NCBI GenBank assembly: GCA_905178155.1
Contig: CAJINV010000028.1
Coordinates: 41,761-105,760, forward strand
Length of the DNA stretch: 64,000 nt
Direction: 5' to 3'
Origin: Amoebophrya sp. A120
Taxonomy: Eukaryota; Protista; Dinoflagellata
Part shown: in pieces, positions 1-64,000 of the stretch
Position numbering within the stretch: position 1 is the first letter of the stretch
Layout of the letters: every line of letters begins with the position of its first letter
The notes under the pieces: generated by a model
Told to the model about the DNA's origin: nothing
Database searches by the model: none
The model's input: only the letters and a program-made list of their open reading frames with translations
Program-made: the position numbers and the translations under genes

Positions 1-1439
1 AAAACTCCTCGAACCTCTTCTACGCTGCGCAACGACTGCAAATGATAAATAAGATCACGGTAGTTCCTGGTTGCAGAGCAGTTCGCGCTCGCATTGCTGT
101 TGCTCCCAACGCAACACATTGATCAGTTCGGTCTCAGTGGGGTCCCCCCTCAGCCAGCGGATCATCAAAAAAAATGAACAATCCAGGATGGATCATCAAC
201 ATCAACTTCAGCAAACAAAAGACGAGAATCAGTGTCAGGACAACTGCCTCGTCTCCCATTTTCTATATACGCTCGCTTTATTGCAAGACAAAGAAATATC
301 CCTTGTGCAAGATCATGGAGCTGCTTCAGCTCTAGACCTTCTGTACCTATTCGGGTCTACTTTTGGTTTTGACGTGTACAACATCTTACAGGAACTAAGT
401 TGGCCGGAGCTCATTTCTCTACGGAGCACTGCAGCGGAAGCTACTTTTTCTGCAAAAAAATTTGCAGTGTTGAAAACAAGTTCCAGCGCTATCTCTGGTA
501 GCGACGCTCAACAGATTAATTTGTGCTGTCATCTGTATGTATGCCTGCACAGAATCGCTATGGCGCATTTCAATTTATTCTGTAGCGCTCGGAGCCAGTG
601 TTAAAGCGGGCAACGCGCTTTCAGGAATTAATGGCCCGCGGTCACCTACACCGTCTTGCTGCCCGCTCCTACCTCGCAATCATCGATAAAAATCTGGAGC
701 AGCAGCAGCTTTTCTCCTCACCCAAGATCTTCGTTGCTGTCGGATTCTGGAAGTTTTGCACCTGCGGCTGTCAGAGCACTTCTCAGCGGTTCTACCGGCG
801 ACGAGCTCCGCTTTATCGTACCCTGCGCAGCGGCTTTTTCGCAAGAGAACTCCGCGTCTAGTTTTGCAAGCACATCCACAGAATACCCGAGAACCGCTGC
901 TGGTCCGCCCTAGACGCTGACTGAATTTCCTATTCTTGTGCCGTGGCATGTGGCTCCGAAGACAAGACTTCTGTGCCTGAGAAGTCGGTCATACGCTCTG
1001 TTGTGGTGTCGTCAGACAGCGCTCCGATAGAGGCAGTAAGCCTGTGTCGTATGTTTTCGTCGTTTTGTCCACCGGATGCCCCACTCCTTCTCCCTCTGCC
1101 CCGACTCTGCTGGGGAATGAGGTCGCATTAGCGGCGGTTGCCCGGACTGTCGCTGCCGTCCTGAATGACCGCGCACACTCCGACTCGACCAAAATGGCGC
1201 TGCCGTCGTCGCACTTTTTGATGCGCAGAAACTCGCGGACCTCCTCGTCGCGTCAAAAGCGCCGTCCACAAGTCGCCCGAAGCACCCAGGAGGTGTGTCT
1301 CGCGCCGAGAAGGACTGCCTCGGGGAAGCGGGACTACGAGTATCTCGCAGCAGCCTCATGTGCTGCAGTATTCCATGCTGCGCCTATTGCAGCTTGCGGT
1401 CGGTCTGAGATCGTGATCGCGCGAAGTGCATATCTTCCT

Positions 1440-2330
1440 CTAGCGCCTTTGGTTCAGCAGGTTCGCCTGCGCCTTCTCGCGCGGGCCGGTCGGGGACGCG
1501 AGACCACGGCTTGCAGCAGCCTAGCCCCTTGCTGCGGTCCTCCGTAGCGCAGCGTCTGTTCCTCGCTGAGCCTTCGATCTCGCGAGAGGTACATCTTTGG
1601 CGGCGCCATCTTTGGCCGAGGTGGCATCCGGAACCACGCGCGGGTCGGGTTGAAGCCCGAGGCTAGTAGCGCTCGCGGCAGCGCGTTATGCTGCAGCATT
1701 CTACTCTGCGCCTGTTGGAGCGTCCATACCGAGAGGCGCTTGTTCATCGGTGACACCTTTTCGGAGCGCGAACTCACCGACCGTCTGTGCCGGGGTCGGA
1801 GCTTGCAGCAGCTCCGACCGTCTTGCGGCTGCTGCCGCCCATTCCACATGATGCAGCACGTTCCGACCAGCATCCTCTTCGGCAGCATTTTCCGATGCGG
1901 TGCCAAACTTCCGCTTTAGGGGTCTTCCAGATATTACAGTGTCTCTCGCTCGCTTCGGCTCACTTCGATGACCGGCATCACTTCCTAGAGGCAGCTTGTC
2001 TGCACTGTAATTTGCGCTGTGCTCACCTTATTCGGAAGGCGCACGCCGACGATGCGCGGCAGCGCCCGGGGGCTTGGTTCTACTATATTACCTCTGTGTA
2101 GCAGCGCATGCCGGTAGATGCCGTCCCGGTCGTACCAACAGCGCCCTTCGCCGACGTCGTTTTGGTGAGCAAGCGACGGCGTGCTATCAACACTGCCTCG
2201 CCCAGTTGAAGACGAATCTCCGTACCGGGGGTGAGGGAGGCCGGCAACGTGATTCTGTCCCTGAGGCTGGAGTCGTCGGAAGGAGGCTCAGGAGGTAGCA
2301 CCACCACGACCGTGCGTTGATGAAAAAAAT
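1440..2330 (-). CDS. Exon(s) of a hypothetical low-complexity protein; paralog of 21820-22650
   Basis: Coding-like GC-rich sequence that aligns by eye with 21820-22650 (shared GAGGCTAGTAGCGCTCGCGGCAG, CATACCGAGAGG, CGCGAACTCACCGACCGTCT). Exact frame and boundaries were not resolved. Confidence 0.4.
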
Positions 2331-2945
2331 TCGTATACAAGTCAGCACATAGTACTACCCGTCTCATCATAGAAGAAATTGCGTCTTTTTTGAGCGAGCG
2401 GGCAGGGAGTACTGCTGTAACTGTGTTGTGCAGTGGTACGGTAGCCGTATTAACTTGTTCATGTTCATGTTCTGTATCTGTAGCTGTACAGCAGTATGCA
2501 TGACAAAAAAGATATCCGCGTCTGCTAGTATGAAAGGCGTATGCCAAATGATTTGCATCCATCGGGATCGGTGCTGTATTGCATTTCATCTTTTCTGTCT
2601 GATAAACCGGCAGGGTGCCACGGAGACTCCAATAGCAGTCTCCTTCTGGCGATCAACCCGCGCATAGCCGAAGACCTCCGTATTCAGTTGCGTGAGAGAC
2701 GTCTCCGACTGGAGCTGCAGACGCTCCGGATCGTAGTGGCCACACGGAATCAGCTGATCTTTCGGCGATCGGAAATAGATTAGTTTGAGCGCGTCGCTTG
2801 ATCCAGCAGGGCCTGCGCTGTCTCCGGCCTCAGCGGTGAATTCCTTTTTGTTCCACACAGCCGCTCCGCAAAAGGCAATGCGGGCGCTTCAGGCAGATGC
2901 GGGCGGAGAACGGGCGCGGAAGGGAGACGTCGAACCCCGCTTCAG

Positions 2946-3022
2946 TGCCCCCGTTGCCGACAGGTGGTTTCCGCAGCTTCAGCATTGCTTGCCCCCGTTG
3001 CCGACAGGTGGTTTCCGCAGCT
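2946..3022. repeat. 33-bp direct repeat x2 (period 44)
   Basis: TGCCCCCGTTGCCGACAGGTGGTTTCCGCAGCT at 2946-2978 and 2990-3022. Confidence 0.9.
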
Positions 3023-4819
3023 AAATTTTCGTACGAGGCAACCACTGCAACTGTAGGTCGCTGCCCTCGTGCGCGGGATCGTTGCACGTGCGACCGGAAC
3101 ATGACGGTGAAAACGCGCCGCATACAAAAGCTCCTGATGATGATGATGGGCAGGAGGAAAAGTGTCGCCCTGCTTGTTGCGCACAAACCGAATGATACCG
3201 CATATACCACCACGACACCGAGGGCACGCTCACGAATTTGTGGCTCCAAGACGAAGTGAGTCTATCACGTCAACATGCTGGTCGCAGAAATCCCGGATTG
3301 CCCAGATAAATTCGAGCGCGCCGTGGTCGACAGAGGCCGACGACGGTCCATGCACAGCAACTGCAGCACCAAGATATCCTCCGGTGAAACCACAGCCCCT
3401 TGCTTATCGAAGGCGATAGCTCTGTGTCTGTGCCTGAGAAGTCGATCAACATACGCTCTGCCATAGTACAGCGCTCCGATAGAGGCAGTAGGCCTGTGCT
3501 GTACATTCTCGTCGCTTTGTGCGCAGGAGGCCGCGCTCTCTGTGCCTCTGTCCTCCGCGAGGACGTCGCAGGACTGAGTGAGGTAACATTGGCGACGGCC
3601 GCCTGGGCTGTCGTAGAGTCCTAAGCACCCTGGCGTACTCCGATTTTTCTCGATGGCGCGATCGTACCCGAGTTTGAGTCGTTTTACGAGCTGGCTCCTC
3701 CTCCGTTGCCAGCATCAGAACCTCCACGAGGACTCCTCGAAGGTGTTTTGAAGAATTGGAAAATGTCGTCGCCTTCGCACATTGAGCTAGATGATCCCCG
3801 CTCGACACCGCAGCGCCAGTAAAGGAGGCATCACTCCTTTTTGTCACCGACCCGACCTGGCTTTCGCCGTCGAACACAAAGACCAGTACTGGTAGTGGTC
3901 GGAATTGAGAATGAGAAAATTCGTGGCTCAGGATCGGCCTAGCATCTTCATGTGTGGTAGTAGCTGCAGTATGGCGACCTGCTTTCTCGTGCCTCGCCCG
4001 CCATCCGACGACGAAATTGCGTAATTTCCGCAAATCTGGACGACCTCTCTTGCCCCCGTGTTGCACGACCACTCGGCACAGGGCGTAGCTCGCCAGCCTT
4101 TTACGGAGAGAAGCCCGGCGCTGAGAGATGGATCGGCTGCACTAAAGTAGCTTCTTTATCATCGGCGGAGAAACGTTTACTAGCAGAGGGACGTCGCAGC
4201 AATTTCATTCTCGACCTCAGCTGGTGAATGGGCGCTTTTTCACTTCGACGTGTCGTTGTGTAGTAGCTCTTGCCCTCCACCGCAATAGCGGGTGCGCCAC
4301 GCGCTTCTACTTTTCTTGTCGGCAATAGAAATCCACCGTCGGATGGCAAAATCATGCCGGCCTCTTTCAGCATCTCGCGAGGGACCTCGTGCACACCGAC
4401 ATCAATGTGATCGCTGACGAAAGCCGGTTTGTGTAAAACTAAAAGTTGCTTCGTCCCCCGTTGGGGTAACGCTACTAGTGCTGCTAATGTGGTCCCTGGC
4501 TGTGCCACTTCTGGCCGCCGCCCGCTGGGAAAAACCTGTGTTATTTCATGATGATGACCACGCTGCGCTCGAGTTACAACACACGAGCACGCTCCTTGTG
4601 CCACGCAGGACAGCTCTCGTTTCGCGCGACACTAGGTAGAGGCACACCGACTTTCAGAAGCTCCTGCTTCCGCATTCAGATGCGGGCTCAATTTCTTCGG
4701 ATAAAAGTGCAGCAAAGACCGAACTTGAAAGACGTCGCCGGTCTTCTCAACCGGTTGGAGATCGATATACGCGAGCGCCGTCTGCCGACATTTGCGCGGC
4801 GCGCCCAACTTTGTGACAG

Positions 4820-5265
4820 CGCTGCACTGCGCACCCTGCACCTGTTCACACTTGTTCACACTTCGCACTTGTTCACACTTCACACACGACCACACTTCAC
4901 ACATGATCACGCTTCACACATGTTTACACTTCGCACTTGTTCACACACACTTCACATCCGTTCGCACTGTGCACTTGCCGGTTCAGAAAATCTTGTCCGA
5001 CCAAAAAGTCGATAAAATCGTGGCTGTGCGTGTCTTAGCATCATCGCTGGTGGTGTCGATGAAGATGATATCGATGATGATGCCGACGATGATACCGATG
5101 ATAATACCGATGATGAAGATCAAGATGTCGCCACAAAACATGCGACATATGGAAACAGCAAAAAAACAAAAACACTACGCCCACAACTGTGCGCCGCTGC
5201 CGCCGACCTGTAAATGTCGCCGACCTGGAAATGTCGTCGACCTGTAAATGTCGCCGACCTGTAAA
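4820..5265. repeat. Low-complexity tract: (CACTTGTTCACA)-like repeats, GAT-rich repeats and (CGCCGACCTGTAAATGT)-like repeats
   Basis: Degenerate short tandem repeats are visible at about 4820-4975, 5055-5130 and 5200-5265. Confidence 0.8.
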
Positions 5266-6371
5266 CGTTTTTTCTTCGTGTCTTTTCGGAGCTGTTTTTT
5301 CCGAGTGAGGAGGTGATTGAAAAAGAACAACTTATTATGCGGAATCGAAATAAAAAGTGATCACTTCAAAAACAGGCTTTTGCGCGAGCCTCAGTCAAGA
5401 ACTTGACAAATATACCTTCGCCCTGGCATCCGCGTCCGCAATTCCATCGCCTTCGATCATGTGTGGCCATTTTTGTTTTGCTTTGATGATGGGCCCAACT
5501 GTGAGGTCTGGGCTGTAGATGAGTCGATTAGCTTTCCTGTCCTGCTTTGGGTTTGGGAAATGAAAAAAAAACGGCTCGCGTGGTGGATGAAAGTCGTATA
5601 GTGAAAAAATGGATCTGGATGCATTTGAAGGCGATGCTGATCTTCATCTTTTGCGCCGAATCGATCTGATGCGAGTTGTACTCTGGATCTGTGTCATATT
5701 GGCAAAAGTAGCTGATCTTCTGTGGAAGGTTGGGATCGTTGTGCTTCTGCACACTGCACAAAGCCGAGCAGTAAACTGTGATCCGCCAAAATAATGCCTC
5801 TCTCTCAGTATTTTGTTCTACGGCATTGTTCAAATCGGGGCAGCCTGATCATTTCTCTTCGTAAAAATCGTAGTAAAGCTCACAGAGTGCTGGCTTTGCT
5901 GGAGAAGGATCCTGATACTCGACAAGAACAGAAGAATACATCCTCGGAAGGCAAATTGTCGATGGCCTGGCTTTGCTAACTCTAGAGATCGGATCTCGTC
6001 CTTTATGCTGTGTGATCTGTTTCTGATTTTGGACTTGATTCATCGGGATCATCAAAGCTGTGAAGATTAAGGAGTCATTTTTAAATTTCCAGATCTGCTC
6101 ATTCGAGAAAGATCTCAGAACCGACACTATTGACGTTGATTTCTTTCTGTCTTTCTTGTCGTGCCTGGGCATGGCGTCAAATGTTCCAGGCCTTGAAAAC
6201 GCCGAGTATATGTATATCTTCGTCGCGGAGTTGTAACGATGTACTTTGACTGTGGCAAAATTTTTGTTTGCACCATTTTCGCAATTACGACTTGGATTTT
6301 TTAGGCCGGGGAAAAATGAATCGATGATCCGCCATTGCCATCGCGATATCCTACGCAGTCTGGCTTTACAA

Positions 6372-7171
6372 TTACATTTCCATAGCAAAGTCTTCCTCCT
6401 CTTCCATGTTTAAAAACTCCTCCGCCTCATCGTCATAGTTTTCCGACTCCTCATATTCGTACTCCATTTCGACGTCCTCTTCCAGAACCTCCCCATCCTC
6501 CTCGTACTCGTCGTCGGCATCGACATGCTCACCCACCTCCTCGTGATACTGCTCGCCCCCTTCTACATCGACATTCTCCTCCACCAGTTGCCTCTCGTCA
6601 AAACCGGACGAGACCTCCGCAGCAAGAGCTTCCGGAGCATCGGCGAAGTTGTTGCCATTGCCACCACCGCCTATCGAAAAGTTGTCCGTGTTGAAGGTAC
6701 CGGAAGTGCTTGGGCTTGTAGAGGCGGTGGTCGCCGGGGTTTGGGGCGCGAACATCTGCTGGTCCAGCATTCCCTCTTTCGAGCGGAACACCTGGTTCGG
6801 GAAAATCACACCTTCATCCAACCACTTGTGCAAGCACGGACGGCAGTGCAAGTCCTTAAAAATGACCTCCGAGCAGTAGCGGGCCTGCAACACATCCTCG
6901 TCATCGGATTCCTCTTCGGAGGACATTTTTTCCTCGTTTTCCGCAGACAGTTCCCCGTCGGTGTCGTTTTCGGAACGGTTGTCGCCATTGTTCTGTTGAT
7001 CGTCGTTTGCATCATCCGCATTTTGTTGTACCTGTTGCTGATGTCCACGTCCAGCAGCAGCAACGCCCAGGTCAATATCATTTTGTGCTCCATAATTGTC
7101 GTTTCTTCTTCTTCTTCTTCTTTCGATTCCCTCCTCCATCATCCGCACAACCCGCACCAGCGTGGGTCGCC
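6372..7171 (-). CDS. Acidic exon of the host gene interrupted by the cassette array
   Basis: 268-aa E/D-rich ORF (6372..7178) bounded by introner-like sequence. It continues upstream via exons ~7322-7380 and ~7543-7789. Confidence 0.7.
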
Positions 7172-7321
7172 TTTGCATTGCAAAAGTATCGTACTAGTAT
7201 AAATTGCATTACAAATTTTTCCAAAAGGAAAAAGGGAATTTGTAATGCTGATTCAGCTAAAAAGAGAGATTTGTGATGCATGACTGCAATTACTACGAGT
7301 GCGATACTTTTGCACAGGATA
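7172..7321. mobile_element. Introner-like non-canonical intron, TGCAAAAGTATCG family
   Basis: IR TGCAAAAGTATCG (7179-7191) / CGATACTTTTGCA (7302-7314); flanks TCGCC/TCGAC; separates coding segments. Confidence 0.8.
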
Positions 7322-7380
7322 TCGACCGTGCTCCAGCAAGCCGAATTGTATCAGACATCTCTTCCGCCAGTCTGGGGGGG

Positions 7381-7542
7381 TATACGGTGCAAAAGTATCG
7401 TTATCGTATTCGTTTTCGTACAAGAAGTAGAAACCGCATGACAAATTTCCTCAGCATGAGAAATGGAATTTGTAATGCGGATTTACATTGAGAAAGAAAT
7501 CTGTAATGCATGACTGCGATAGTACAACTTTTGCAATGCATA
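7381..7542. mobile_element. Introner-like non-canonical intron, TGCAAAAGT family
   Basis: IR TGCAAAAGT / ACTTTTGCAATGCATA, with internal GCATGACAA and TTGTAATGC motifs. Confidence 0.75.
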
Positions 7543-7789
7543 ACGGTTCAGCTTCAGCAAAACGTCGTACTCCTCGACCTCGTCCAACCGTCCCAGTCTC
7601 CGGTTCCTCCCCGAACAAATCGTCACTGTGCATCGCGTTTTTATTCGGTTGAGTCGCCTTTGCTCCTCTTCCCTTCTCTTTTGTCGCTCTTCTGCTTCCC
7701 GTTCTTGCCGCATCATATCCGAACAACCGTACCGCTGCTCTTCCGGGGACAGTTTGAGCCAATCTTCGTGAAATCGTCCTCTTCCCTTT
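7543..7789 (-). CDS. Host exon, 3' part of the disrupted target exon (KGRGRFHEDWLKLSPEEQRYG...LLKLNR)
   Basis: Part of ORF 7483..7941. The 28-bp site encodes KGRGRFHED in this frame, followed by a coiled-coil-like E/R-rich segment. Confidence 0.7.
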
Positions 7790-9191
7790 TCACACAGCAC
7801 AGGATGTGATGATAAATAATTTATGTCACAGCTGACATCCCGCCTCACAGCTGACATCCCGCCCTCCTCCTTCGCGCGGAAATTCCTCAAGCACCACGGC
7901 CTCCTGACGGTGAACGCGGTTGCGTCAGCAAATTTCGACAAAAGTAAGTTGTTCCAGGCGCTGACCCCGTTGGCGCAGAGTGAGGTGAGGCAGTTGATCC
8001 TAGCCTATTATATATTTTGTTACTATTCTCGTGTACAACTACAACGCTAGATATTGATATTTCTTGTTATGCTGATCGATAGTTGATCCGTATCCAACTA
8101 GCGCTTATGCTGAGTACGCCTCTGCGCAGAATCTGGGTGCTGCTTGCTGCAGCAGAAATTTATTACAAGTAGTAACGCGCTGATGAATATGAGTTGTGTT
8201 ATCTTTGAAGTTAAGTGCCTATCTGTAAAATTATGTGGACCTAACAAGACCAAGACCCAACAAAGAATACGATCCAGGTAGAACAAAATACAAAATGTTT
8301 ACTGACCTACTCAAGGTCGTACGTGGTTAGCTTGGGGGTATCTTTATCTTCTTATTCTTTAGCCATTGAGGCTACTCCTGTTCGTGTCATGAGGTGCATG
8401 CCATGCATCTTATCCTCATCATCATCTCCATCTTCAGTATGTGACCACCATCACATTTCCATCTTTCACTATCGTGCTATCTACTTTGGATCGTTCGTAT
8501 TGGATCTTGGGGCATGTGCTGAGTGCATTGCAATAAATTAGTAAGTTGCCTGAGTGAGAAGTGAAAGTAAACTGCACGCGCATCCACATAAAGTGCTACG
8601 CATAAGAGTAACATACATCATGGACGATATCACATGACAAAGCCATTGACTGGGAACATAATCGTGTGAGATTCTGAGTGACCAAATGCGCAGACCTAGC
8701 GCTGCCACCTTTGGTGAGACCAGCACGAAGCAGCGTGTAGCGAAACTCACTGTTTTCAAAGCTCTGGTCGGTGCGGTTAAATGCTCTGCCACACAAGTCG
8801 CAGTTGTCTCGCGCTAAGAATTCAAGGTCTTGTTTTTTTTTTAGTTTATTCTCTCTCATGTCGCTGTCGGTGTCCGCATGCACATGGATATTTAGCGCGC
8901 GCGTAGCTCTCGGTCCATCGTTACATCGCGTCCTTCCGGCACGTGACCAAGCTGAAGATGCAAATCGGTGGCGGACTTCGGTCGATGTGTGATTCGGTGT
9001 TTCTCCTTTCGTTTCTTGGGGTTTGGACTTGTGTCACTGTTGTTTTTTCCTGGGGTACTGTTTGCATCTTCGCCTCCGGATATATGACTGGGATTAATTA
9101 GACACTCACGTAAGTAGCACTCCCTTACTTGTAGCCACTAATTATTACATTGATTCCTAGTCTCGTCCTGTAATGAGACTCCGCTGAGCCA
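7790..9191 (+). mobile_element. Cassette C1 (non-autonomous)
   Basis: Flanked by 28-bp sites. Shares the leader CACAG(G/A)ATGTGATGATAAATAATTT with the recombinase cassettes. Contains a short ORF (7823-8050) and a 19-bp tandem duplicate TCACAGCTGACATCCCGCC. Confidence 0.75.
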
Positions 9192-9219
9192 ATCTTCGTG
9201 AAATCGTCCTCTTCCCTTT

Positions 9220-10750
9220 AAATGCACAGATGAATGAATAAAGAGGCTAGAATGCGAATGAGATGAAATGAAGCCTAATAAGTACTAGATGAATGCGTGG
9301 AGACAAAAAACGTAAGAAATAGTAGGACTGAGTGAGAATCTGAAACGTAGGATCTGTCTTACAGTAAGAGAGTGAGCTTCGATCTTGTCGCAGAGTGTTA
9401 CAAGCATCGCTGGTCATCTCTTGCCTCGACACAAAACTTCTGAAACACAAAGTCGAACTTGTAAAGTACTACTAAATCTAAATCCAGACTACGAAATAAG
9501 CATGACAAATTGATTGCGAGTGAAACTTACTGAGAAAGAACCTAATACGACGTCTATCTAGCATGATAAATTTTGTGTGCTTAAAACGCGCTCTGTTTCT
9601 GAATTTAAATCCAGTGGTCTAACCTACATCTACGAGCACATCCTGACAACAGAAGTCAGCTCTTCTTCCCAGAACGCTTCTCCTCTTCTCGTTGTGGGCT
9701 GCCCGCAACCGCTGCGGAGCTCTCGGTCTCGTACTACTCCTGGCGTCTACGCACTCGATCCCGAGTGTGCGCAACTTCTGCTGGCGATTTCTACTTTTGC
9801 TGCGCCGTCTTCCCCGCCTGCCCGATGGCAAGCGCCTAGCACTACTGCTGGGCCTCTTTCTTCGTCTTCTTCGCCGGTTTCCGCGGTGGTGCTTGCTGCC
9901 TTGCTGGTCTGGTCTGCTTCCGGTGCTGGTGGCCATATGTTTTCATGCTTCTACTACAAAAACATATCTAGCGCGGCCCTTGTTCCTCTGCCTTCTTTTC
10001 TTTGTTCGCGTAGCTTTTCCCAGTCTTTGGGCGTAGTCCTGCTGTCAGCAAATTCGACGGGTTGCGCTTTAGTCCGGCGCGGTCCTCGAATCTTGCAACA
10101 ATCTGGGCACTATCTTTCGCTTCGCTTTTCGTCCTTTCCTAGCCTAGTAGTGCGACCCAGTCCCTTTGTAGTTGCTTCTTGCCGAGCATCTACACAAGGC
10201 GTCTAGTTCTAGCACTACTGCAAGCTTGTCGGTTTCCTGCGTAAAACCTTCTTTGTGACGTAGAAAGTTTTCACGCCAGGCAACCTAGACAATTTCTAAA
10301 CGATCCAACTGCTGAGGATTCAGATTTTACGACCCAACTACGCGGCAGTTGGGCTCATAACTCTGTTGGGAAATAGTCCCAATCCTGTTTGGCAGTGGTC
10401 GTTGGATCCAGTTGGAGTGAACACAGGGCGTGTTCCAAGTCTAATCTCCATGAGCGGAGAGTATCTATCTACGATGGCACGGCGTCAATTTCTAGTCTCT
10501 ATTCAGTAACAAGTAGCCATCTTGGCCCTGTCTAGTGTGTTCGTGTGTTCATGTGAGTGCTGTGCATCTATTTCCCTATCTAGTGACCTAAGCATTTTTG
10601 ATTTTCCATGAACCTAGCTACTTGGCACGATTTTCCTACCTATTTTGTAGGCCTATGATCATTATGAGTTCTTGTACGATTTGGATCCACGACATCAGTA
10701 GGATTGGGGATTTTACCGATCCAAACACGCTGCTCTTCCGGGGACAGGTA
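9220..10750. mobile_element. Cassette C2 (non-autonomous, unknown cargo)
   Basis: Flanked by 28-bp sites. Its right end copies the host target flank (CGCTGCTCTTCCGGGGACAG). Confidence 0.7.
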
Positions 10751-10778
10751 ATCTTCGTGAAATCGTCCTCTTCCCTTT

Positions 10779-12560
10779 TACGCAACACAGAATGTGATGA
10801 TAAATAATTTGCCTCGAAATCCTATGGCACCCGATGCAAGTTGTAGCTGTAGCTGACTGATGTTGATAGTGTGTGTTGCCCGCTGCTGATGCTTGGGCCA
10901 GGAGTGCAGAGACCCTTAAGCTCCTGATGGTGCTGAAGCTTGTTCTTTTCTCTCGTGAGTCGTATTTTCGTCGATGAAGCATGACGAATGATAGTCTGCT
11001 TCTATCGTACATCGCTCGACTGATGTCGTCAAATCGTTATTGCCATCGTTGAAATGAAACTACACTCGCTGGTCGTTGTCGTTGCTTGAGTGAGCCGATG
11101 TGTAAAGCATACTTGGGTTGCAAAAGATGAGCGCTGACAGAAATTACATCAGAAATAGTTGCTATCTGTTACAGTTGCTGATAGTTTAAAGCTACTAGTA
11201 CGCATTCTCCTTTTGAAGTTGGTTTTGAATCTGTACGTGCTGAGCAAAAGCAAGATGTCCTCCTCCGCACCGTTTAAAGGCGTGATAAAGTCCGTTTCTT
11301 TGAAGAAGGACTACACCACGAACTGCAACGTCAAGCTGTGGCAGCAGTACAAGCAGGGGAGTGGTTTGATGGATGCAGTGATCACGGTGGACGCGCTGAC
11401 TGACTACGCTGAGTTCCTCGTTAGCAAACCGTATGCGTCAGCACTGAACTACCTCAGTGCGGCGGTAGGTTACGAGGCTAGCAGATCCCGACTTGAAGAA
11501 TCGGTGCACTTCGAGCGCCGATTCAAACAGCTGAAAAACTCCGTCGTGAAGGAGTTGAGTGGAGTTTTGCCCACGCAGGCGCGCGTCTTCTGTGTGAGGG
11601 AGCTGGTGCGGCTCCCGCAGCCGATGCGTACGATTCTGGTGCTCCCGATCTACCTGGGGTGGCGTGATGCATCACTGCGCGAGGCCACCAATGCTGATGT
11701 CGAGCTGGTTGGTGGCCAGCTCTTAGTCCATTGCGGGAAGGACAAGGTGAAGAAAAGCGCAGGAAGAACGGTAGCCGTCCCCTGCTGCTGCTCCCCGGCG
11801 TTCAAAAACGTCCTTTGCCCGATACATGGGCCTAGCTGGAACCTGAGCGTGGACGATGCAGACAGGGCGGAAGCGTTGCGGTCTTGCAATGCCCAGCTCT
11901 CCCGCCACTCCTTTAGGAGGACGCTGGCAGTGCATGTCCGCCTGCACCTACATGATTCCGGGCTGGAATGGGATTCCCTTCCGGCGGTGCAAAAGGCGAA
12001 AATAAATCGCCACTTCGGTTGGGGCCAAGGCAGCGTGATGTTCTGCCGGTACTCTGGCGACTACCTGAACTACGAGCAGGACCTGCGGCTCCCATTGGGC
12101 CGCATGATGGAAAGCTTCAGCCAATGACGCAGGAGGTGTGTTGCGTGCAGATGGTTCGTCCGGGGTGGCCGGGTTGTGCAGTTGGTGGCGTGCTGCTATG
12201 CGCTGGCGAGGTCACGGGACCCACAGCGTGTAGATTGGATGTGACGCTACCGAGGGCACAGCCCCCCCCATGTTGAACGATGATGGTGATCTGATTCCTA
12301 CAGTGTTGAAAGAAAGTTTTTCTTGTGTAAGTACGATGCTGCTGTGTGCCTCTGTCGCTTCGCTTTCGGTTGCTAGTTCTACTGACACACCAACGCTGAC
12401 TGCGCTATACCTTAAAAGTCTGTCATGAAAGTTGCTTTGTTCGACTACATTTTTCGGTTGCCTTGTGTATACGCTGTTTTTTTTGGGAAGCGGGACGCAT
12501 CGGATAAGTCATGCGAAGGAGCGCCTCCTCTGGTAAGGGCGGCGGGAAAGCCTCCCGCCA
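10779..12560 (+). mobile_element. Cassette C3, tyrosine-recombinase element
   Basis: Flanked by 28-bp sites; one long ORF; terminal hairpin GGCGGGA-AAGCC-TCCCGCC at 12541-12559. Confidence 0.85.
11255..12127 (+). CDS. Tyrosine recombinase (DIRS/Crypton-type YR), 290 aa from ATG 11255
   Basis: Catalytic set in the correct order: R (YLGWRDASL), K (GKDK), HxxR (HSFRR), W (HFGW), Y (FCRY). Also has the CP motif (VLCPIH) typical of eukaryotic YR elements. The paralog at 13000 supports the ATG start. Confidence 0.9.
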   Translation: MSSSAPFKGVIKSVSLKKDYTTNCNVKLWQQYKQGSGLMDAVITVDALTDYAEFLVSKPYASALNYLSAAVGYEASRSRLEESVHFERRFKQLKNSVVKELSGVLPTQARVFCVRELVRLPQPMRTILVLPIYLGWRDASLREATNADVELVGGQLLVHCGKDKVKKSAGRTVAVPCCCSPAFKNVLCPIHGPSWNLSVDDADRAEALRSCNAQLSRHSFRRTLAVHVRLHLHDSGLEWDSLPAVQKAKINRHFGWGQGSVMFCRYSGDYLNYEQDLRLPLGRMMESFSQ

Positions 12561-12588
12561 ATCTTCGTGAAATCGTCCTCTTCCCTTT

Positions 12589-13975
12589 AAGTGCAACACA
12601 GAATGTGATGATAAATAATTTGCCTCGAAATCCTATGGCACCCGATGCGTGATGCTAGTGCCGTGCTGTCTTGCTGCTCTGTGTGGGCCAGGAGTGAAGA
12701 AGACCCTAAAGCTCCCGCTGGTGCTGGTGCAAAATTTTTGATTTGTTCCTACTAAAAATCCGTTGTCACTGTCGTTGAAGCCTGTTGATCGTTTGTTGTC
12801 GTATGCCATGCTGTCGTTGCCATCGCAGTCGTGTCACACTTCGCATTATCGTCGTCTAAGTAAGAGAGATGATGAGGCTGAGTGATGAGTAGTTGTCCGT
12901 GCAAATCGTGAAGTGTCGATGTTTCACTAGTTATGGACATAGTTACTGATGCTACCTGAATCTGTGGTCTAAAAGTCTTCTACTAGAGTTGAGAAAAGGA
13001 TGTCGTTTAAAGGCGTCCAAAAGTCTGTGTCCTTGCGAAAGGACTACAGCAGCAACTGCAACGTGAAGCTGTGGCTGCAGTTCAAGACCGATTTTGGGAT
13101 CACTGACGGTGCCACCATTACGGTGGATGAGCTGACGGACTTTGCTGAATTCTTGGTTTCCAAGCCCTACGCATCCGCTGCGAACTACCTCGGCGCCGCT
13201 GTTGGCTACGAGGCAAGCAGGAGCAAGCTGCAGGAATCGGTGCACTTCGAGCGGAGCTGAGCGGCTTGTTGTCGCGGAACGAGTGCGAGAAGTTCCTGAA
13301 CCACGTGCGGCTGTATGACTCCTCGGACTGCATTTGGTGCCTGCAGACGATGTTCCAGGTGTTTTTCAAGCAGTACTCTGCGACCTGCGACAAGTCTCCG
13401 GAGTATTTCATGGCGATGTTCAACAACCAGATGCAGCAGCGGTTGTTGAAAAAGATGAACGCTGGGACTTCCACCACCCCCGGTGCCGGTGCTGGCTCGA
13501 AGAACCAGAATCGTGGAAACCACGTTTCTGGTTCCAGGGATTTGGTGCCCCGTTCGGATACGGCCAGCAGGTGCAGGCCCCGACTGCCAGCGCCGCCCAG
13601 ATGCAGTCCCCGCAGCCGTTTAGCGGTGCCCCGACCGGACCGAAGACCTACCTCTTCTTGCCCAAGGGCATCTGCCACAAGGAGGTGAAGGTATTACCCC
13701 CTCCCCTGTGTTGCTGATGAATGAAGATGTTGATAAAGATGTTTGTAGATGATTATCAGGTGACGCAGCGATGAGATTCTTTAGTTGACCATGCAGATGT
13801 ATGATGTTGCTGCTACTTCTTCTTGCTTAAAAGACTGACCTCTGTGACCTAGTGCGATCATCTACCAATTACAATCCCAGGATGGCCAGTGCCCGGACCG
13901 CCAGAACTGCAAGCACAAGCACAAGGGTGATGACGGGTACCCAGATGCTGAAGTCGCCGCTGCACTGGCGCGGCG
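12589..13975 (+). mobile_element. Cassette C4, internally deleted YR-family derivative
   Basis: Flanked by 28-bp sites; leader shared with C3; truncated YR fused to a second ORF; terminal hairpin TCGCCGC...GCGGCGA at 13954-13976. Confidence 0.85.
13000..13260 (+). pseudogene. Truncated tyrosine recombinase paralog (N-terminal 86 aa, no catalytic domain)
   Basis: MSFKGVQKSVSLRKDYSSNCNVKLW...ESVHFER aligns with the C3 YR N-terminus, then stops. Confidence 0.9.
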
Positions 13976-13985
13976 ATCTTCGTGA
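13254..13985 (+). CDS. 5'-truncated gag-like / CCCH zinc-finger ORF with a GT-AG intron (13691-13880)
   Basis: Splicing AAG|GTATTA...TCCCAG|GAT gives CHKEVKDGQCPDRQNCKHKH, a canonical C-x8-C-x5-C-x3-H finger. The stop TGA (13983-13985) lies inside the 28-bp site. There is one frame change near 13515-13540. Confidence 0.65.
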
Positions 13986-14146
13986 AATCGTCCTCTTCCC
14001 TTTAAATGCAAATTCCTCGCTTTTTCCTCCATCCGCAGCCGTCGCTGGTAGGCACGCTCATCCTCGGACTGATCACAGTCGGAGGTGTCAGAGACCGCCG
14101 GGCCGCCGCGGGGCAGATCGAAATCTCTGCTTGGTGAAGACGACAT
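13976..14146 (-). CDS. 5' part of the disrupted host exon (MSSSPSRD...NLHLKGRGRFHED), copy 1
   Basis: ATG at 14146; reads the 28-bp site in the same frame as the 7543-7789 segment. Confidence 0.7.
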
Positions 14147-15214
14147 GATCTTGTTAGGGGTAAGAAAATGATCTACGACCCTTTTTCAAACGGTATTGGA
14201 ACGGTTTAGGTAACAAGAGCGCGCCTTGAAGAAGAGACGAAATCTTATTATTAAAGTTGATTTCTTCCGAGGTGATCTTCTGCTAGTACCGTAGCATTGG
14301 CATTGCAGATCTTCAAAAATGACATTCAAGAACGCTCTTTCTTGACTGCTACTACTGTTGCGGCACTGGTTTTTTCAAGAAGAATGGTGTTGCTCGATAT
14401 TAGGATGATGCTGATGATCTGATTATGATTTCGTAGTGATGGATCCTCAGCGTCAGCGGGGCGTAAAAGGTGGGTAGGAATTCGAATTGTCAGTCGTGGT
14501 TTTTCAACAAGTTCACCCCTGTTGATCGGTGTTCCAAAAGTTGAAATAGCGTCTCCGTCTCAGGATAGAAAAAGTGTTCCGAAGATGATATCAGAATGGT
14601 TTTCTACGACACACGTACGATCTACACAAATCTGGAAGCGGTCAACGGCAGCATGATGAACATGGTGCACGTGTTCCAGCTTCTTTCTTATCTGCATGCA
14701 TCTGTGGTATTGAATAGTGTCGGTTTATTTTGGACGAACACGAAGAGCTTCATCGGGATCCTGTCAAGCTGCAGACGAAATGGCAACAATAGCAAAGCTT
14801 CATACAACAAGGAGCTGCAGTTACGAGAATGATTTCTATCTAGCATGATCGTATACCTGCGTAGAAGGTAAATGGATCGATCTGTCTCGTCGTACTTGCT
14901 TTGTTGACTTCTACCTCCGTCGTGTGATCTTCTACCAGTATCGTAGCCTGGATCATCTTGGAGGACGACCTTCAGAGGCACATGTAGCAGAACCACGGAT
15001 GAAGCAACAATCAACTGACGGATCTCATTCTCACGTGCGAAACTGCATAACGACATTGCGATTGGAGATGACGTCGAAATTCAAGAGTTTGCGTCGAATT
15101 CGAAAAACGTAAAGGTTGGTTAATTTAAATTCAAAAGCTCTCTCGCTCTCTCGCGACTCTCCCGACCTCGCGACTCTCCTGAGCCAATCTTCGTGAAATC
15201 GTCCTCTTCCCTTT

Positions 15215-16724
15215 AAGTGGACGTGTCAACGTCAAGGACTGTCGCATGAGCGATTACATGCCGTCCTACCAGAGAGAACACTACTAAGCTAACTAGGTAC
15301 CCTCATGGTACTACGGAGTTATGGATGTGATTCATACTACGGGCTTCATACCTGAAGCCATTCTGGCACTGTGTTCCATTGGTATCCATTGCCATGGTTG
15401 TAGTGTGTCCCTGTGTGTGGATCCTAGTGGTGTGATCCTACTCATGATCCTACTGCTGATCCTCTAGACCCATCTATATTCTAGGTTTGTCATGCGCAAA
15501 ATCGAGAAAGAACCTCGACCAACTGCCTCTGGTGCCCTTTTTCAAAATAGTCGCATGCTGATACTAGCACTCGCGAACCGAATTTCTAGGGATAAGGCTA
15601 CCAGGCTACTCGAGGAAATGCACCCCAGCGCAGAAGACAAATCAGAAAGGAGGAAATATAGCCTCTAATACTCCCAATGTCTGAAAATAAATCTGAGTCC
15701 TTCGCTTCAAAGCGGAATGCAACCTCTACCCAGAAACTGCTAGAACCTGCAAAGGGGTTCATCAGCATCGCGCGAAAATTTCCGGTAAGGTCCTGAGCAG
15801 ACATCCTCCAATAAAACCCAGCAAATGCAACAAATCTCCTCCGTGGTTCAAGCGACTACGCGCAGCTTCCACATCGGAAAAGTTACCACATTGGCCCCAA
15901 GGACAAAAGCATACGGACTGGGGGGTCTTCCTGTATTGACCTGGTCCAAGTTCCAAAGCTAATGTCTGCCTGCATTTTCAGCTGCTGATAAACAAATCAG
16001 AGCGGCGGCGGATAGATCAAAACAACAGAAGAACTGCAATGCTTTCCGCGTCCAGAAAGCTTTGCGATTCCTGTGCGGCTTTCCTAGCGAGGTCAACAGC
16101 CTCGCCGGCTTTCAGACTCGTACAAGCTCAAAGCTTTCAGTCGACCACTGGTCCCAGTCTCGGTCTAATTCGACTTCTTTTCTAAGTACATTCGACACAC
16201 GCACGCGGCGTTTCCTGCTACCACGCAAGATTTCTTTGAGGAGGCATTAGATAGCGAGAGCACAAAACCGCTCCACTTGTCTCAGCACGACTTACACCCG
16301 AGAAGTTTCTTCACTTTCATTATTCTAGCGACCGCAGGGAGGGATTGGCGTTCGATAGTGGCAACACTATCTTCACAAGCCATTTCTTTCCTTATCCTCG
16401 CCAACAGCAACCGCTCCCAAGCCTAGGCTTGGCGCGCTGCGTGGCGCCTTCGCCTTAGCCAAAAGCCGTAGGAACTTCCAACCAGCAACAGACTCAGTTG
16501 CGGTGTAGTTCTGGCCTAAAGAAGCCTCTTCTTCTATCGACAAAAGCAGTTGATCCCAAATGGTCGACCGACCTCTTTTTCTACACAATTACAGCAGACA
16601 GCTGCCAATGAGGAAGCTAGTCCTTCTGTCTCAACCTCAAAACCTCAGTCGCCTTTTTCCTGAAAGGCGTTCTCGTGGACCCCGACTGCATTCCCGGGAG
16701 CTGCTCCTTCGGGCAATCGAGCCA
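15215..16724. mobile_element. Cassette C5 (non-autonomous, unknown cargo)
   Basis: Flanked by 28-bp sites. The right end GCTGCTCCTTCGGGCAATCGAGCCA is a degenerate copy of the target flank. Only short ORFs. Confidence 0.7.
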
Positions 16725-17226
16725 ATCTTCGTGAAATCGTCCTCTTCCCTTTTACGCAACACAGAATGTGATGATAAATAATTTCCTCGTATCCTTTGGT
16801 TCCCGATGCAAGTTGTAGCTGTAGCTGACTGATGTTGATAGTGTGTGTTGCCCGCTGCTGATGCTTGGGCCAGGAGTGCAGAGACCCTTAAGCTCCTGAT
16901 GGTGCTGAAGCTTGTTCTTTTCTCTCGTGAGTCGTATTTTCGTCGATGAAGCATGACGAATGATAGTCTGCTTCTATCGTACATCGCTCGACTGATGTCG
17001 TCAAATCGTTATTGCCATCGTTGAAATGAAACTACACTCGCTGGTCGTTGTCGTTGCTTGAGTGAGCCGATGTGTAAAGCATACTTGGGTTGCAAAAGAT
17101 GAGCGCTGACAGAAATTACATCAGAAATAGTTGCTATCTGTTACAGTTGCTGATAGTTTAAAGCTACTAGTACGCATTCTCCTTTTGAAGTTGGTTTTGA
17201 ATCTGTACGTGCTGAGCAAAAGCAAG

Positions 17227-18099
17227 ATGTCCTCCTCCGCACCGTTTAAAGGCGTGATAAAGTCCGTTTCTTTGAAGAAGGACTACACCACGAACTGCAA
17301 CGTCAAGCTGTGGCAGCAGTACAAGCAGGGGAGTGGTTTGATGGATGCAGTGATCACGGTGGACGCGCTGACTGACTACGCTGAGTTCCTCGTTAGCAAA
17401 CCGTATGCGTCAGCACTGAACTACCTCAGTGCGGCGGTAGGTTACGAGGCTAGCAGATCCCGACTTGAAGAATCGGTGCACTTCGAGCGCCGATTCAAAC
17501 AGCTGAAAAACTCCGTCGTGAAGGAGTTGAGTGGAGTTTTGCCCACGCAGGCGCGCGTCTTCTGTGTGAGGGAGCTGGTGCGGCTCCCGCAGCCGATGCG
17601 TACGATTCTGGTGCTCCCGATCTACCTGGGGTGGCGTGATGCATCACTGCGCGAGGCCACCAATGCTGATGTCGAGCTGGTTGGTGGCCAGCTCTTAGTC
17701 CATTGCGGGAAGGACAAGGTGAAGAAAAGCGCAGGAAGAACGGTAGCCGTCCCCTGCTGCTGCTCCCCGGCGTTCAAAAACGTCCTTTGCCCGATACATG
17801 GGCCTAGCTGGAACCTGAGCGTGGACGATGCAGACAGGGCGGAAGCGTTGCGGTCTTGCAATGCCCAGCTCTCCCGCCACTCCTTTAGGAGGACGCTGGC
17901 AGTGCATGTCCGCCTGCACCTACATGATTCCGGGCTGGAATGGGATTCCCTTCCGGCGGTGCAAAAGGCGAAAATAAATCGCCACTTCGGTTGGGGCCAA
18001 GGCAGCGTGATGTTCTGCCGGTACTCTGGCGACTACCTGAACTACGAGCAGGACCTGCGGCTCCCATTGGGCCGCATGATGGAAAGCTTCAGCCAATGA
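17227..18099 (+). CDS. Tyrosine recombinase, second copy (identical protein)
   Basis: Translation is identical to 11255-12127. Confidence 0.9.
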   Translation: MSSSAPFKGVIKSVSLKKDYTTNCNVKLWQQYKQGSGLMDAVITVDALTDYAEFLVSKPYASALNYLSAAVGYEASRSRLEESVHFERRFKQLKNSVVKELSGVLPTQARVFCVRELVRLPQPMRTILVLPIYLGWRDASLREATNADVELVGGQLLVHCGKDKVKKSAGRTVAVPCCCSPAFKNVLCPIHGPSWNLSVDDADRAEALRSCNAQLSRHSFRRTLAVHVRLHLHDSGLEWDSLPAVQKAKINRHFGWGQGSVMFCRYSGDYLNYEQDLRLPLGRMMESFSQ

Positions 18100-18971
18100 C
18101 GCAGGAGGTGTGTTGCGTGCAGATGGTTCGTCCGGGGTGGCCGGGTTGTGCAGTTGGTGGCGTGCTGCTATGCGCTGGCGAGGTCACGGGACCCACAGCG
18201 TGTAGATTGGATGTGACGCTACCGAGGGCACAGCCCCCCCCATGTTGAACGATGATGGTGATCTGATTCCTACAGTGTTGAAAGAAAGTTTTTCTTGTGT
18301 AAGTACGATGCTGCTGTGTGCCTCTGTCGCTTCGCTTTCGGTTGCTAGTTCTACTGACACACCAACGCTGACTGCGCTATACCTTAAAAGTCTGTCATGA
18401 AAGTTGCTTTGTTCGACTACATTTTTCGGTTGCCTTGTGTATACGCTGTTTTTTTTGGGAAGCGGGACGCATCGGATAAGTCATGCGAAGGAGCGCCTCC
18501 TCTGGTAAGGGCGGCGGGAAAGCCTCCCGCCAATCTTCGTGAAATCGTCCTCTTCCCTTTAAGTGCAACACAGAATGTGATGATAAATAATTTGCCTCGA
18601 AATCCTATGGCACCCGATGCGTGATGCTAGTGCCGTGCTGTCTTGCTGCTCTGTGTGGGCCAGGAGTGAAGAAGACCCTAAAGCTCCCGCTGGTGCTGGT
18701 GCAAAATTTTTGATTTGTTCCTACTAAAAATCCGTTGTCACTGTCGTTGAAGCCTGTTGATCGTTTGTTGTCGTATGCCATGCTGTCGTTGCCATCGCAG
18801 TCGTGTCACACTTCGCATTATCGTCGTCTAAGTAAGAGAGATGATGAGGCTGAGTGATGAGTAGTTGTCCGTGCAAATCGTGAAGTGTCGATGTTTCACT
18901 AGTTATGGACATAGTTACTGATGCTACCTGAATCTGTGGTCTAAAAGTCTTCTACTAGAGTTGAGAAAAGG

Positions 18972-19957
18972 ATGTCGTTTAAAGGCGTCCAAAAGTCTGT
19001 GTCCTTGCGAAAGGACTACAGCAGCAACTGCAACGTGAAGCTGTGGCTGCAGTTCAAGACCGATTTTGGGATCACTGACGGTGCCACCATTACGGTGGAT
19101 GAGCTGACGGACTTTGCTGAATTCTTGGTTTCCAAGCCCTACGCATCCGCTGCGAACTACCTCGGCGCCGCTGTTGGCTACGAGGCAAGCAGGAGCAAGC
19201 TGCAGGAATCGGTGCACTTCGAGCGGAGCTGAGCGGCTTGTTGTCGCGGAACGAGTGCGAGAAGTTCCTGAACCACGTGCGGCTGTATGACTCCTCGGAC
19301 TGCATTTGGTGCCTGCAGACGATGTTCCAGGTGTTTTTCAAGCAGTACTCTGCGACCTGCGACAAGTCTCCGGAGTATTTCATGGCGATGTTCAACAACC
19401 AGATGCAGCAGCGGTTGTTGAAAAAGATGAACGCTGGGACTTCCACCACCCCCGGTGCCGGTGCTGGCTCGAAGAACCAGAATCGTGGAAACCACGTTTC
19501 TGGTTCCAGGGATTTGGTGCCCCGTTCGGATACGGCCAGCAGGTGCAGGCCCCGACTGCCAGCGCCGCCCAGATGCAGTCCCCGCAGCCGTTTAGCGGTG
19601 CCCCGACCGGACCGAAGACCTACCTCTTCTTGCCCAAGGGCATCTGCCACAAGGAGGTGAAGGTATTACCCCCTCCCCTGTGTTGCTGATGAATGAAAAT
19701 GTTGATAAAGATGTTTGTAGATGATTATCAGGTGACGCAGCGATGAGATTCTTTAGTTGACCATGCAGATGTATGATGTTGCTGCTACTTCTTCTTGCTT
19801 AAAAGACTGACCTCTGTGACCTAGTGCGATCATCTACCAATTACAATCCCAGGATGGCCAGTGCCCGGACCGCCAGAACTGCAAGCACAAGCACAAGGGT
19901 GATGACGGGTACCCAGATGCTGAAGTCGCCGCTGCACTGGCGCGGCGATCTTCGTGA
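18972..19957 (+). pseudogene. Second copy of the truncated YR plus CCCH ORF (cassette C4')
   Basis: Translations are identical to those at 13000-13985. Confidence 0.85.
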
Positions 19958-20118
19958 AATCGTCCTCTTCCCTTTAAATGCAAATTCCTCGCTTTTTCCT
20001 CCATCCGCAGCCGTCGCTGGTAGGCACGCTCATCCTCGGACTGATCACAGTCGGAGGTGTCAGAGACCGCCGGGCCGCCGCGTGGCAGATCGAGATCCCT
20101 GCTTGGTGAAGACGACAT
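19948..20118 (-). CDS. 5' part of the disrupted host exon, copy 2
   Basis: MSSSPSRDLDLPRGG...KGRGRFHED; differs from copy 1 by a few substitutions. Confidence 0.65.
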
Positions 20119-21112
20119 GATCTTGTTAGGGGTAAGAAAATGATCTTTTACGACCCTTTTTTAAACGGTATTGGAATGGTTTAGGTAACAAGAGCGCGCC
20201 TTGAAGAAGAGACGAAATCTTATTATTAAAGTTGATATTTTCCGAGGTGATCTTCTGCTAGTACCGTAGCATTGGCATTGCAGATCTTCAAAAATGACAC
20301 TCAAGAACGCTTTTTCTTGACTGCTACTACTGTTGCGGCACTGGTTTTTTCAAGAAGAATGGTGTTGCTCGATATCGGGATGATGCTGATGATCTGATTA
20401 TGATTTCGTAGTGATGGATCCTCAGCGTCAGCGGGGCGTAAAAGGTGGGTAGGAATTCGAATTGTCAGTCGTGGTTTTTCAACAAGTTCACCCCTGTTGA
20501 TCGGTGTTCCAAAAGTTGAAATAGCGTCTCCGTCTCAGGATAGAAAAAGTGTTCCGAAGATGATATCAGAATGGTTTTCTACGACACACGTACGATCTAC
20601 ACAAATCTGGAAGCGGTCAACGGCAGCATGATGAACATGGTGCACGTGTTCCAGCTTCTTTCTTATCTGCATGCATCTGTGGTATTGAATAGTGTCGGTT
20701 TATTTTGGACGAACACGAAGAGCTTCATCGGGATCCTGTCAAGCTGCAGACGAAATGGCAACAAGAGCAAAGCTTCATACAACAAGGAGCTGCAATTACA
20801 AGAATGATTTCTATCTAGCATGTGCATGATCGTGCAACTGCGTTGTAGAAGGTATAGTGGATCGATCTGTCTCGTATTTCTTTTGTTGACTTCTACTTCC
20901 GTCGCGTGATCTTCTACCAGTATCGTAGCCTGGAACATCTTGGAGGGCGACCTTCAGAGGCACATGTAGCACAACCACGGATGAAGCAACAATCAACTGA
21001 CGGATCTCACGTGCAAAAAAACTGCATAACGACATTGCGATTGGAGATGATGTCGAAATTCAAGAGCTTGCGTCGAATTCGAAACACGTAAAAGTTGGTT
21101 AATTTAAATTCA

Positions 21113-21790
21113 AAAGCTCGTTCACCAAGTCATTCAGGATGTGCTTGTGTATGAAACGCAACATGATCTCGCTGACTTTTTCGTTATTCTGCAAACTATC
21201 CATCGCGCTGCCTCCTACTCCGGTCAGTTTTACGGTCAATTCGACAGGATTCTCGTCCGGCTGCTGCACATCGCTCCTGTCGGTCACTGTGATTCGAGGA
21301 GCGTTCGGACCCGTCTCGTTCTCCCCGGTTAACGAATTCTTGTTGTCGACCCTGCTTGATGTCGCTGCAAAAGATAAGGACTCGACGTTCTCATGTCCAC
21401 CAGCACCAGCTGCTGGTGACCAGCATCAGCATCGTCCTCTTTCCTTACCAGCTGCAGCTGTAGTGTGGAGGACACGTCAGCAGCACCAGTGGCAGAGGTA
21501 GCAGCATGATCCTCGCCATCAGTAGTTGTACCAGGATCACTTTCATCCGTGGTCTCTTGTAGTCCTCCCGGAGGATGCGGTGCGTGTTTATTGAGACTGG
21601 TTTGAATCGCCCGGCGGAGCTGCTGATCCGAGCTATAACCTGGCGTGTCGTTGCCTGCGGTTTCCAAAAATATTCTCGATAGTGACGCCACAACCGGGAC
21701 ATGATCAGATGCTCGTCCTGCTGTAGAAGTCTTCGTGTTCTTGGTGTGCCCGCTTATGATTTCTGATTCTGGGTCTTCTCGTTCATAGAA
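21113..21790 (-). pseudogene. Partial, frameshifted duplicate of the surface-protein gene (~33900-34875) lacking its introner
   Basis: Shared peptides DSLQNNEKVSEIMLRFIHKHILNDLVN and QQLRRAIQTSLNKHAP; contiguous across the position of the 34205-34515 element. Confidence 0.85.
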
Positions 21791-22988
21791 CATGATTTCG
21801 CAGACCGGATAGGAGGAAGGCGCCTTTGTGTTAGCTGGTTCGCCCGCGCGTTCTCGTGCGCGTCGGTCAGGGACAGACTACGGCTCGCAGCAGCCACCTT
21901 TACTGCACTATCCCGTGGCGGAGCCTCCGTTCCTCGCTGACACGTCGGCGTCGCGAGGGGTGAATTTTTCTCGGTAGCACCTTCGCCCGATAAGGCCTCC
22001 GGGGTCGCGCGCAGGTCGGCTCCAAGTTCGAGGCTAGTAGCGCTCGCGGCAGTGGCGCTCTATGCTGCAGTATCCCACTCTGCGCCTCTTGCAGCGTCCA
22101 TACCGAGAGGTGCGTGTTCATCGGTGACGCCCGGTCGCAGCGCGAACTCACCGACCGTCTCCGCCACCGCCGAGCAAGTCGGAATAGCTGTTTTACTGAT
22201 TGCAGCAGCTCTGCCGCGGCTACTCCTGCCCGCCGATTCCACATGCTGCAGTACGTTCCGAGCAGCATCTTCTTCGGCAGCATTTTCCGATGGTGTGCCG
22301 TAGTTCCATTTTAGATTTAGGGGCCTTCCAGATATTACGTAGGCCTCTCGTTCCTTTAGGCTCACGTCGATGACCGGGTCCGCCGCGACGCCTGCAAGCA
22401 GAGACAGCTTCTGCTGCTCTATCTGCTCTTTTGTCTTCATTTTGTGCAGCAGCTGTACGCGACGATGTTGCGCGGCTTGGTTCTACTACCACTACTTCTG
22501 TGTAGCAGCGCATGTCGGCAGATGCCGCCCCCGTCGTACCACCAGCTCCCTTCGCCGACGTCTTTTTTGATGTGGGCAAACGACGGCGCTCTACCGACCG
22601 CGACCGTAATCTCGAGCTTCCCCCCAGACGACGATGAGGCAGCACTCCAGTGCCGACTACTGATGCGCTGCTGTATCCCCCGGCAGCGTCAGCGGGACGC
22701 AAGACGGCGTGTTGGCAGACCCGTGCTGCACTTTCGAAGAAGTGTTCACCCATACAGAGCTCCCCTGCAACACAGGACTATCGCGGCGCGCTACCCGTTC
22801 AGGGACAGGAATTTCGCCGTTGTTAGATCACCGTGAGCTGGAAAAAATCATGCTGATTCCACCTTTCAGCACCTCCCGAGGGACTTCGTGCAGAACGACA
22901 TGCACCACTACTAAGAAGTGGACCATGATTTCGCAGACCGTAGTGCTCTATAAGAAGTGGAACATGATTTCGCAGACCGGATAGGAGG
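21788..22988 (+). repeat. 29-bp direct repeats flanking a duplicated gene segment
   Basis: GAACATGATTTCGCAGACCGGATAGGAGG at 21788-21816 and 22960-22988, with a partial third copy at 22924-22940. Confidence 0.9.
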
Positions 22989-24094
22989 CACCGCTCTCAG
23001 GAGAAGCACCTATTCGTCCAGCGCTGTCTCCCGTTCCTTGTACTAGACAAGCCATGATGCAACTACAGCTCTTCGAGTTGCGGGCAGTGGGGTACACTGT
23101 TGCGGCTTCTACCGTTCGAGCCGCGGCCGGGTGCGGTCCGTCTGCTCAGAAGCTTGCCCTTTGTGGTGCGGCTGTCTACTCTGGGACGGTCTGGGAGTTT
23201 CGGGTCATATCGGGCAGACGCCACATTCTTGCCGAACTGTACGTGAAGACTTCATTCTGGTATATAGTCTGGAAGTTAGAATGGTCTTTCTACAACATGT
23301 GCGGGAAACAGGCCTTTGTTCTCTGTGGGCGTGGTCACGTAGATTTCAATCTTCAATGTGCGAAAAACGTCACTGACGAAAAAAAATCGAGAAACAACGA
23401 AAGTGCAGCAGCAGTTGTTTATGCACCAGAAGCTACAGCTTTGTGGCTGTATCCCATACTACGGAAGGACTTTTGATCTTCCCCCAGACCTCTCTTCGCC
23501 TCTCGCCTCCAGAAGCGTCGCCTTCTCTCTGTGTAGATAAACACTCGATGAGGACATCTCCATCGCTCACAGGTCCTGCCTTTTACCAGCTGGAAAGAAA
23601 GGTGGAACGACAAATGACGCGTCGTGCTATCAAGAAGTACTATGAGCGTGGACTCTGCTCCACACGAACACGTGGAAATACTGAAGAAGTCGCTCTATTT
23701 CAAGAAGAAGAACAAGAGGAAAGTCGTGCTTTCAGTTTCTTACACGTCCTTCTTTCAACATCAAAGTTTCCGTCTGTGCTTAAATTTAGTGCACCCGTCA
23801 GCCGAGTAATGAAGAGGAGTAGGAACATTCCTCGTCCTACCAAGACAAGACGATTTTGCATGAGGTAATTCCATTCAAGATTGAATGATGCTGCTACTCG
23901 CGCCGGACAGAGTGAGAGTGTGTGTCTTTTGTGTATTCTTTGCCATCATGAATAGGATACTTAGCACGCTCGCAAATTTGAAGTTTGATTATGGTCAAAC
24001 AAGGTTGTCATAGAGTTAGCATTCTCGCAGACGCAGGATGAGCAGGTCCAGGTCACCAATAAGCTGGTGAAACTATAAGTTGGACTAGGATAGC

Positions 24095-24206
24095 TCACTT
24101 CTTCTGCGCCATCGCTGCGCTTTGGTTTTCCAGTTCAGTCACTTCCAGGGTAGCTTGTGACTTCAACTTCTTAGTCGTAAACTGAGGAAAGCCGCTGCTG
24201 AGGTAC
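24095..24206 (-). other. Tandem duplicate of the UBX terminal exon
   Basis: YLSSGFPQFTTKKLKSQATLEVTELENQSAAMAQKK* compared with LSSGFPKFTIEKSEATLETTKLQNQSAVMVQRE* (24321-24423). Confidence 0.8.
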
Positions 24207-24320
24207 ATCTCGCTGTCTAGGATTGAAAGCTGTTGGGCACCAGGTTGTAGCTATTCTCCGAGAATGAGTAGCTCATCACGACTGAGCTGACGACACCAGA
24301 ACAAGCAGCAGAAGGCTAGC

Positions 24321-27300
24321 TTACTCCCTCTGCACCATCACTGCGCTTTGATTTTGCAGTTTGGTCGTTTCCAGGGTAGCTTCAGACTTCTCGATCGTGA
24401 ACTTAGGAAAGCCGCTGCTGAGGTATGAACTGCAAAAGTATCGTACTCGTAGCAATTGCTGTTATGCATGACAAATCTCTTTCCTAAGGTAAAACAGCAT
24501 TACAAATTTCATTTGTAATGCTGCGCTAATTTGTAATGCGAATCATACTACCTAGTACGATACTTTTGCATTGCATATGAGGGTGTAGTTGTCGATGATT
24601 TCCGTTTCTCCGGTATCAAGCAACTCTCCGTCCACGAAGTCGTACAGGTGACGCACCTTGTGCCGGGACTTTGAGAATACGTATTTCACTGGCCTCCCGT
24701 CTGGCGGGAGCTTGAAGACAAGTCTCAGCTCGTTCATCTCCGGGTCGCCGTCATCTTCCGTGGCGGTTACTTCTCGACTGATTTGCTCCAATATCAACTG
24801 CAAATATGTCTGGGTCTGGAAGATTGTCATGCATCTTTTGGATCACCATCGCACCGAAGCGGAAGCTCTGAAGAGCGCCAATGCGCATCACAGATTATGC
24901 AAGAGCTTCGGAATCATCCCTATCGCACATGAGTAGAAATGCGTTTTTTACAAATCAAGAAAAGGAGGAGTTTTCGTGTTCCCGCAACATAGATTTTCTG
25001 TACGATCCAGTCTTAGCATGACAAGTTCCGGACCCAGACATATTTGCAATGCATAGCCAACTCGGCGACGCGATTTTTCACGCCCTTGCGCAGTTCCTCC
25101 TCCGCCGCAAGTCTCCGCTCTTCCTCCTCTGCAACAGCTTTTTGTCGGGCAGCGGCTTCTCTGTCGCGCTTCTGGTCCGCCCGTAGTGATTCCTCGTACT
25201 CCGCGTTCTGTTGCTGGATTATGTCCCCGCTGGTTTGTTCCGCCACGGGCAGCACGTCATGTGCGTCGGGAGCACCCTGCAACCCTTCCTCGTCGCCCGA
25301 CTCACTAACCAAATCAATCACCTCGACCTCTCCAACGACTTCCGGCGAAGAAGATTCCGCGTCGGCCTGCCCTTGTCTTTTGCCGCCGCCACTTCCGGCC
25401 CTCGAACTTCGTTTGCCCACCTGGCCACGACCCGCGCTCGGACTTTCTTCGCCCATCCCATTTCGGCCGTTCTCGACGAGTGCGCGGTCCTGTCGTGGTA
25501 CCAGCTGCGGTGGCGGCTCGAGTTCATGGAGGTCCTCCGGCTGCTGGTGTTTTGCTTCTTCGCCCTGACCCGCTGCGAGCTGTGCACAAGCCGGACCCCC
25601 TGAGGCGGCGGCCTCTTGCTTTTCGACTGTTCCTGCGGCGAACGCCTGGGATGAAGCACGCGCCAGCCCCGATGCGATTTCCGCGAAGACCTCGGGAGCG
25701 GACTGGTGGAAACCCAAGTCGACGGCGGCGGCCAAAAACATCACGAGAAACTCGGCGTCGTACTTCTCGCAGTGGCGTCGCACGGGCTCAACAAGCACTG
25801 CCATTAGCTGCGTCGCGCTCGCTAAAGTCGTCCTCTCGTCGAAGGGGTCGCCTCTCTCTTGGCCGAGTGCGGCCCGCACAGCGCCCGCTACGCCCCGCGC
25901 GGTCAGCACAAGAGACACATGGTCGACATCTGTCAGGGCCCGCGGCGAGGAAATAACGGCGGACATCCGCTTCCTGGTGCAATCCATCACCCCCCGCAGG
26001 AGCCGCGACCCTGTCCTTGGACTGGTGCGAGCCGACAAGCAACCAGACGCGGACGCGGTCGAAAAATGCTCCCACCATTTGTTCATCAGGAAAATGCTGC
26101 TGAAGAGTGGCTGCGTCTCGTATTTTCCATCGCGAAGGATCTGGCACAAAGCCTCGGCGGAGTGCTCGCAAGCAATTGCATCCAGTGCTTTCGCCTGGTG
26201 GCGTAATGAGTCGGCGGCACTGTAGTCGTTGGACTTGGATCCCGAGCCCAACTCGGCATCGGCAGCGGCACCAGGTACAGGAGAGGGCTCGTCGGGCTGG
26301 TGTCTTCGGGCTGGAGAGACGGCTGGAGACCGGGCGGAGGAATCGGACGGGGAGCTGGCGGAGGAACCGGACAGGGGAGGTTTCTTCTCCGTCGCATTGT
26401 AGTGGGCACCATTGTAGGTCAAAGTAATGGCTTATGGGGGCCTCAAAGTGGAAATCTCAAATAAAATCAAAAAAAACACATAGTTGGGACCGATGCGTAA
26501 GCCCATGCTGTCTTCATCGAGTAGCTATCTTCGCACTCCTTGGTCTAAAGCGGAGCGGTGTGGTCATCTTAGACTCACCTGAAGTCATCAAACGAGCGCT
26601 AGTCAGCTAGCAGAAAACCAGACAAAACCATGGCGATGCCTCAGCCTTGCCTCTTCTTTTTTGGAAAAGCTGGAGCCTTCCACTTTGAGGCCCGCATACC
26701 TTTTTGGTGGGAACGAACTGGACGAACATCGGGGCCTCCTGATAATCGTCGTCGTATGTGGTCAGCACCTTGATGGACGCCGAGTGCTCCGCACCACACG
26801 CCGAGAGGAACATATAGTCCACCTTTTCTCTATCCGCAGCCATCTTCGCGATATATCGGCCCCACTCGCTGTCATCCTTGATCCCCCCGAACATGTTGCG
26901 CTCGTATTCCTCCCGATGTCTTTCATATCGTACGAAAAAAATGCTTCACTGTAACGGTCTTGCAACTCGTTGCACCACAGGCGCAAGCCTTCCCAACATC
27001 ATAAAGGAAGTTCGTCGGGCGAGATTCCGAAAGGGCGACACAGCTGAAGCAAGCGCCTCTGCCTTCCTTGCATGTGCAAAAATGCAAGCCCTTCAGCTCT
27101 ACAATACATTTCCCGCGGCAGGGGCAGGGATTCCGCGCCACAAGTTTACAGCGAAGCAGTACCTTCCTGCGATATCTGCAGGTGCTGGATGGTGCGCGCG
27201 CGGACGTCCGGATGCCGGCTCTCGTCGCCATGCACTGCAGCGGCGATGGCCCGCGGGCCGCAATTTCCGTCGTCGCCCACCACAACGACGCGAAGGCCCC

Positions 27301-28018
27301 CGGCCTGCAGCTTTGCCTCGAGACGCCGCGCGCCCTTCATACGCTCCTGGTGCTCCATTTGCGAAAGCTCCTGCGCGCGCTTCAGCTGCGCCTCGGTATC
27401 ACGTTCCCCCTGTGCGCGTCGTTCGTTGTCGTTTTCGTTATCAGACGCAACAGAACATGTTTAGGTCGGGAAGAGTTCGGAAGTTTTTTGTTTTTGCATG
27501 AAGACCTAGAAGCTGCCTTCTACTTGGCATGCAAGCAATAGCATCACAGATTTGCAGAAATTGAAATTTTCCCGATGCCTATCTTGCATGAGAAGTTCCG
27601 TACTGTGGTGAACAGAAGTTACCACACGACACCTGCTTCTGCTGTCCATGCATGACAGATTTTCGTCTAATCCAAAATGCGCATCACAAGTTCCATCCCT
27701 CCAGACCCAGATCGATATTTGCACTTGATACTCATACGTCTTTCGCGACTCCTCCATCGCGCGCTGCAGCTGGCTCGCCTCAGAGGTGTCATCTTCTGCT
27801 CCCCGCTCCGGCTTGCTGGGCTCTTGCCGACCACGACCCTGAGTGCTGGGTTTACCTTTGCCAGAGGAACTGGAACTGGTGGAGGGATTAGAGGACGGGA
27901 CCGATCTTGGCTGGTGTGCCGCAATAGCGTTCGACGAAGCGGCAGCGGACGAGGACGCCGCACTAGCTCCAGGAGGTACTACATCATCAATGCGCCGCAG
28001 TTTCGCCGCAGGTGACAT
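24321..28018 (-). CDS. Multi-exon UIM-OTU deubiquitinase-UBX protein
   Basis: UIM-like SQLQRAMEES; OTU Cys box VGDDGNCGPRAIA; OTU middle WGRYIAKMA...FLSACG; His box YNGAHYNA; QQQNAEYEESLRADQKR coil; UBX LRLVFKLPPDG...LYDFV...GFPK. Introns at about 24424-24577, 24792-25055, 26433-26698, 26926-27174 and 27439-27730. Confidence 0.8.
24424..24577. mobile_element. Introner-like intron, TGCAAAAGTATCG family
   Basis: TIR TGCAAAAGTATCGTACT / AGTACGATACTTTTGCA; perfect 5-bp flanking repeat TGAGG. Confidence 0.9.
24792..25055. mobile_element. Introner-like intron, GTCTGGGTCTGGA family
   Basis: TIR TGCAAATATGTCTGGGTC / GACCCAGACATATTTGCA; flanks TCCAA/GCCAA. Confidence 0.9.
26433..26698. mobile_element. 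Introner-like intron within the OTU domain
   Basis: TIR GGGCCTCAAAGTGGAA / TTCCACTTTGAGGCCC, with TAT...ATA ends. Confidence 0.8.
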
Positions 28019-29152
28019 TCTTGCTCCGTCTATCCGGTGAAAAAGCGTGCCGACCCCGACGTCAACATCCTGCAAACCCAAATCTGCATCCCTAAAGCAA
28101 AAATGTTTCTCATCGTGCACCACACGAGCAAGGATAAGGAAAACGTTTATTTCTGCTAGTGATGGCTCCGAATCTGTCATGCACATGCTGGAAGCAAGAT
28201 AAGAAGATTTCATCGACTGGTGATGCGGAAGCACTAGCTCTGGGTCCAGACGATTACACTGGGCAGTGCAGACGAAATAAATTGTGTGTCACGCCCAACT
28301 ACCAAAAATTCCTCATTTGACTTTGGGATTGGGACGCTTTTACCATGCGAAATACTTTCTGGCACCTCCTCGTCACCGCTCGCTCGGTGTCGGTCCATTT
28401 TTCGGGCAAGCCCTCTTGCGTACTAGCCAAGTGGTCAAATATAATACGGCTTGTTTGCAATGAAACAGAGTGAAGTAGTAGTAAAAGTTTGAAGCTCTAA
28501 CGATTCCGTTTCTTCGAAATACTACTTCTTACGAGTATGCACCTAAAGCATACTACGGGAGTATGTACATCCGGATAAGTAAGGAATTCCGAACAAGAGA
28601 ATACTCGAAAACGGAAACGGATACACATGCGCTGAATGAATCAATAAGTGTCATCACTGTGCTAGATGCTCAACCGCCTTAAAACCCGGCTCGTCAACAT
28701 GCATCATTTCTGATAGTTCTGCACTGAGCTACTTCTTCAAAACGAAAACCTGGGGACCCGAACGAAAATTGACCGCTCTGAAGGACAATCTACTTCAGGA
28801 AAAGGAATGAATCTATCAATACAATAAATGGGATCTCTCATCGATGTCACAAAACAAGGATGAAGAGCCGCGCTGTCAGTGATCTGTTTCTTGCGCACAA
28901 GGATCTTCAATGTCATCTTCCTAGCTTGCGTATGTGGATGTAGCCTCCAGAGCTTTTACTTACTACAGCTGTTGAAAATGCTCTTCAGTGCTAAGATGCT
29001 GGACCCAAAAGGACGGATGGAGAACACGAGACGCGAGCAATTGCTTCCTTTACATCTAGATCCGCCTGTCGTGCACATGTTGATCAGCGAATCATCCCCG
29101 AGATCGACAAGAAAAAAGGCCAACGCATCTCCTCGAGTCCAACTGAGTTATG

Positions 29153-29933
29153 TCACAGCTTCTTGCTTTTCTTTTTTTGGGAGCTCTCCCGCTCGATCGC
29201 ATCATAATAATCATCCACCAGGTCCAGACCCAAATCATACTTCGGGGGCCCCTTCTTCTTCTCCTCGTCTTTTTGCTTTTTGTCCTTCTTGTCGTTCCGT
29301 TTCCGGGCCACGGGTTGAGCCTGTTTTTGTATTTTCGGCTCCTTCTTGTTATTCTTCATCTTCTCTTTGTGTTTTTTGTCTTTCTTGTCGTTGGATTTCA
29401 AGACCACGTCCACGGCTTGAGCCTGTTTTTGTTTGATGGAGGGAATTTGGGTCGGAGATTCAAAATCACGAAAGGCAAGAAACAGAAAGCATTAGGACAC
29501 CATAGCCGCACAAAAGCATGAGTGAGAAGAAGGCCAGTGGTTGTGGTAAGTAGCTGGCGCAGAAGTCACGAACCTGCGAGACAAAGAAGGAAAAAAAAAA
29601 CCAAGCGGGGAGCACCTTGCTAGCCGAAGCACGCGCGCCGGGCTGGGTCTTGCCGCCTTTTTTTGTTTCCGCGGCGGATGCTTTCCGCAGAAGCTTGGCA
29701 GCTCCGCCAGGCGCGGCAGCAAGCACGGCCGCGGAGTTGCTCCGGGGCGCCCCCTTCGCAAACTCCGCGAGCCCCGCGGCCCGCTGGCGAACTTCGCGCC
29801 CCTCCTTCGTGCGAAAGTCCAGCGCGGCCGGTCCCGGGGCGGGCCGACGGGTCGCCGGAACGAAGACGGGCGGCGGCAAGCGGGACCGCTTCGGCTTGAT
29901 TTTCCAGTTTTGAGCCCCGTGCGTTGATGACAT
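29153..29933 (-). CDS. Hypothetical K/A-rich protein exons
   Basis: ORF 29466..29933 starts with ATG; ORF 29153..29413 is a Lys-rich duplicated segment. Confidence 0.4.
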
Positions 29934-32718
29934 GGCCGTCCTTACCTAGAAGCTAGAAAAGTAATATGCGATTGGATTTGGAAATATGATGTCTGGGTGT
30001 GAAATAAACACGTAGAGGACTTCTGATGCGTGCTGTGTGTATCACAAAAATCTGCGTTCTTGCGTAATTTGGGATCAAAGTTGCGGATTTATTTGAGTCA
30101 TGTTGCGATGACTTCTTTCGTGCGAGCAGAGGGCGTTGAGAAGGACGCCAATAATATATCATACAATAGTTTGCAATCTACTTACTTCCAAACCAAGAGC
30201 CAGACAGACACATAAGCATAACCATATTTATTTTTCACCGTGGATATACAAATGCAACGTGAGGGATTTTTTATCGAAGCGACCAAAAGAACTACAAACT
30301 ACAGATCGTGCGAGGGACAGAGCCTAAACTCATCTGATCTTCTTGATCATATTTTTATGGAACGACCTCCACGAGATGAGAAAAAATCTGTCTAACTGTT
30401 GAAAATACAGAGCTGGTTTTGAGCTCCTCGGGATCTACTTCGCTGCTGTCGAAACACGAGCAAATAAAGTGCTGGCGTCACTGAAATGAGAAAGTTGAAC
30501 GGGCTCGACAACCAAATAGATCTTGATCATCCGTGATCGCTTTCTTTTCCTCACTTTTGCGATGGTGACTGACAAGAGCCACTTCTGAACTCCTGTCCAA
30601 GATCTATCTTTCATTTTCTGACTGCCAGAACAGCTGCTCGTGGACCATAAACATAAACGCCGGGGAAAATAACGGTGGCTTGGTTTAATGCTATCGTGAT
30701 CTGTTCGTTCACATTTTTTCATGGAACTCGGACATAAGCTCACGAAGCGTTTCTTCACTTCACCACTTGGATTTTACAAAATCAAAACCAACGCGATCTT
30801 CACAGCCAGTTCCTGTCCAAGAAATACATCGGCAAGTGGGAGCTCACACCGACAAGTGCGGAGTATTTGAGTCGCATCACCTATAACAGGCTCAGCACGC
30901 ATCCGCAAAGGACCTACCGGAACCTGAACTAACTAGTTTAGAATGCATAAGTAGCTACTTAAAGTTTAACTATTTAGGCGCTTTAGCAACCTAAAAAAAT
31001 TTTTTCAAAATTCGTTGAATTCGACATCTGAGCCTGTTATATCACCGAAGAAGGATAATCTTCAACCAAACGAACAGACCCGCACGCTTGCACGATAAAG
31101 ACCAGGAGACCACATGATTTTTTCATGATGATTTTTTTGCGTTTTTTCTTCGTTTTCGACATTATGAAGTGTTGGAGCAAGCGAGAGCATTCGGAGCGGT
31201 TCGAATCTTTTGCGTCGCCTACCGCGAGCTACTTTGAGCGCGACAACTCCAACAACATTCTGATTCTGTTCCTGGTGGTTTGAACCCCAATTTTTGTTTT
31301 TCACAAACAGCATCGCGCTTTCAACCTGAAAAGTATCACAAATTCCAAAAAAGCCAAGCGTTAGTGCAAGCAGCAAATTATATAATTCTATATTTTGTTT
31401 TTCGGCAAACCTCAGTATTATATTTCTTATATCTAGCATACGTGTTACCAAAATTATTGATCTTCTAGCCAGTATTCTTCGGTACCCGCGTAGGTGGTCG
31501 ACTACGAAACTTCTAAAAGAACTCGCAGTCACTGTTGAACAACTGCAAACAATCCTACTTGATGAAAATCATTTGATTCGGAGTAGCTGCTACTGCAAAA
31601 TCATGTTCACCATCTTCCGCTACTTGTAGTATTCTTCTGAATCAAAAAATCTCGTAAAATTTCTTTGTTGTTTGTTCTGGTGGATTCGTGGCGATCCGCA
31701 CGTATGAAGGGCAACCCTCCTCGTCTTCTACTCACGATTCTAGTGCGATTTGAAGAAAAAATAAAGCAATTCCTTGGGTTCTTTAGCGTACTAACTTGAT
31801 GGCTTAATCTGCCAAAAAAAAGAGCACAGAAGATTGATCGACTTCGGCCTAGTCAGTGAATCCTGGCGATAAAATTATTTACTGAAGGCCCACCTCAGCT
31901 TTTTCTTTTTGTAGAAGTAGTTATTCTTATCTCTTATAGAGCGGGATTGATTAGAAATCCCTTTGTTTGTAGAGAAAGCTTCTGTGGATCATTACTCGTG
32001 GCGATTTCGATCGCCCGGGTCGACGTGAATGAAAAAGGTAGTCCCGAAACTTCAAGAAAAACGAAAAGCTGGTACTACTTGAAGAAAAACGACAAGGTGG
32101 CTAGGCATTCATATTAGGCTTCTTTGGCTTAATATGCTCCCTTTGTCAAAAATCAAAGAAAAGTCTGGTGAGTTAGAAGCTCAATTTCAATTATGTTGCA
32201 ACAGCCTCGCGATCCGTCCATTTGCACTTCTGATGGCGCATCATGTGGATACCGATTGGCATATTATAACCACACTTTTGAGTTTGATGGCGGGTGCAGG
32301 TGCAGCTGAGCAACCAACAGAAACAGCGAATGCTGGGAACTTTAAAAATAGAAAGCGTTTCGCTTCAACTATCTAATACAAACTCAAGAAGCAGCTCCGG
32401 AGAAAGTTCTATACAGTTTTTCTTGCATAAGGAATTAAGATGATGATAAACGTCGACGTACTCGCCGTCGAATTCGTTCCTATTTCTCGCATTAGTTTGA
32501 TTTTGAATGTGATTTATGTTTGCTAGAAATCTGGGTACCACTTGAACGTTTCAAAAAAAAAAAAAGTATACTGGCAGTGTCTACTTCCTTACACAGAGAT
32601 AAGCGAGAAATGCAAAGTTGTAGTGGACCAGAAAAACACAACTAGGCTGATTCTATTTCTAAAAAAACCGAGAAAAAAAAGTGTTTCCCTATGGTTCTAC
32701 TTATCACAGTCGCCGTAT

Positions 32719-35700
32719 TTACTTTGCTGGTGCGGCTTGCGATCCCGCGGCAAAGGCAACGGACCCCTGCAGCGCCGACGAAGCTTTTCCACCAAAGGCA
32801 CTGCTCGACCCGGGCTTGACCGCAAAGGCAGACGACCCGCCGCCAAAGGCCCCGGCGTTCGCACTCTTCCCCATCCCGGCAAACGCCTCTGCTTGTTGAC
32901 TTCCGCCACCGGAAAGAGGTGGCCCGAACCCGGAGCTTGCGGCACCTGCTTTGTTCTTACCAGCAGCAGCTGCACTAGTGGCACCGCCGAACGCACTGCT
33001 GCCAGCGGCAAACGCCGTACTACCGCCAGCCGCTTTGCTGCCAACCGCGGCACTCCCGCTACCAAACGCGGTACTACCGCCCCTCGCTTTGCTGGCAACC
33101 GCGGCACTCCCGCTCCCAAACGCCGCACTGCCGCCTTGAAACGCGCTGCTGCTGCCTTGAAACGCGCTACTGCCCCCACCCCCGAAGTTGCGGCTTCCAC
33201 CCGGGGCTGAAGGAGGTGCGGTAGCGCTCGAACTGCCGAAGCTGGCGGAGCTTTTACCTTGAAACGTTGCGCTACTGCTCAAAATGTCTTCGCCCCCACC
33301 ACTTTCCAAAGAGTCGCGACCCTCTCCTGCTAGCGGTTCATACTCATCCTCTTTTTCTTTTTCTTTCGCTTGCTGCAGTTCTTTTTGGTGTTGTCTTCTG
33401 TACTTCTCGAGCTGCTCCTGGTCGGGTCCGTATATGCACCGCTTTATCCGGTGCCGAAGCACGAAGAGCCACGAGAAGACATGAATGGCAAGCAGCACAT
33501 ACAAGCCGCCGTACGTATTCAGCACTGCGTTCACCGGGTTCCAAACCTTCAACTTTTCCAGCGCAATCGGCTCCAGCACGCAATGGCTGAAAATAGGCCC
33601 ACTTGGACTTGCTTCATTTTCATCTTCATCTGTAGAATTTGTTGCGTTTCTTCTCCTGTCTGCGGTCCCCCGGGACGAGAGAAGAGAAAGCGCTTCTCGG
33701 TCCTGCTCTTCCGCGGCTATCGCTTCGGCGAAAGATGACGAACTAAAATTTACTGTACTGGAAGTACTACTATTGTCCGAGGAAGCGGTTTCGTTCGCGC
33801 CGCCAGTTGTAGTTGTATCGCTTGCTGTGCCTCCAGTCGTTATTACAACGCCCGGCTTCATCTCCACGTACACGGAGTTCTCCGACATACCATGCAGACC
33901 GCTCTTATTCACCAAGTCATTCAGGATGTGTTTGTGTATGAAACGCAACATGATCTCGCTGACTTTTTCGTTATTCTGCAAACTATCCATCGCGGTGCCT
34001 CCTGTTCCGGTCAGTTTTACGGTCAATTCGAAAGGATTCTCGTCCGGCTGCTGAACATCGCTGTCGGTCACTGCGATTCGAGGAGCGTTCGGATCAGTCT
34101 CGTTCCCCCCGGTTGACGAATTCTTGTTGTCGATCCTGTTTGATGTCGCTGCAAACGATAAGGACTCGACTTTCTCATGTCCACCAGCACCAGCATCAGC
34201 AATGTATTGTGAGGAAAAATCGCCACTCCCCATATCGAAAACGAAATTTGTGATGCTGCATTTGAGTACACAAATCGACTTGCATTGCTAGAAGGCCAAG
34301 AGCCGCAGCTGTGGCCTCGCTTGCAGGGAATTTGTCATGCTGTTTCCCACTTCCAGCTGCCTCCTGTTATGCTGAAGATGCGAGGCTTTCCCATGCCGCC
34401 AAGCACCACAGTCGGCATCTCTTCCCTTCTAGCTTAACAAAGCTGATTTGTGGCCACAAATCTGCATCACAGGTTCCCGTTTTGATATGGGGAGGGGGGA
34501 TTTTTCTTCTTGATACAACGTCCTCTTTCCTAATCAGCTGCAGCTGTAGTGTGGAGGACGCGTCAGCAGCAGCAGTGGCAGAGGTAGCAGCATGATCCTC
34601 GCCCTCAGTAGTTGTACCAGGATCACTTTCATCCGTGGTCTTTTGTAGTCCTCCCGGAGGATCCGGTGCGTGTTTATTGAGACTAGTTTGAATCGCCCGG
34701 CGGAGCTGCTGATCCAAGCTATCTGTCGTGTCGTTGCCTGCGGTTTCCAAAGACATTCTCGATAGTGACACCACGACCGGGACATGATCAGGTGCTCGTC
34801 CGTCTGTAGAGGTATTCGTGTTCTTGGTGTGCCCCCTTATGATTTCTGGGTCTTCTTGTTCCTCTGCTTCGTAAAAAGACCTACCGTCAGTGTTGCTCCT
34901 AGATGTTCTGCTAGGGTCGTCCTTGTCCTCTCGTCCGTCGAACGTCAAGAAGCTGCTCGCCGTGCTGTCTCCTGCGGACTCTGCAGCACTCTTGTTCACT
35001 TTGTTTGCGTACGCCTTCAACGCGTCCACCTTTTCCTGCTCCTCCGCGTCTTTCAGGGCCTTCAGCTTTGCGTCTTCAGTCGCTTGCAACTCCGCAACGG
35101 CCTCGCTACTCAACACAAGCCGCACCTTCAATTCCGACTGGCCCTTCATTCGCGCGCTGGTTTTTGTTCCCGCCAGCAGCGACTCGTCGGTGGGAAAGAG
35201 GTGGGATAAGTCCACGTGCGTGCTCACTTCCTCCACAGTAGTGACTTCCTCCACATTCCGGTTCTGTTTCAGCCACACTCGGTTCCCGGGAATTTCCTTG
35301 GTTTGTCCGTACTGGGTTTGCGTTGCGATTAACAAAATCTTTGCATCGTCGTAATTGCCGTAGAGACCGGCTGGGTAAGTGGTTATATCGGAGGTGGTCG
35401 CTGCAGTTCTTGCAGAAGTTCTTGCTCTAGTACTACTGCTTCTTCTAGCCGTGTAGTACGCGGCAGAAGTTTCTTGTGCGAGGGACATCGTGGCCGAGGA
35501 CATGTTGGTGGTGCTACCACCTTCGCTCGTGGTTCCATCATCTCCTTCGCCCGTCGTAGTACCCGCTGCCGCATTCGTGGGCGAAAGGACCAATGTTCCG
35601 CCATTTTTGAACGTGACACTGGTAGAGACCTTGGCACACTTGATCGTCGTGTCGATCGAGGACAAAATCTCCTCGTCTGTTGTGTTGCCGCTCCCACCTG

Positions 35701-38700
35701 AAGCATCAAACTGAAAATGCTTCTTTGAATCAGCGTCGTATTTTCCGGGCGGAAGCAGAAGACTGTAGTTCCCGAAAGTCGCCTCCACGTTTGCTTCCAA
35801 CTTATCAGAGTAGTACTTGGCTCCAAGCGTTCGCCCATTCCAAATGTTTGCATCAAATTGGTAGCCGAAACACACCGCGGTGCTTTCGAAATCATGGTCG
35901 CAGGCGTACTTCGCCTCCGCCGCGGAGCCGTAGAATCTCGGCGTGTAGAAGCCATCGCAGAAGTAGTCCTCCTTCGTTTCGTACTTTTGGCAACAATTCT
36001 CCACGTCCGGCTGATCTTGAAACTTCGTCCCGTAGTTGCAGTGTTCGGTGGTGCAGAAGTTCAAGATCCTTTCCGAAGAAAACGCTTCCTGATCCGTAGC
36101 AATAGAGTGGTCCGCGCAGTTCAGATCTGTCAGCTCTGCCTGCGCTTCTGATGGCTGCAACGTGAACCATTTCGCTGGACTATCAGTTGCTCCTGAAGCT
36201 GTCGTGAAAATGTTGAGCAAGTCCGGTGTAACAGCAGTGTCAAACGGACAAACCGCCCTTCTCGTGCAGCAATTGACTTCGTCCTGCTCCTCGTTACAGT
36301 AGTGGTCTGTGCAGTGCTTCTGTGGCCTATTCGCGTTCTGGACAAACCCCTCGGTGAAACTCGGGCAACTCTTCGGCCCGGCTACCGGGGCAAAAAAGCC
36401 CTGCGCACAGGTCGGCGTATGGCAGCAAGTTGCTTTTTTATTCGGGATTTTTGTCACGTCAAAATTTGTATCGAGTAGTGTTGTCGGTGGTATCCAAAGG
36501 AAAAATCCCTCCTCCCCATATTATCGAAAAGGAGATTAGTGATGCTGGATTTGCGTACACAAATCTTCACATCTGTCTTCTAGTAAAGGACAGCACGCAG
36601 ACACGCAAGATTTTTACTACAAATCGCCTGCATATTATTATTAACGTGGCGGACAGCCTGCGCTTGCCTTCCTGCAAGACGGGCGCGATTTGTGGCCACA
36701 AATCTGCATCACAAATTTTCAGACGGATGCGTTTTCAATAGGGGGTTGGAAGATTTTTCCTTGCAATAGGCGGCTTCGGGTTTCCGTACGCGTGTTCCAC
36801 CGTGCATTATCCTATGTAAAAACGTCCCCACCCCATAATCAAGATGGGGAATCGGCTACACCAATCCACAAGCTTTGGCTGTTTTGCATGAGAAATCTGG
36901 ACTCGCAGCGTAGTGCTGTTGGAGCTAGATTAGCAGCGTCACAGATCTAGTATATCATGAAGATCATTGGAGCATGGCAAATTGCAAAACACGACTATAA
37001 AATCCAATGCTGCTCATGGGGCTCCGCATGAGAAACATTCTGAGCATGCAGATTTGCATTACAACTCTGGGGTGGGGGCATTTTTAAATACAATATGCAC
37101 CAGGTGTGCCCCACGTCGTCCCCACCCTCGGCTAGTTCTTCTTTGTATTTGTCGATCCCCGCTTGCCCCCCTCCTGCCGTCTCTTTCAAAAACAGCCCGC
37201 CACACATCGTGCCCCGGGTGCAGCACGTGAACGCATCCAGCTTCTGACCCGGTTCGGCATCGCGGCTGTAGTTCGGTTCGTAACGATAAGGTTCGTCGGG
37301 TGCTGGAGGTACTCCGCGTTTGAGTGCGCCATACGCGGGACCAAAACCCTCTGTCGCACAGTCCCCCTTGTCGCCTCCGGACCCGTCGCCCGCATCCAGC
37401 CAGTCGATGCAGTTGTCGTCGCAGCCCCGCAGCTGGACAAACTCTCCTATGAGAGAATACAAATTTCCCCGATACAGCATGTACAAGATGCACCACAAAT
37501 GATTTCATCAATGTAGAGTGTAAGAACGCTTGTCATGCTAAACGAGCATCGAAGCCCAGTTTTGTCATGCAGAGACTGCGTTTGTACGTCTACGTCGTGT
37601 ACGGAAAACTTACTTTGGTGGATAGCTCCTGCTGCGGGACAACGGAACTTTACGCCGGACGTTGCGTAGCCGTCGCCTAGATGCCACCCGGTATGGAAGC
37701 GTCAGGACCGAAATCGACAAAATATTTGAAAAATAAAATCTTTTTTTTCAGCATGCATATTGCAGCAGAAAATTAATTGCACAATACAAAAAATCGATTG
37801 CCTGATATTGGACCTACAGTTTAATATAGTCGGCGCACGACCAATTTTCCCCGCGCTGGGACCGAATCTCTCATGCTGTTTGGGGCAAAGGAGCTCCCTT
37901 CTGTTATGCTAGTCAACAACCCACCCCTTGAAGATCAAGACCCTTAGCAGGACTAGAATCAGCCTCCCTACTTGCATCCTCTGCAATGGAGGGACCCTCT
38001 GCGTCGCACTTTATGCATGACAGATTAAATTACTTATTTCAACTTTGTCGATTTCGAAGATCCTGACACTCCCACACCCGGCACGGCAGCCGTACTTCCC
38101 GGCAACAGCCGAGAAGACTTGTGGGCCCTGCTTCCCGGGGTAGAGGTTCCCGTGTTTCAGGATTTGTTTCCAGGTCGAGGGATCCGCAATCGCGTAGGGC
38201 TCCGTTTGCGTGTCCGGTCCGGTTGGCGCTTTGCAGGCCTCGATGCAGCAGTCGTTGAGGCAATCCTGCTTGTTGAATGGCCGCGCGTTGCAGAAGTGTT
38301 TCGCCTCGTCACGAAGCCAGTAGGTTCCTGGTGTCGGGGAACCGTCCCTCTCGCTGCAGTTCACGGCATCGCATTTTGCCCAGCACTTCACTTCCCGCCG
38401 GCCCTGGAAGGACTGGCCTTGCGGGTTCGGGTCAGACGCGGTGCGTCCCACATTTTCGCGGAGTTTGTAGTTGCTGTCACATGTGGTGCAGAGCTGGAAG
38501 TTTTTCCCGGGGCAGTCATTGGTGTCGGGCTCGACCACTCCGCTCGCGCATTGACACTGGAAATGATCACAGCTGCCATCCATTGCGGTCGCGGGCTGTC
38601 CCGGCACCGCGCAGCGAACTTTCTGGTGCGTGTGCGGCTGACTCCCGACAAAGCCCGAGGCACACTGCATGACGTGGCCTGTCCCGGTTTCGGGGTACAT

Positions 38701-41700
38701 CTCCGGGTGCTGACCGAGAACATCATGCCACTTGTTTGGTGAATATTTCGTGCCCGCGTGGTTGACTTTGTCAAATCTTTCCTTCGTCGCGTCCGTGGGT
38801 GGCTCACATCGTTGTTTGCAGTTTTTAAACTTCAACTCCTCTCCTTCTCCAGGACACTGGAATTCCGGTAAGCCGATGTGCGTACCTGTGCAGCGAAAAC
38901 CTTCTTCGTAGCTTCGCCAGCCAGTCCCGGGCCTTGCAGCAACGCCGAGCGACCAGGATCCAAAAAGCCAATCGGGCCCTTTTCCCTGGTGCATTTCGTA
39001 CCCGGTGTCCGCACTCGGCCAATGGCAGGCAGTCTCGCAACAGGTCGCGAAGTCTTGATGCCCGCTATTGCTACTACACTGGTTGCTCGCGCACGTTCTC
39101 TGGGAATTCGTATTCGCGTCAGCCTTGAGCCAGTTGATATTCCCGCATACGTCCTGATTGCACTTCTCGTAGCAATGTCGAAATTGAAGCGCCCCTCCCG
39201 CGGTGGGACAGCGGTATTCGGGAGTGTGGGAAAGCTGCCGATGGGTGGACGCGCAGATGAAGCCGTTGCTGTACGACTCCCACCCCTCGTTGGCCGTGGG
39301 GTTTTGCAGCGGCCGTGCGCCCTTTGCACTCGTCGAACGGAACAACTCGCTCTGTGCTGTGCTGCCTTTCATCGTGTAGCCCTCTCTCTCGCTCTCGGTC
39401 GTGGGCCAGGAGCACCTGCTCAGACAGCAGTTGTTACGGTCCGCTGCAACGGCGTGCTGACAGGTCGCACTGGCGCAGACCAGCGTGGCGGCTCCGGGGC
39501 TCGCTTCGCCAGGATTGCGGTCCCAGTCGTGGTTTGCACTGCAAACGTCACCCGCTTCTGTCCCCACGCCGCATTTTTGCAAGCAGCAGGTGGCTTTGTC
39601 TTCGGCATCGGTACCGCATCTGTTCGTTTGACACAGGTTGTTCGTCCCGGGCTTCAGCTGAAAGTTGACAGCAGCACTGTTGCTGTCACCACTACAGGCC
39701 TGGAGGGTGCACCGTTCTCGACACCCCTGGAAGTGCAGCTTTCCGTTACTCCCTGTGCAGCGGTACTCCGCTGTTCCGGTATGCGTGCTCGAGTCGCACA
39801 GCACTTTTGGGGCCGGTGCCCGGTTGGCCGCGGTGCCAATTATCCAGTTCGTGACCCCCGGCTCATCCGGCACGGCAGTCCGGATTAAATGCGTAAAGGT
39901 CCCATTACACGCTGGCGTTGGTGGATAATTTTTGCCGTCCATGAGGTGTGTGCACTGTTCTCCGGAGCCTACTACTTCGAACATGTAGCCCCGATAGTGA
40001 TCCTTACCCCAGACGGGTGTGCAGCCAAGGTGGCAGCAGGTAGCCACGTCGGGCGCGTCATCCGCGAGCGTGTAGTTCACATTTATAACCCCCCAGCTCC
40101 TCGGCGGGATGAGGCACTTGAAATCCTCGCACCTTTCATTTGCCCTCGCGGGGTTGTAGAAATAGCGCCGCCACCCATGTGTGCTGTTTTCCTTTCCTTG
40201 CAGCCTCAGCCAGTCGTGGTATCCGACGTCATTGATCTTTGCGAAACCGCTGGCACAGGTTTCCTGGCAGCAGACTTTGGCGTCAGGACCACTCCCATCG
40301 CCCTCGGCCACATTACACTTGTCCCCTCCAAGCGCGCACCAATCGTCGTCGCCTTGTCGTTTCAACCGTCCGCCGCCACACGTACCCGTACTAGAATGCC
40401 CGCACTTTTTTACGCAGCACTTCTCTTTATCATCTGCGTTGGAGTGGGAGCATCGCTGCCCGGCGCAGACCCCGTCTGGGTTGCGCTTTTTATACCACGT
40501 CTGCTCGTTTGTATCCGCCGTACACACCGATGCTAGGCTCGCGGAGCCGCACTTTTCGTGGCAGTTCCTCAGCTCCAGCGCCACTCCGCCTCCCGAGGGA
40601 CATCTGTACTGCGCAGGCGAGTTTGCGTTTTTCGGCGCGTGCGTACTGGCGCAGCTCATTCCGGCTGTCTGCCATCCGGATCCAGGTCGAACAGCCCGGT
40701 TGTGTTTCGCGTCCACGAGTTGGGCCCATTGGTAGTCCCCTTCCAGTGCGTACCCGTGAGTGTCCAAGTCGCTGAGAGTGCACGCCGGGAGCTGGCAACA
40801 CTTTTGCCGATCCAGTGCCACGGTACAAGAGGATTCGGAGCACAGGTCCGCGTTACTACTCGACAGCCAGCTATCGGCCCCGCAGATCTCGTGCTGGCTA
40901 CTGGACTTGCACCTCTCCCGACACTTGGAAACCACGAGCTTGTGAGTGTCGTCACACCCCGAACAGACATGGGCGCCGTGCGAGGTGCAGGCGGAACCTA
41001 CTTGCGCCGTTCCACCGGGACAGGTGCAGACCTTCCACTCGCACGAGAAATCGCTGCGGAGTTGGTACCCGTTGTCGCAGCTTTCGCAGTGGTTCGTGTT
41101 GTGTGTGGGGCAGGCGGTTCCGGAGGTCGGGGTCCCGTTCTGGCAGGTGCACACCTTCAACTCGCTCTGCTGCACCCCGTCCCGATTCACGAGATAGTAG
41201 CCGGGATTGGCACTCTGGCAGGCGTTAGGACGCTTCGCCTCCGGCGTGTTTTCGCATTCGGGATTGATCAAAGGTCTTCCGTTTGCGCACCCGCACTCCG
41301 CGACAATGGCCACCTCCTCGCAGCAGATAGTCAGTATGTATCCGCAGGTTGTGGGCTCATGTGCCTGGTTTTTCGGCTGCCGGTTGCAATACTCGGGCTT
41401 GACCTTGACGTCGGTCGTTCGCGCTACGCCGTTGCCGCAACCACGGGTGTCGCCCTGTGTGTACTCGGCACTCACAGACGAGTCGTCCTCCTGGACCGGG
41501 TCACTGCTAGAAAGGTATCCGGTCGAGAGCATGTTGGTAGTCAGGTCGCACACGGTTGCGCTCTCTCCGCACTGCACCGCCTCCCATTTGGAAGTGGAGC
41601 CATCATATCCCAACGCGTAATGAAAAACTTTGCCCGCGGCTTGCGAGCGGAAGTCCCAAAATTGCACAAGGTTTCCCTCGGTAGGCTTGACGAACTCGAT

Positions 41701-41943
41701 GCCGCGCCGGCCGTCGCTGCATTCGTACGCGTTGACGACGTAGTTGTAGTTCTTGCTCACGTTCTGAAGATGCGGAAAAAGTAGAAGTGCCAACTGTAGA
41801 AAAAAGAAAAAGAGAAAGCCATCTTTTATCCGTCGCGTACTAGCTCTAGCGCAACTTCTTGCGGTACGCAAGAATACTAGAAACGTCACGGGGAGTGGAG
41901 GTCGCGCTGTGGCACTAAAAGAAGTCGCTCTTGACGTGGTCAT
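32719..41943 (-). CDS. Large Cys-rich type-I membrane/surface protein (~2,600 aa) with an MRH-like domain
   Basis: ORFs 38011..42057, 36995..37498, 34367..36457 and 32719..34233 join across introners at 37692-38076, 37448-37624, 36808-37095, 36491-36768 and 34205-34515. Features: N-terminal hydrophobic FLFFFFLQLALLLF; MRH-like YTQGD-x3-C-NGVARTTDV...EPTTCGY; CxCxxG..CxxCxxGY repeats; TM YGGLYVLLAIHVFSWLFVL; AFG/AFQ-repeat tail. Confidence 0.8.
34205..34515. mobile_element. Introner-like intron, GAAAAATC..CCCCATAT family
   Basis: TIRs; flanks CAATG/CAACG; the empty paralogous site at 21430-21434 has a single CATCG. Confidence 0.9.
36491..36768. mobile_element. Introner-like intron, same family as 34205
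   Basis: TIR AAGGAAAAATC / GATTTTTCCTT; flanks GGTGG/GGCGG. Confidence 0.85.
36808..37095. mobile_element. Introner-like intron, AAAAACGTCCCCA family
   Basis: TIRs; flanks TGCAT/TGCAC; internally similar to 43753-44032. Confidence 0.9.
37692..38076. mobile_element. Introner-like intron, GTCAGGACCGAAA family
   Basis: TIR TATGGAAGCGTCAGGA / TCCTGACACTCCCACA; perfect flanking CCCGG; related copy at ~56841-57157. Confidence 0.85.
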
Positions 41944-42985
41944 TATGTCGTCCTTTGATGTGCGACGACACAGCGGAGGACGTCGTGGACGAGGTGAGAA
42001 AGCGGAACAGGGGAGCTGTTGCCGGGGCGCTCGCAAGTACTCGCTGCCCACCTCCACCTCAAGGGTCTACGAGCCGTTGGAATAAATTTATTTCGCGCTC
42101 TCCTTCCCAGCATCGAGCCATCTTTTACTTTCCGGCGCATCATAGTACAGTACGGAGCAGCGGCCACTGCAGATTCATCACCTTCCACTACTTGCAGCGT
42201 TCTTCTGAATCAAAAAAATTCGAAATGGTTTTACTGAGATTCTGCAAGAACTGTCGTGCTAGTACTCATAGGATTTTAGAAAGAGCGTCTTTTTGGGGGC
42301 GACGGGATGTTGAAGTCGTTTTTTTTGCAGCTCAATGCGACGCACAAGGAAATCCACAGCTCTTTGTCTTACCACAAGCAACATCAAGAATGGATCACAA
42401 CACAAAGATTTTTTACCGCCAGTACATGCATCAAAAATTTCCTTTCCAGTAGTCTCGGAGCGGCATCGCATAACATTATTGATATTTTGTTCACATTTTT
42501 GAACGTCGCGCCTCCTGCTTCTTTTGTTGAACACACAATCCATCACACAGGAAGTTTGCAGCTTCCGCTCCGCGCAAAACAAAGTTGCCGGTCTGCGAAA
42601 TACACATATACAAAGAAGAACCGTTGTCTGCTGCTTGATAAAGTTGGCCGAGAGAAGCAAAAATTGATATTGAATCATCAATGGTGGCGCCGCATCAGTT
42701 TATTTTCAATTGCCACTCGTGAGTAGAACGGCGTCGCGCAGTTCGAAGCTCAAAACGAAGCCTCTACAGAGACATGTTGCTTGGGTATCTCAAAATCAAA
42801 ATCCGGACGCTTAGTTGTAATCACGAAGGGTGTTGTTCAATACCCCAGAGCAGTGTTTCTCGCATCTTCGTATGTTTGTCTAAACCGCATGACAAAGTGC
42901 TAGCGGGGAAGGACCAATTCTTTTTTCTCCTCCGGCGGCATTTCGTTTTTATCACCCGTCCGTGGCTTGACACAGTCGGTTGCAA

Positions 42986-44881
42986 TATCAAATGTAAAAA
43001 TGTCTGGGTCTGGAAGATTCTGACTCTGAGACTTGTCATGCATGTTTTGCATGACCCAGGACGTCGTCTGTAATGCACGCCCTAGCATCACAGATTTTTA
43101 GAGAGCTTCCTGATGCCTACTCCGCATGACAAACGCCCTCCTCGCGTAGCACAAACTAGACTCCTCTTGCTGGTCATGCAATACAGAGTTTCTCAGAGTC
43201 CGAAGCTAGCATCACAAGTTCCAGCCTTCCAGACCCAGACATTTTTGCATTTGATATGCAAGAACCGAAACCGAATCGTCGTGCTTCCATTTCACGCGGA
43301 CACGCTGTGCGCCATCCTCCTCGGTCACCATCCCAAAGTGGTCGCACGGCTTCCACTATCAACTGTAAAAATGTCTGGGTCTGGAAACTTGTGATGCTGG
43401 GTGGCGCATGATTGAAGCGCTTCCAATGGCAGCCAAGCATGACAAGTTTTTGAGAGGCCTTCTGATGCCTAGCACGCATGACAAATCCGTTTTTGCATGA
43501 CAAAGAAAGCTTCTCTTTTGCTGCTTATGCAACACAGATTTTCCAGGAATGCATGACACGCATTACAAGTTCCACTTTTCCAGACCCAGACATTTTTACA
43601 TTTGATATCCACTTCTCTTCTGGCTGAAAGTAACCCCACAGTCTTTTCTTTTTCTGCCGGATGACTACGTTATCACCAGCCAGGACCTCTTCGGCGTTGT
43701 CGTGCTCCCACCGGACGAGAATTCTTCTATTTTTCTCCTGCTGCGTAGTAGTTATCCTATGCAAAAACGTCCCCACACCATAGTCAAGATGAGGGATTGG
43801 CTAGACAAATCCACAAGTTTTGGCTGTCTTGCATGACAAACTTGGACTCGTAGCGTAATGCTGTTTGAGCTATCTCAGCAGCATCACAGACGTAGTGCAT
43901 CATGCTGATTGGAGCATGACAAATTGCAAAACACGATTAGAAAATGCTTCTCATGGGGCTCCGCACGAGAAACAATTTCGGCATGCAGATTTACAATACA
44001 ACTATGGTGTGGGGACGTTTTTACATAGGATAGTAGTTTCATCTTCCGTAGCGCTATTCTTGTTCATCTTCTTGTGACGTTTCATTTCCGCCGGCAGTTC
44101 ACGCACGAACTCGCAATTCTTAAAATCCTCTGAGGGCTCATGCCGGCCGAACAGCTTTCGCTTATCAAGTACAAATTTTTTTGGGTCTGGAAACTTATGA
44201 TGCTGAACTGTGGGTTGTGATGACTGAAGCATGATTCTCGAATGCAGCCTGGCACGACAAGTTTGTTGTAAAAGCGCTAGCGCTTTGTCGTACAAAATTC
44301 TACATGAGAATGAAACTACATTTTTCCATGACAAAAGTGGATGTGCTTTCGTTTTTGGTAATGCAGAGCCGGTAGTTTTCTATTTATTCAAGGAATGACA
44401 ATGATGTCACGCCAGCATTACAAGTTTCAATCTTCCAGAACCTAGCATAATATTTGCAATGGATAGTGTCCCGGAGTGTAGGATGGTCCTTTCGACGCCG
44501 GAACCGAAGAGGCAGCCCTGAGTTCCGCCACGGGTAGTTTTTCATTTGCGACAATAGCCTGGTGCTTCGGCAACGAACTGGAGGTCGGAGCAGCCACTTT
44601 GTTGCCTTCCGCGGACTTTTATCAACTGCAAAAATGTCTGGGTCTGGAAGAATGCCAGACTTGTCATGCAGGTTTTCCATGACTCATGAGGTCTGGTATG
44701 TAGGACATAGCATGACAGATTCAGTGCGAGTTATATCATGCCTATCCTGCATGAGAAACTGACTCTCGATTCGGTCAAAAGTGAACAGCTTTTGGTAATC
44801 ATGCAACACAGATTTTTACATGATTCAGATCTAGCATGACAAGTGGCTTTGTTCCAGACCCAGACATTTTTGCATTTGATA
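42986..44881. mobile_element. Cluster of five introners (42986-43256, 43357-43607, 43753-44032, 44163-44465, 44620-44881) separating 100-155-bp exons
   Basis: Long TIRs; perfect 5-bp flanking repeats TGCAA, TCCAC, GTAGT and ACTTT for four of the five. Confidence 0.9.
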
Positions 44882-45504
44882 ACTTTTTTTTGCCTTCCAC
44901 GGACTCCACCGCTCCGCCTTGTTTTTTCACCTTTTTTCGCGAATAGCGGTCACTTGGATTCTTCAATGAGGAGAAAGAGAAACAACACGATTGGTTTCTC
45001 TTGCGTTAGCAGGTAGACTACTCGAAGATGAAAAGAAAACTCGGTGGTAAACTTTTGGTTGTGAAGATCACGAAAGTGTTCTTGCCAACCAGAGATGAAG
45101 ACACAAACCCTGACAACAAATCAAACTCAAGCAACTATTTAATACCAGGTTTAAACCTCCCTGGCTCCCTTTGCCAGTGATTGCGACACCAAAAGGATTG
45201 GCGAGAATGCCGGTCAGGTTATGCATTGCAAGGCTTTCCACCCCCTATTTCAACGCAAAGGATAGTAGCAACCACTTCCATACAAGACAAGTTTACTATC
45301 TAAATCATAATTGTGAATCGAATGGTGCAAATTGCCATTTCCCCGTACTCTGTAATGTCATGAACTTCGTACTTGCAATTCTGTCATTGCCACTTCCCCG
45401 TACTTGGGACGAAACGCAAAGATGAGAGCACGGAGAAAAGGATTATAATTCTGGCAAAAGACCAGGTGAAACTCTACCCCTGTGGTCTTCGACTGGCCGC
45501 GAAC

Positions 45505-48500
45505 TCACATGCGTCGCGCAAATAAATAAACCAAAACGACTCTAACATGCAGCGCTGCATGGAATTTCTGTCTGCTGAGTCTATAGGAGGCAGAAAATTT
45601 TGCACGAGCATAAGTCACGAAAGACTTTTTGCAGGACGTAGTGTAGGACTTCGCCTCTTTCTGGTTCTTGTTGCCTTTCTTGGTTCGCGTATGCCCTCCA
45701 CCATCAACTCCAGCATCTTCGTCGTCCCCCCCTGCCGCTGGCAGAGCCGTGTCGTGTTTCTGCTGGATTTTTCGTTTTTTGACTTGTGGCGCCTCCACCT
45801 CCTCGATGCTGTCGTCTTTTTTCATTACCTGTCGGTGTTGTGGTGATTATTGAAGTCCAGTCAGATGTAGATGCGTGACGCTCGTCCTGATAGAGCTCGC
45901 GCAACTTGCTGGGCTTGTATGTGCTTTGTGTATCCATAAAGCACGCGAGCCCTTGCGCTTCTTGCGCAAACAAAATGCCGACCAATGGAACACCAACAAG
46001 CCAAGTCTGTAAGTCGAAAAGTAGCCATGGAACTACTAGCAAAAGCACACGCCGCACCTTTTTCGCCTTGTTAACCTCCTCTCGGTTTGTTTTCGCAACC
46101 GTGCCTGCGTAGGCGCCCAGAATCTTTTTCCGCATTGTCTCCGAGTTCACGTGGCAGCTGGTGCTCATCGTGATCTTTTCGCCATGATCGAAAAAGTCCT
46201 TTTTATTGAGCACGTTGATGACCTTCAGCGTTAAGCAATACTTGTAGCAGCGATATGGGGTTCTCAGGCCTTACATTCTCAACTGTTAAGTGACTTGTCC
46301 TGCAAAATCAACCTCGATATCGACACGACACGACGAAGCTTTTTCGCATGGCAGATGATTCTCGAAGGGCTAAACAACATGGATTTCTGCGCTGAGTTTG
46401 TGGCGCGAGAGTAGCTGCAAGATCTTCCCCTTCGGCTTTGCTATTTTTGCATCACAGGAGCAAACTCATGGAGATGCGTTAACAGTTGAAAGCGTAGCGC
46501 TTCAGAGCAACACCATAGGCGAAAACTCCCACCCCCCTCGTTGCCCGGCCCTCCTTGGCCTGCCCGTGCTTTGCCGGAGTGCATATGCATTGCAAGAGTA
46601 TCGTCCTCGTTCTCGTATAAAAAAAATAAATGCATTTACAAACTTCCTCGCAAATAGTCTACCTCAAGAAAAAGATTTGCAAACGCATGAGTAATCCTTA
46701 AGAAAAAGATTTGCAAACGCATGACTGCAAAAATTACTACGAGCGCGATACTTTTGCACATGATAGTACAGCTCGATTCCGCATTCCTCGTCTATCCAAT
46801 GCAAATATGTCTGGGTATGGAAAGGTGGCGCAAACTTGTGACGCGTATCTCAAGAACTACACACAAGAATCTATCCTGCGCGGACAGCAAAAAGTGTCCA
46901 CTTCTTGGCACCGACAGAAGGGATCTGCCTTGCTGATAGTTAAGCACTGAGGCCCCTTCTCGAGTAGACTTTTGACTCTAGGACGGGGCCTGCAACATAC
47001 ATGGCAGACCTTCCGGGTTAGGCTCATGCGAAAAGAACATGGCGAGCACTTATCTGCATCCATCCAGCAACCCCAGACATATTTGCACTCGATACCCTCC
47101 GCCACCTCGCAAAACGCGACTGACTTATCGGCACCCCGTCCGATGACGACGATCTTCGCCCCCTTGGGAAGAAAAAACTCTCTCACAAACATAGTTTGGC
47201 GCAGCTTTTCGTTGGCGTCCGACTTTTTTTCCGCTTTCTGTTCGCCGCAGCGAAGCGAGTGCGACTGGAGGATCGGCGAGACGACTGCGAGGGCCTTCTT
47301 CAACGTGAGCGCTTTCCTACCGACTTCACCTGCGGCCTTCCCCAGCTCTTTCTGCAGTTTTCTTAGTGTGGACTTGTTCGCCCCGAAGCCGTCGCCTTTT
47401 TCTTCGAAGGGAGACCAACCTATGCAGCTGCTGAATGTTTGCCCCTTTGGAATCTGGCTGAGCTTGAAATCTTTGGCGAACTTCTCCTCGAACTTGGCCA
47501 CGATAGCCTCCGGCTTCGCCTTCTTCTTCTTTTTCTGTTGGAAGTCGTCGGCATCCTCGTTCCCCTTGTCGTTAGCATCGTAGTTCTCGCTGACGTGGTC
47601 CTCATCGTCCACGTTCTTGCGCTTCTTCGTGGACTTCTGTAGCAACAAAGGTGAACGAGAGTCCGCCTGTTGTGCAAGTTGTGTGAATGTACGAATCAAA
47701 AGTCAAAGTTTTTTTATGCTCAATATAGCATATTAGCGCTAAGACGTGTTTGTGAATCAAGGTGGCAACAAGAATGAAAAACCTTGATTGTGATGAAACG
47801 CAGCTCAGACTCTATCTTTAAAGCGTACACGTAGCTGCGGCTAAGAACCCAGCATTTCCAAGGCGAAGATGAGGTTGTAAACTCGAGTCCAGGGCGAACA
47901 TAACCGTTGTAAACATAAGCTGCGATTTACACAAAGCAAAAATACGTTCTTTGGGTTGTCGTGAGTTGCCTTCTCCTCGTTCTTTCCATCGTCCTGTTCG
48001 AGTTCACCCGGTACCAGGTTGAAGTTGGGGCTTTGCTTTTTCTGGTCATTAAACTCGAGCTGCGCCACCTCCTGCTTCTTGCTCTTCTTCTTTTTCGGTA
48101 TATATACCTCGACTTCGTGCTCCTTCTCCGGTGGCGGAGCCGCCTGTTTTGGAGGTCGAGCTGTGATCAAAAATTTCAGGGGAAACCACAGAAAGACCCA
48201 AAATGTCTTCTGCAAAGAATCCACACCCTCGGAATATCTATAGGAAGCAATCAATGGGCTGCCGTATGTTGAGGACTGTGATGTTTTCGCAAATGCTTTT
48301 CTAGCTTCAGCCTCGTCGCAGACACCTGCTTAAGCAGGCCCATCCGCGTAAGCTTCAACGCGAAACGGTGTACTATACGACATACCTTCTTGTTGTTGGC
48401 GAGCTCGCCTTCGTCTTTGATTTTCAGGCTTCCCTTTTTCAGCTTCTTCATCTCTACTGTGCACCTTGTAGGGAACAGCAGGCTGCGACGGGTACTCGCA

Positions 48501-48524
48501 AAGTGCGATCACGGGAAGAAGCAA
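45505..48524 (-). CDS. Hypothetical K/E/D-rich multi-exon gene(s)
   Basis: Protein-like ORFs 46857..47699, 47841..48254, 48251..48451, 45704..46213 and 45505..45825; introners at 46584-46765 and 46793-47094. Confidence 0.5.
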
Positions 48525-49873
48525 CCTGGCATGTAGGGCGGAAATGTCACAGAGAAAAAAGAAAACTCGAAATCACCACGGTGTCGGTGACTTTTCGTCG
48601 TAAATAAAATCCATCCAGGGCGGCACAGTGCGATAAATGTGCATTTATTTATCAAATAAAACACGACTTTGCGTGCGCTTGTTCAAGTCGTAAAGCTCCC
48701 TCCTCCCTCCCGCCCTAATGCAAAACAGCACAATTTCCTCATGCCTTCGCGAATACGAATAGAAACAAACGATAAACACAAACTCGGATCCAACATAGCA
48801 GCTGTTTTACTTTTCGTTTTTTCCCGAGCTAAACGTGTTGTAGTAACAGTATGAATATCCCTATCATAATGGCGGCGGGACCACGAGATGATTACTACGA
48901 AGTGCCATGTTGATCTACTTCTTTTTTATTGATCGATGGTGATCAATAAAAATTGACGATCTCAAAAAACAACACGCGGACCTTCGTGATCGGCGTAGTT
49001 GATCTCTGTTCGTTCCATACATTCAGGGGGCCAACAACTGAAAAGTATTAAAATCAGCACCAAAACCGCGGAGTGCGTGGCGATCCCGATGATCTCGTAT
49101 CGCGCTGCACCTGTCGACGTGGTCCTGCTGAACAATTGATGCAGAAACACTGACACTGAGTTGGAGTTCCACGACCTCCACGATAGATCATGGGCGGTTT
49201 TGTGATGATAAACGTGATGACCAACGAAGAGCATTCCGGCCCTACATGATCGGCAATGCCCCCGATCATCCGAATGTATAGCAAAATCAGAAAACTGTTA
49301 CTCGTACTCATACGGTGTGCTCGTCTGAATTGTTCCACTACGGAATTACTTTTCAGTTGTTTCATCATGATTTTCATTTTTCCATTTGGCAAGCACAAGG
49401 TCGTGGAGCTGCGGAACAAGAGATGACTCCGAGTCGCGGAACAACGTTAAAGATATTTTTGATGCAGAGACACCAGTTGATGTTGCGGTTTCGAAAGCCG
49501 TCGAAGACGAAGGGGCAATTGTCGCAGATAATCTTAATCTCATTCATCTGCAGTATCTATAAGTTGTTCATCGTAAAAATGATTACTATAGTTGCGTTGC
49601 GTTTTTTCGTCTGACCTGCAGCACTGGCTTTATCATTGATTTCTTTTTCTCATCAGCTTAAGCCAATTCGCATACTTATTACTGTTGTCGTTTTGGGCTT
49701 CGAGTCCTCGTCATGTCGCTGCACTCACTACAAGCCAACTGCGAGCGAGCGGGCGGTAATCATTCATCAGCCTGAGGAGCAAGCGGCACTCCTTCGTTTC
49801 AATCGTCCAATGGTGCTTGAAGTGGATCATTCAGAGTGGATAATTCCGTCATGTGCTGCAAAGACCTGTAGGC

Positions 49874-51457
49874 AGACTGAACTTTTTTCAATAACGAATC
49901 CCGACCGGAAAACCGCCATTTTTGGGCGGGCAAACTGCCCGAAAAGCAGTTTGCGCTGTCCCCAGCAGGCCGTCTGAAGGGGACGGGCAAACTGAACTTT
50001 TTTCAAAAATCAATCACGAGCGGACACCCGCGATTTTTGGACGGGCAAACTGCCCGAAAAACAGTTTGCGCTGTCCCCAGCAGACCGTCTGAAGGGGACG
50101 GGCAAACTGAACTTTTTTCAAAAATCAATCACGAGCGGACACCCGCGATTTTTGGACGGGCAAACTGCCCGAAAAGCAGTTTGCGCTGTCCCCAGCAGAC
50201 CGTCTGAAGGGGACGGGCAAACTGAACTTTTTTCAAAAATCAATCACGAGCGGACACCCGCGATTTTTGGACGGGCAAACTGCCCGAAAAGCAGTTTGCG
50301 CTGTCCCCAGCAGACCGTCTGAAGGGGACGGGCAAACTGAACTTTTTTCAAAAATCAATCACGAGCGGACACCCGCGATTTTTGGACGGGCAAACTGCCC
50401 GAAAAGCAGTTTGCGCTGTCCCCAGCAGACCGTCTGAAGGGGACGGGCAAACTGAACTTTTTTCAAAAATCAATCACGAGCGGACACCCGCGATTTTTGG
50501 ACGGGCAAACTGCCCGAAAAGCAGTTTGCGCTGTCCCCAGCAGACCGTCTGAAGGGGACGGGCAAACTGAACTTTTTTCAAAAATCAATCACGAGCGGAC
50601 ACCCGCGATTTTTGGACGGGCAAACTGCCCGAAAAGCAGTTTGCGCTGTCCCCAGCAGACCGTCTGAAGGGGACGGGCAAACTGAACTTTTTTCAAAAAT
50701 CAATCACGAGCGGACACCCGCGATTTTTGGACGGGCAAACTGCCCGAAAAGCAGTTTGCGCTGTCCCCAGCAGACCGTCTGAAGGGGACGGGCAAACTGA
50801 ACTTTTTTCAAAAATCAATCACGAGCGGACACCCGCGATTTTTGGACGGGCAAACTGCCCGAAAAGCAGTTTGCGCTGTCCCCAGCAGACCGTCTGAAGG
50901 GGACGGGCAAACTGAACTTTTTTCAAAAATCAATCACGAGCGGACACCCGCGATTTTTGGACGGGCAAACTGCCCGAAAAGCAGTTTGCGCTGTCCCCAG
51001 CAGACCGTCTGAAGGGGACGGGCAAACTGAACTTTTTTCAAAAATCAATCACGAGCGGACACCCGCGATTTTTGGACGGGCAAACTGCCCGAAAAGCAGT
51101 TTGCGCTGTCCCCAGCAGACCGTCTGAAGGGGACGGGCAAACTGAACTTTTTTCAAAAATCAATCACGAGCGGACACCCGCGATTTTTGGACGGGCAAAC
51201 TGCCCGAAAAGCAGTTTGCGCTGTCCCCAGCAGACCGTCTGAAGGGGACGGGCAAACTGAACTTTTTTCAAAAATCAATCACGAGCGGACACCCGCGATT
51301 TTTGGACGGGCAAACTGCCCGAAAAGCAGTTTGCGCTGTCCCCAGCAGACCGTCGGAAGGGGACGGGCAAACTGAACTTTTTTCAAAAATCAATCACGAG
51401 GGGACACCCGCGATTTTTGGACGGGCAAACTGCCCGAAAAGCAGCTTGCGCTGCCCC
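49874..51457. repeat. 115-bp tandem satellite, ~14 copies
   Basis: GAAGGGGACGGGCAAACTG recurs every 115 bp from 49976 to 51356. Internal copies are essentially identical and edge copies are degenerate. Confidence 0.97.
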
Positions 51458-51699
51458 CTGAAGGTGGTCTGCAGGTTGCGCGGTTTACGGATCTCTCGTC
51501 TCGAAAAGCAGTTTGCAAGAACTGCACGAAAAGCAGTTGCACAGCTGGTAAACGAATACAGCATGAAGAAGCACGAGATAAACCTCAAAAACACCAAACC
51601 CAGAGGGGACGAAGAAGAACATGTTGAACCGAAAATTGAATCACAGCACAATCAAATCAGTTTTCACGATGCAGCACAAGTGACAAAACGTTCCTGATG

Positions 51700-52170
51700 G
51701 TGCAACACATACACCATCATTCAAAACCGACTGCCACGACTACGAAGATGTGCGGATCCTGTGCTCGTTGCACCTTCAAAACGAAAAGCACCTTAGACAG
51801 ATAAACAATCCGTCTCGCCGCGGCAGACCCTAATGCCAGGCAAGCAGCAGGAACAGGATCAGAAAACGACAACGAGAGTGGAAATTGACGACTTCGATAT
51901 ATCCTTCATTCATCACAACAAGGACCGACGCCGCAGAAGATTTACATATGCATATCATTTGATGTTAATCGCGATGCCGATTCCGAGGCCTAAAAGTTCG
52001 CGAACTGCACTAAGTACTTCTTTCCGAAAATTCTTGTGATCGTTCTTCGAGCACTGCTGCAATGACTGGAAAGTTGAACAACCAAGGGCAGCGATGTGCA
52101 GGCATCTCGCAATTCTGCCACAGACGGCAGACCATCAAACTGGCGGCGCCTTTTGTCTGTTGCACTCGGA
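51700..52170. repeat. Diverged paralog of ~59060-59490
   Basis: Shared blocks TGCCACGACTACGAAGATGTG, GACGACTTCGATATATC and CATCACAACAAGGACCGAC. Confidence 0.85.
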
Positions 52171-52559
52171 TTTTTCGCAACTCACATTTTCCGATGTTCC
52201 TATGCCCAAAACATTCATCAGATGTACAAGAGTTTGAAGTACTTCTATTACTACGTACGCACGACCCAACTTTTACAGAAGTTTCAACAATATGGATTTG
52301 ATTTTTGACTGTTATTATGGCGATCTTCAGACAATCGCTGCTTTCATTGGCTTCATCGACGTTGGAAGCATTGACTACTTTCGTTTTTCCTTTTGAATTT
52401 GAAATTGGTAGAAGTAAGAAAATTATGCGACCTTGTAGTATTTTACGCACGACCTCGCACTGCGACAGCACTTTTGGCGTCGCCTGAGTACTATCGGCAT
52501 AGTAGAATTGCGCCTCTCCTGATTGCAACGGCACGGATGTTGTTGCACCGGATCAGAAG

Positions 52560-55500
52560 AGTGTCGCGCTCGGTGGCCGAGGGAAGGATCTCCGAAGGAT
52601 GATGTAGCTGAAGGGGAAACCGGGCCTGTTCAAACAGCGCAAGAACTCGCGCGACTTTGTTCTCGCTACAGCGTCAGTTTGCTTTTGCTACTAGTAGCCC
52701 CCGACGACGTGCTGATGGTGTTGCTCTGCTTGTTCTTTTCCATGATCTTCCCGTTCTGCTTGAGCAAGTTGCTCTTCTGCTTGTTTTTTTCCATGATGAG
52801 CCCGTTCACAGCGAACGGATTATCCATCTCTTCTTCCAGCTTGAGCTGCAGTGGGTCGAAGGCGTCCTCGCGGTCCAACTTCCCCCCGCTTTTTTTCCTT
52901 TTCGTCGGCTTTTGGTTTTTCATCTTCTTTGTAGTCATCTTCGTCGGCTTTTTCTGCTGCGCCACTGCTGCGCTCTTCGCCTTTCCGTTCATTTTCTTCG
53001 CTTTATTTTTCTTGCGCTCCACATTCTGCCGCATCTCCTCCGCCTTCTTGTGCGCGAATGCCGGATCGTTCTTGAGTTTCTGCAGGAGCTGCTTTTTTAG
53101 CTCGACGAAGGACGACTGTTGCGTGACATAGGTCAGAAAACGACCCTGCACTTCAGTGTTCGGATTCTCTTTTCGCCATTGCTGCGTATCGCGTTCTCGA
53201 CTGTTACGTTCTCAACTGTAACATGAATTTGTGACGCAAGAGTGGCATAAGTCAAAGCAAGGAGGGAGGTTGGACCTATAGCATTACAAATTTCGCACAG
53301 GAGGTATAGGCCCTGTTTGGCCTTTCCAAAATTTCTCATGCGAAGTAGCTCCACCTTGTGGAGGATGTTGATGTTCATTTTGCATCACAAATCATGTAAC
53401 GGTTGACAGTGTAACATTTGAGAGTCCCATACGTCAGCGCAAGGCTTTGCGCCAGCAGATCCGGCCTGTGGCGGAAGCTGGTGATCGCGATTCTTATCCA
53501 GTGGAAATATGACTGGGTCAGGGGGGTAATTACGAGATTTGTCATGTTGGTCTAGCATGGATCTGAACTCCCACTCAGTATTGCGTGGCTACGAAAAGGT
53601 TCTCATCGTCTGCCATGCAAAAGCACACCTTCTGGCTCCGATGTCATGCGGCACAGATGACACAGAGGCATGAAAAAATATGTCATACTCAACAGTGCAC
53701 TGCAGTGCGCATCTGATCGACTCTCATGTAACATCACAAATTTATTCCAGACCCAGACGCGTTCGAAAATTGCATAATTTTCTGCTTGTTCACGTTGACC
53801 TTCCCATTCCTCCCGCTGCGGCTTTCCGTGATGGACTTCTTCTTTCCAGGTATCAACTGCAAATACGTCTGTGGCAGGAGGAGGAGTGCGTTTATTCCGT
53901 GCCTGCGAGAAATCCATGATCTCGTGAGGAGCGGTCGCTTTCTTGTCTTAACTGCAAACCAAGGCTGCATGTGAGTGCAAAACACGTTTTGCGCAAGACC
54001 TCAACGTATGCTCTTCGTTTCTTCGTTTTGGTTTTCCATGCCTATTGTGCATGACAATTTTAAAATTACTTGTGGACATGGTAAGGAGGCATCAAAGTTC
54101 GTTCGGCGCGTGCCGCGTACGACGAGTTTTTGTGTGTTCTCGAGCAGCCAGCATCGCAAGAGCAAGCTTGCGCCACTCCTCCTTCCTACCCGAGAGATAT
54201 TTGCTGTTCGTAGTCGTCCTATGCTTACAAGTTGTTCTGCGCGGTTTGGAAGGTTTTTTTTCTGCAGCTTTTTCGTCATGATTTCCTTCCGGGTCAACTT
54301 CATCTCGATCTGCAGCCTGTTTGAGACAGAGCCTGCTTGAAGCGGGGCGCTTTTAGAAATTCCAGCCACAGTTCTACAGCTACTTCAAGTCCCATCCCTA
54401 CTTCAAGCACTTCTACTACTACTACTTCCCAACAAATCAAGCCCATTCACAAAAAGGGGCGAACAATTACAGCGAAAAAGCATAGAGCGCATGGCTGTAC
54501 CTGGCTCCCCTTCTTCCTCTTCTTCGTTTTCTTGGCCTGCTTCGCTTTCTGCTGCTTCCGAATGAAATCCCCCACGTCATCCTCGCCACTTTCTTCATCC
54601 TCGTCACTTTCCGGGCGGCCAATCTCATCGCCTGGCAGGAGTACTTGTTGTTCGAGGCTGGCAGGTATCAAGAGCAAATATGTCTGGGTCTGGGTGGTCT
54701 TGCTTCTTTGTCATGCTTATTTTTTCTGCGATCACGCAGATGCTGATCTGGAATGCGGACACAAAACGGGAAGCAGTGCGGCTCACTGTGTATTCCGGTG
54801 CTTGTGTCACAAGCTGCGATGGCAGTCTTCAGCCTGCGCAACAAGCTGCAATGGCAGTCCTCAGCTTGCGGCACAAGCTGCAGTGGCAGTCGCAGTCTTC
54901 AGTTTGCATCACAAGGCATGAGTCATCTTCCAGCTCCAGGCGCATTTTCACTCGATAACAAAAATACCCGGATCCATCTCGCTCGAGGAGGAGGAAGAGG
55001 CTGCGGCGGCCGGTCTCTTGCGAAGGATTTGTTGTTTTTTCGACAAGGTTTGCTGCTGATTTCCCCCAGCAAGCTGCTGCTGTTTTCCCCCAGGAAGCTG
55101 CTGCTGATTTCCCCCAAGTATCAAATGCAAATATGTCTGGGTCTGGAAATTTGTAATGCTAAAATGTGCATGATGAAAACTACACTTCCTCACGCAGGAA
55201 AGCATGACAAGTCTATCATACGAACTCCGCATGGGAAACTGCGGCTTTGTATGACGTGTAAGGCTGCCACTTTTGTTGGTGATGCAATACAACTTTCACA
55301 GGAATGGGCGATCAGCGTTACAAGTTCCAACTTTCCAGACCCAGACGCTTTTACATTTGACACCAAGAAGCTGCTGCTGATTTCCCCCAAGAAGCTGCTG
55401 CTTATTTCCCACAAGAAGCTGCTGCTGATTTCCCGCAAGAAGCTGCTGCCGATTTCCCCCAACAAGCAGCTGCTGCTGATTTCCCCCAAAAAGCTGCTTC

Positions 55501-56178
55501 TGATTTCTTTCAAGAAGCTGCTTCTGATTTCCCCCCGGCGCCAGTACCTGCAGTGCGCTGCTGCTACTACCCAACTGATCTCCTTCGGCGTCATCTTCAT
55601 CTCGATCATGTTCATCTTCATCAAAATTCGTGTCGAACATGTTCTCCTCATCGTCATCTTCATCAAAATTTGTGTCGAACATGCTCTCTTATGCAATACA
55701 AGACTCTTGCATCGCATTAGCATAAAAAATCGCTATACATTCATATACAAATTTCGACTTTATCATAAACAAAACTGCTATTTGTCATGCAGACCCCTGC
55801 AGAGCACGAACACCAGTCAGATTTGTCATGCATGGTTGCGATTTGCATAGATAGTATTTATTAGTAGAGCCGCGATGCTTATTTTGCAGTGGATATGTCC
55901 ATCTGTTTGTGTTTCATTGCCTGCAGCGGATCATTGCCGAGTGGAAGCAGCGCCGGCACCAGAGACGAGGACGCAGATGAACTGCTTGTGGGTTTGGTGA
56001 AACGAGCCAACGCGGAAGAAGATGATGCTCCGGCTCTTCCTAGCTGTGCGGAAGAAGATGATGCTCCGGCTCTTCCTCGCTGTGCGGAAGAAGATGATGC
56101 TCCGGCTCTTCCTAGCTGTGCGGAAGAAGATGATGCTCCGGCGGTTCTTGCCAGCTGGCCTCGCCCCATTTTATGCAC
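52560..56178 (-). CDS. Hypothetical low-complexity multi-exon gene(s): K-rich, (GGNQQQLL)n and (GRAGASSSSAQ)n exons
   Basis: ORFs 52666..53151, 54447..54677, 55296..55682 and 55879..56178; introners at 53495-53776, 54666-54957 and 55119-55362. Confidence 0.5.
55119..55362. mobile_element. Introner inserted in a coding minisatellite
   Basis: GTCTGGGTCTGGAAA TIR; perfect CCAAG flanking repeat; removing the element plus one repeat restores LLGGNQQQ. Confidence 0.92.
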
Positions 56179-56387
56179 CGAGAAAGCATCGTCGCTGCAA
56201 CAGTTCTATATTGCAACGCGCATTGAGCTCACTACTCTTGCATGCCAAAGACAGGCTCTACTTCACTATGGATGCAGGGATTGCGCTTGCAATTACTGCG
56301 AGCATGAAGATGGTTTTGTGTGGGATAGATGTCGGACGCGGAGCTATCTACCTGCAGGTCACCCTCACCGTCCGAGCTATCTGCCCC

Positions 56388-56752
56388 TATTCTGTGTAAA
56401 AACGTCCCCACCCCAGAGTCAAGATGGGAATTTTGCAACACAAACCTTCGAGTTTTGGGAGTCACGCATGACATAAACAGACTGTGCAACTACAGGATGG
56501 CATTGTGTTTCGGGTGAGTTGATCAACCCAAAGACGCCGCCACCCCGCATGACAAGTTGCACGCTGTAGTTTATTCGTGCAGTTGAGCAAGGAAAGCCGC
56601 ATGTCAAATCCATCCCCCTATCCTGTTTACAGCATTACAAGTTCCAAAACACCACGCTGGGAAATGCCCTTATGGGGATGCGCATTACACGTGCTCTTGT
56701 GCTTGCAGATCTGCGTGACAACTCTGGATTGGGGATGTTTTTACACAGGATA
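56388..56752. mobile_element. Introner-like element, AAAAACGTCCCCA family
   Basis: TIR TATTCTGTGTAAAAACGTCCCCA / TGGGGATGTTTTTACACAGGATA. Confidence 0.85.
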
Positions 56753-59608
56753 GCACTTTCGGGGTGTTCATCTTGCGTTTTGTAGTCCGGGTCATTCGAT
56801 TGGCTCGACGGACAGCTCGGCAGGTACGAACTGCTTGACGTATCGAAGCGTCAGGACCGAAAACGACAGAGTTGAAATTCTTTCATTTCGTCATGCATAA
56901 AATGCAAGCCGCAAAAACAAAATGCTTGTATTGGAGAGCTAGAAAGCAATGCCAATAGTACCCTGAAGCAGTTCTTTTCTTTGCCCAAAAAACAGGACAA
57001 GCTGGATTTTAGTTCTACCAAGATTTGTCATGCGCCGCTAGGAAATTGGAATTGGTGGCCAAGGCAAAGAAACAAACTGGCGTCGATCACGAGGCTATCA
57101 TGCTTTAGAGATTAGCACTTCAGCTTACTTCTGTGATTTCGGTCCTGACATTTCCTACGTCCTTTCGCTGTTGTAGTTCCCGATGTCCCGCATGCCACGG
57201 AATTTTTTCTCTCGCGGTTCGATATGCAATACAAAAGTTAATATCGAATGCGTGCTTGAGCTTGAGGACGACTTGACTTGACTTCTGGTTAAGGAAGACT
57301 TGCCTTCTGGTTGCAAGAAAGCATGACAAAACTGGCCCCCTCGGCATTAATTCACCACAACAAATTTTTCCATGCGTCACGCGGAGCAGGTTTGACGTCT
57401 TTCAAAATTCGACTACTACCAGAGTAGCACTTTTGCAATGCATATCCGACGGCCTTCTGCAACAGCGGCACTGTGTTCTTGAAATGGTGTGGCCGGCCTT
57501 CAAGCCACTTACCCCGTAGCTCGTCTTGTTGTGGGCGCGACATCTGAAAGGCGTTGTACTTGTATGTCTTCACCAAACTTGTATTTAGGAACTCACGCAA
57601 ACATGACTGAAAAACAGGTCGTGAATGGCCGGCACAAGATGAGACGGATCATCACCATACATCAACTAGAGCTACTGCAACTGCTTCCTTCTTTTTTATA
57701 AGTACTTCTGGTTCATCTTTGATGAAAAGTGAAAGTCGCTTCCATGCTAGAGTGCGAGAAAACTGCCCTCGCGTGACTAGGGTAAAAAAAATCCAATTTT
57801 CCACCGAGGATGAGTATTGCAATCGGAGATGTAGAAGTTGGACCGATGAGAGTTTCTTGGACCTGCACCTGACGAGCCGCACTTAGGTCTACCAAGCCCC
57901 CCTGCCGCTCACATAAGAACAAATGAGTAAGTGACTCGTCGTTGCGGTTGCTAGACCCTCTTTCGCTTGCCCCAAGATGCAAAAAGTGAGAAAAAAAGAA
58001 AAACTGCGCTCACATTGAAACAAAAGACAGCCCCGCCGAAGCGCGAAGCCCAACTCATTTTCTCACATATATAAATAACGGCTGTGGTAGCTGCACGCAT
58101 AGGTTTTTGCCGAATGCTCACTCTCGTACCTGCAAGCAAGATCAAACCTCATGAAAAAAACTACGTCCTGCAGAGCGGCCGCGTATGTAGGCAGGCTGAG
58201 CCAGCCGAAGGGTGAACGCAAAGGAAAAAAAACGAACAGAATGAAAAGAGAAGTATAGGGCCTCCACGAGTAATGACACGCCCTTGTAAAACCCAGCGCT
58301 GTGCGCTTGCTTTTCGATACTCAATATTTTGACGTCTCTGCTGGTGCGGTGAAACTCAATCATCGCAGCGCCATTTCTCTACTTTATCGTGATATTTAAG
58401 GTGGAGTTGTTCCTCTCGATATCATCTTTAATTATCTTCTGCGCGTGCGCCCGCTCCATCTCCTCCTGCCGCCTTTGCTCCTTCTCCCGCAGTAGGTGGC
58501 TCTTCACCTGGACATGAGCAGTGGGGGTAGTGCTTCTCCTGCACTAGGTGGCTCTTTTCCTGGACATGAGCAGTGGGGGGTGCTTCTCCGGCAGCATTTG
58601 GGGGCGCTTCTCCGGCAGTAGGAGGCTCCTCTTCTGCCAGTAGCATGATACCGTAGAACGTAACGCAGCAGGCGAGATGGAGTTGATGAATTCAAAACTC
58701 TCAAAACGTCATGTTTTTAGGCATCCAGCACAACTAGAATTTCAATTAGATGAACGGAGACCTGCTCCTCGTTGTGGATCAGTGATGAAGAGAGCACACA
58801 CAGCGCACCTGCAGCTGTAGTGGTGCCATGAAAGAGCAGAATTCGTGAAAAGAATTACGCAACTATCTAAGGTAAGTAAATGAATGTGTATGTGCTTCAT
58901 CATCTATCAGACTAGAAGAAAAGTTGCCTCATTGTACTCCTGGAAGTTGTCCAAATTAATTTTATTTGGCTGCGATCAGATTCAGGACCGAAGATCGAAT
59001 TTCATGAGGAAACCGCATCAGTTCTCACGGAAGCAAGATAGATTGAAGACACAGCGACAGCACATGATCCATCATCATTAAGAACCGCTTGCCACGACTA
59101 CGAAGATGTGTGCATCCTGTGCTCACTACACCTTGAAGACGGAAAGCACGAAGACCGATAAAAAGTCTGCCTCGCCGCGGCAGATCGTAACGAAAAGCAA
59201 GGAGCAGGTAACGAGGGTGGAAACTGACGACTTCGATATATCATTCATCCATCACAACAAGGACCGACACCGCAGATGCATATTTATACCATTCGATCTC
59301 GATCCCGATGAGGATGACTAGTTCGCAAATTGCACTACTTCTTTCCGATGATTTTTGTGCTCGTTCTTCAAGAACTGCTGCGATGACTGGGAAGTAAGTC
59401 GAACAAGGGCAGCGATTTGCAGGCATCTCGCAATTACGCCACAAACGGCAGTAGACCGACAAACTCGCGGCGCTTTCTGTCTGTCATGCTCGGCTTATTT
59501 TTCGGGTTTGTGGACAACGCTAAAAACCGCCATGAAATTCATCGGAACAACAGCGCGGGTTGTTGTTCGTCTCGATATAGCATTTTTTGTGTTCAAGGTA
59601 TAAGCTGC

Positions 59609-62600
59609 TCATCTCGATGTAGTCATCTCCTGCTCCCGCTGCTTCTCCTCCTTCTCGCGCTCCTCCCTCTCCATCTCGAGTTCTATCGCATGCACGAGCT
59701 CTATTTCCAATCGCTCTTCCTCGGAATCACGGTCAGGATCATACTCATAGACGAGCGGGCCGAACATGTCCGGGTTATGTTCCGGCACGAAGTTCGGGCC
59801 CTCAGGAAAGAGCTGTCCATAAGTTGCCCACAAGAAAGCCTCCTCGGTTTCTTCGTCCTCCACAGCGTCCTCTGCCCCATTTTCGTCGATGTTTTCACCA
59901 GCCGGGTCGATTTTAGCCACGTCGCGGAGGAACTCGTTCTCGGTCTGGCGTTCGTTTACCGTCTATCACATGCAAAAGTGTCTGGGTCTGGAAGATTGCA
60001 AGACTTGTGGAGGTGCAGATTCTCGATGACCCATGAGGCATCATGGCATGCAGCACCTGGCATGACAGATTCTGTGAGACCTCTACTATGCCTGTCCTGC
60101 ATGAGAAACTGCCTCTCAACTTGTCCAGAAGTGGCCATCTTTTCGGTAATCATGCAACACAAATTTTAACTTTTGGCACGATCCAGATTTAGCATGACAG
60201 ATTGCAACCTTCCAGACCCAGACATATTTGCAGTGCCTACCGTCGTCGCAACTGCATTAAGAGCTTTGTCTTGCTCTACTTCGCTTCGATTTGCCAAAAC
60301 AACTCCAGCTGGAGGTGCATCTCCCGAGGACAGCAGCGGCTGCCCGAGCTGCCCGGTAGAAGTTCTACTACTTCTCGCCGGACCCTCTGCTTGTTGTGCT
60401 TCTTCTTCTAAAGCCACCGGATCGGCTCTTCCAGAAACGAGACCTCCTTCCTGCCCCGACTGCAGGTGCAGCGCCGTGGCGACGACGTTGACGTTCAGGT
60501 GGTCCAGAGCGGGGGCATTCGAGGTTTTACCCAACTCTGTTGCAGGACGACCGGGAGCAACCTTTGCTGGCTCGTGCAATGACACCTTGTTCATCATTTT
60601 CCGTGGCTCCTCCCGGACCACCGCAGCCTTTGCTTTCGGACCTGGTGCGCCATCACCCCCTTCTTGTAAAGATTTTATTGTCATCTTCCCTGTAGTTCTC
60701 TTCGCTGCCACTTTGGTGGTGGTGGTGCCGGTGGTTTTGATGTTCTTTCCTGCCTTTCTCCCGGACTTATTCGAGCCAACAATGGAAGATGAAGAACTAC
60801 TCCCCCCGCCATTCGAAGACTGCAACTCCGCGCTCAACGCGGCAAAATCGTCCTCCAACTTGTTCGCTTCCTCGTTGTCGTCGTCGATTTTATTAGCCGG
60901 GTTGTGCTGCTCGTGTTCCTCTTGTGCGATTGGAGAGTCGTCAACATTGTGGTCGTACCTGTCGTGGTCTTATGCATTGCAAAAGCATCCTAGGTTACCC
61001 CTATCGCACTAGCGCTAATTGCATGACCGATTTTGATTTAGATTTTCAGCTTAATTATATCAAAAACAGAAAAACCACTTGGTCATGCGCATGCAGATAA
61101 GAAGAGTCTAGATCTGCCACGCAAAAATACAGCAGTTATTGTTTAGGTGTAGGGCACACACTTTGGCACGCAGGATAATATGTCGTCGACATTAATATTC
61201 GCGTCTCTGCCCCACTCCTCACGGTCGTCGGCGTTCGCGTTGTCGTCGTTAGTATAATACTTGTCGTATGCATTGCAGAAGTAAAATCGTTCTAGTAGTA
61301 CGTAAGTAATTCTTGCATGATAAACAAGTTGTCGTCAAAACCTCAAGAACAAAAATGCAACTTGTATATGTAGACCAAGGCAAGAGCTCCGCCTTAAATC
61401 TGTCAGTGTCACACAAGAGAGGCCGCAATTGACGCGACCAGGAGTCGGAAGCAAAAACTTTTGCAAAGGATAGATCGTCGCCACTGTCGCCGCCGCCCTT
61501 GCTCTCCTGGCACATGTAGTCACTGCCCCCGTCGCGCTTGTGGTTGCCGTCATCTTTCCCGCTGTCCTCGCTGGCGTTGCCGGCGCCCCCCGCGGCGTCG
61601 GCGGCGTCTGTGGCGCTCGAGGGGTCCGGCCCCCTCGGCGGCAGCGGGAGCGCCACCGCAGCGGGGGCACCACCGCACGAATCGCCGTCGAGCAAATCCA
61701 ATTCGGGTATCGCTGCGTTTCCACCACTAAAATCCGACGCGACCGAAGTTTATCGATTACAAATACCTATGTCTGGGTCTGGAAGAAAGCAGATGTTTGT
61801 CATGCACATTTTGTCTGAGTCTGAACCGTTGCGTCGGTATATGTAAATGTATGCCCTAGAAGCATCACACATTTTCCAAGTTCCCTATGCCGCATGACAA
61901 ATGTTCTCTCCGTGTTGCAAAACTCGCACGACTCTTGTTGCTGGTCAGGAAATACAGCTTCTTCTACTTAGATTCGTTCCAAGAGCAGCAGCGCGCTTCG
62001 AACTCTACCGCGAGATGACCCAGACGCTTTTGCAATGCGTACAGTCCCTGCAGTGCTGCGCGGACGATCTGCCGCGCCATTGTCCGACCACACCTCGTCC
62101 TGCGTCATCTCCTTCGGCACGAAAAATTCGTCACTCGCTTGCTCGCCAGCAATCGTTTCCTTGTCTCTGGCTGCACCAGGGGCGAGGCTTTTTTCCGTGT
62201 CAGCCTGAACCTCAACGTGTTTACCCTCCGAAGCCGGAACGTGGTCCGATGTACTCCCGGCTTTGCTCTTGGTGCCTTTCTCAGCTGCTGCAAGTTCCTT
62301 TTGTTCTTCTTGTGGATCCACTACAGCTGCAGTACCAGCAGGAGTAGCAGTGGGCGGCGCAGGCGGCTTTTCCGCAACCTGTAGCTCCATCTTCTTCTTC
62401 CCGCTGTCGCTGGCGTTGCCGGCGCCCGGGGCGTCTGCAGTGCTCGATGGGCCCGGCCCCCTCGGCGGCATCGGGGGCTCCACCGCACGAAAGGCCTCGA
62501 GATCCCGAATGTATTCCTCGTAGGCTCGGCGCTGGGGCCCAGGCGCCCCGAGGAACGCAAAGGGCGCTGCGGCCGCAGAAGTCCTCGTCTCCCCGGCCGC

Positions 62601-62669
62601 TTCTACCGCTAGGGTGCCACCGGTCGCGGTCCCGGGTGTAGTTGCGGTGGCGTCAGCGGCTCCAAACAT
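59609..62669 (-). CDS. Hypothetical multi-exon A/G/E-rich protein
   Basis: ORFs 61968..62669, 61249..61701, 60166..60858 and 59609..59920 are separated by introners at 61751-62041, 61267-61472, ~60971-61177 and 59964-60239 (flanking repeat CCGTC). Duplicated PPRGP(D/G)PSS motif. Confidence 0.6.
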
Positions 62670-64000
62670 ATCGATGTTGTCGTCGGGGTTTAATATGAGA
62701 GTGTCATTGAGGAAATCTTCAAAATCGCAGTATACTCATGTACAGCATGCATCGCAGCTTTTTCTTCGTTCTTGTTTGAGTTTGGGGTGAGTCGGGTCAG
62801 TCATAATCAAGCAGTTCTTTCTTTCTTGTACCGCCATACACGCGTCTAGGAAATGAGTCACACTTGATTTTGATTTATTACAGGAGAATAACATTATCTT
62901 ACTTTGGTACTCGTACTAGAATGGAAGTATTTCACTAGCATTGAACTTTATTCATTTGAGGTGGAAGCTGTGCTTGTACGTGTGCTAAACGTGTATTCTT
63001 TATTGCGGAAAAACCGTTTGGAAAAGCAAAAGCCAGCCCGAAGAAAATTGCAAACTATTGCAGATGCGAGCAAGCCGCTTTTGAAAGAGTGGAAATCCGC
63101 TGTGGGAAAGATCTTCAAGGACCGGTCTGACCACTCCAAGTAGGAGATTTTTCTTGAATTATCTATTCCCGAGTTGCTCCCGCTCCGAGCGAGCTTTGCT
63201 TGTTCTTTCGTCTTTCATCTACTTAGTACGACCGGAATAAATTCTAATTCCTGAACTAGATCTTGAGTTTTGGGCCGTGTTGGAATCTATCTGTTTCTTT
63301 GGTAGACTGGTAGGATAAGTACGCATATCGAGCTTCCGAAAGCAACAAATACATCACGGACTCGCATCGCGTCTCGCAATGTTTGAAGACATTGCCTGCG
63401 CTACAACAACAACCACGACTGCATGCATATTTTCAGAGGCACCAGCTAGAAGACCGTTCGTTGGCCTACTGGGAGCAAGGCAGTGGATCGAACGTAGCAG
63501 ATCAGGACGAGCACTCTGCGTTGTGGTTATCCAGAACCGCATGTTGATCATGGTACAAAAATGAAATTCCTATGATCTATTTTTACTGAGTGCGTAGAAC
63601 CTATCCGTATCACGAACTCCCTAGAGTTCTAAATTCTGGCTCCAACAACTGACATCGGTCCAAATCAAAAAACAAGTTCTTGTTCTACTAAACTGTTACT
63701 TTATTAATATATTTATACCAGCCACCCCCCGGCGGAGGCCGCCGGGGAGGGAGGCTGTTCGGGGGAGGTGTTCCAACGGGGAAGGCAATGCCAAGGGTGG
63801 CGCGCCGCTGCACAGCCAAAAAAGCAGGCGGGGCCGCGCCGGTCTGACGGGGTTGGCCCAGAAAGCGTAGCGCACACACGCAGCGATACCGCCGCGGCCT
63901 GCGTTCTTTGTTTCCGAAAAAAGCAGCGCCCGGGGCCGGAGGTTGTTGGCCTTTCTTGGAGGGGGAGTTTGTTGCAGGTGTGCACCCTGAACAGGAGGAA

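Follow-up and report, generated by a model that had tools for sequence, protein, structure and literature searches.

Some bacterial inserts carry a recombinase and split a coding sequence at an att core, as the nifD element of Anabaena does. Integrons and tandem prophage or island arrays at one attB, also bacterial, combine a recombinase with recombinase-less units lying between repeated sites, the attC sites of integrons being variable palindromes. In the skin element, a large serine recombinase and a directionality factor carry out an excision that takes place only in the doomed mother cell and is required there (excerpt of PMC6957869). Among eukaryotes, Cryptons are small elements with a tyrosine recombinase as sole enzyme, no terminal inverted repeats and a proposed movement by circles; their direct repeats measure 4-6 bp, and the excerpted part of the source gives 'long direct repeats' as absent (PMC3212892). 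TATE elements form tandem clusters at a fixed position of telomeric repeats and carry gag, recombinase and RT/RH together with split direct repeats (excerpt of PMC6681497). Tec of Euplotes and Sardine and Thon of Paramecium are Tc1/mariner elements with DDE transposase, inverted ends and TA targets that are removed from the somatic nucleus (excerpt of PMC3464196), and the endogenous phaeovirus elements of Ectocarpus integrate and excise via attP/attB by means of a tyrosine recombinase (excerpt of PMC13236599).

In the window analysed, i.e., the whole stretch of 64,000 nucleotides from Amoebophrya sp. A120 (contig CAJINV010000028.1, positions 41,761 to 105,760), nine exact copies of a 28-bp core span 7762-19975 (none in 100 shuffles), and the array to which they belong splits one of two copies of a host gene in frame. 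We consider it probable that recombinase-only elements built the array by selfish site-specific integration, which is tolerated since the paralog of the split gene is intact. The features of the locus are the following.

6372..7166, minus strand: acidic last exon of the host gene, with 100% identity to annotated P0002 and 79% to P0003
7167..7321, minus strand: introner of 155 bp with inverted-repeat ends, skipped in the paralog contig
7322..7376, minus strand: middle exon of 55 bp, by the splice coordinates of the paralog contig
7377..7543, minus strand: introner of 167 bp, skipped in the paralog contig
7544..7761, minus strand: host left arm (3' part of the split first exon), matching P0003 downstream of the core
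7762..7789, plus strand: core 1 of 9, 28 bp, with exact copies at 9192, 10751, 12561, 13976, 15187, 16725, 18533 and 19948
7790..9191, no strand assigned: unit A, without recombinase; left end common to C and D; in-frame ATG at 7857
9220..10750, no strand assigned: unit B, without recombinase; its stretch 10728-10747 (20 bp) matches host 7733-7752 exactly
10779..12560, plus strand: unit C, 1782 bp, with an intact 290-aa tyrosine recombinase gene at 11255-12127
12589..13975, plus strand: unit D, with a C-type left end, and with codons 1-86 of a related recombinase (13000-13260) fused to an unrelated coding-like segment
14004..15186, minus strand: unit E1, the host 5' half (14004-14146) with about 1 kb upstream, cores on both sides
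15215..16724, no strand assigned: unit F, without recombinase; right end resembling the host left arm
16753..19947, plus strand: second C-D pair, recombinase gene at 17227-18099
19976..21119, minus strand: unit E2, a second host 5' half (19976-20118) with upstream sequence

The original prediction had counted five cores and treated 13976 as an outer one. Four more lie at 15187, 16725, 18533 and 19948 and there are two 5' halves; since the cores run on to 19975, with the second 5' half at 19976-20118, 13976 is not an outer core. The segment 10729-15140 is repeated at 16700-21119 with 98.4% identity. The two copies of unit C differ at 6 of 1782 positions, all within 10811-10829, and those of unit D at 1 of 1387, while E1 and E2 have 56 differing columns in 1153 (substitutions in D versus E, Fisher p 2.5e-11). 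The C-D pair is thereby present twice, almost identical, between unlike or 5%-diverged neighbours. An artefact of assembly or haplotypes that produced everything from core 6 on, and would make 13976 the true outer core, is highly improbable. The 99.7-99.9% identity of the C-D copies would fit, as would the lack of a contig spanning the array among the matches listed, but the divergence of E1 from E2 does not, unit F is unique and has zero-mismatch DNA contigs up into core 7, both deep DNA runs have more depth on units C, D and E than on A, B and F, and the published assembly was made with Nanopore reads (excerpt of PMC7789003). In the two runs, which represent one DNA sample of unrecorded stage, the depth of A, B and F was 27-31 (X1) and 38-46 (X2), similar to the paralog, and that of C, D and E was 37-50 and 63-72, i.e., 1.3-1.7 times the single units and not twice, depth not being copy number in either case.

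The left end is common to A, C and D only; B, F and E1 are tied to the recombinase by the core alone, and local alignment found no mutual similarity among A, B, F and E1. Units A-F contain no ORF longer than 122 aa besides the recombinase, and all six units tested are without inverted ends, the longest terminal inverted match being 4-6 bp. Rfam returned no match in the window, the core sequence occurred in none of the metagenome or viral contigs searched, and single-protein locus searches found no relative. Diverged relatives of unit B are present elsewhere as deep, likely-RNA contigs. Unit D is a chimera with a breakpoint at 13253/13254, and its coding-like segment is short, with a predicted CCCH finger, for which a relative was looked for and not found. 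At 21119/21120, E2 meets a truncated copy of the gene at 33298-36520, with 4-bp microhomology at the E2 end. Host-like sequence extends beyond the core by a varying 0-7 exact bases, plus the 20 bp in B.

Judged by sequence and predicted structure, the product of unit C is an intact tyrosine recombinase of Cre fold with its catalytic residues present. The one long ORF of unit C contains R137, K164, H218, R221, W256 and Y266, and in the aligned rows the conservation is 48/48 for R137, 45/48 for K164 and for W256, and 44/48 for Y266, with HSFRR at 218-222; the catalytic domain also contains a conserved CxC...CxxH motif. The predicted structure has a pLDDT of 92.8 (31 for the fold from the single sequence), and the best folds are Cre (E 9e-6). 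There are 55 relatives, mostly unnamed proteins; the protein searches brought up no named Crypton protein, and no GCR1_C or other Crypton-associated Pfam domain was found among the 48 aligned proteins.

Sites of the loxP/FRT/dif type consist of a 6-8 bp spacer flanked by two inverted arms of 11-13 bp, and a site without an inverted repeat is unusual for this enzyme class. The best lox-like inverted repeat in the core reaches 7/9 and was equalled by 108 of 300 random stretches, which counts against selfish integration; the best loxP/FRT/dif-type arms at core 1 (7/9 and 9/13) were likewise not above random stretches. A core without dyad symmetry fits growth of the array by homology, through unequal exchange, gene conversion, repair-templated insertion or target-site duplication by a helper element elsewhere, with the recombinase gene as a passenger. 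The varying host-like sequence past the core, the chimeric junction in D and the microhomology at the E2 end point the same way. Such growth is nevertheless unlikely, as the nine cores are exact while the arms have diverged, the same 28 bp mark every unit border, the three units with a common end include the intact recombinase, and the near-identical C-D pairs have different left neighbours, their identity being bounded by the core. Three other ideas about the site were dropped: an attC-like structure, as hairpins beside the cores differ between copies; a bridge RNA, with no internal guide-like match to the target of more than 10 bases in any unit; and a link to the spliced leader, with 4 matches to the motif against 0.97 expected, 3 of 100 shuffles having as many.

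On the minus strand the core reads KGRGRFHED in both flanking ORFs, just as the original prediction stated. Its view that the att target is coding sequence is also borne out, since the paralog P0003 is contiguous over the core position and the paralog's spliced contig crosses it; by sequence, the core belongs to the coding part of the host gene. Starting at the ATG at 14146 (or 20118), the frame runs through one core and then 7761-7544, 7376-7322 and 7166-6372; it encodes 412 aa, free of internal stops and identical to P0003 in 358 of 417 alignment columns. The predicted frame-keeping join through introners into the acidic exon holds in this respect, but the coordinates given for it missed the 18-codon middle exon, and the ATG at 7857 in unit A had been overlooked. 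A stretch of 412 codons without stop or frameshift is as compatible with continued use of the full gene as with a recent insertion. The inserts at 7167-7321 and 7377-7543 have the terminal inverted repeats, short direct repeats and removal from RNA that characterize Amoebophrya introners, with boundaries that can slide within short repeats, and the ends of the former occur in hundreds of contigs with unlike flanks in the DNA runs. Splicing out both yields annotated protein P0002 exactly, the model of which starts at the in-frame ATG 7857 inside unit A with 23 element-derived residues. Pfam has no family for the host protein and Atlas gave no usable match.

Runs X3 and X5 are marked 'RNA?' and none of the listed runs is on record as RNA; we treat both as likely RNA because their contigs are without both introners. 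Over 7544-7761, X3 shows the paralog and X5 the interrupted copy. Record 17 of X5 matches 6300-7166 with 0 differences, and its 296 further letters are exon 7322-7376 and 7544-7784, the bin depth predicted from that layout being 6.55 versus 6.56 seen. The gene had been predicted to be knocked out or open to reactivation; the interrupted copy is not simply dead, because its 3' part forms a spliced zero-mismatch likely-RNA contig and its annotated start is an element-derived, in-frame ATG in unit A. In X5 the contig of the 3' part reaches a depth of 10.6 and the one that enters unit A a depth of 4.8, which counts against taking unit A as the settled upstream partner of the 3' part. A zero-mismatch X5 contig also covers 13981-14375 in E1 at a depth of 3.3, which is background level, and 13650-13975 is without cover, where holes prove nothing. 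No excised allele, circle or recombination activity was observed for this locus, but the contigs, built at k=31, end inside the core where the arms branch (e.g., at 9213-9215, 12586, 13981 and 16748), so empty-junction and circle joins are beyond their reach. Of the raw-read runs, X9 and X10 gave no matching read and X11 gave 186, none of them over a core.

The array could also be a giant non-canonical intron, kept in the DNA and removed from the RNA between two cores (E1 to the left arm, 6.2 kb skipped), with a full-length protein being made. More than 60% of Amoebophrya introns are non-canonical (excerpt of PMC7789003) and tyrosine-recombinase elements occur among introners, at less than 1% (excerpt of PMC12130899); the frame is intact over 412 codons, the minus-strand core has an AG followed by a GA so that a GA-AG intron fits in register, and the 3' part is spliced in X5. 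We still find this improbable, as none of the six units tested has introner-like inverted ends, the sole uninterrupted contig seen is that of the paralog, k=31 contigs breaking inside the core, and the start in unit A together with the contig entering it accounts for the transcript.

The fate of the split gene has to be judged beside its paralog. The uninterrupted paralog that the original prediction had left to be looked for, and without which or an empty allele it was to fall, was found as P0003, annotated and intact on another A120 scaffold (a 13.2-Mb contig versus the 326-kb contig of P0002). Run X3 contains an uninterrupted spliced contig with the paralog's residues at 4/4 changed codons tested in 7672-7731, and its paralog letters also occur in DNA runs X1 and X2 at depths of 33.9 and 46.6; an excised allele was ruled out as its source, the residues being those of the paralog. 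P0003 has an Arg to Gly difference inside the core position, which may be why it stays empty. The 12 paralog differences listed in 6780-7013 (8 synonymous, 4 non-synonymous) cannot separate selection before insertion from selection after it.

With this intact paralog and its spliced likely-RNA contig, the proposal that the gene is either knocked out or reactivated by precise excision in the manner of skin or nifD is not supported as put. Because the other copy is intact, timed excision is probably not needed for switching the gene on. In its stage-specific form, the proposal says that the recombinase, acting at two cores, takes the array out and makes the gene whole again in the DNA, as skin removal does for sigK. 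Removal from core 1 to core 5 or core 9 restores the open 412-codon frame, the recombinase looks intact in sequence and model, and the likely-RNA runs differ in the copy that they show. We regard it as very unlikely, considering the paralog (equal function of both copies is not implied), the depth of units A, B and F, which are not depleted relative to the paralog in the one DNA sample, and a literature search on Amoebophrya and DNA elimination that brought up a histone paper and nothing else. To our knowledge, Amoebophrya has no terminally differentiated, non-heritable nucleus, so the excision would be inherited and the array lost.

Under selfish site-specific integration, the tyrosine recombinase of unit C would insert small circles at the 28-bp site repeatedly. 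A unit cut out between two cores would form a circle with one core and re-enter at another, each event adding one unit and one core, and the recombinase-less units A, B, F and D and the host-derived E1 would ride along in trans. The interrupted copy would not be restored; its 3' 364 codons would still be transcribed and spliced, probably from unit A, where a start would replace the first 48 residues by 23 element-derived ones. It is likely the intact state of the other paralog that lets the array persist as selfish DNA. A further, unlikely possibility is an integron-like device. In it, a single exon would be the place at which an unclassified recombinase family shuffles units flanked by cores, among them E1 with the promoter and 5' half of the host gene; the unit beside the 3' part would set the N-terminus, and excision or the splicing out of 6-12 kb would bring back the native gene at some life stage.

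Descriptions of eukaryotic tyrosine-recombinase elements give 2-6 bp of homology to the target and insertions that are scattered (excerpts of PMC3212892 and PMC13236599). If selfish integration is correct, a 1.8-kb recombinase-only element with a 28-bp invariant coding-exon site and eight units stacked like bacterial islands at one attB would widen this known range. It would also provide a compact, directly assayable enzyme-site pair from a family of 55 mostly unnamed proteins, with the paralog, a natural near-match left empty, as a ready specificity control. The skin-like reading, if true, would mean programmed DNA rearrangement in a dinoflagellate relative and would carry greater weight, but nothing found requires it. 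No description of the array element was found in the literature covered; the supplements of PMC7789003 and PMC12130899, outside that scope, may list it among repeats.

Compared with the known systems, the array shows none of the Tc1/mariner features of Tec, Sardine and Thon, and unlike the phaeovirus elements it uses 28 bp at one gene and has no viral genes. TATE and VIPER of kinetoplastids are likewise recombinase elements of protists, and TATE clusters at one fixed host position (excerpt of PMC6681497), whereas the units here have no long ORF fit for RT/RH and their target is a protein-coding exon; the gag, RT/RH and recombinase ORFs that mark the DIRS order (TATE, VIPER, Ngaro) are not combined in them. 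As with skin in Bacillus sigK, the insert carries a recombinase and interrupts coding sequence at an att core, and its precise removal would restore the frame, but the array has eight units and its excision is a candidate only, and the interrupted gene is not the only source of the product as in skin/nifD-type systems, P0003 being intact with a spliced contig. The invariant non-palindromic core and the lack of a clear gene in most units set the array apart from integrons. From Cryptons, compared by features and not by tree, it differs in the repeat, which is an invariant 28 bp of host exon, in the stacking of units at one site and in a recombinase family without GCR1_C and with the CxC...CxxH motif inside the catalytic domain; it resembles them in having a recombinase as the only enzyme of unit C, units without terminal inverted repeats and direct repeats at both ends.

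In the dinoflagellate parasite Amoebophrya A120, a minus-strand gene is interrupted by a site-specific recombinase array whose units are separated by single copies of a 28-bp core, in the following plus-strand order:

6372-7166, minus strand, acidic exon of the host gene
7167-7321, minus strand, introner
7322-7376, minus strand, middle exon
7377-7543, minus strand, introner
7544-7761, minus strand, 3' part of the first exon (left arm)
7762-7789, first core
7790-9191, unit A
9220-10750, unit B
10779-12560, unit C
12589-13975, unit D
14004-15186, unit E1
15215-16724, unit F
16753-19947, units C2 and D2
19976-21119, unit E2

The exact core occurs nine times (7762, 9192, 10751, 12561, 13976, 15187, 16725, 18533 and 19948) and in 0/100 shuffles. 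The array continues beyond 13976, since 10729-15140 is repeated at 16700-21119 with 98.4% identity, giving two 5' halves, E1 and E2. E1 has cores on both sides and E2 breaks off at 21119/21120, where it meets, at a 4-bp microhomology, a truncated copy of the 33298-36520 gene, so neither is demonstrably untouched flank. A common left end marks units A, C and D (0/1000 random stretches score equally); B and F are similar to the host left arm at their right ends (equal scores in 0/1000 and 1/1000, respectively). In unit D, codons 1-86 of a related recombinase are fused to an unrelated segment. No inverted ends were found in the units tested. The right part of unit D (13254-13985) is coding-like, ends with a stop inside the core and has no relatives that we could find; its C-x8-C-x5-C-x3-H finger spans a predicted GT-AG intron at about 13685-13880. 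In the truncated copy of the large minus-strand gene (21120-21784 against 33908-34861, 91-94%), the frame continues into E2 to a stop at 21099, a region with an E2-type contig in the likely-RNA run X5 (depth 22.5). An older second duplication (1443-2181 against 21820-22588, 73%) flanks the locus on both sides, and in 49871-51475 a 115-bp unit is repeated about 14 times in tandem, with high identity.

Unit C encodes a tyrosine recombinase of 290 aa, with 55 relatives among 1.84 billion representatives searched. In an alignment of 48 rows (the query and 47 relatives, leaving out eight mostly fragmentary ones), R137 is conserved in 48, K164 and W256 in 45 each and Y266 in 44; the motifs HSFRR (218-222) and CxC...CxxH are present. 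The alignment-based structure model (pLDDT 92.8) best matches the solved structures of Cre (E 9e-6), lambda integrase and XerA, the Atlas agrees with a Cre-like assignment, and PF00589 matches 3/48 members. Two of the 26 relatives looked up come from Amoebophrya (A120, AT5.2); the others lie on contigs of 1-13 kb. At another locus, on a 9.2-Mb contig, A120 carries a truncated member, P0001 (171 aa, 71% identity).

The acidic exon matched two proteins among 1833 candidates of 145-462 residues, both from A120: P0002, the annotated product of the interrupted copy (387 aa, 326-kb contig, 100% identity), and P0003 (410 aa, 13.2-Mb contig, 79%). The core reads KGRGRFHED on the minus strand, and from ATG 14146 or 20118 through one core, with both introners skipped, 412 aa are free of stops, as predicted; 358/417 columns are identical to P0003, in which Gly replaces the first Arg of KGRGRFHED. 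Since P0003 is uninterrupted across the core position and the frame is open, the target is a coding sequence, and the uninterrupted paralog that had been sought exists. The empty junction, sought among reads of eight of 11 runs (X1-X3, X5, X7 and X9-X11), had one candidate. A 1111-base contig of X3, a likely-RNA run, joins 6438-7166, the middle exon, 7544-7761 and 13976-14090 at depth 20.7; it differs from the window by 56, 10 and 12 letters in its three listed pieces, these letters recur in the DNA runs X1 and X2, and four of four changed codons tested give the P0003 residues (His, Val, Ala, Gln). The contig thus represents the paralog and no excised allele.

An assembly artefact is highly improbable. 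Contigs of the DNA runs, from one sample, cover A to F with zero or near-zero mismatches. Depths were 27-31 for A, B and F, 37-50 for C, D and E and 29-34 for the paralog in X1, and 38-46, 63-72 and 47-58 in X2; contig depth is not copy number, and these values fit a duplication that is real and an array that most genomes in the sample carry. C and C2 differ in 6/1782 columns, all in 10811-10829, D and D2 in 1/1387, and E1 and E2 in 56/1153 (substitutions in D against E, Fisher p 2.5e-11). Near-identical C-D beside diverged E, with mutually unrelated left neighbours (B and F), is not what a single plain tandem duplication would leave. Later copying of the C-D block between cores, by recombinase or gene conversion, would give this pattern, which we take as a sign of recent movement. 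We regard homology-driven growth with the recombinase as passenger as quite unlikely. No lox-like dyad in the core exceeds chance expectation, which counts against recombinase action.

Record 17 of X5 (depth 10.6) shows 0 differences from the window over 6300-7166, and its further 296 letters equal, by length, the middle exon and 7544-7784 (55 + 241); bin depth was predicted at 6.55 and seen at 6.56. The 3' part of the interrupted copy is therefore likely transcribed and spliced. Contigs break inside the core, hence the upstream partner of this part is not visible in them. Another X5 contig runs from 7760 into unit A at depth 4.8; this difference in depth from the 3' part counts against the recombinase account, as does a frame without decay. 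Removal of the array from RNA as a giant intron would suit that intact frame; with the uninterrupted X3 contig assigned to the paralog and X5 reading into unit A, it is unlikely. Start codons in frame exist in units A and E only, and the annotated model uses the one at 7857 inside unit A; the genome paper describes its annotation as transcript-based (PMC7789003). The first exon is the paralog's in X3 and the interrupted copy's in X5, which may reflect stage or sampling; excision at a specific stage, which this contrast might hint at, is very unlikely. Among other transcripts, a short RNA roughly 90 nt long (8343-8432, minus strand; poly(A) end 8343, library adaptor 8432; seen among 186 raw reads of X11; folding z -1.9) comes from a related copy elsewhere, by fixed differences at 8355 and 8400, and the DNA runs show 8234-8535 in multiple copies. 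Very deep X5 contigs (321-1482) come from diverged relatives of unit B (9950-10728); one departs from the window at 10728, where B's 20-bp host-arm identity begins, which suggests B-like elements adjoining other targets. Unit B also matches a spliced-leader motif at 15/16 positions (10513-10528), and the window-wide count is weak.

The nature of the enzyme and the layout of the array are established. We consider it probable that the recombinase would cut core-bounded units out as circles, which would re-enter at another core so that the array grows, with units lacking the enzyme moving in trans; the intact paralog would make insertion tolerable, and the interrupted remnant would be expressed, from a putative transcript start, with an exchanged N-terminus.

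The reactivation proposed by analogy with skin, which is needed and cell-type specific (PMC6957869), is permitted by the geometry, but is unsupported and apparently unnecessary. Tec elements are ciliate DDE transposons (PMC3464196), and Phaeovirus integration is reported to use 2-5 bp (PMC13236599). Tandem clustering at a single position has a precedent in TATE, although TATE is described as a retroelement at telomeres (PMC6681497). The main text of the A120 genome paper does not contain the word recombinase (PMC7789003), and the literature searched, supplements outside its scope, held no prior description. Like Crypton, the array has only a recombinase, direct repeats and no inverted ends; its 28-bp core exceeds the 4-6 bp repeats by which Cryptons are described (PMC3212892), so it is not classed as one, and it is a new variant among recombinase-only eukaryotic elements.

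Follow-up and report, generated by a model that had tools for sequence, protein, structure and literature searches.

How does a coding exon of a eukaryote come to hold a 12-kb stack of heterogeneous DNA modules, parted from one another by the same 28 bp and carrying a tyrosine recombinase (YR) gene? The stack lies within the 64,000 nucleotides of Amoebophrya sp. A120 DNA that we analysed (the window), about 50-62 kb from a contig end and in a segmentally duplicated region. An initial annotation had described it as an integron-like stack of cassettes, built by site-specific circular elements that bring their own recombinase and repeatedly integrate through a shared core.

A repeated piece of a host coding exon

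By pattern search, the 28-mer (T) occurs nine times in the array, exactly (0 mismatches) and co-oriented as the initial annotation had claimed, all on the plus strand, while 0 of 100 shuffled sequences matched (Table 1). The genome-wide search proposed there, run with up to 2 mismatches across the 115-Mb assembly, recovered beyond these nine only one copy each on two small unplaced contigs, C277 (1.8 kb) and C341 (1.4 kb). Neither dyad symmetry nor inverted-repeat arms were found in T. Hairpins beside T were not significant when 111-nt windows were folded at seven junctions (z-scores -2.6 to +1.2, no common structure). A GA...AG reading is present within T.

The 28 bp of T lie in the first coding exon of a minus-strand host gene. 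Its host origin follows from a paralog (C2:761552-762203) in which the left flank, one T-like copy (22/28) and the right flank are contiguous and uninterrupted. In both paralogs the minus-strand frame is open through T and begins with ATG; over 97 codons, dN is 0.039 and dS 0.244 (dN/dS 0.16). T is therefore not the element-borne core that it had been taken for, and sister elements elsewhere in the genome are flanked by unrelated repeats. Another segmental duplicate starts past 21120, directly beside the array.

Between the T copies lie eight modules of 1183-1782 bp and of six types (M1, M2, M3=M7, M4=M8, M5, M6), in line with the heterogeneous 1.2-1.8-kb modules of at least five types seen earlier. 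M3 and M7 are 99.66% identical, M4 and M8 99.93%, and M5 and the right flank 95.1%. The unique part of M1 holds one dispersed repeat (8234-8535), and module positions 419-1509 of M2 are a dispersed repeat with 80-90% identity to 5 other loci. The last 720 nt of M4 occur nowhere else in the genome, and in M5 the host start codon is repeated (minus-strand ORF 13862-14146). None of M2, M5, M6 and the C341 module is a discrete cassette: they consist of host or repeat DNA pieced together or, in M5, of a flank copy. The 1313-nt unit of C341 contains one T, and its ends overlap by 49 nt, so that it is a tandem or a circle; both of its T junctions are present in contigs of two studies, and its module is assembled from sequence found elsewhere in the genome.

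Table 1. Coordinates of the array and its flanks (positions in the window)
Feature	Position	Strand	Remarks
Left flank, downstream part of host first coding exon	7545..7761	-	92% identity to C2 paralog
T copy 1	7762..7789	+	Pattern search; minus strand encodes KGRGRFHED of host exon
M1	7790..9191	+	First 33 nt of element leader joined to 51-aa second-ORF fragment (7853-8005), then unique sequence
T copy 2	9192..9219	+	Pattern search
M2, patchwork	9220..10750	+	7 nt host right flank at start, 20-nt copy of host left flank at end
T copy 3	10751..10778	+	Pattern search
M3, recombinase element	10779..12560	+	Conserved leader ~170 nt, intact YR gene, 433-nt tail
YR gene, 290 aa + stop	11255..12127	+	Inside M3 (between T copies 3 and 4); again between T copies 7 and 8 (M7)
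T copy 4	12561..12588	+	Pattern search
M4, defective element of another lineage	12589..13975	+	8 nt host right flank, leader, YR N-terminal fragment (12991-13254)
T copy 5	13976..14003	+	Pattern search
M5, main part	14004..15140	-	95% copy of right flank 19976-21119
Filler and host flank	15141..15186	+	40-nt low-complexity filler with internal 13-nt repeat, then 6 nt host left flank (GAGCCA)
T copy 6	15187..15214	+	Pattern search
M6, patchwork	15215..16724	+	Two different multi-copy sequences from elsewhere matched (84-92%), at module positions 3-270 and 273-645
T copy 7	16725..16752	+	Pattern search
M7, second M3 copy	16753..18532	+	YR gene 17227-18099; differs from M3 only in cluster at M3 10811-10829
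T copy 8	18533..18560	+	Pattern search
M8, second M4 copy	18561..19947	+	1 difference in 1387 nt
T copy 9	19948..19975	+	Pattern search
Right flank	19976..21120	-	Host start codon at 20118 (minus strand); first ~250 nt 83% identical to C2 paralog

The extent of the repeated target unit varies from junction to junction (28-64 bp). The 28-mer is the shared minimum, and units of 31, 34, 36, 41 and up to 64 bp occur as well. The additional bases are host flank, namely GAGCCA, CCA or a 20-mer left of T and AAATGCA or AAGTGCAA right of T, of which the C2 paralog has AAGTGCAA. A single event duplicated 1.17 kb of flank together with a 40-nt filler. Within the cluster that distinguishes M3 from M7, M3 matches the leader of M4 and M7 matches a C7-type leader.

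Illumina-derived contigs of two studies cover positions 7500-13499 fully and break at every T, so that support for any junction comes from a single side. Depth of the contigs was 31 for M1, 28 for M2, ~50-70 for M3 and 37 for M4. With M4 this close to M1 and M2, short-read depth does not confirm the second M4 copy or the exact number of T copies, and the array as assembled may be in part heterogeneous or mis-assembled. Circle junctions, back-joined contigs and order variants were not seen among the assembled contigs of two runs, a form of data from which rare forms are dropped.

The recombinase and its relatives in the genome

The 290-aa ORF is, by its catalytic set and predicted fold, an intact member of the tyrosine recombinase superfamily. 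It contains the catalytic residues R137, K164, H218, R221, W256 and Y266; among 34 homologs, R137 and Y266 are invariant and the other four at least 90% conserved. A cysteine cluster (C177, C179, C188) is conserved too. The homologs found were metagenome proteins, and the profile matched XerA (E 8e-4), XerH and XerD. Pfam Phage_integrase gave no match to the protein, and its gene is without a model in the published protein set of the database. An AlphaFold2 model based on the 34-sequence alignment (pLDDT 92.9, pTM 0.84) predicted a two-domain Cre/Int-like fold, with Cre, lambda Int, XerA and Tn1549 Int as top Foldseek matches (probability 1.0). The intact recombinase ascribed to M3 and M7 (module type C3 of the initial annotation) thus holds up.

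The same cannot be said of M4 and M8, the type C4, which had been read as a deletion derivative of M3. They contain ~83 codons of a different YR lineage, and an origin as a deleted M3 is ruled out by 77% amino acid identity, dS ~1.5 and dN/dS 0.13 against the M3 YR. Across the YR lineages compared, dN/dS was 0.08-0.13 and dS above 1.5, substitution rates that indicate ancient divergence under purifying selection.

The family to which these elements belong is organised as leader, tyrosine recombinase and second ORF; it is low-copy and without reverse transcriptase. RT/RNase H domains are absent from M3, M4 and the C13 copy and present only in a distant 6.96-kb family. A complete sister copy of 2.86 kb on C13 encodes a YR of 47% identity and a 248-aa second ORF without Pfam match, and is bracketed by perfect 38-bp repeats; a truncated one of 0.92 kb on C5 is bracketed by perfect 29-bp repeats. 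No motif was found in common among the 28-, 29- and 38-bp repeats or with the elements, the recombinases of which are 47-70% identical. Self-comparison of the modules and the C13 copy revealed only the flanking 28-38 bp repeats, at a sensitivity that diverged short repeats could escape. Across the genome, ~10 loci carry the leader motif, and at none of them does it form the end of a LINE family.

Origin of the array

On balance, we lean towards serial insertions into one exon site with long target duplications, followed by exchange between T copies. A single host exon site would have been used for insertion repeatedly, and each inserted block would have become bracketed by a new target copy. 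The inserts comprise two anciently diverged members of the YR element family, of which one is intact and the other defective, a piece of a third, and patchworks of host and repeat DNA. Once the array had formed, T-T exchange, by the resident recombinase or by homologous recombination, would have copied the M3-T-M4-T block next to both flank copies, and T with ~60-80 nt of leader would have been converted between M4 and M3.

Several observations argue for this reading. Two anciently diverged YR lineages stand side by side between identical T copies, so that the site must have been hit more than once. Copying of the M3-T-M4-T block was recent (99.7-99.9% identity versus 95% for the adjoining M5/right-flank pair) and needs an exchange at T. 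At two other loci the family is bracketed in the same manner, by unrelated repeats of 29 and 38 bp, which suggests that the long repeat goes with the insertion mode of the family or the genome and not with a fixed recombination core. Other observations speak against it. The M3-M4 block was inserted twice with identical 28-bp boundaries, which is easier to reconcile with recombination at T than with two separate staggered-cut insertions. As several modules are without element sequence, the site itself, and not the element, may be special. We know of no tyrosine recombinase reaction by which 28-38 bp of target are duplicated and that would link the enzyme to the footprint. Also against it are the contig depth of M4, which does not support two copies in every cell, the absence of the 290-aa YR from the published gene models, and two RNA runs of 2026 in which no reads at all were placed. 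We infer a role of the recombinase in integration or in T-T exchange, and likewise the way in which the 28-38 bp duplication would arise.

The model of the initial annotation makes T a dedicated attB/attP-like site of the 290-aa YR: DNA between T copies would leave as a one-T circle, re-enter at another T and so build and reshuffle a cassette stack, after the manner of an integron or of a lambda-like integrative element with an att identity segment equal to its host target. The recent copying of M3-T-M4-T, with identical boundaries at two sites that are both T plus flank, is in its favour, as is the perfection of all nine T copies although the adjoining DNA differs by 5% to more than 25%. The conversion tract adjoins T, the one-T unit of C341 with its overlapping ends could be a circle, contig depth suggests copy-number heterogeneity, and att identity blocks of such length exist in bacterial integrative elements. 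We nevertheless consider the model unlikely: T is without inverted-repeat arms, the three repeats have no common motif although the recombinases are related, and every lineage would need to have picked up, ahead of its first integration, a host sequence of its own, copied perfectly. Both left and right of T the junctions differ in extent, an origin as circles is not plausible for the patchwork modules, and no back-joined contig was found among the assembled contigs of the two runs. Repeated use of one site, heterogeneous modules and a recent block exchange at T support the proposal in part; an element-borne core and discrete cassettes are not supported. Similarly, an intact YR is present at the locus, as the integron analogy had it, but inside a module, next to a T without dyad symmetry and among patchworks (M2, M5, M6, C341). 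Doubtful, too, is a eukaryotic site-specific cassette system in which the 290-aa YR, with the leader as arm site, would recombine any two copies of a captured ~30-bp host sequence, with host exons and other elements moving as circles.

Target-primed reverse transcription, with the RT supplied in trans, would explain the ends of the family copies. The template RNA would be antisense to the YR gene, with the leader end as RNA 3' end and the other end variably truncated; the repeats would be target-site duplications, and template switching would create the patchworks. Indeed, the leader end is constant in all family copies and the other end varies (C7, C5b and C9 ~170-250 nt, C5a 0.92 kb), the truncated C5 junction shows GAGAG microhomology, and in 5/5 cases the minus strand is rich in A within the flank that adjoins the leader end. 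Repeat lengths vary and modules are mosaic, as expected. Site-specific non-LTR elements with a ~49-bp target duplication are known in trypanosomatids. LINE-like ORFs were found in the genome, and non-LTR elements are reported from Amoebophrya (PMC7789003). We give this route only a small chance, since the constant end has 0-4 A residues and a poly(A) or simple-repeat tail was not found there, no partner LINE has the leader, and the leader occurs at so few loci. Strong purifying selection on the YR would be pointless if it moved as antisense RNA by the enzyme of another element, and the identical 28-bp boundaries of the two M3-M4 blocks would be unexpected. A slim chance remains for an origin with no element-encoded activity, that is, repeated break repair or template switching at the same short homology in an unstable, segmentally duplicated region, the repeat count stemming partly from assembly of a heterogeneous population. 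The 1.17-kb tandem duplication with its templated-looking filler, the patchwork modules, the segmental duplicates directly beside the array, the two unplaced variant contigs and a depth that does not fit the assembled copy numbers all conform to it. Against it stand two clean and uncomplicated loci on other contigs, where this family is flanked by long repeats of the same kind. Random template switching would hardly come back nine times to precisely these 28 bp, and the presence of two anciently diverged YR lineages at one site points to targeting.

Comparison with known mobile systems

Like the array, bacterial integrons are stacks of heterogeneous 1-2 kb units with a recurring short site between them and a YR at the locus. 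Their attC, however, is variable and hairpin-forming, whereas T is an invariant piece of a host exon; their integrase gene lies beside the array with attI and not inside a unit; and the units described here are not single promoterless genes and belong to a eukaryote. Lambda-like and genomic-island integration also leaves perfect direct repeats of tens of bp around a YR-encoding element, and the repeats differ by integrase lineage. In those systems the element brings the identity block, and different hosts share a conserved target; here, repeat extents vary by junction and nothing shows that the repeat travels with a free element.

In site-specific non-LTR retrotransposition and in CRISPR repeat duplication, the two strands are broken at points tens of bp from each other, and the interval is duplicated. 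By analogy, reuse of a regenerated site would give identical repeats parted by unrelated inserts, although the array elements are without endonuclease/RT or a Cas1-like gene. Target duplications of variable length, one constant end and another that is variably truncated are also shared with target-primed retroposition, but the constant end of the array family is without poly(A) or simple-repeat tail and no RT/endonuclease source has the same end.

Among eukaryotic YR elements, Crypton, DIRS and Ngaro are understood to integrate without target duplication, and we know of no described one with such long target repeats. The array family resembles Cryptons as a small, low-copy element whose only recognisable enzyme is a YR, without RT and without terminal inverted or long terminal repeats. 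Cryptons, though, are described as showing no target duplication or as sharing only a few bases with the target (PMC12130899), whereas the flanking copies of this family match perfectly over 28 bp in the array, 29 bp on C5 and 38 bp on C13. An RT-less YR family under purifying selection, bracketed by perfect 28-38 bp host copies at three loci, one of them a 12-kb stack in a coding exon, can be read in two ways: its integration may follow a route that has yet to be described for tyrosine recombinases, or insertion or repair in Amoebophrya may generally produce very long target duplications and regenerate the target. Either reading bears on the tolerance of exon insertions in an intron-rich, transposon-invaded parasite genome. 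Part of the doubtful cassette-system reading is a further possibility: the entire stack, T to T, would be excised from the host transcript as a non-canonical intron bounded by direct repeats; if so, this would tie the family to the intron-generating transposons of Amoebophrya.

DIRS, Ngaro and PAT-like elements share with the array family the gene order of YR and then second ORF, but the family is without RT/RNase H, and inverted terminal or split direct repeats were not found in it by self-comparison, which diverged short ones could have escaped. The same gene order is seen in the 6.96-kb element of this genome, to which the nearest other YR (29% identity) belongs. No target duplication was found at this element, which is present in at least 6 identical copies. 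Besides the YR, it has a gag-like ORF with CCCH finger and an ORF of 780 aa, and the Atlas clusters nearest to the latter carry RVT_1/RT_RNaseH.

Layout of the array and origin of the 28-bp repeat

We searched the A120 assembly (115.5 Mb in 401 contigs; the window is C28:41761-105760), which agrees with the published genome, for which Illumina and Nanopore reads were combined (PMC7789003). As the initial annotation had stated, the 28-bp sequence T is present in the window in nine exact direct copies, all of them on the plus strand (pattern search; 0 of 100 shuffles matched). In the genome-wide search for T that it had proposed, two unplaced contigs, C277 and C341, were the sole sources of the sequence outside the window, and no exact copy was found in JGI metagenomes. 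The eight intervals between the copies (modules M1 to M8) measure 1183-1782 bp. M3 and M7 are 99.66% identical in module comparisons and M4 and M8 99.93%, M5 corresponds to the initial 1144 bp of the right flank (95.1% identity), and M1, M2 and M6 have no relation to the remaining modules. The claim that the modules are of different types held for their heterogeneity and for M3 with its intact recombinase, but M2 and M6, like the module on C341, are patchworks whose component sequences are present elsewhere in the genome.

Two genome searches, in which T was combined with either the left or the right flank, led to a paralogous locus on contig C2, where the left flank (92%), one T-like copy (22/28) and the right flank (83%) are contiguous. 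For alignment and translation, left flank, T and right flank were joined in silico as a reconstructed empty site. Both paralogs have a minus-strand frame that stays open across T (dN 0.039, dS 0.244, ratio 0.16 over 97 codons) and that begins with ATG in the C2 reading frame, as it does at 20118 in the window. Since the C2 paralog is contiguous and this frame is open from an ATG, T represents codons 47-55 or thereabouts in the first exon of a host gene, and the array interrupts the C28 paralog. T is not a core carried by the elements themselves, as the T-like copy within uninterrupted flanks shows. In the assembly, the host frame runs from 20118 through the last T copy (T9), enters M8 in antisense and ends after 94 codons, and the M5 copy likewise runs into M4. 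A peptide search over a restricted protein length range found no annotated protein for either paralog. T differs from its C2 counterpart at 6 of 28 positions, whereas the exon around it differs at 16 of 263 (binomial P ~0.006); by codon reading, most differences within T are synonymous.

A spliced-leader or trans-splice acceptor reading of T was rejected, as neither T nor the leader of the element family matched the dinoflagellate spliced leader and T is confined to one locus. The whole surroundings of the array, which lie 50-62 kb into the contig, form a duplication mosaic: two further pairs of segmental duplicates (91-94% and 73%) start exactly where the similarity between M5 and the right flank ends.

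Location of features (plain numbers are window positions; L numbers are A120 stretches with their own coordinates)
Feature	Location	Contig or strand
T-like copy in the paralog of the host exon	L056:640-667	C2
Segmental duplicates, first pair	21121-21784 and 33908-34861	C28
Segmental duplicates, second pair	21820-22588 and 1443-2181	C28
Differences between M3 and M7	10811-10829	C28
Perfect 38-bp repeats	L030:8961-8998 and L037:1858-1895	C13
Perfect 29-bp repeats	L031:8154-8182 and 9106-9134	C5
Leader hairpin	10895-10930; 12685-12720; L030:9145-9180
Leader fragment after non-LTR element	L055 (C1:8410500-8415500)	minus strand
6.96-kb DIRS-like element	L028:8177-10000 into L035:1-5143; identical copies L026/L033, L027/L034, L029/L036	C4 (first copy)
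334-aa recombinase	L025 (C6:3320798-3323980)	C6
~260-nt repeats with terminal inverted repeats	7180-7540; L011:135-710 and 970-1230	C28; C341

The recombinase and its element family

The only close database relative of the 290-aa reading frame is an Amoebophrya sp. A120 protein. Single-protein searches against Pfam, PHROGs and PDB sequences were blank or gave irrelevant matches, and no relative was found in IMG/VR. An exhaustive HMMER search yielded 55 relatives, and those looked up were proteins on short metagenome contigs. Among the 34 of them taken into an alignment, R137 and Y266 are invariant, K164, H218, R221 and W256 nearly so, and a Cys cluster is conserved; the six residues make up the catalytic set of tyrosine recombinases. 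A profile of this alignment matched XerA, XerH and XerD in the PDB. With the alignment, AlphaFold reached a pLDDT of 92.9 versus 31 from the single sequence, the best Foldseek matches of the model were Cre, lambda integrase, XerA and the Tn1549 integrase, and protein language-model neighbours were Phage_integrase clusters. On these grounds the assignment as a tyrosine recombinase is solid, and the array does carry its own enzyme, as had been proposed.

A six-frame search of the A120 genome for paralogs revealed a full-length copy on C13 (47% identity), a truncated one on C5 (70% identity, annotated as protein P0001) and the fragments in M4 and M8. The family encodes no reverse transcriptase; its 2.86-kb C13 copy consists of the recombinase and a second reading frame of 248 aa. 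All family copies are headed by a conserved leader of ~170 nt, short fragments of which occur on C7, C5, C9 and C1, and in M1 33 nt of leader are joined to a 51-aa piece of the second reading frame. The recombinase lineages are old and have been under selection (dN/dS 0.13 for M3-M4, 0.09 for M3-C5 and 0.08 for M4-C5, with dS >1.5), so M4 is not the deleted derivative of M3 that it had been taken for.

Our literature search for Amoebophrya turned up no publication on recombinase arrays or on long target repeats. In a 2025 survey, Crypton-derived introners are given as elements that lack target duplications (PMC12130899), whereas the present family has flanking repeats of 28-38 bp; its best place is among the Crypton-like elements, as a new variant. 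It does not belong to the integron family: T is part of a host exon, and attC-like hairpins beside T were not significant.

A leader hairpin (6-bp stem, 17-nt loop) is conserved, the C13 lineage having a single compensatory change in it (G-C to A-T), and could be a protein-binding or RNA element. On C1, a C13-type leader fragment directly follows a degenerate non-LTR element with endonuclease- and RT-like reading frames, and an unrelated Cys/His-rich reading frame of 182 aa lies downstream. A segment of this region is common to the C5 and C7 leader fragments, so the leader also heads other cargo. A small-RNA reading of the leader, based on a snoRNA-like TGATGA box, was dropped (Rfam searched with 7000-22000 gave no hit up to E = 1; no tRNA-like gene found). 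A Helitron-like identity, considered for the TC start and a GC hairpin close to the 3' end, was ruled out by the flanking repeats and the lack of Rep/helicase.

Flanking repeats and formation of the array

The C13 and C5 elements lie between perfect repeats of 38 and 29 bp, respectively. No motif common to T and these repeats, or to repeats and elements, exceeded shuffled controls. An apparent homology of the 38-bp repeat with sequence flanking the leader fragment on C1 was discarded, as realignment kept only TTGTAT beside the leader start. Most T copies in the array carry additional host flank, which on the left side reads GAGCCA after M1, M5 and M6, CCA after M3 and a 20-mer with altered spacer after M2; on the right, before M2, M4 and M6 and in C341, it is AAATGCA, AAGTGCAA or AAGTGGA. 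Since the C2 paralog reads AAGTGCAA, these extras are copies of host sequence; the repeat derives from the target, and its extent varies. If the events are taken to be nested duplications of the target, they measure 34 bp (M1), 64 bp (M2), 31 bp (M3), 36 bp (M4) and 41 bp (M6), while the M5 event spans 1171 bp and is accompanied by a 40-nt filler; the 28-mer is the part common to all of them.

We lean towards serial insertions, each with a long target duplication, at one regenerated site, which would have been followed by exchange between T copies, and consider this somewhat better than an even bet. Target-primed retroposition of an antisense RNA would explain why the leader end is constant and the truncation variable, and would fit the C5 microhomology and the A-rich flanks. 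However, no tail and no partner element accompany the copies, and we judge it improbable. The later step of the favoured scheme, exchange at T, concerns the M3-T-M4-T block, whose copies have identical 28-bp boundaries. As M3/M7 and M4/M8 are 99.7-99.9% identical versus 95% for the adjoining pair of M5 and flank, the block was copied much later than the flank was duplicated. M3 and M7 differ only in one short stretch, where M3 matches the M4 leader and M7 a C7-type leader, indicating a conversion tract that extends from T into leader sequence. Site-specific recombination proper, with T as its site, would also fit these shared boundaries but is unlikely in our estimate.

The unit on C341 is 1313 nt long, contains a single T and has ends that overlap by 49 nt, and both of its T junctions are present in contigs of two studies. 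Contig depth is 31 for M1, 28 for M2, 50-70 for M3 and 37 for M4. These depths are at odds with two copies of M4, so the array may differ from cell to cell or contain some over-assembly. An enzyme-independent complex rearrangement combined with assembly effects is, in our view, improbable as the source of the array. No joints of any kind were reported from the short-read contigs, which break at T and drop rare forms. Two RNA runs from 2026 yielded no matching reads and so carry no information on expression. All short-read contigs have a GTA insertion after 11006 and a thymine at 12496, where both assembled copies differ, and C277 has thymine at all variant positions where the reads carry G or A; consensus errors left over from the long reads, or assembly ambiguity codes, are the likely cause.

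Other mobile elements

A 29%-identical recombinase is encoded by a 6.96-kb element together with a gag-like CCCH-finger protein and a 780-aa reading frame whose nearest clusters carry RVT_1/RT_RNaseH. At least six copies are 100% identical, which shows that this DIRS-like retrotransposon was active very recently. Its right end repeats the first ~190 nt in two of the four copies examined, and no target duplication was found around it. It differs in this lack, and in the RT/RNase H-like reading frame, from the family of the array. A 334-aa recombinase on C6 has the same HxxR/GW/Y motifs, directly follows a reading frame with RNase H-like motifs and probably represents a second DIRS-like family.

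Repeats of ~260 nt with terminal inverted repeats lie beside the array and on C341; the genome as a whole holds thousands of them (7612 candidates at first look), and they resemble the MITE/introner elements known from Amoebophrya. In the C2 paralog, but not in the C28 copy, the host exon is interrupted by such a repeat.
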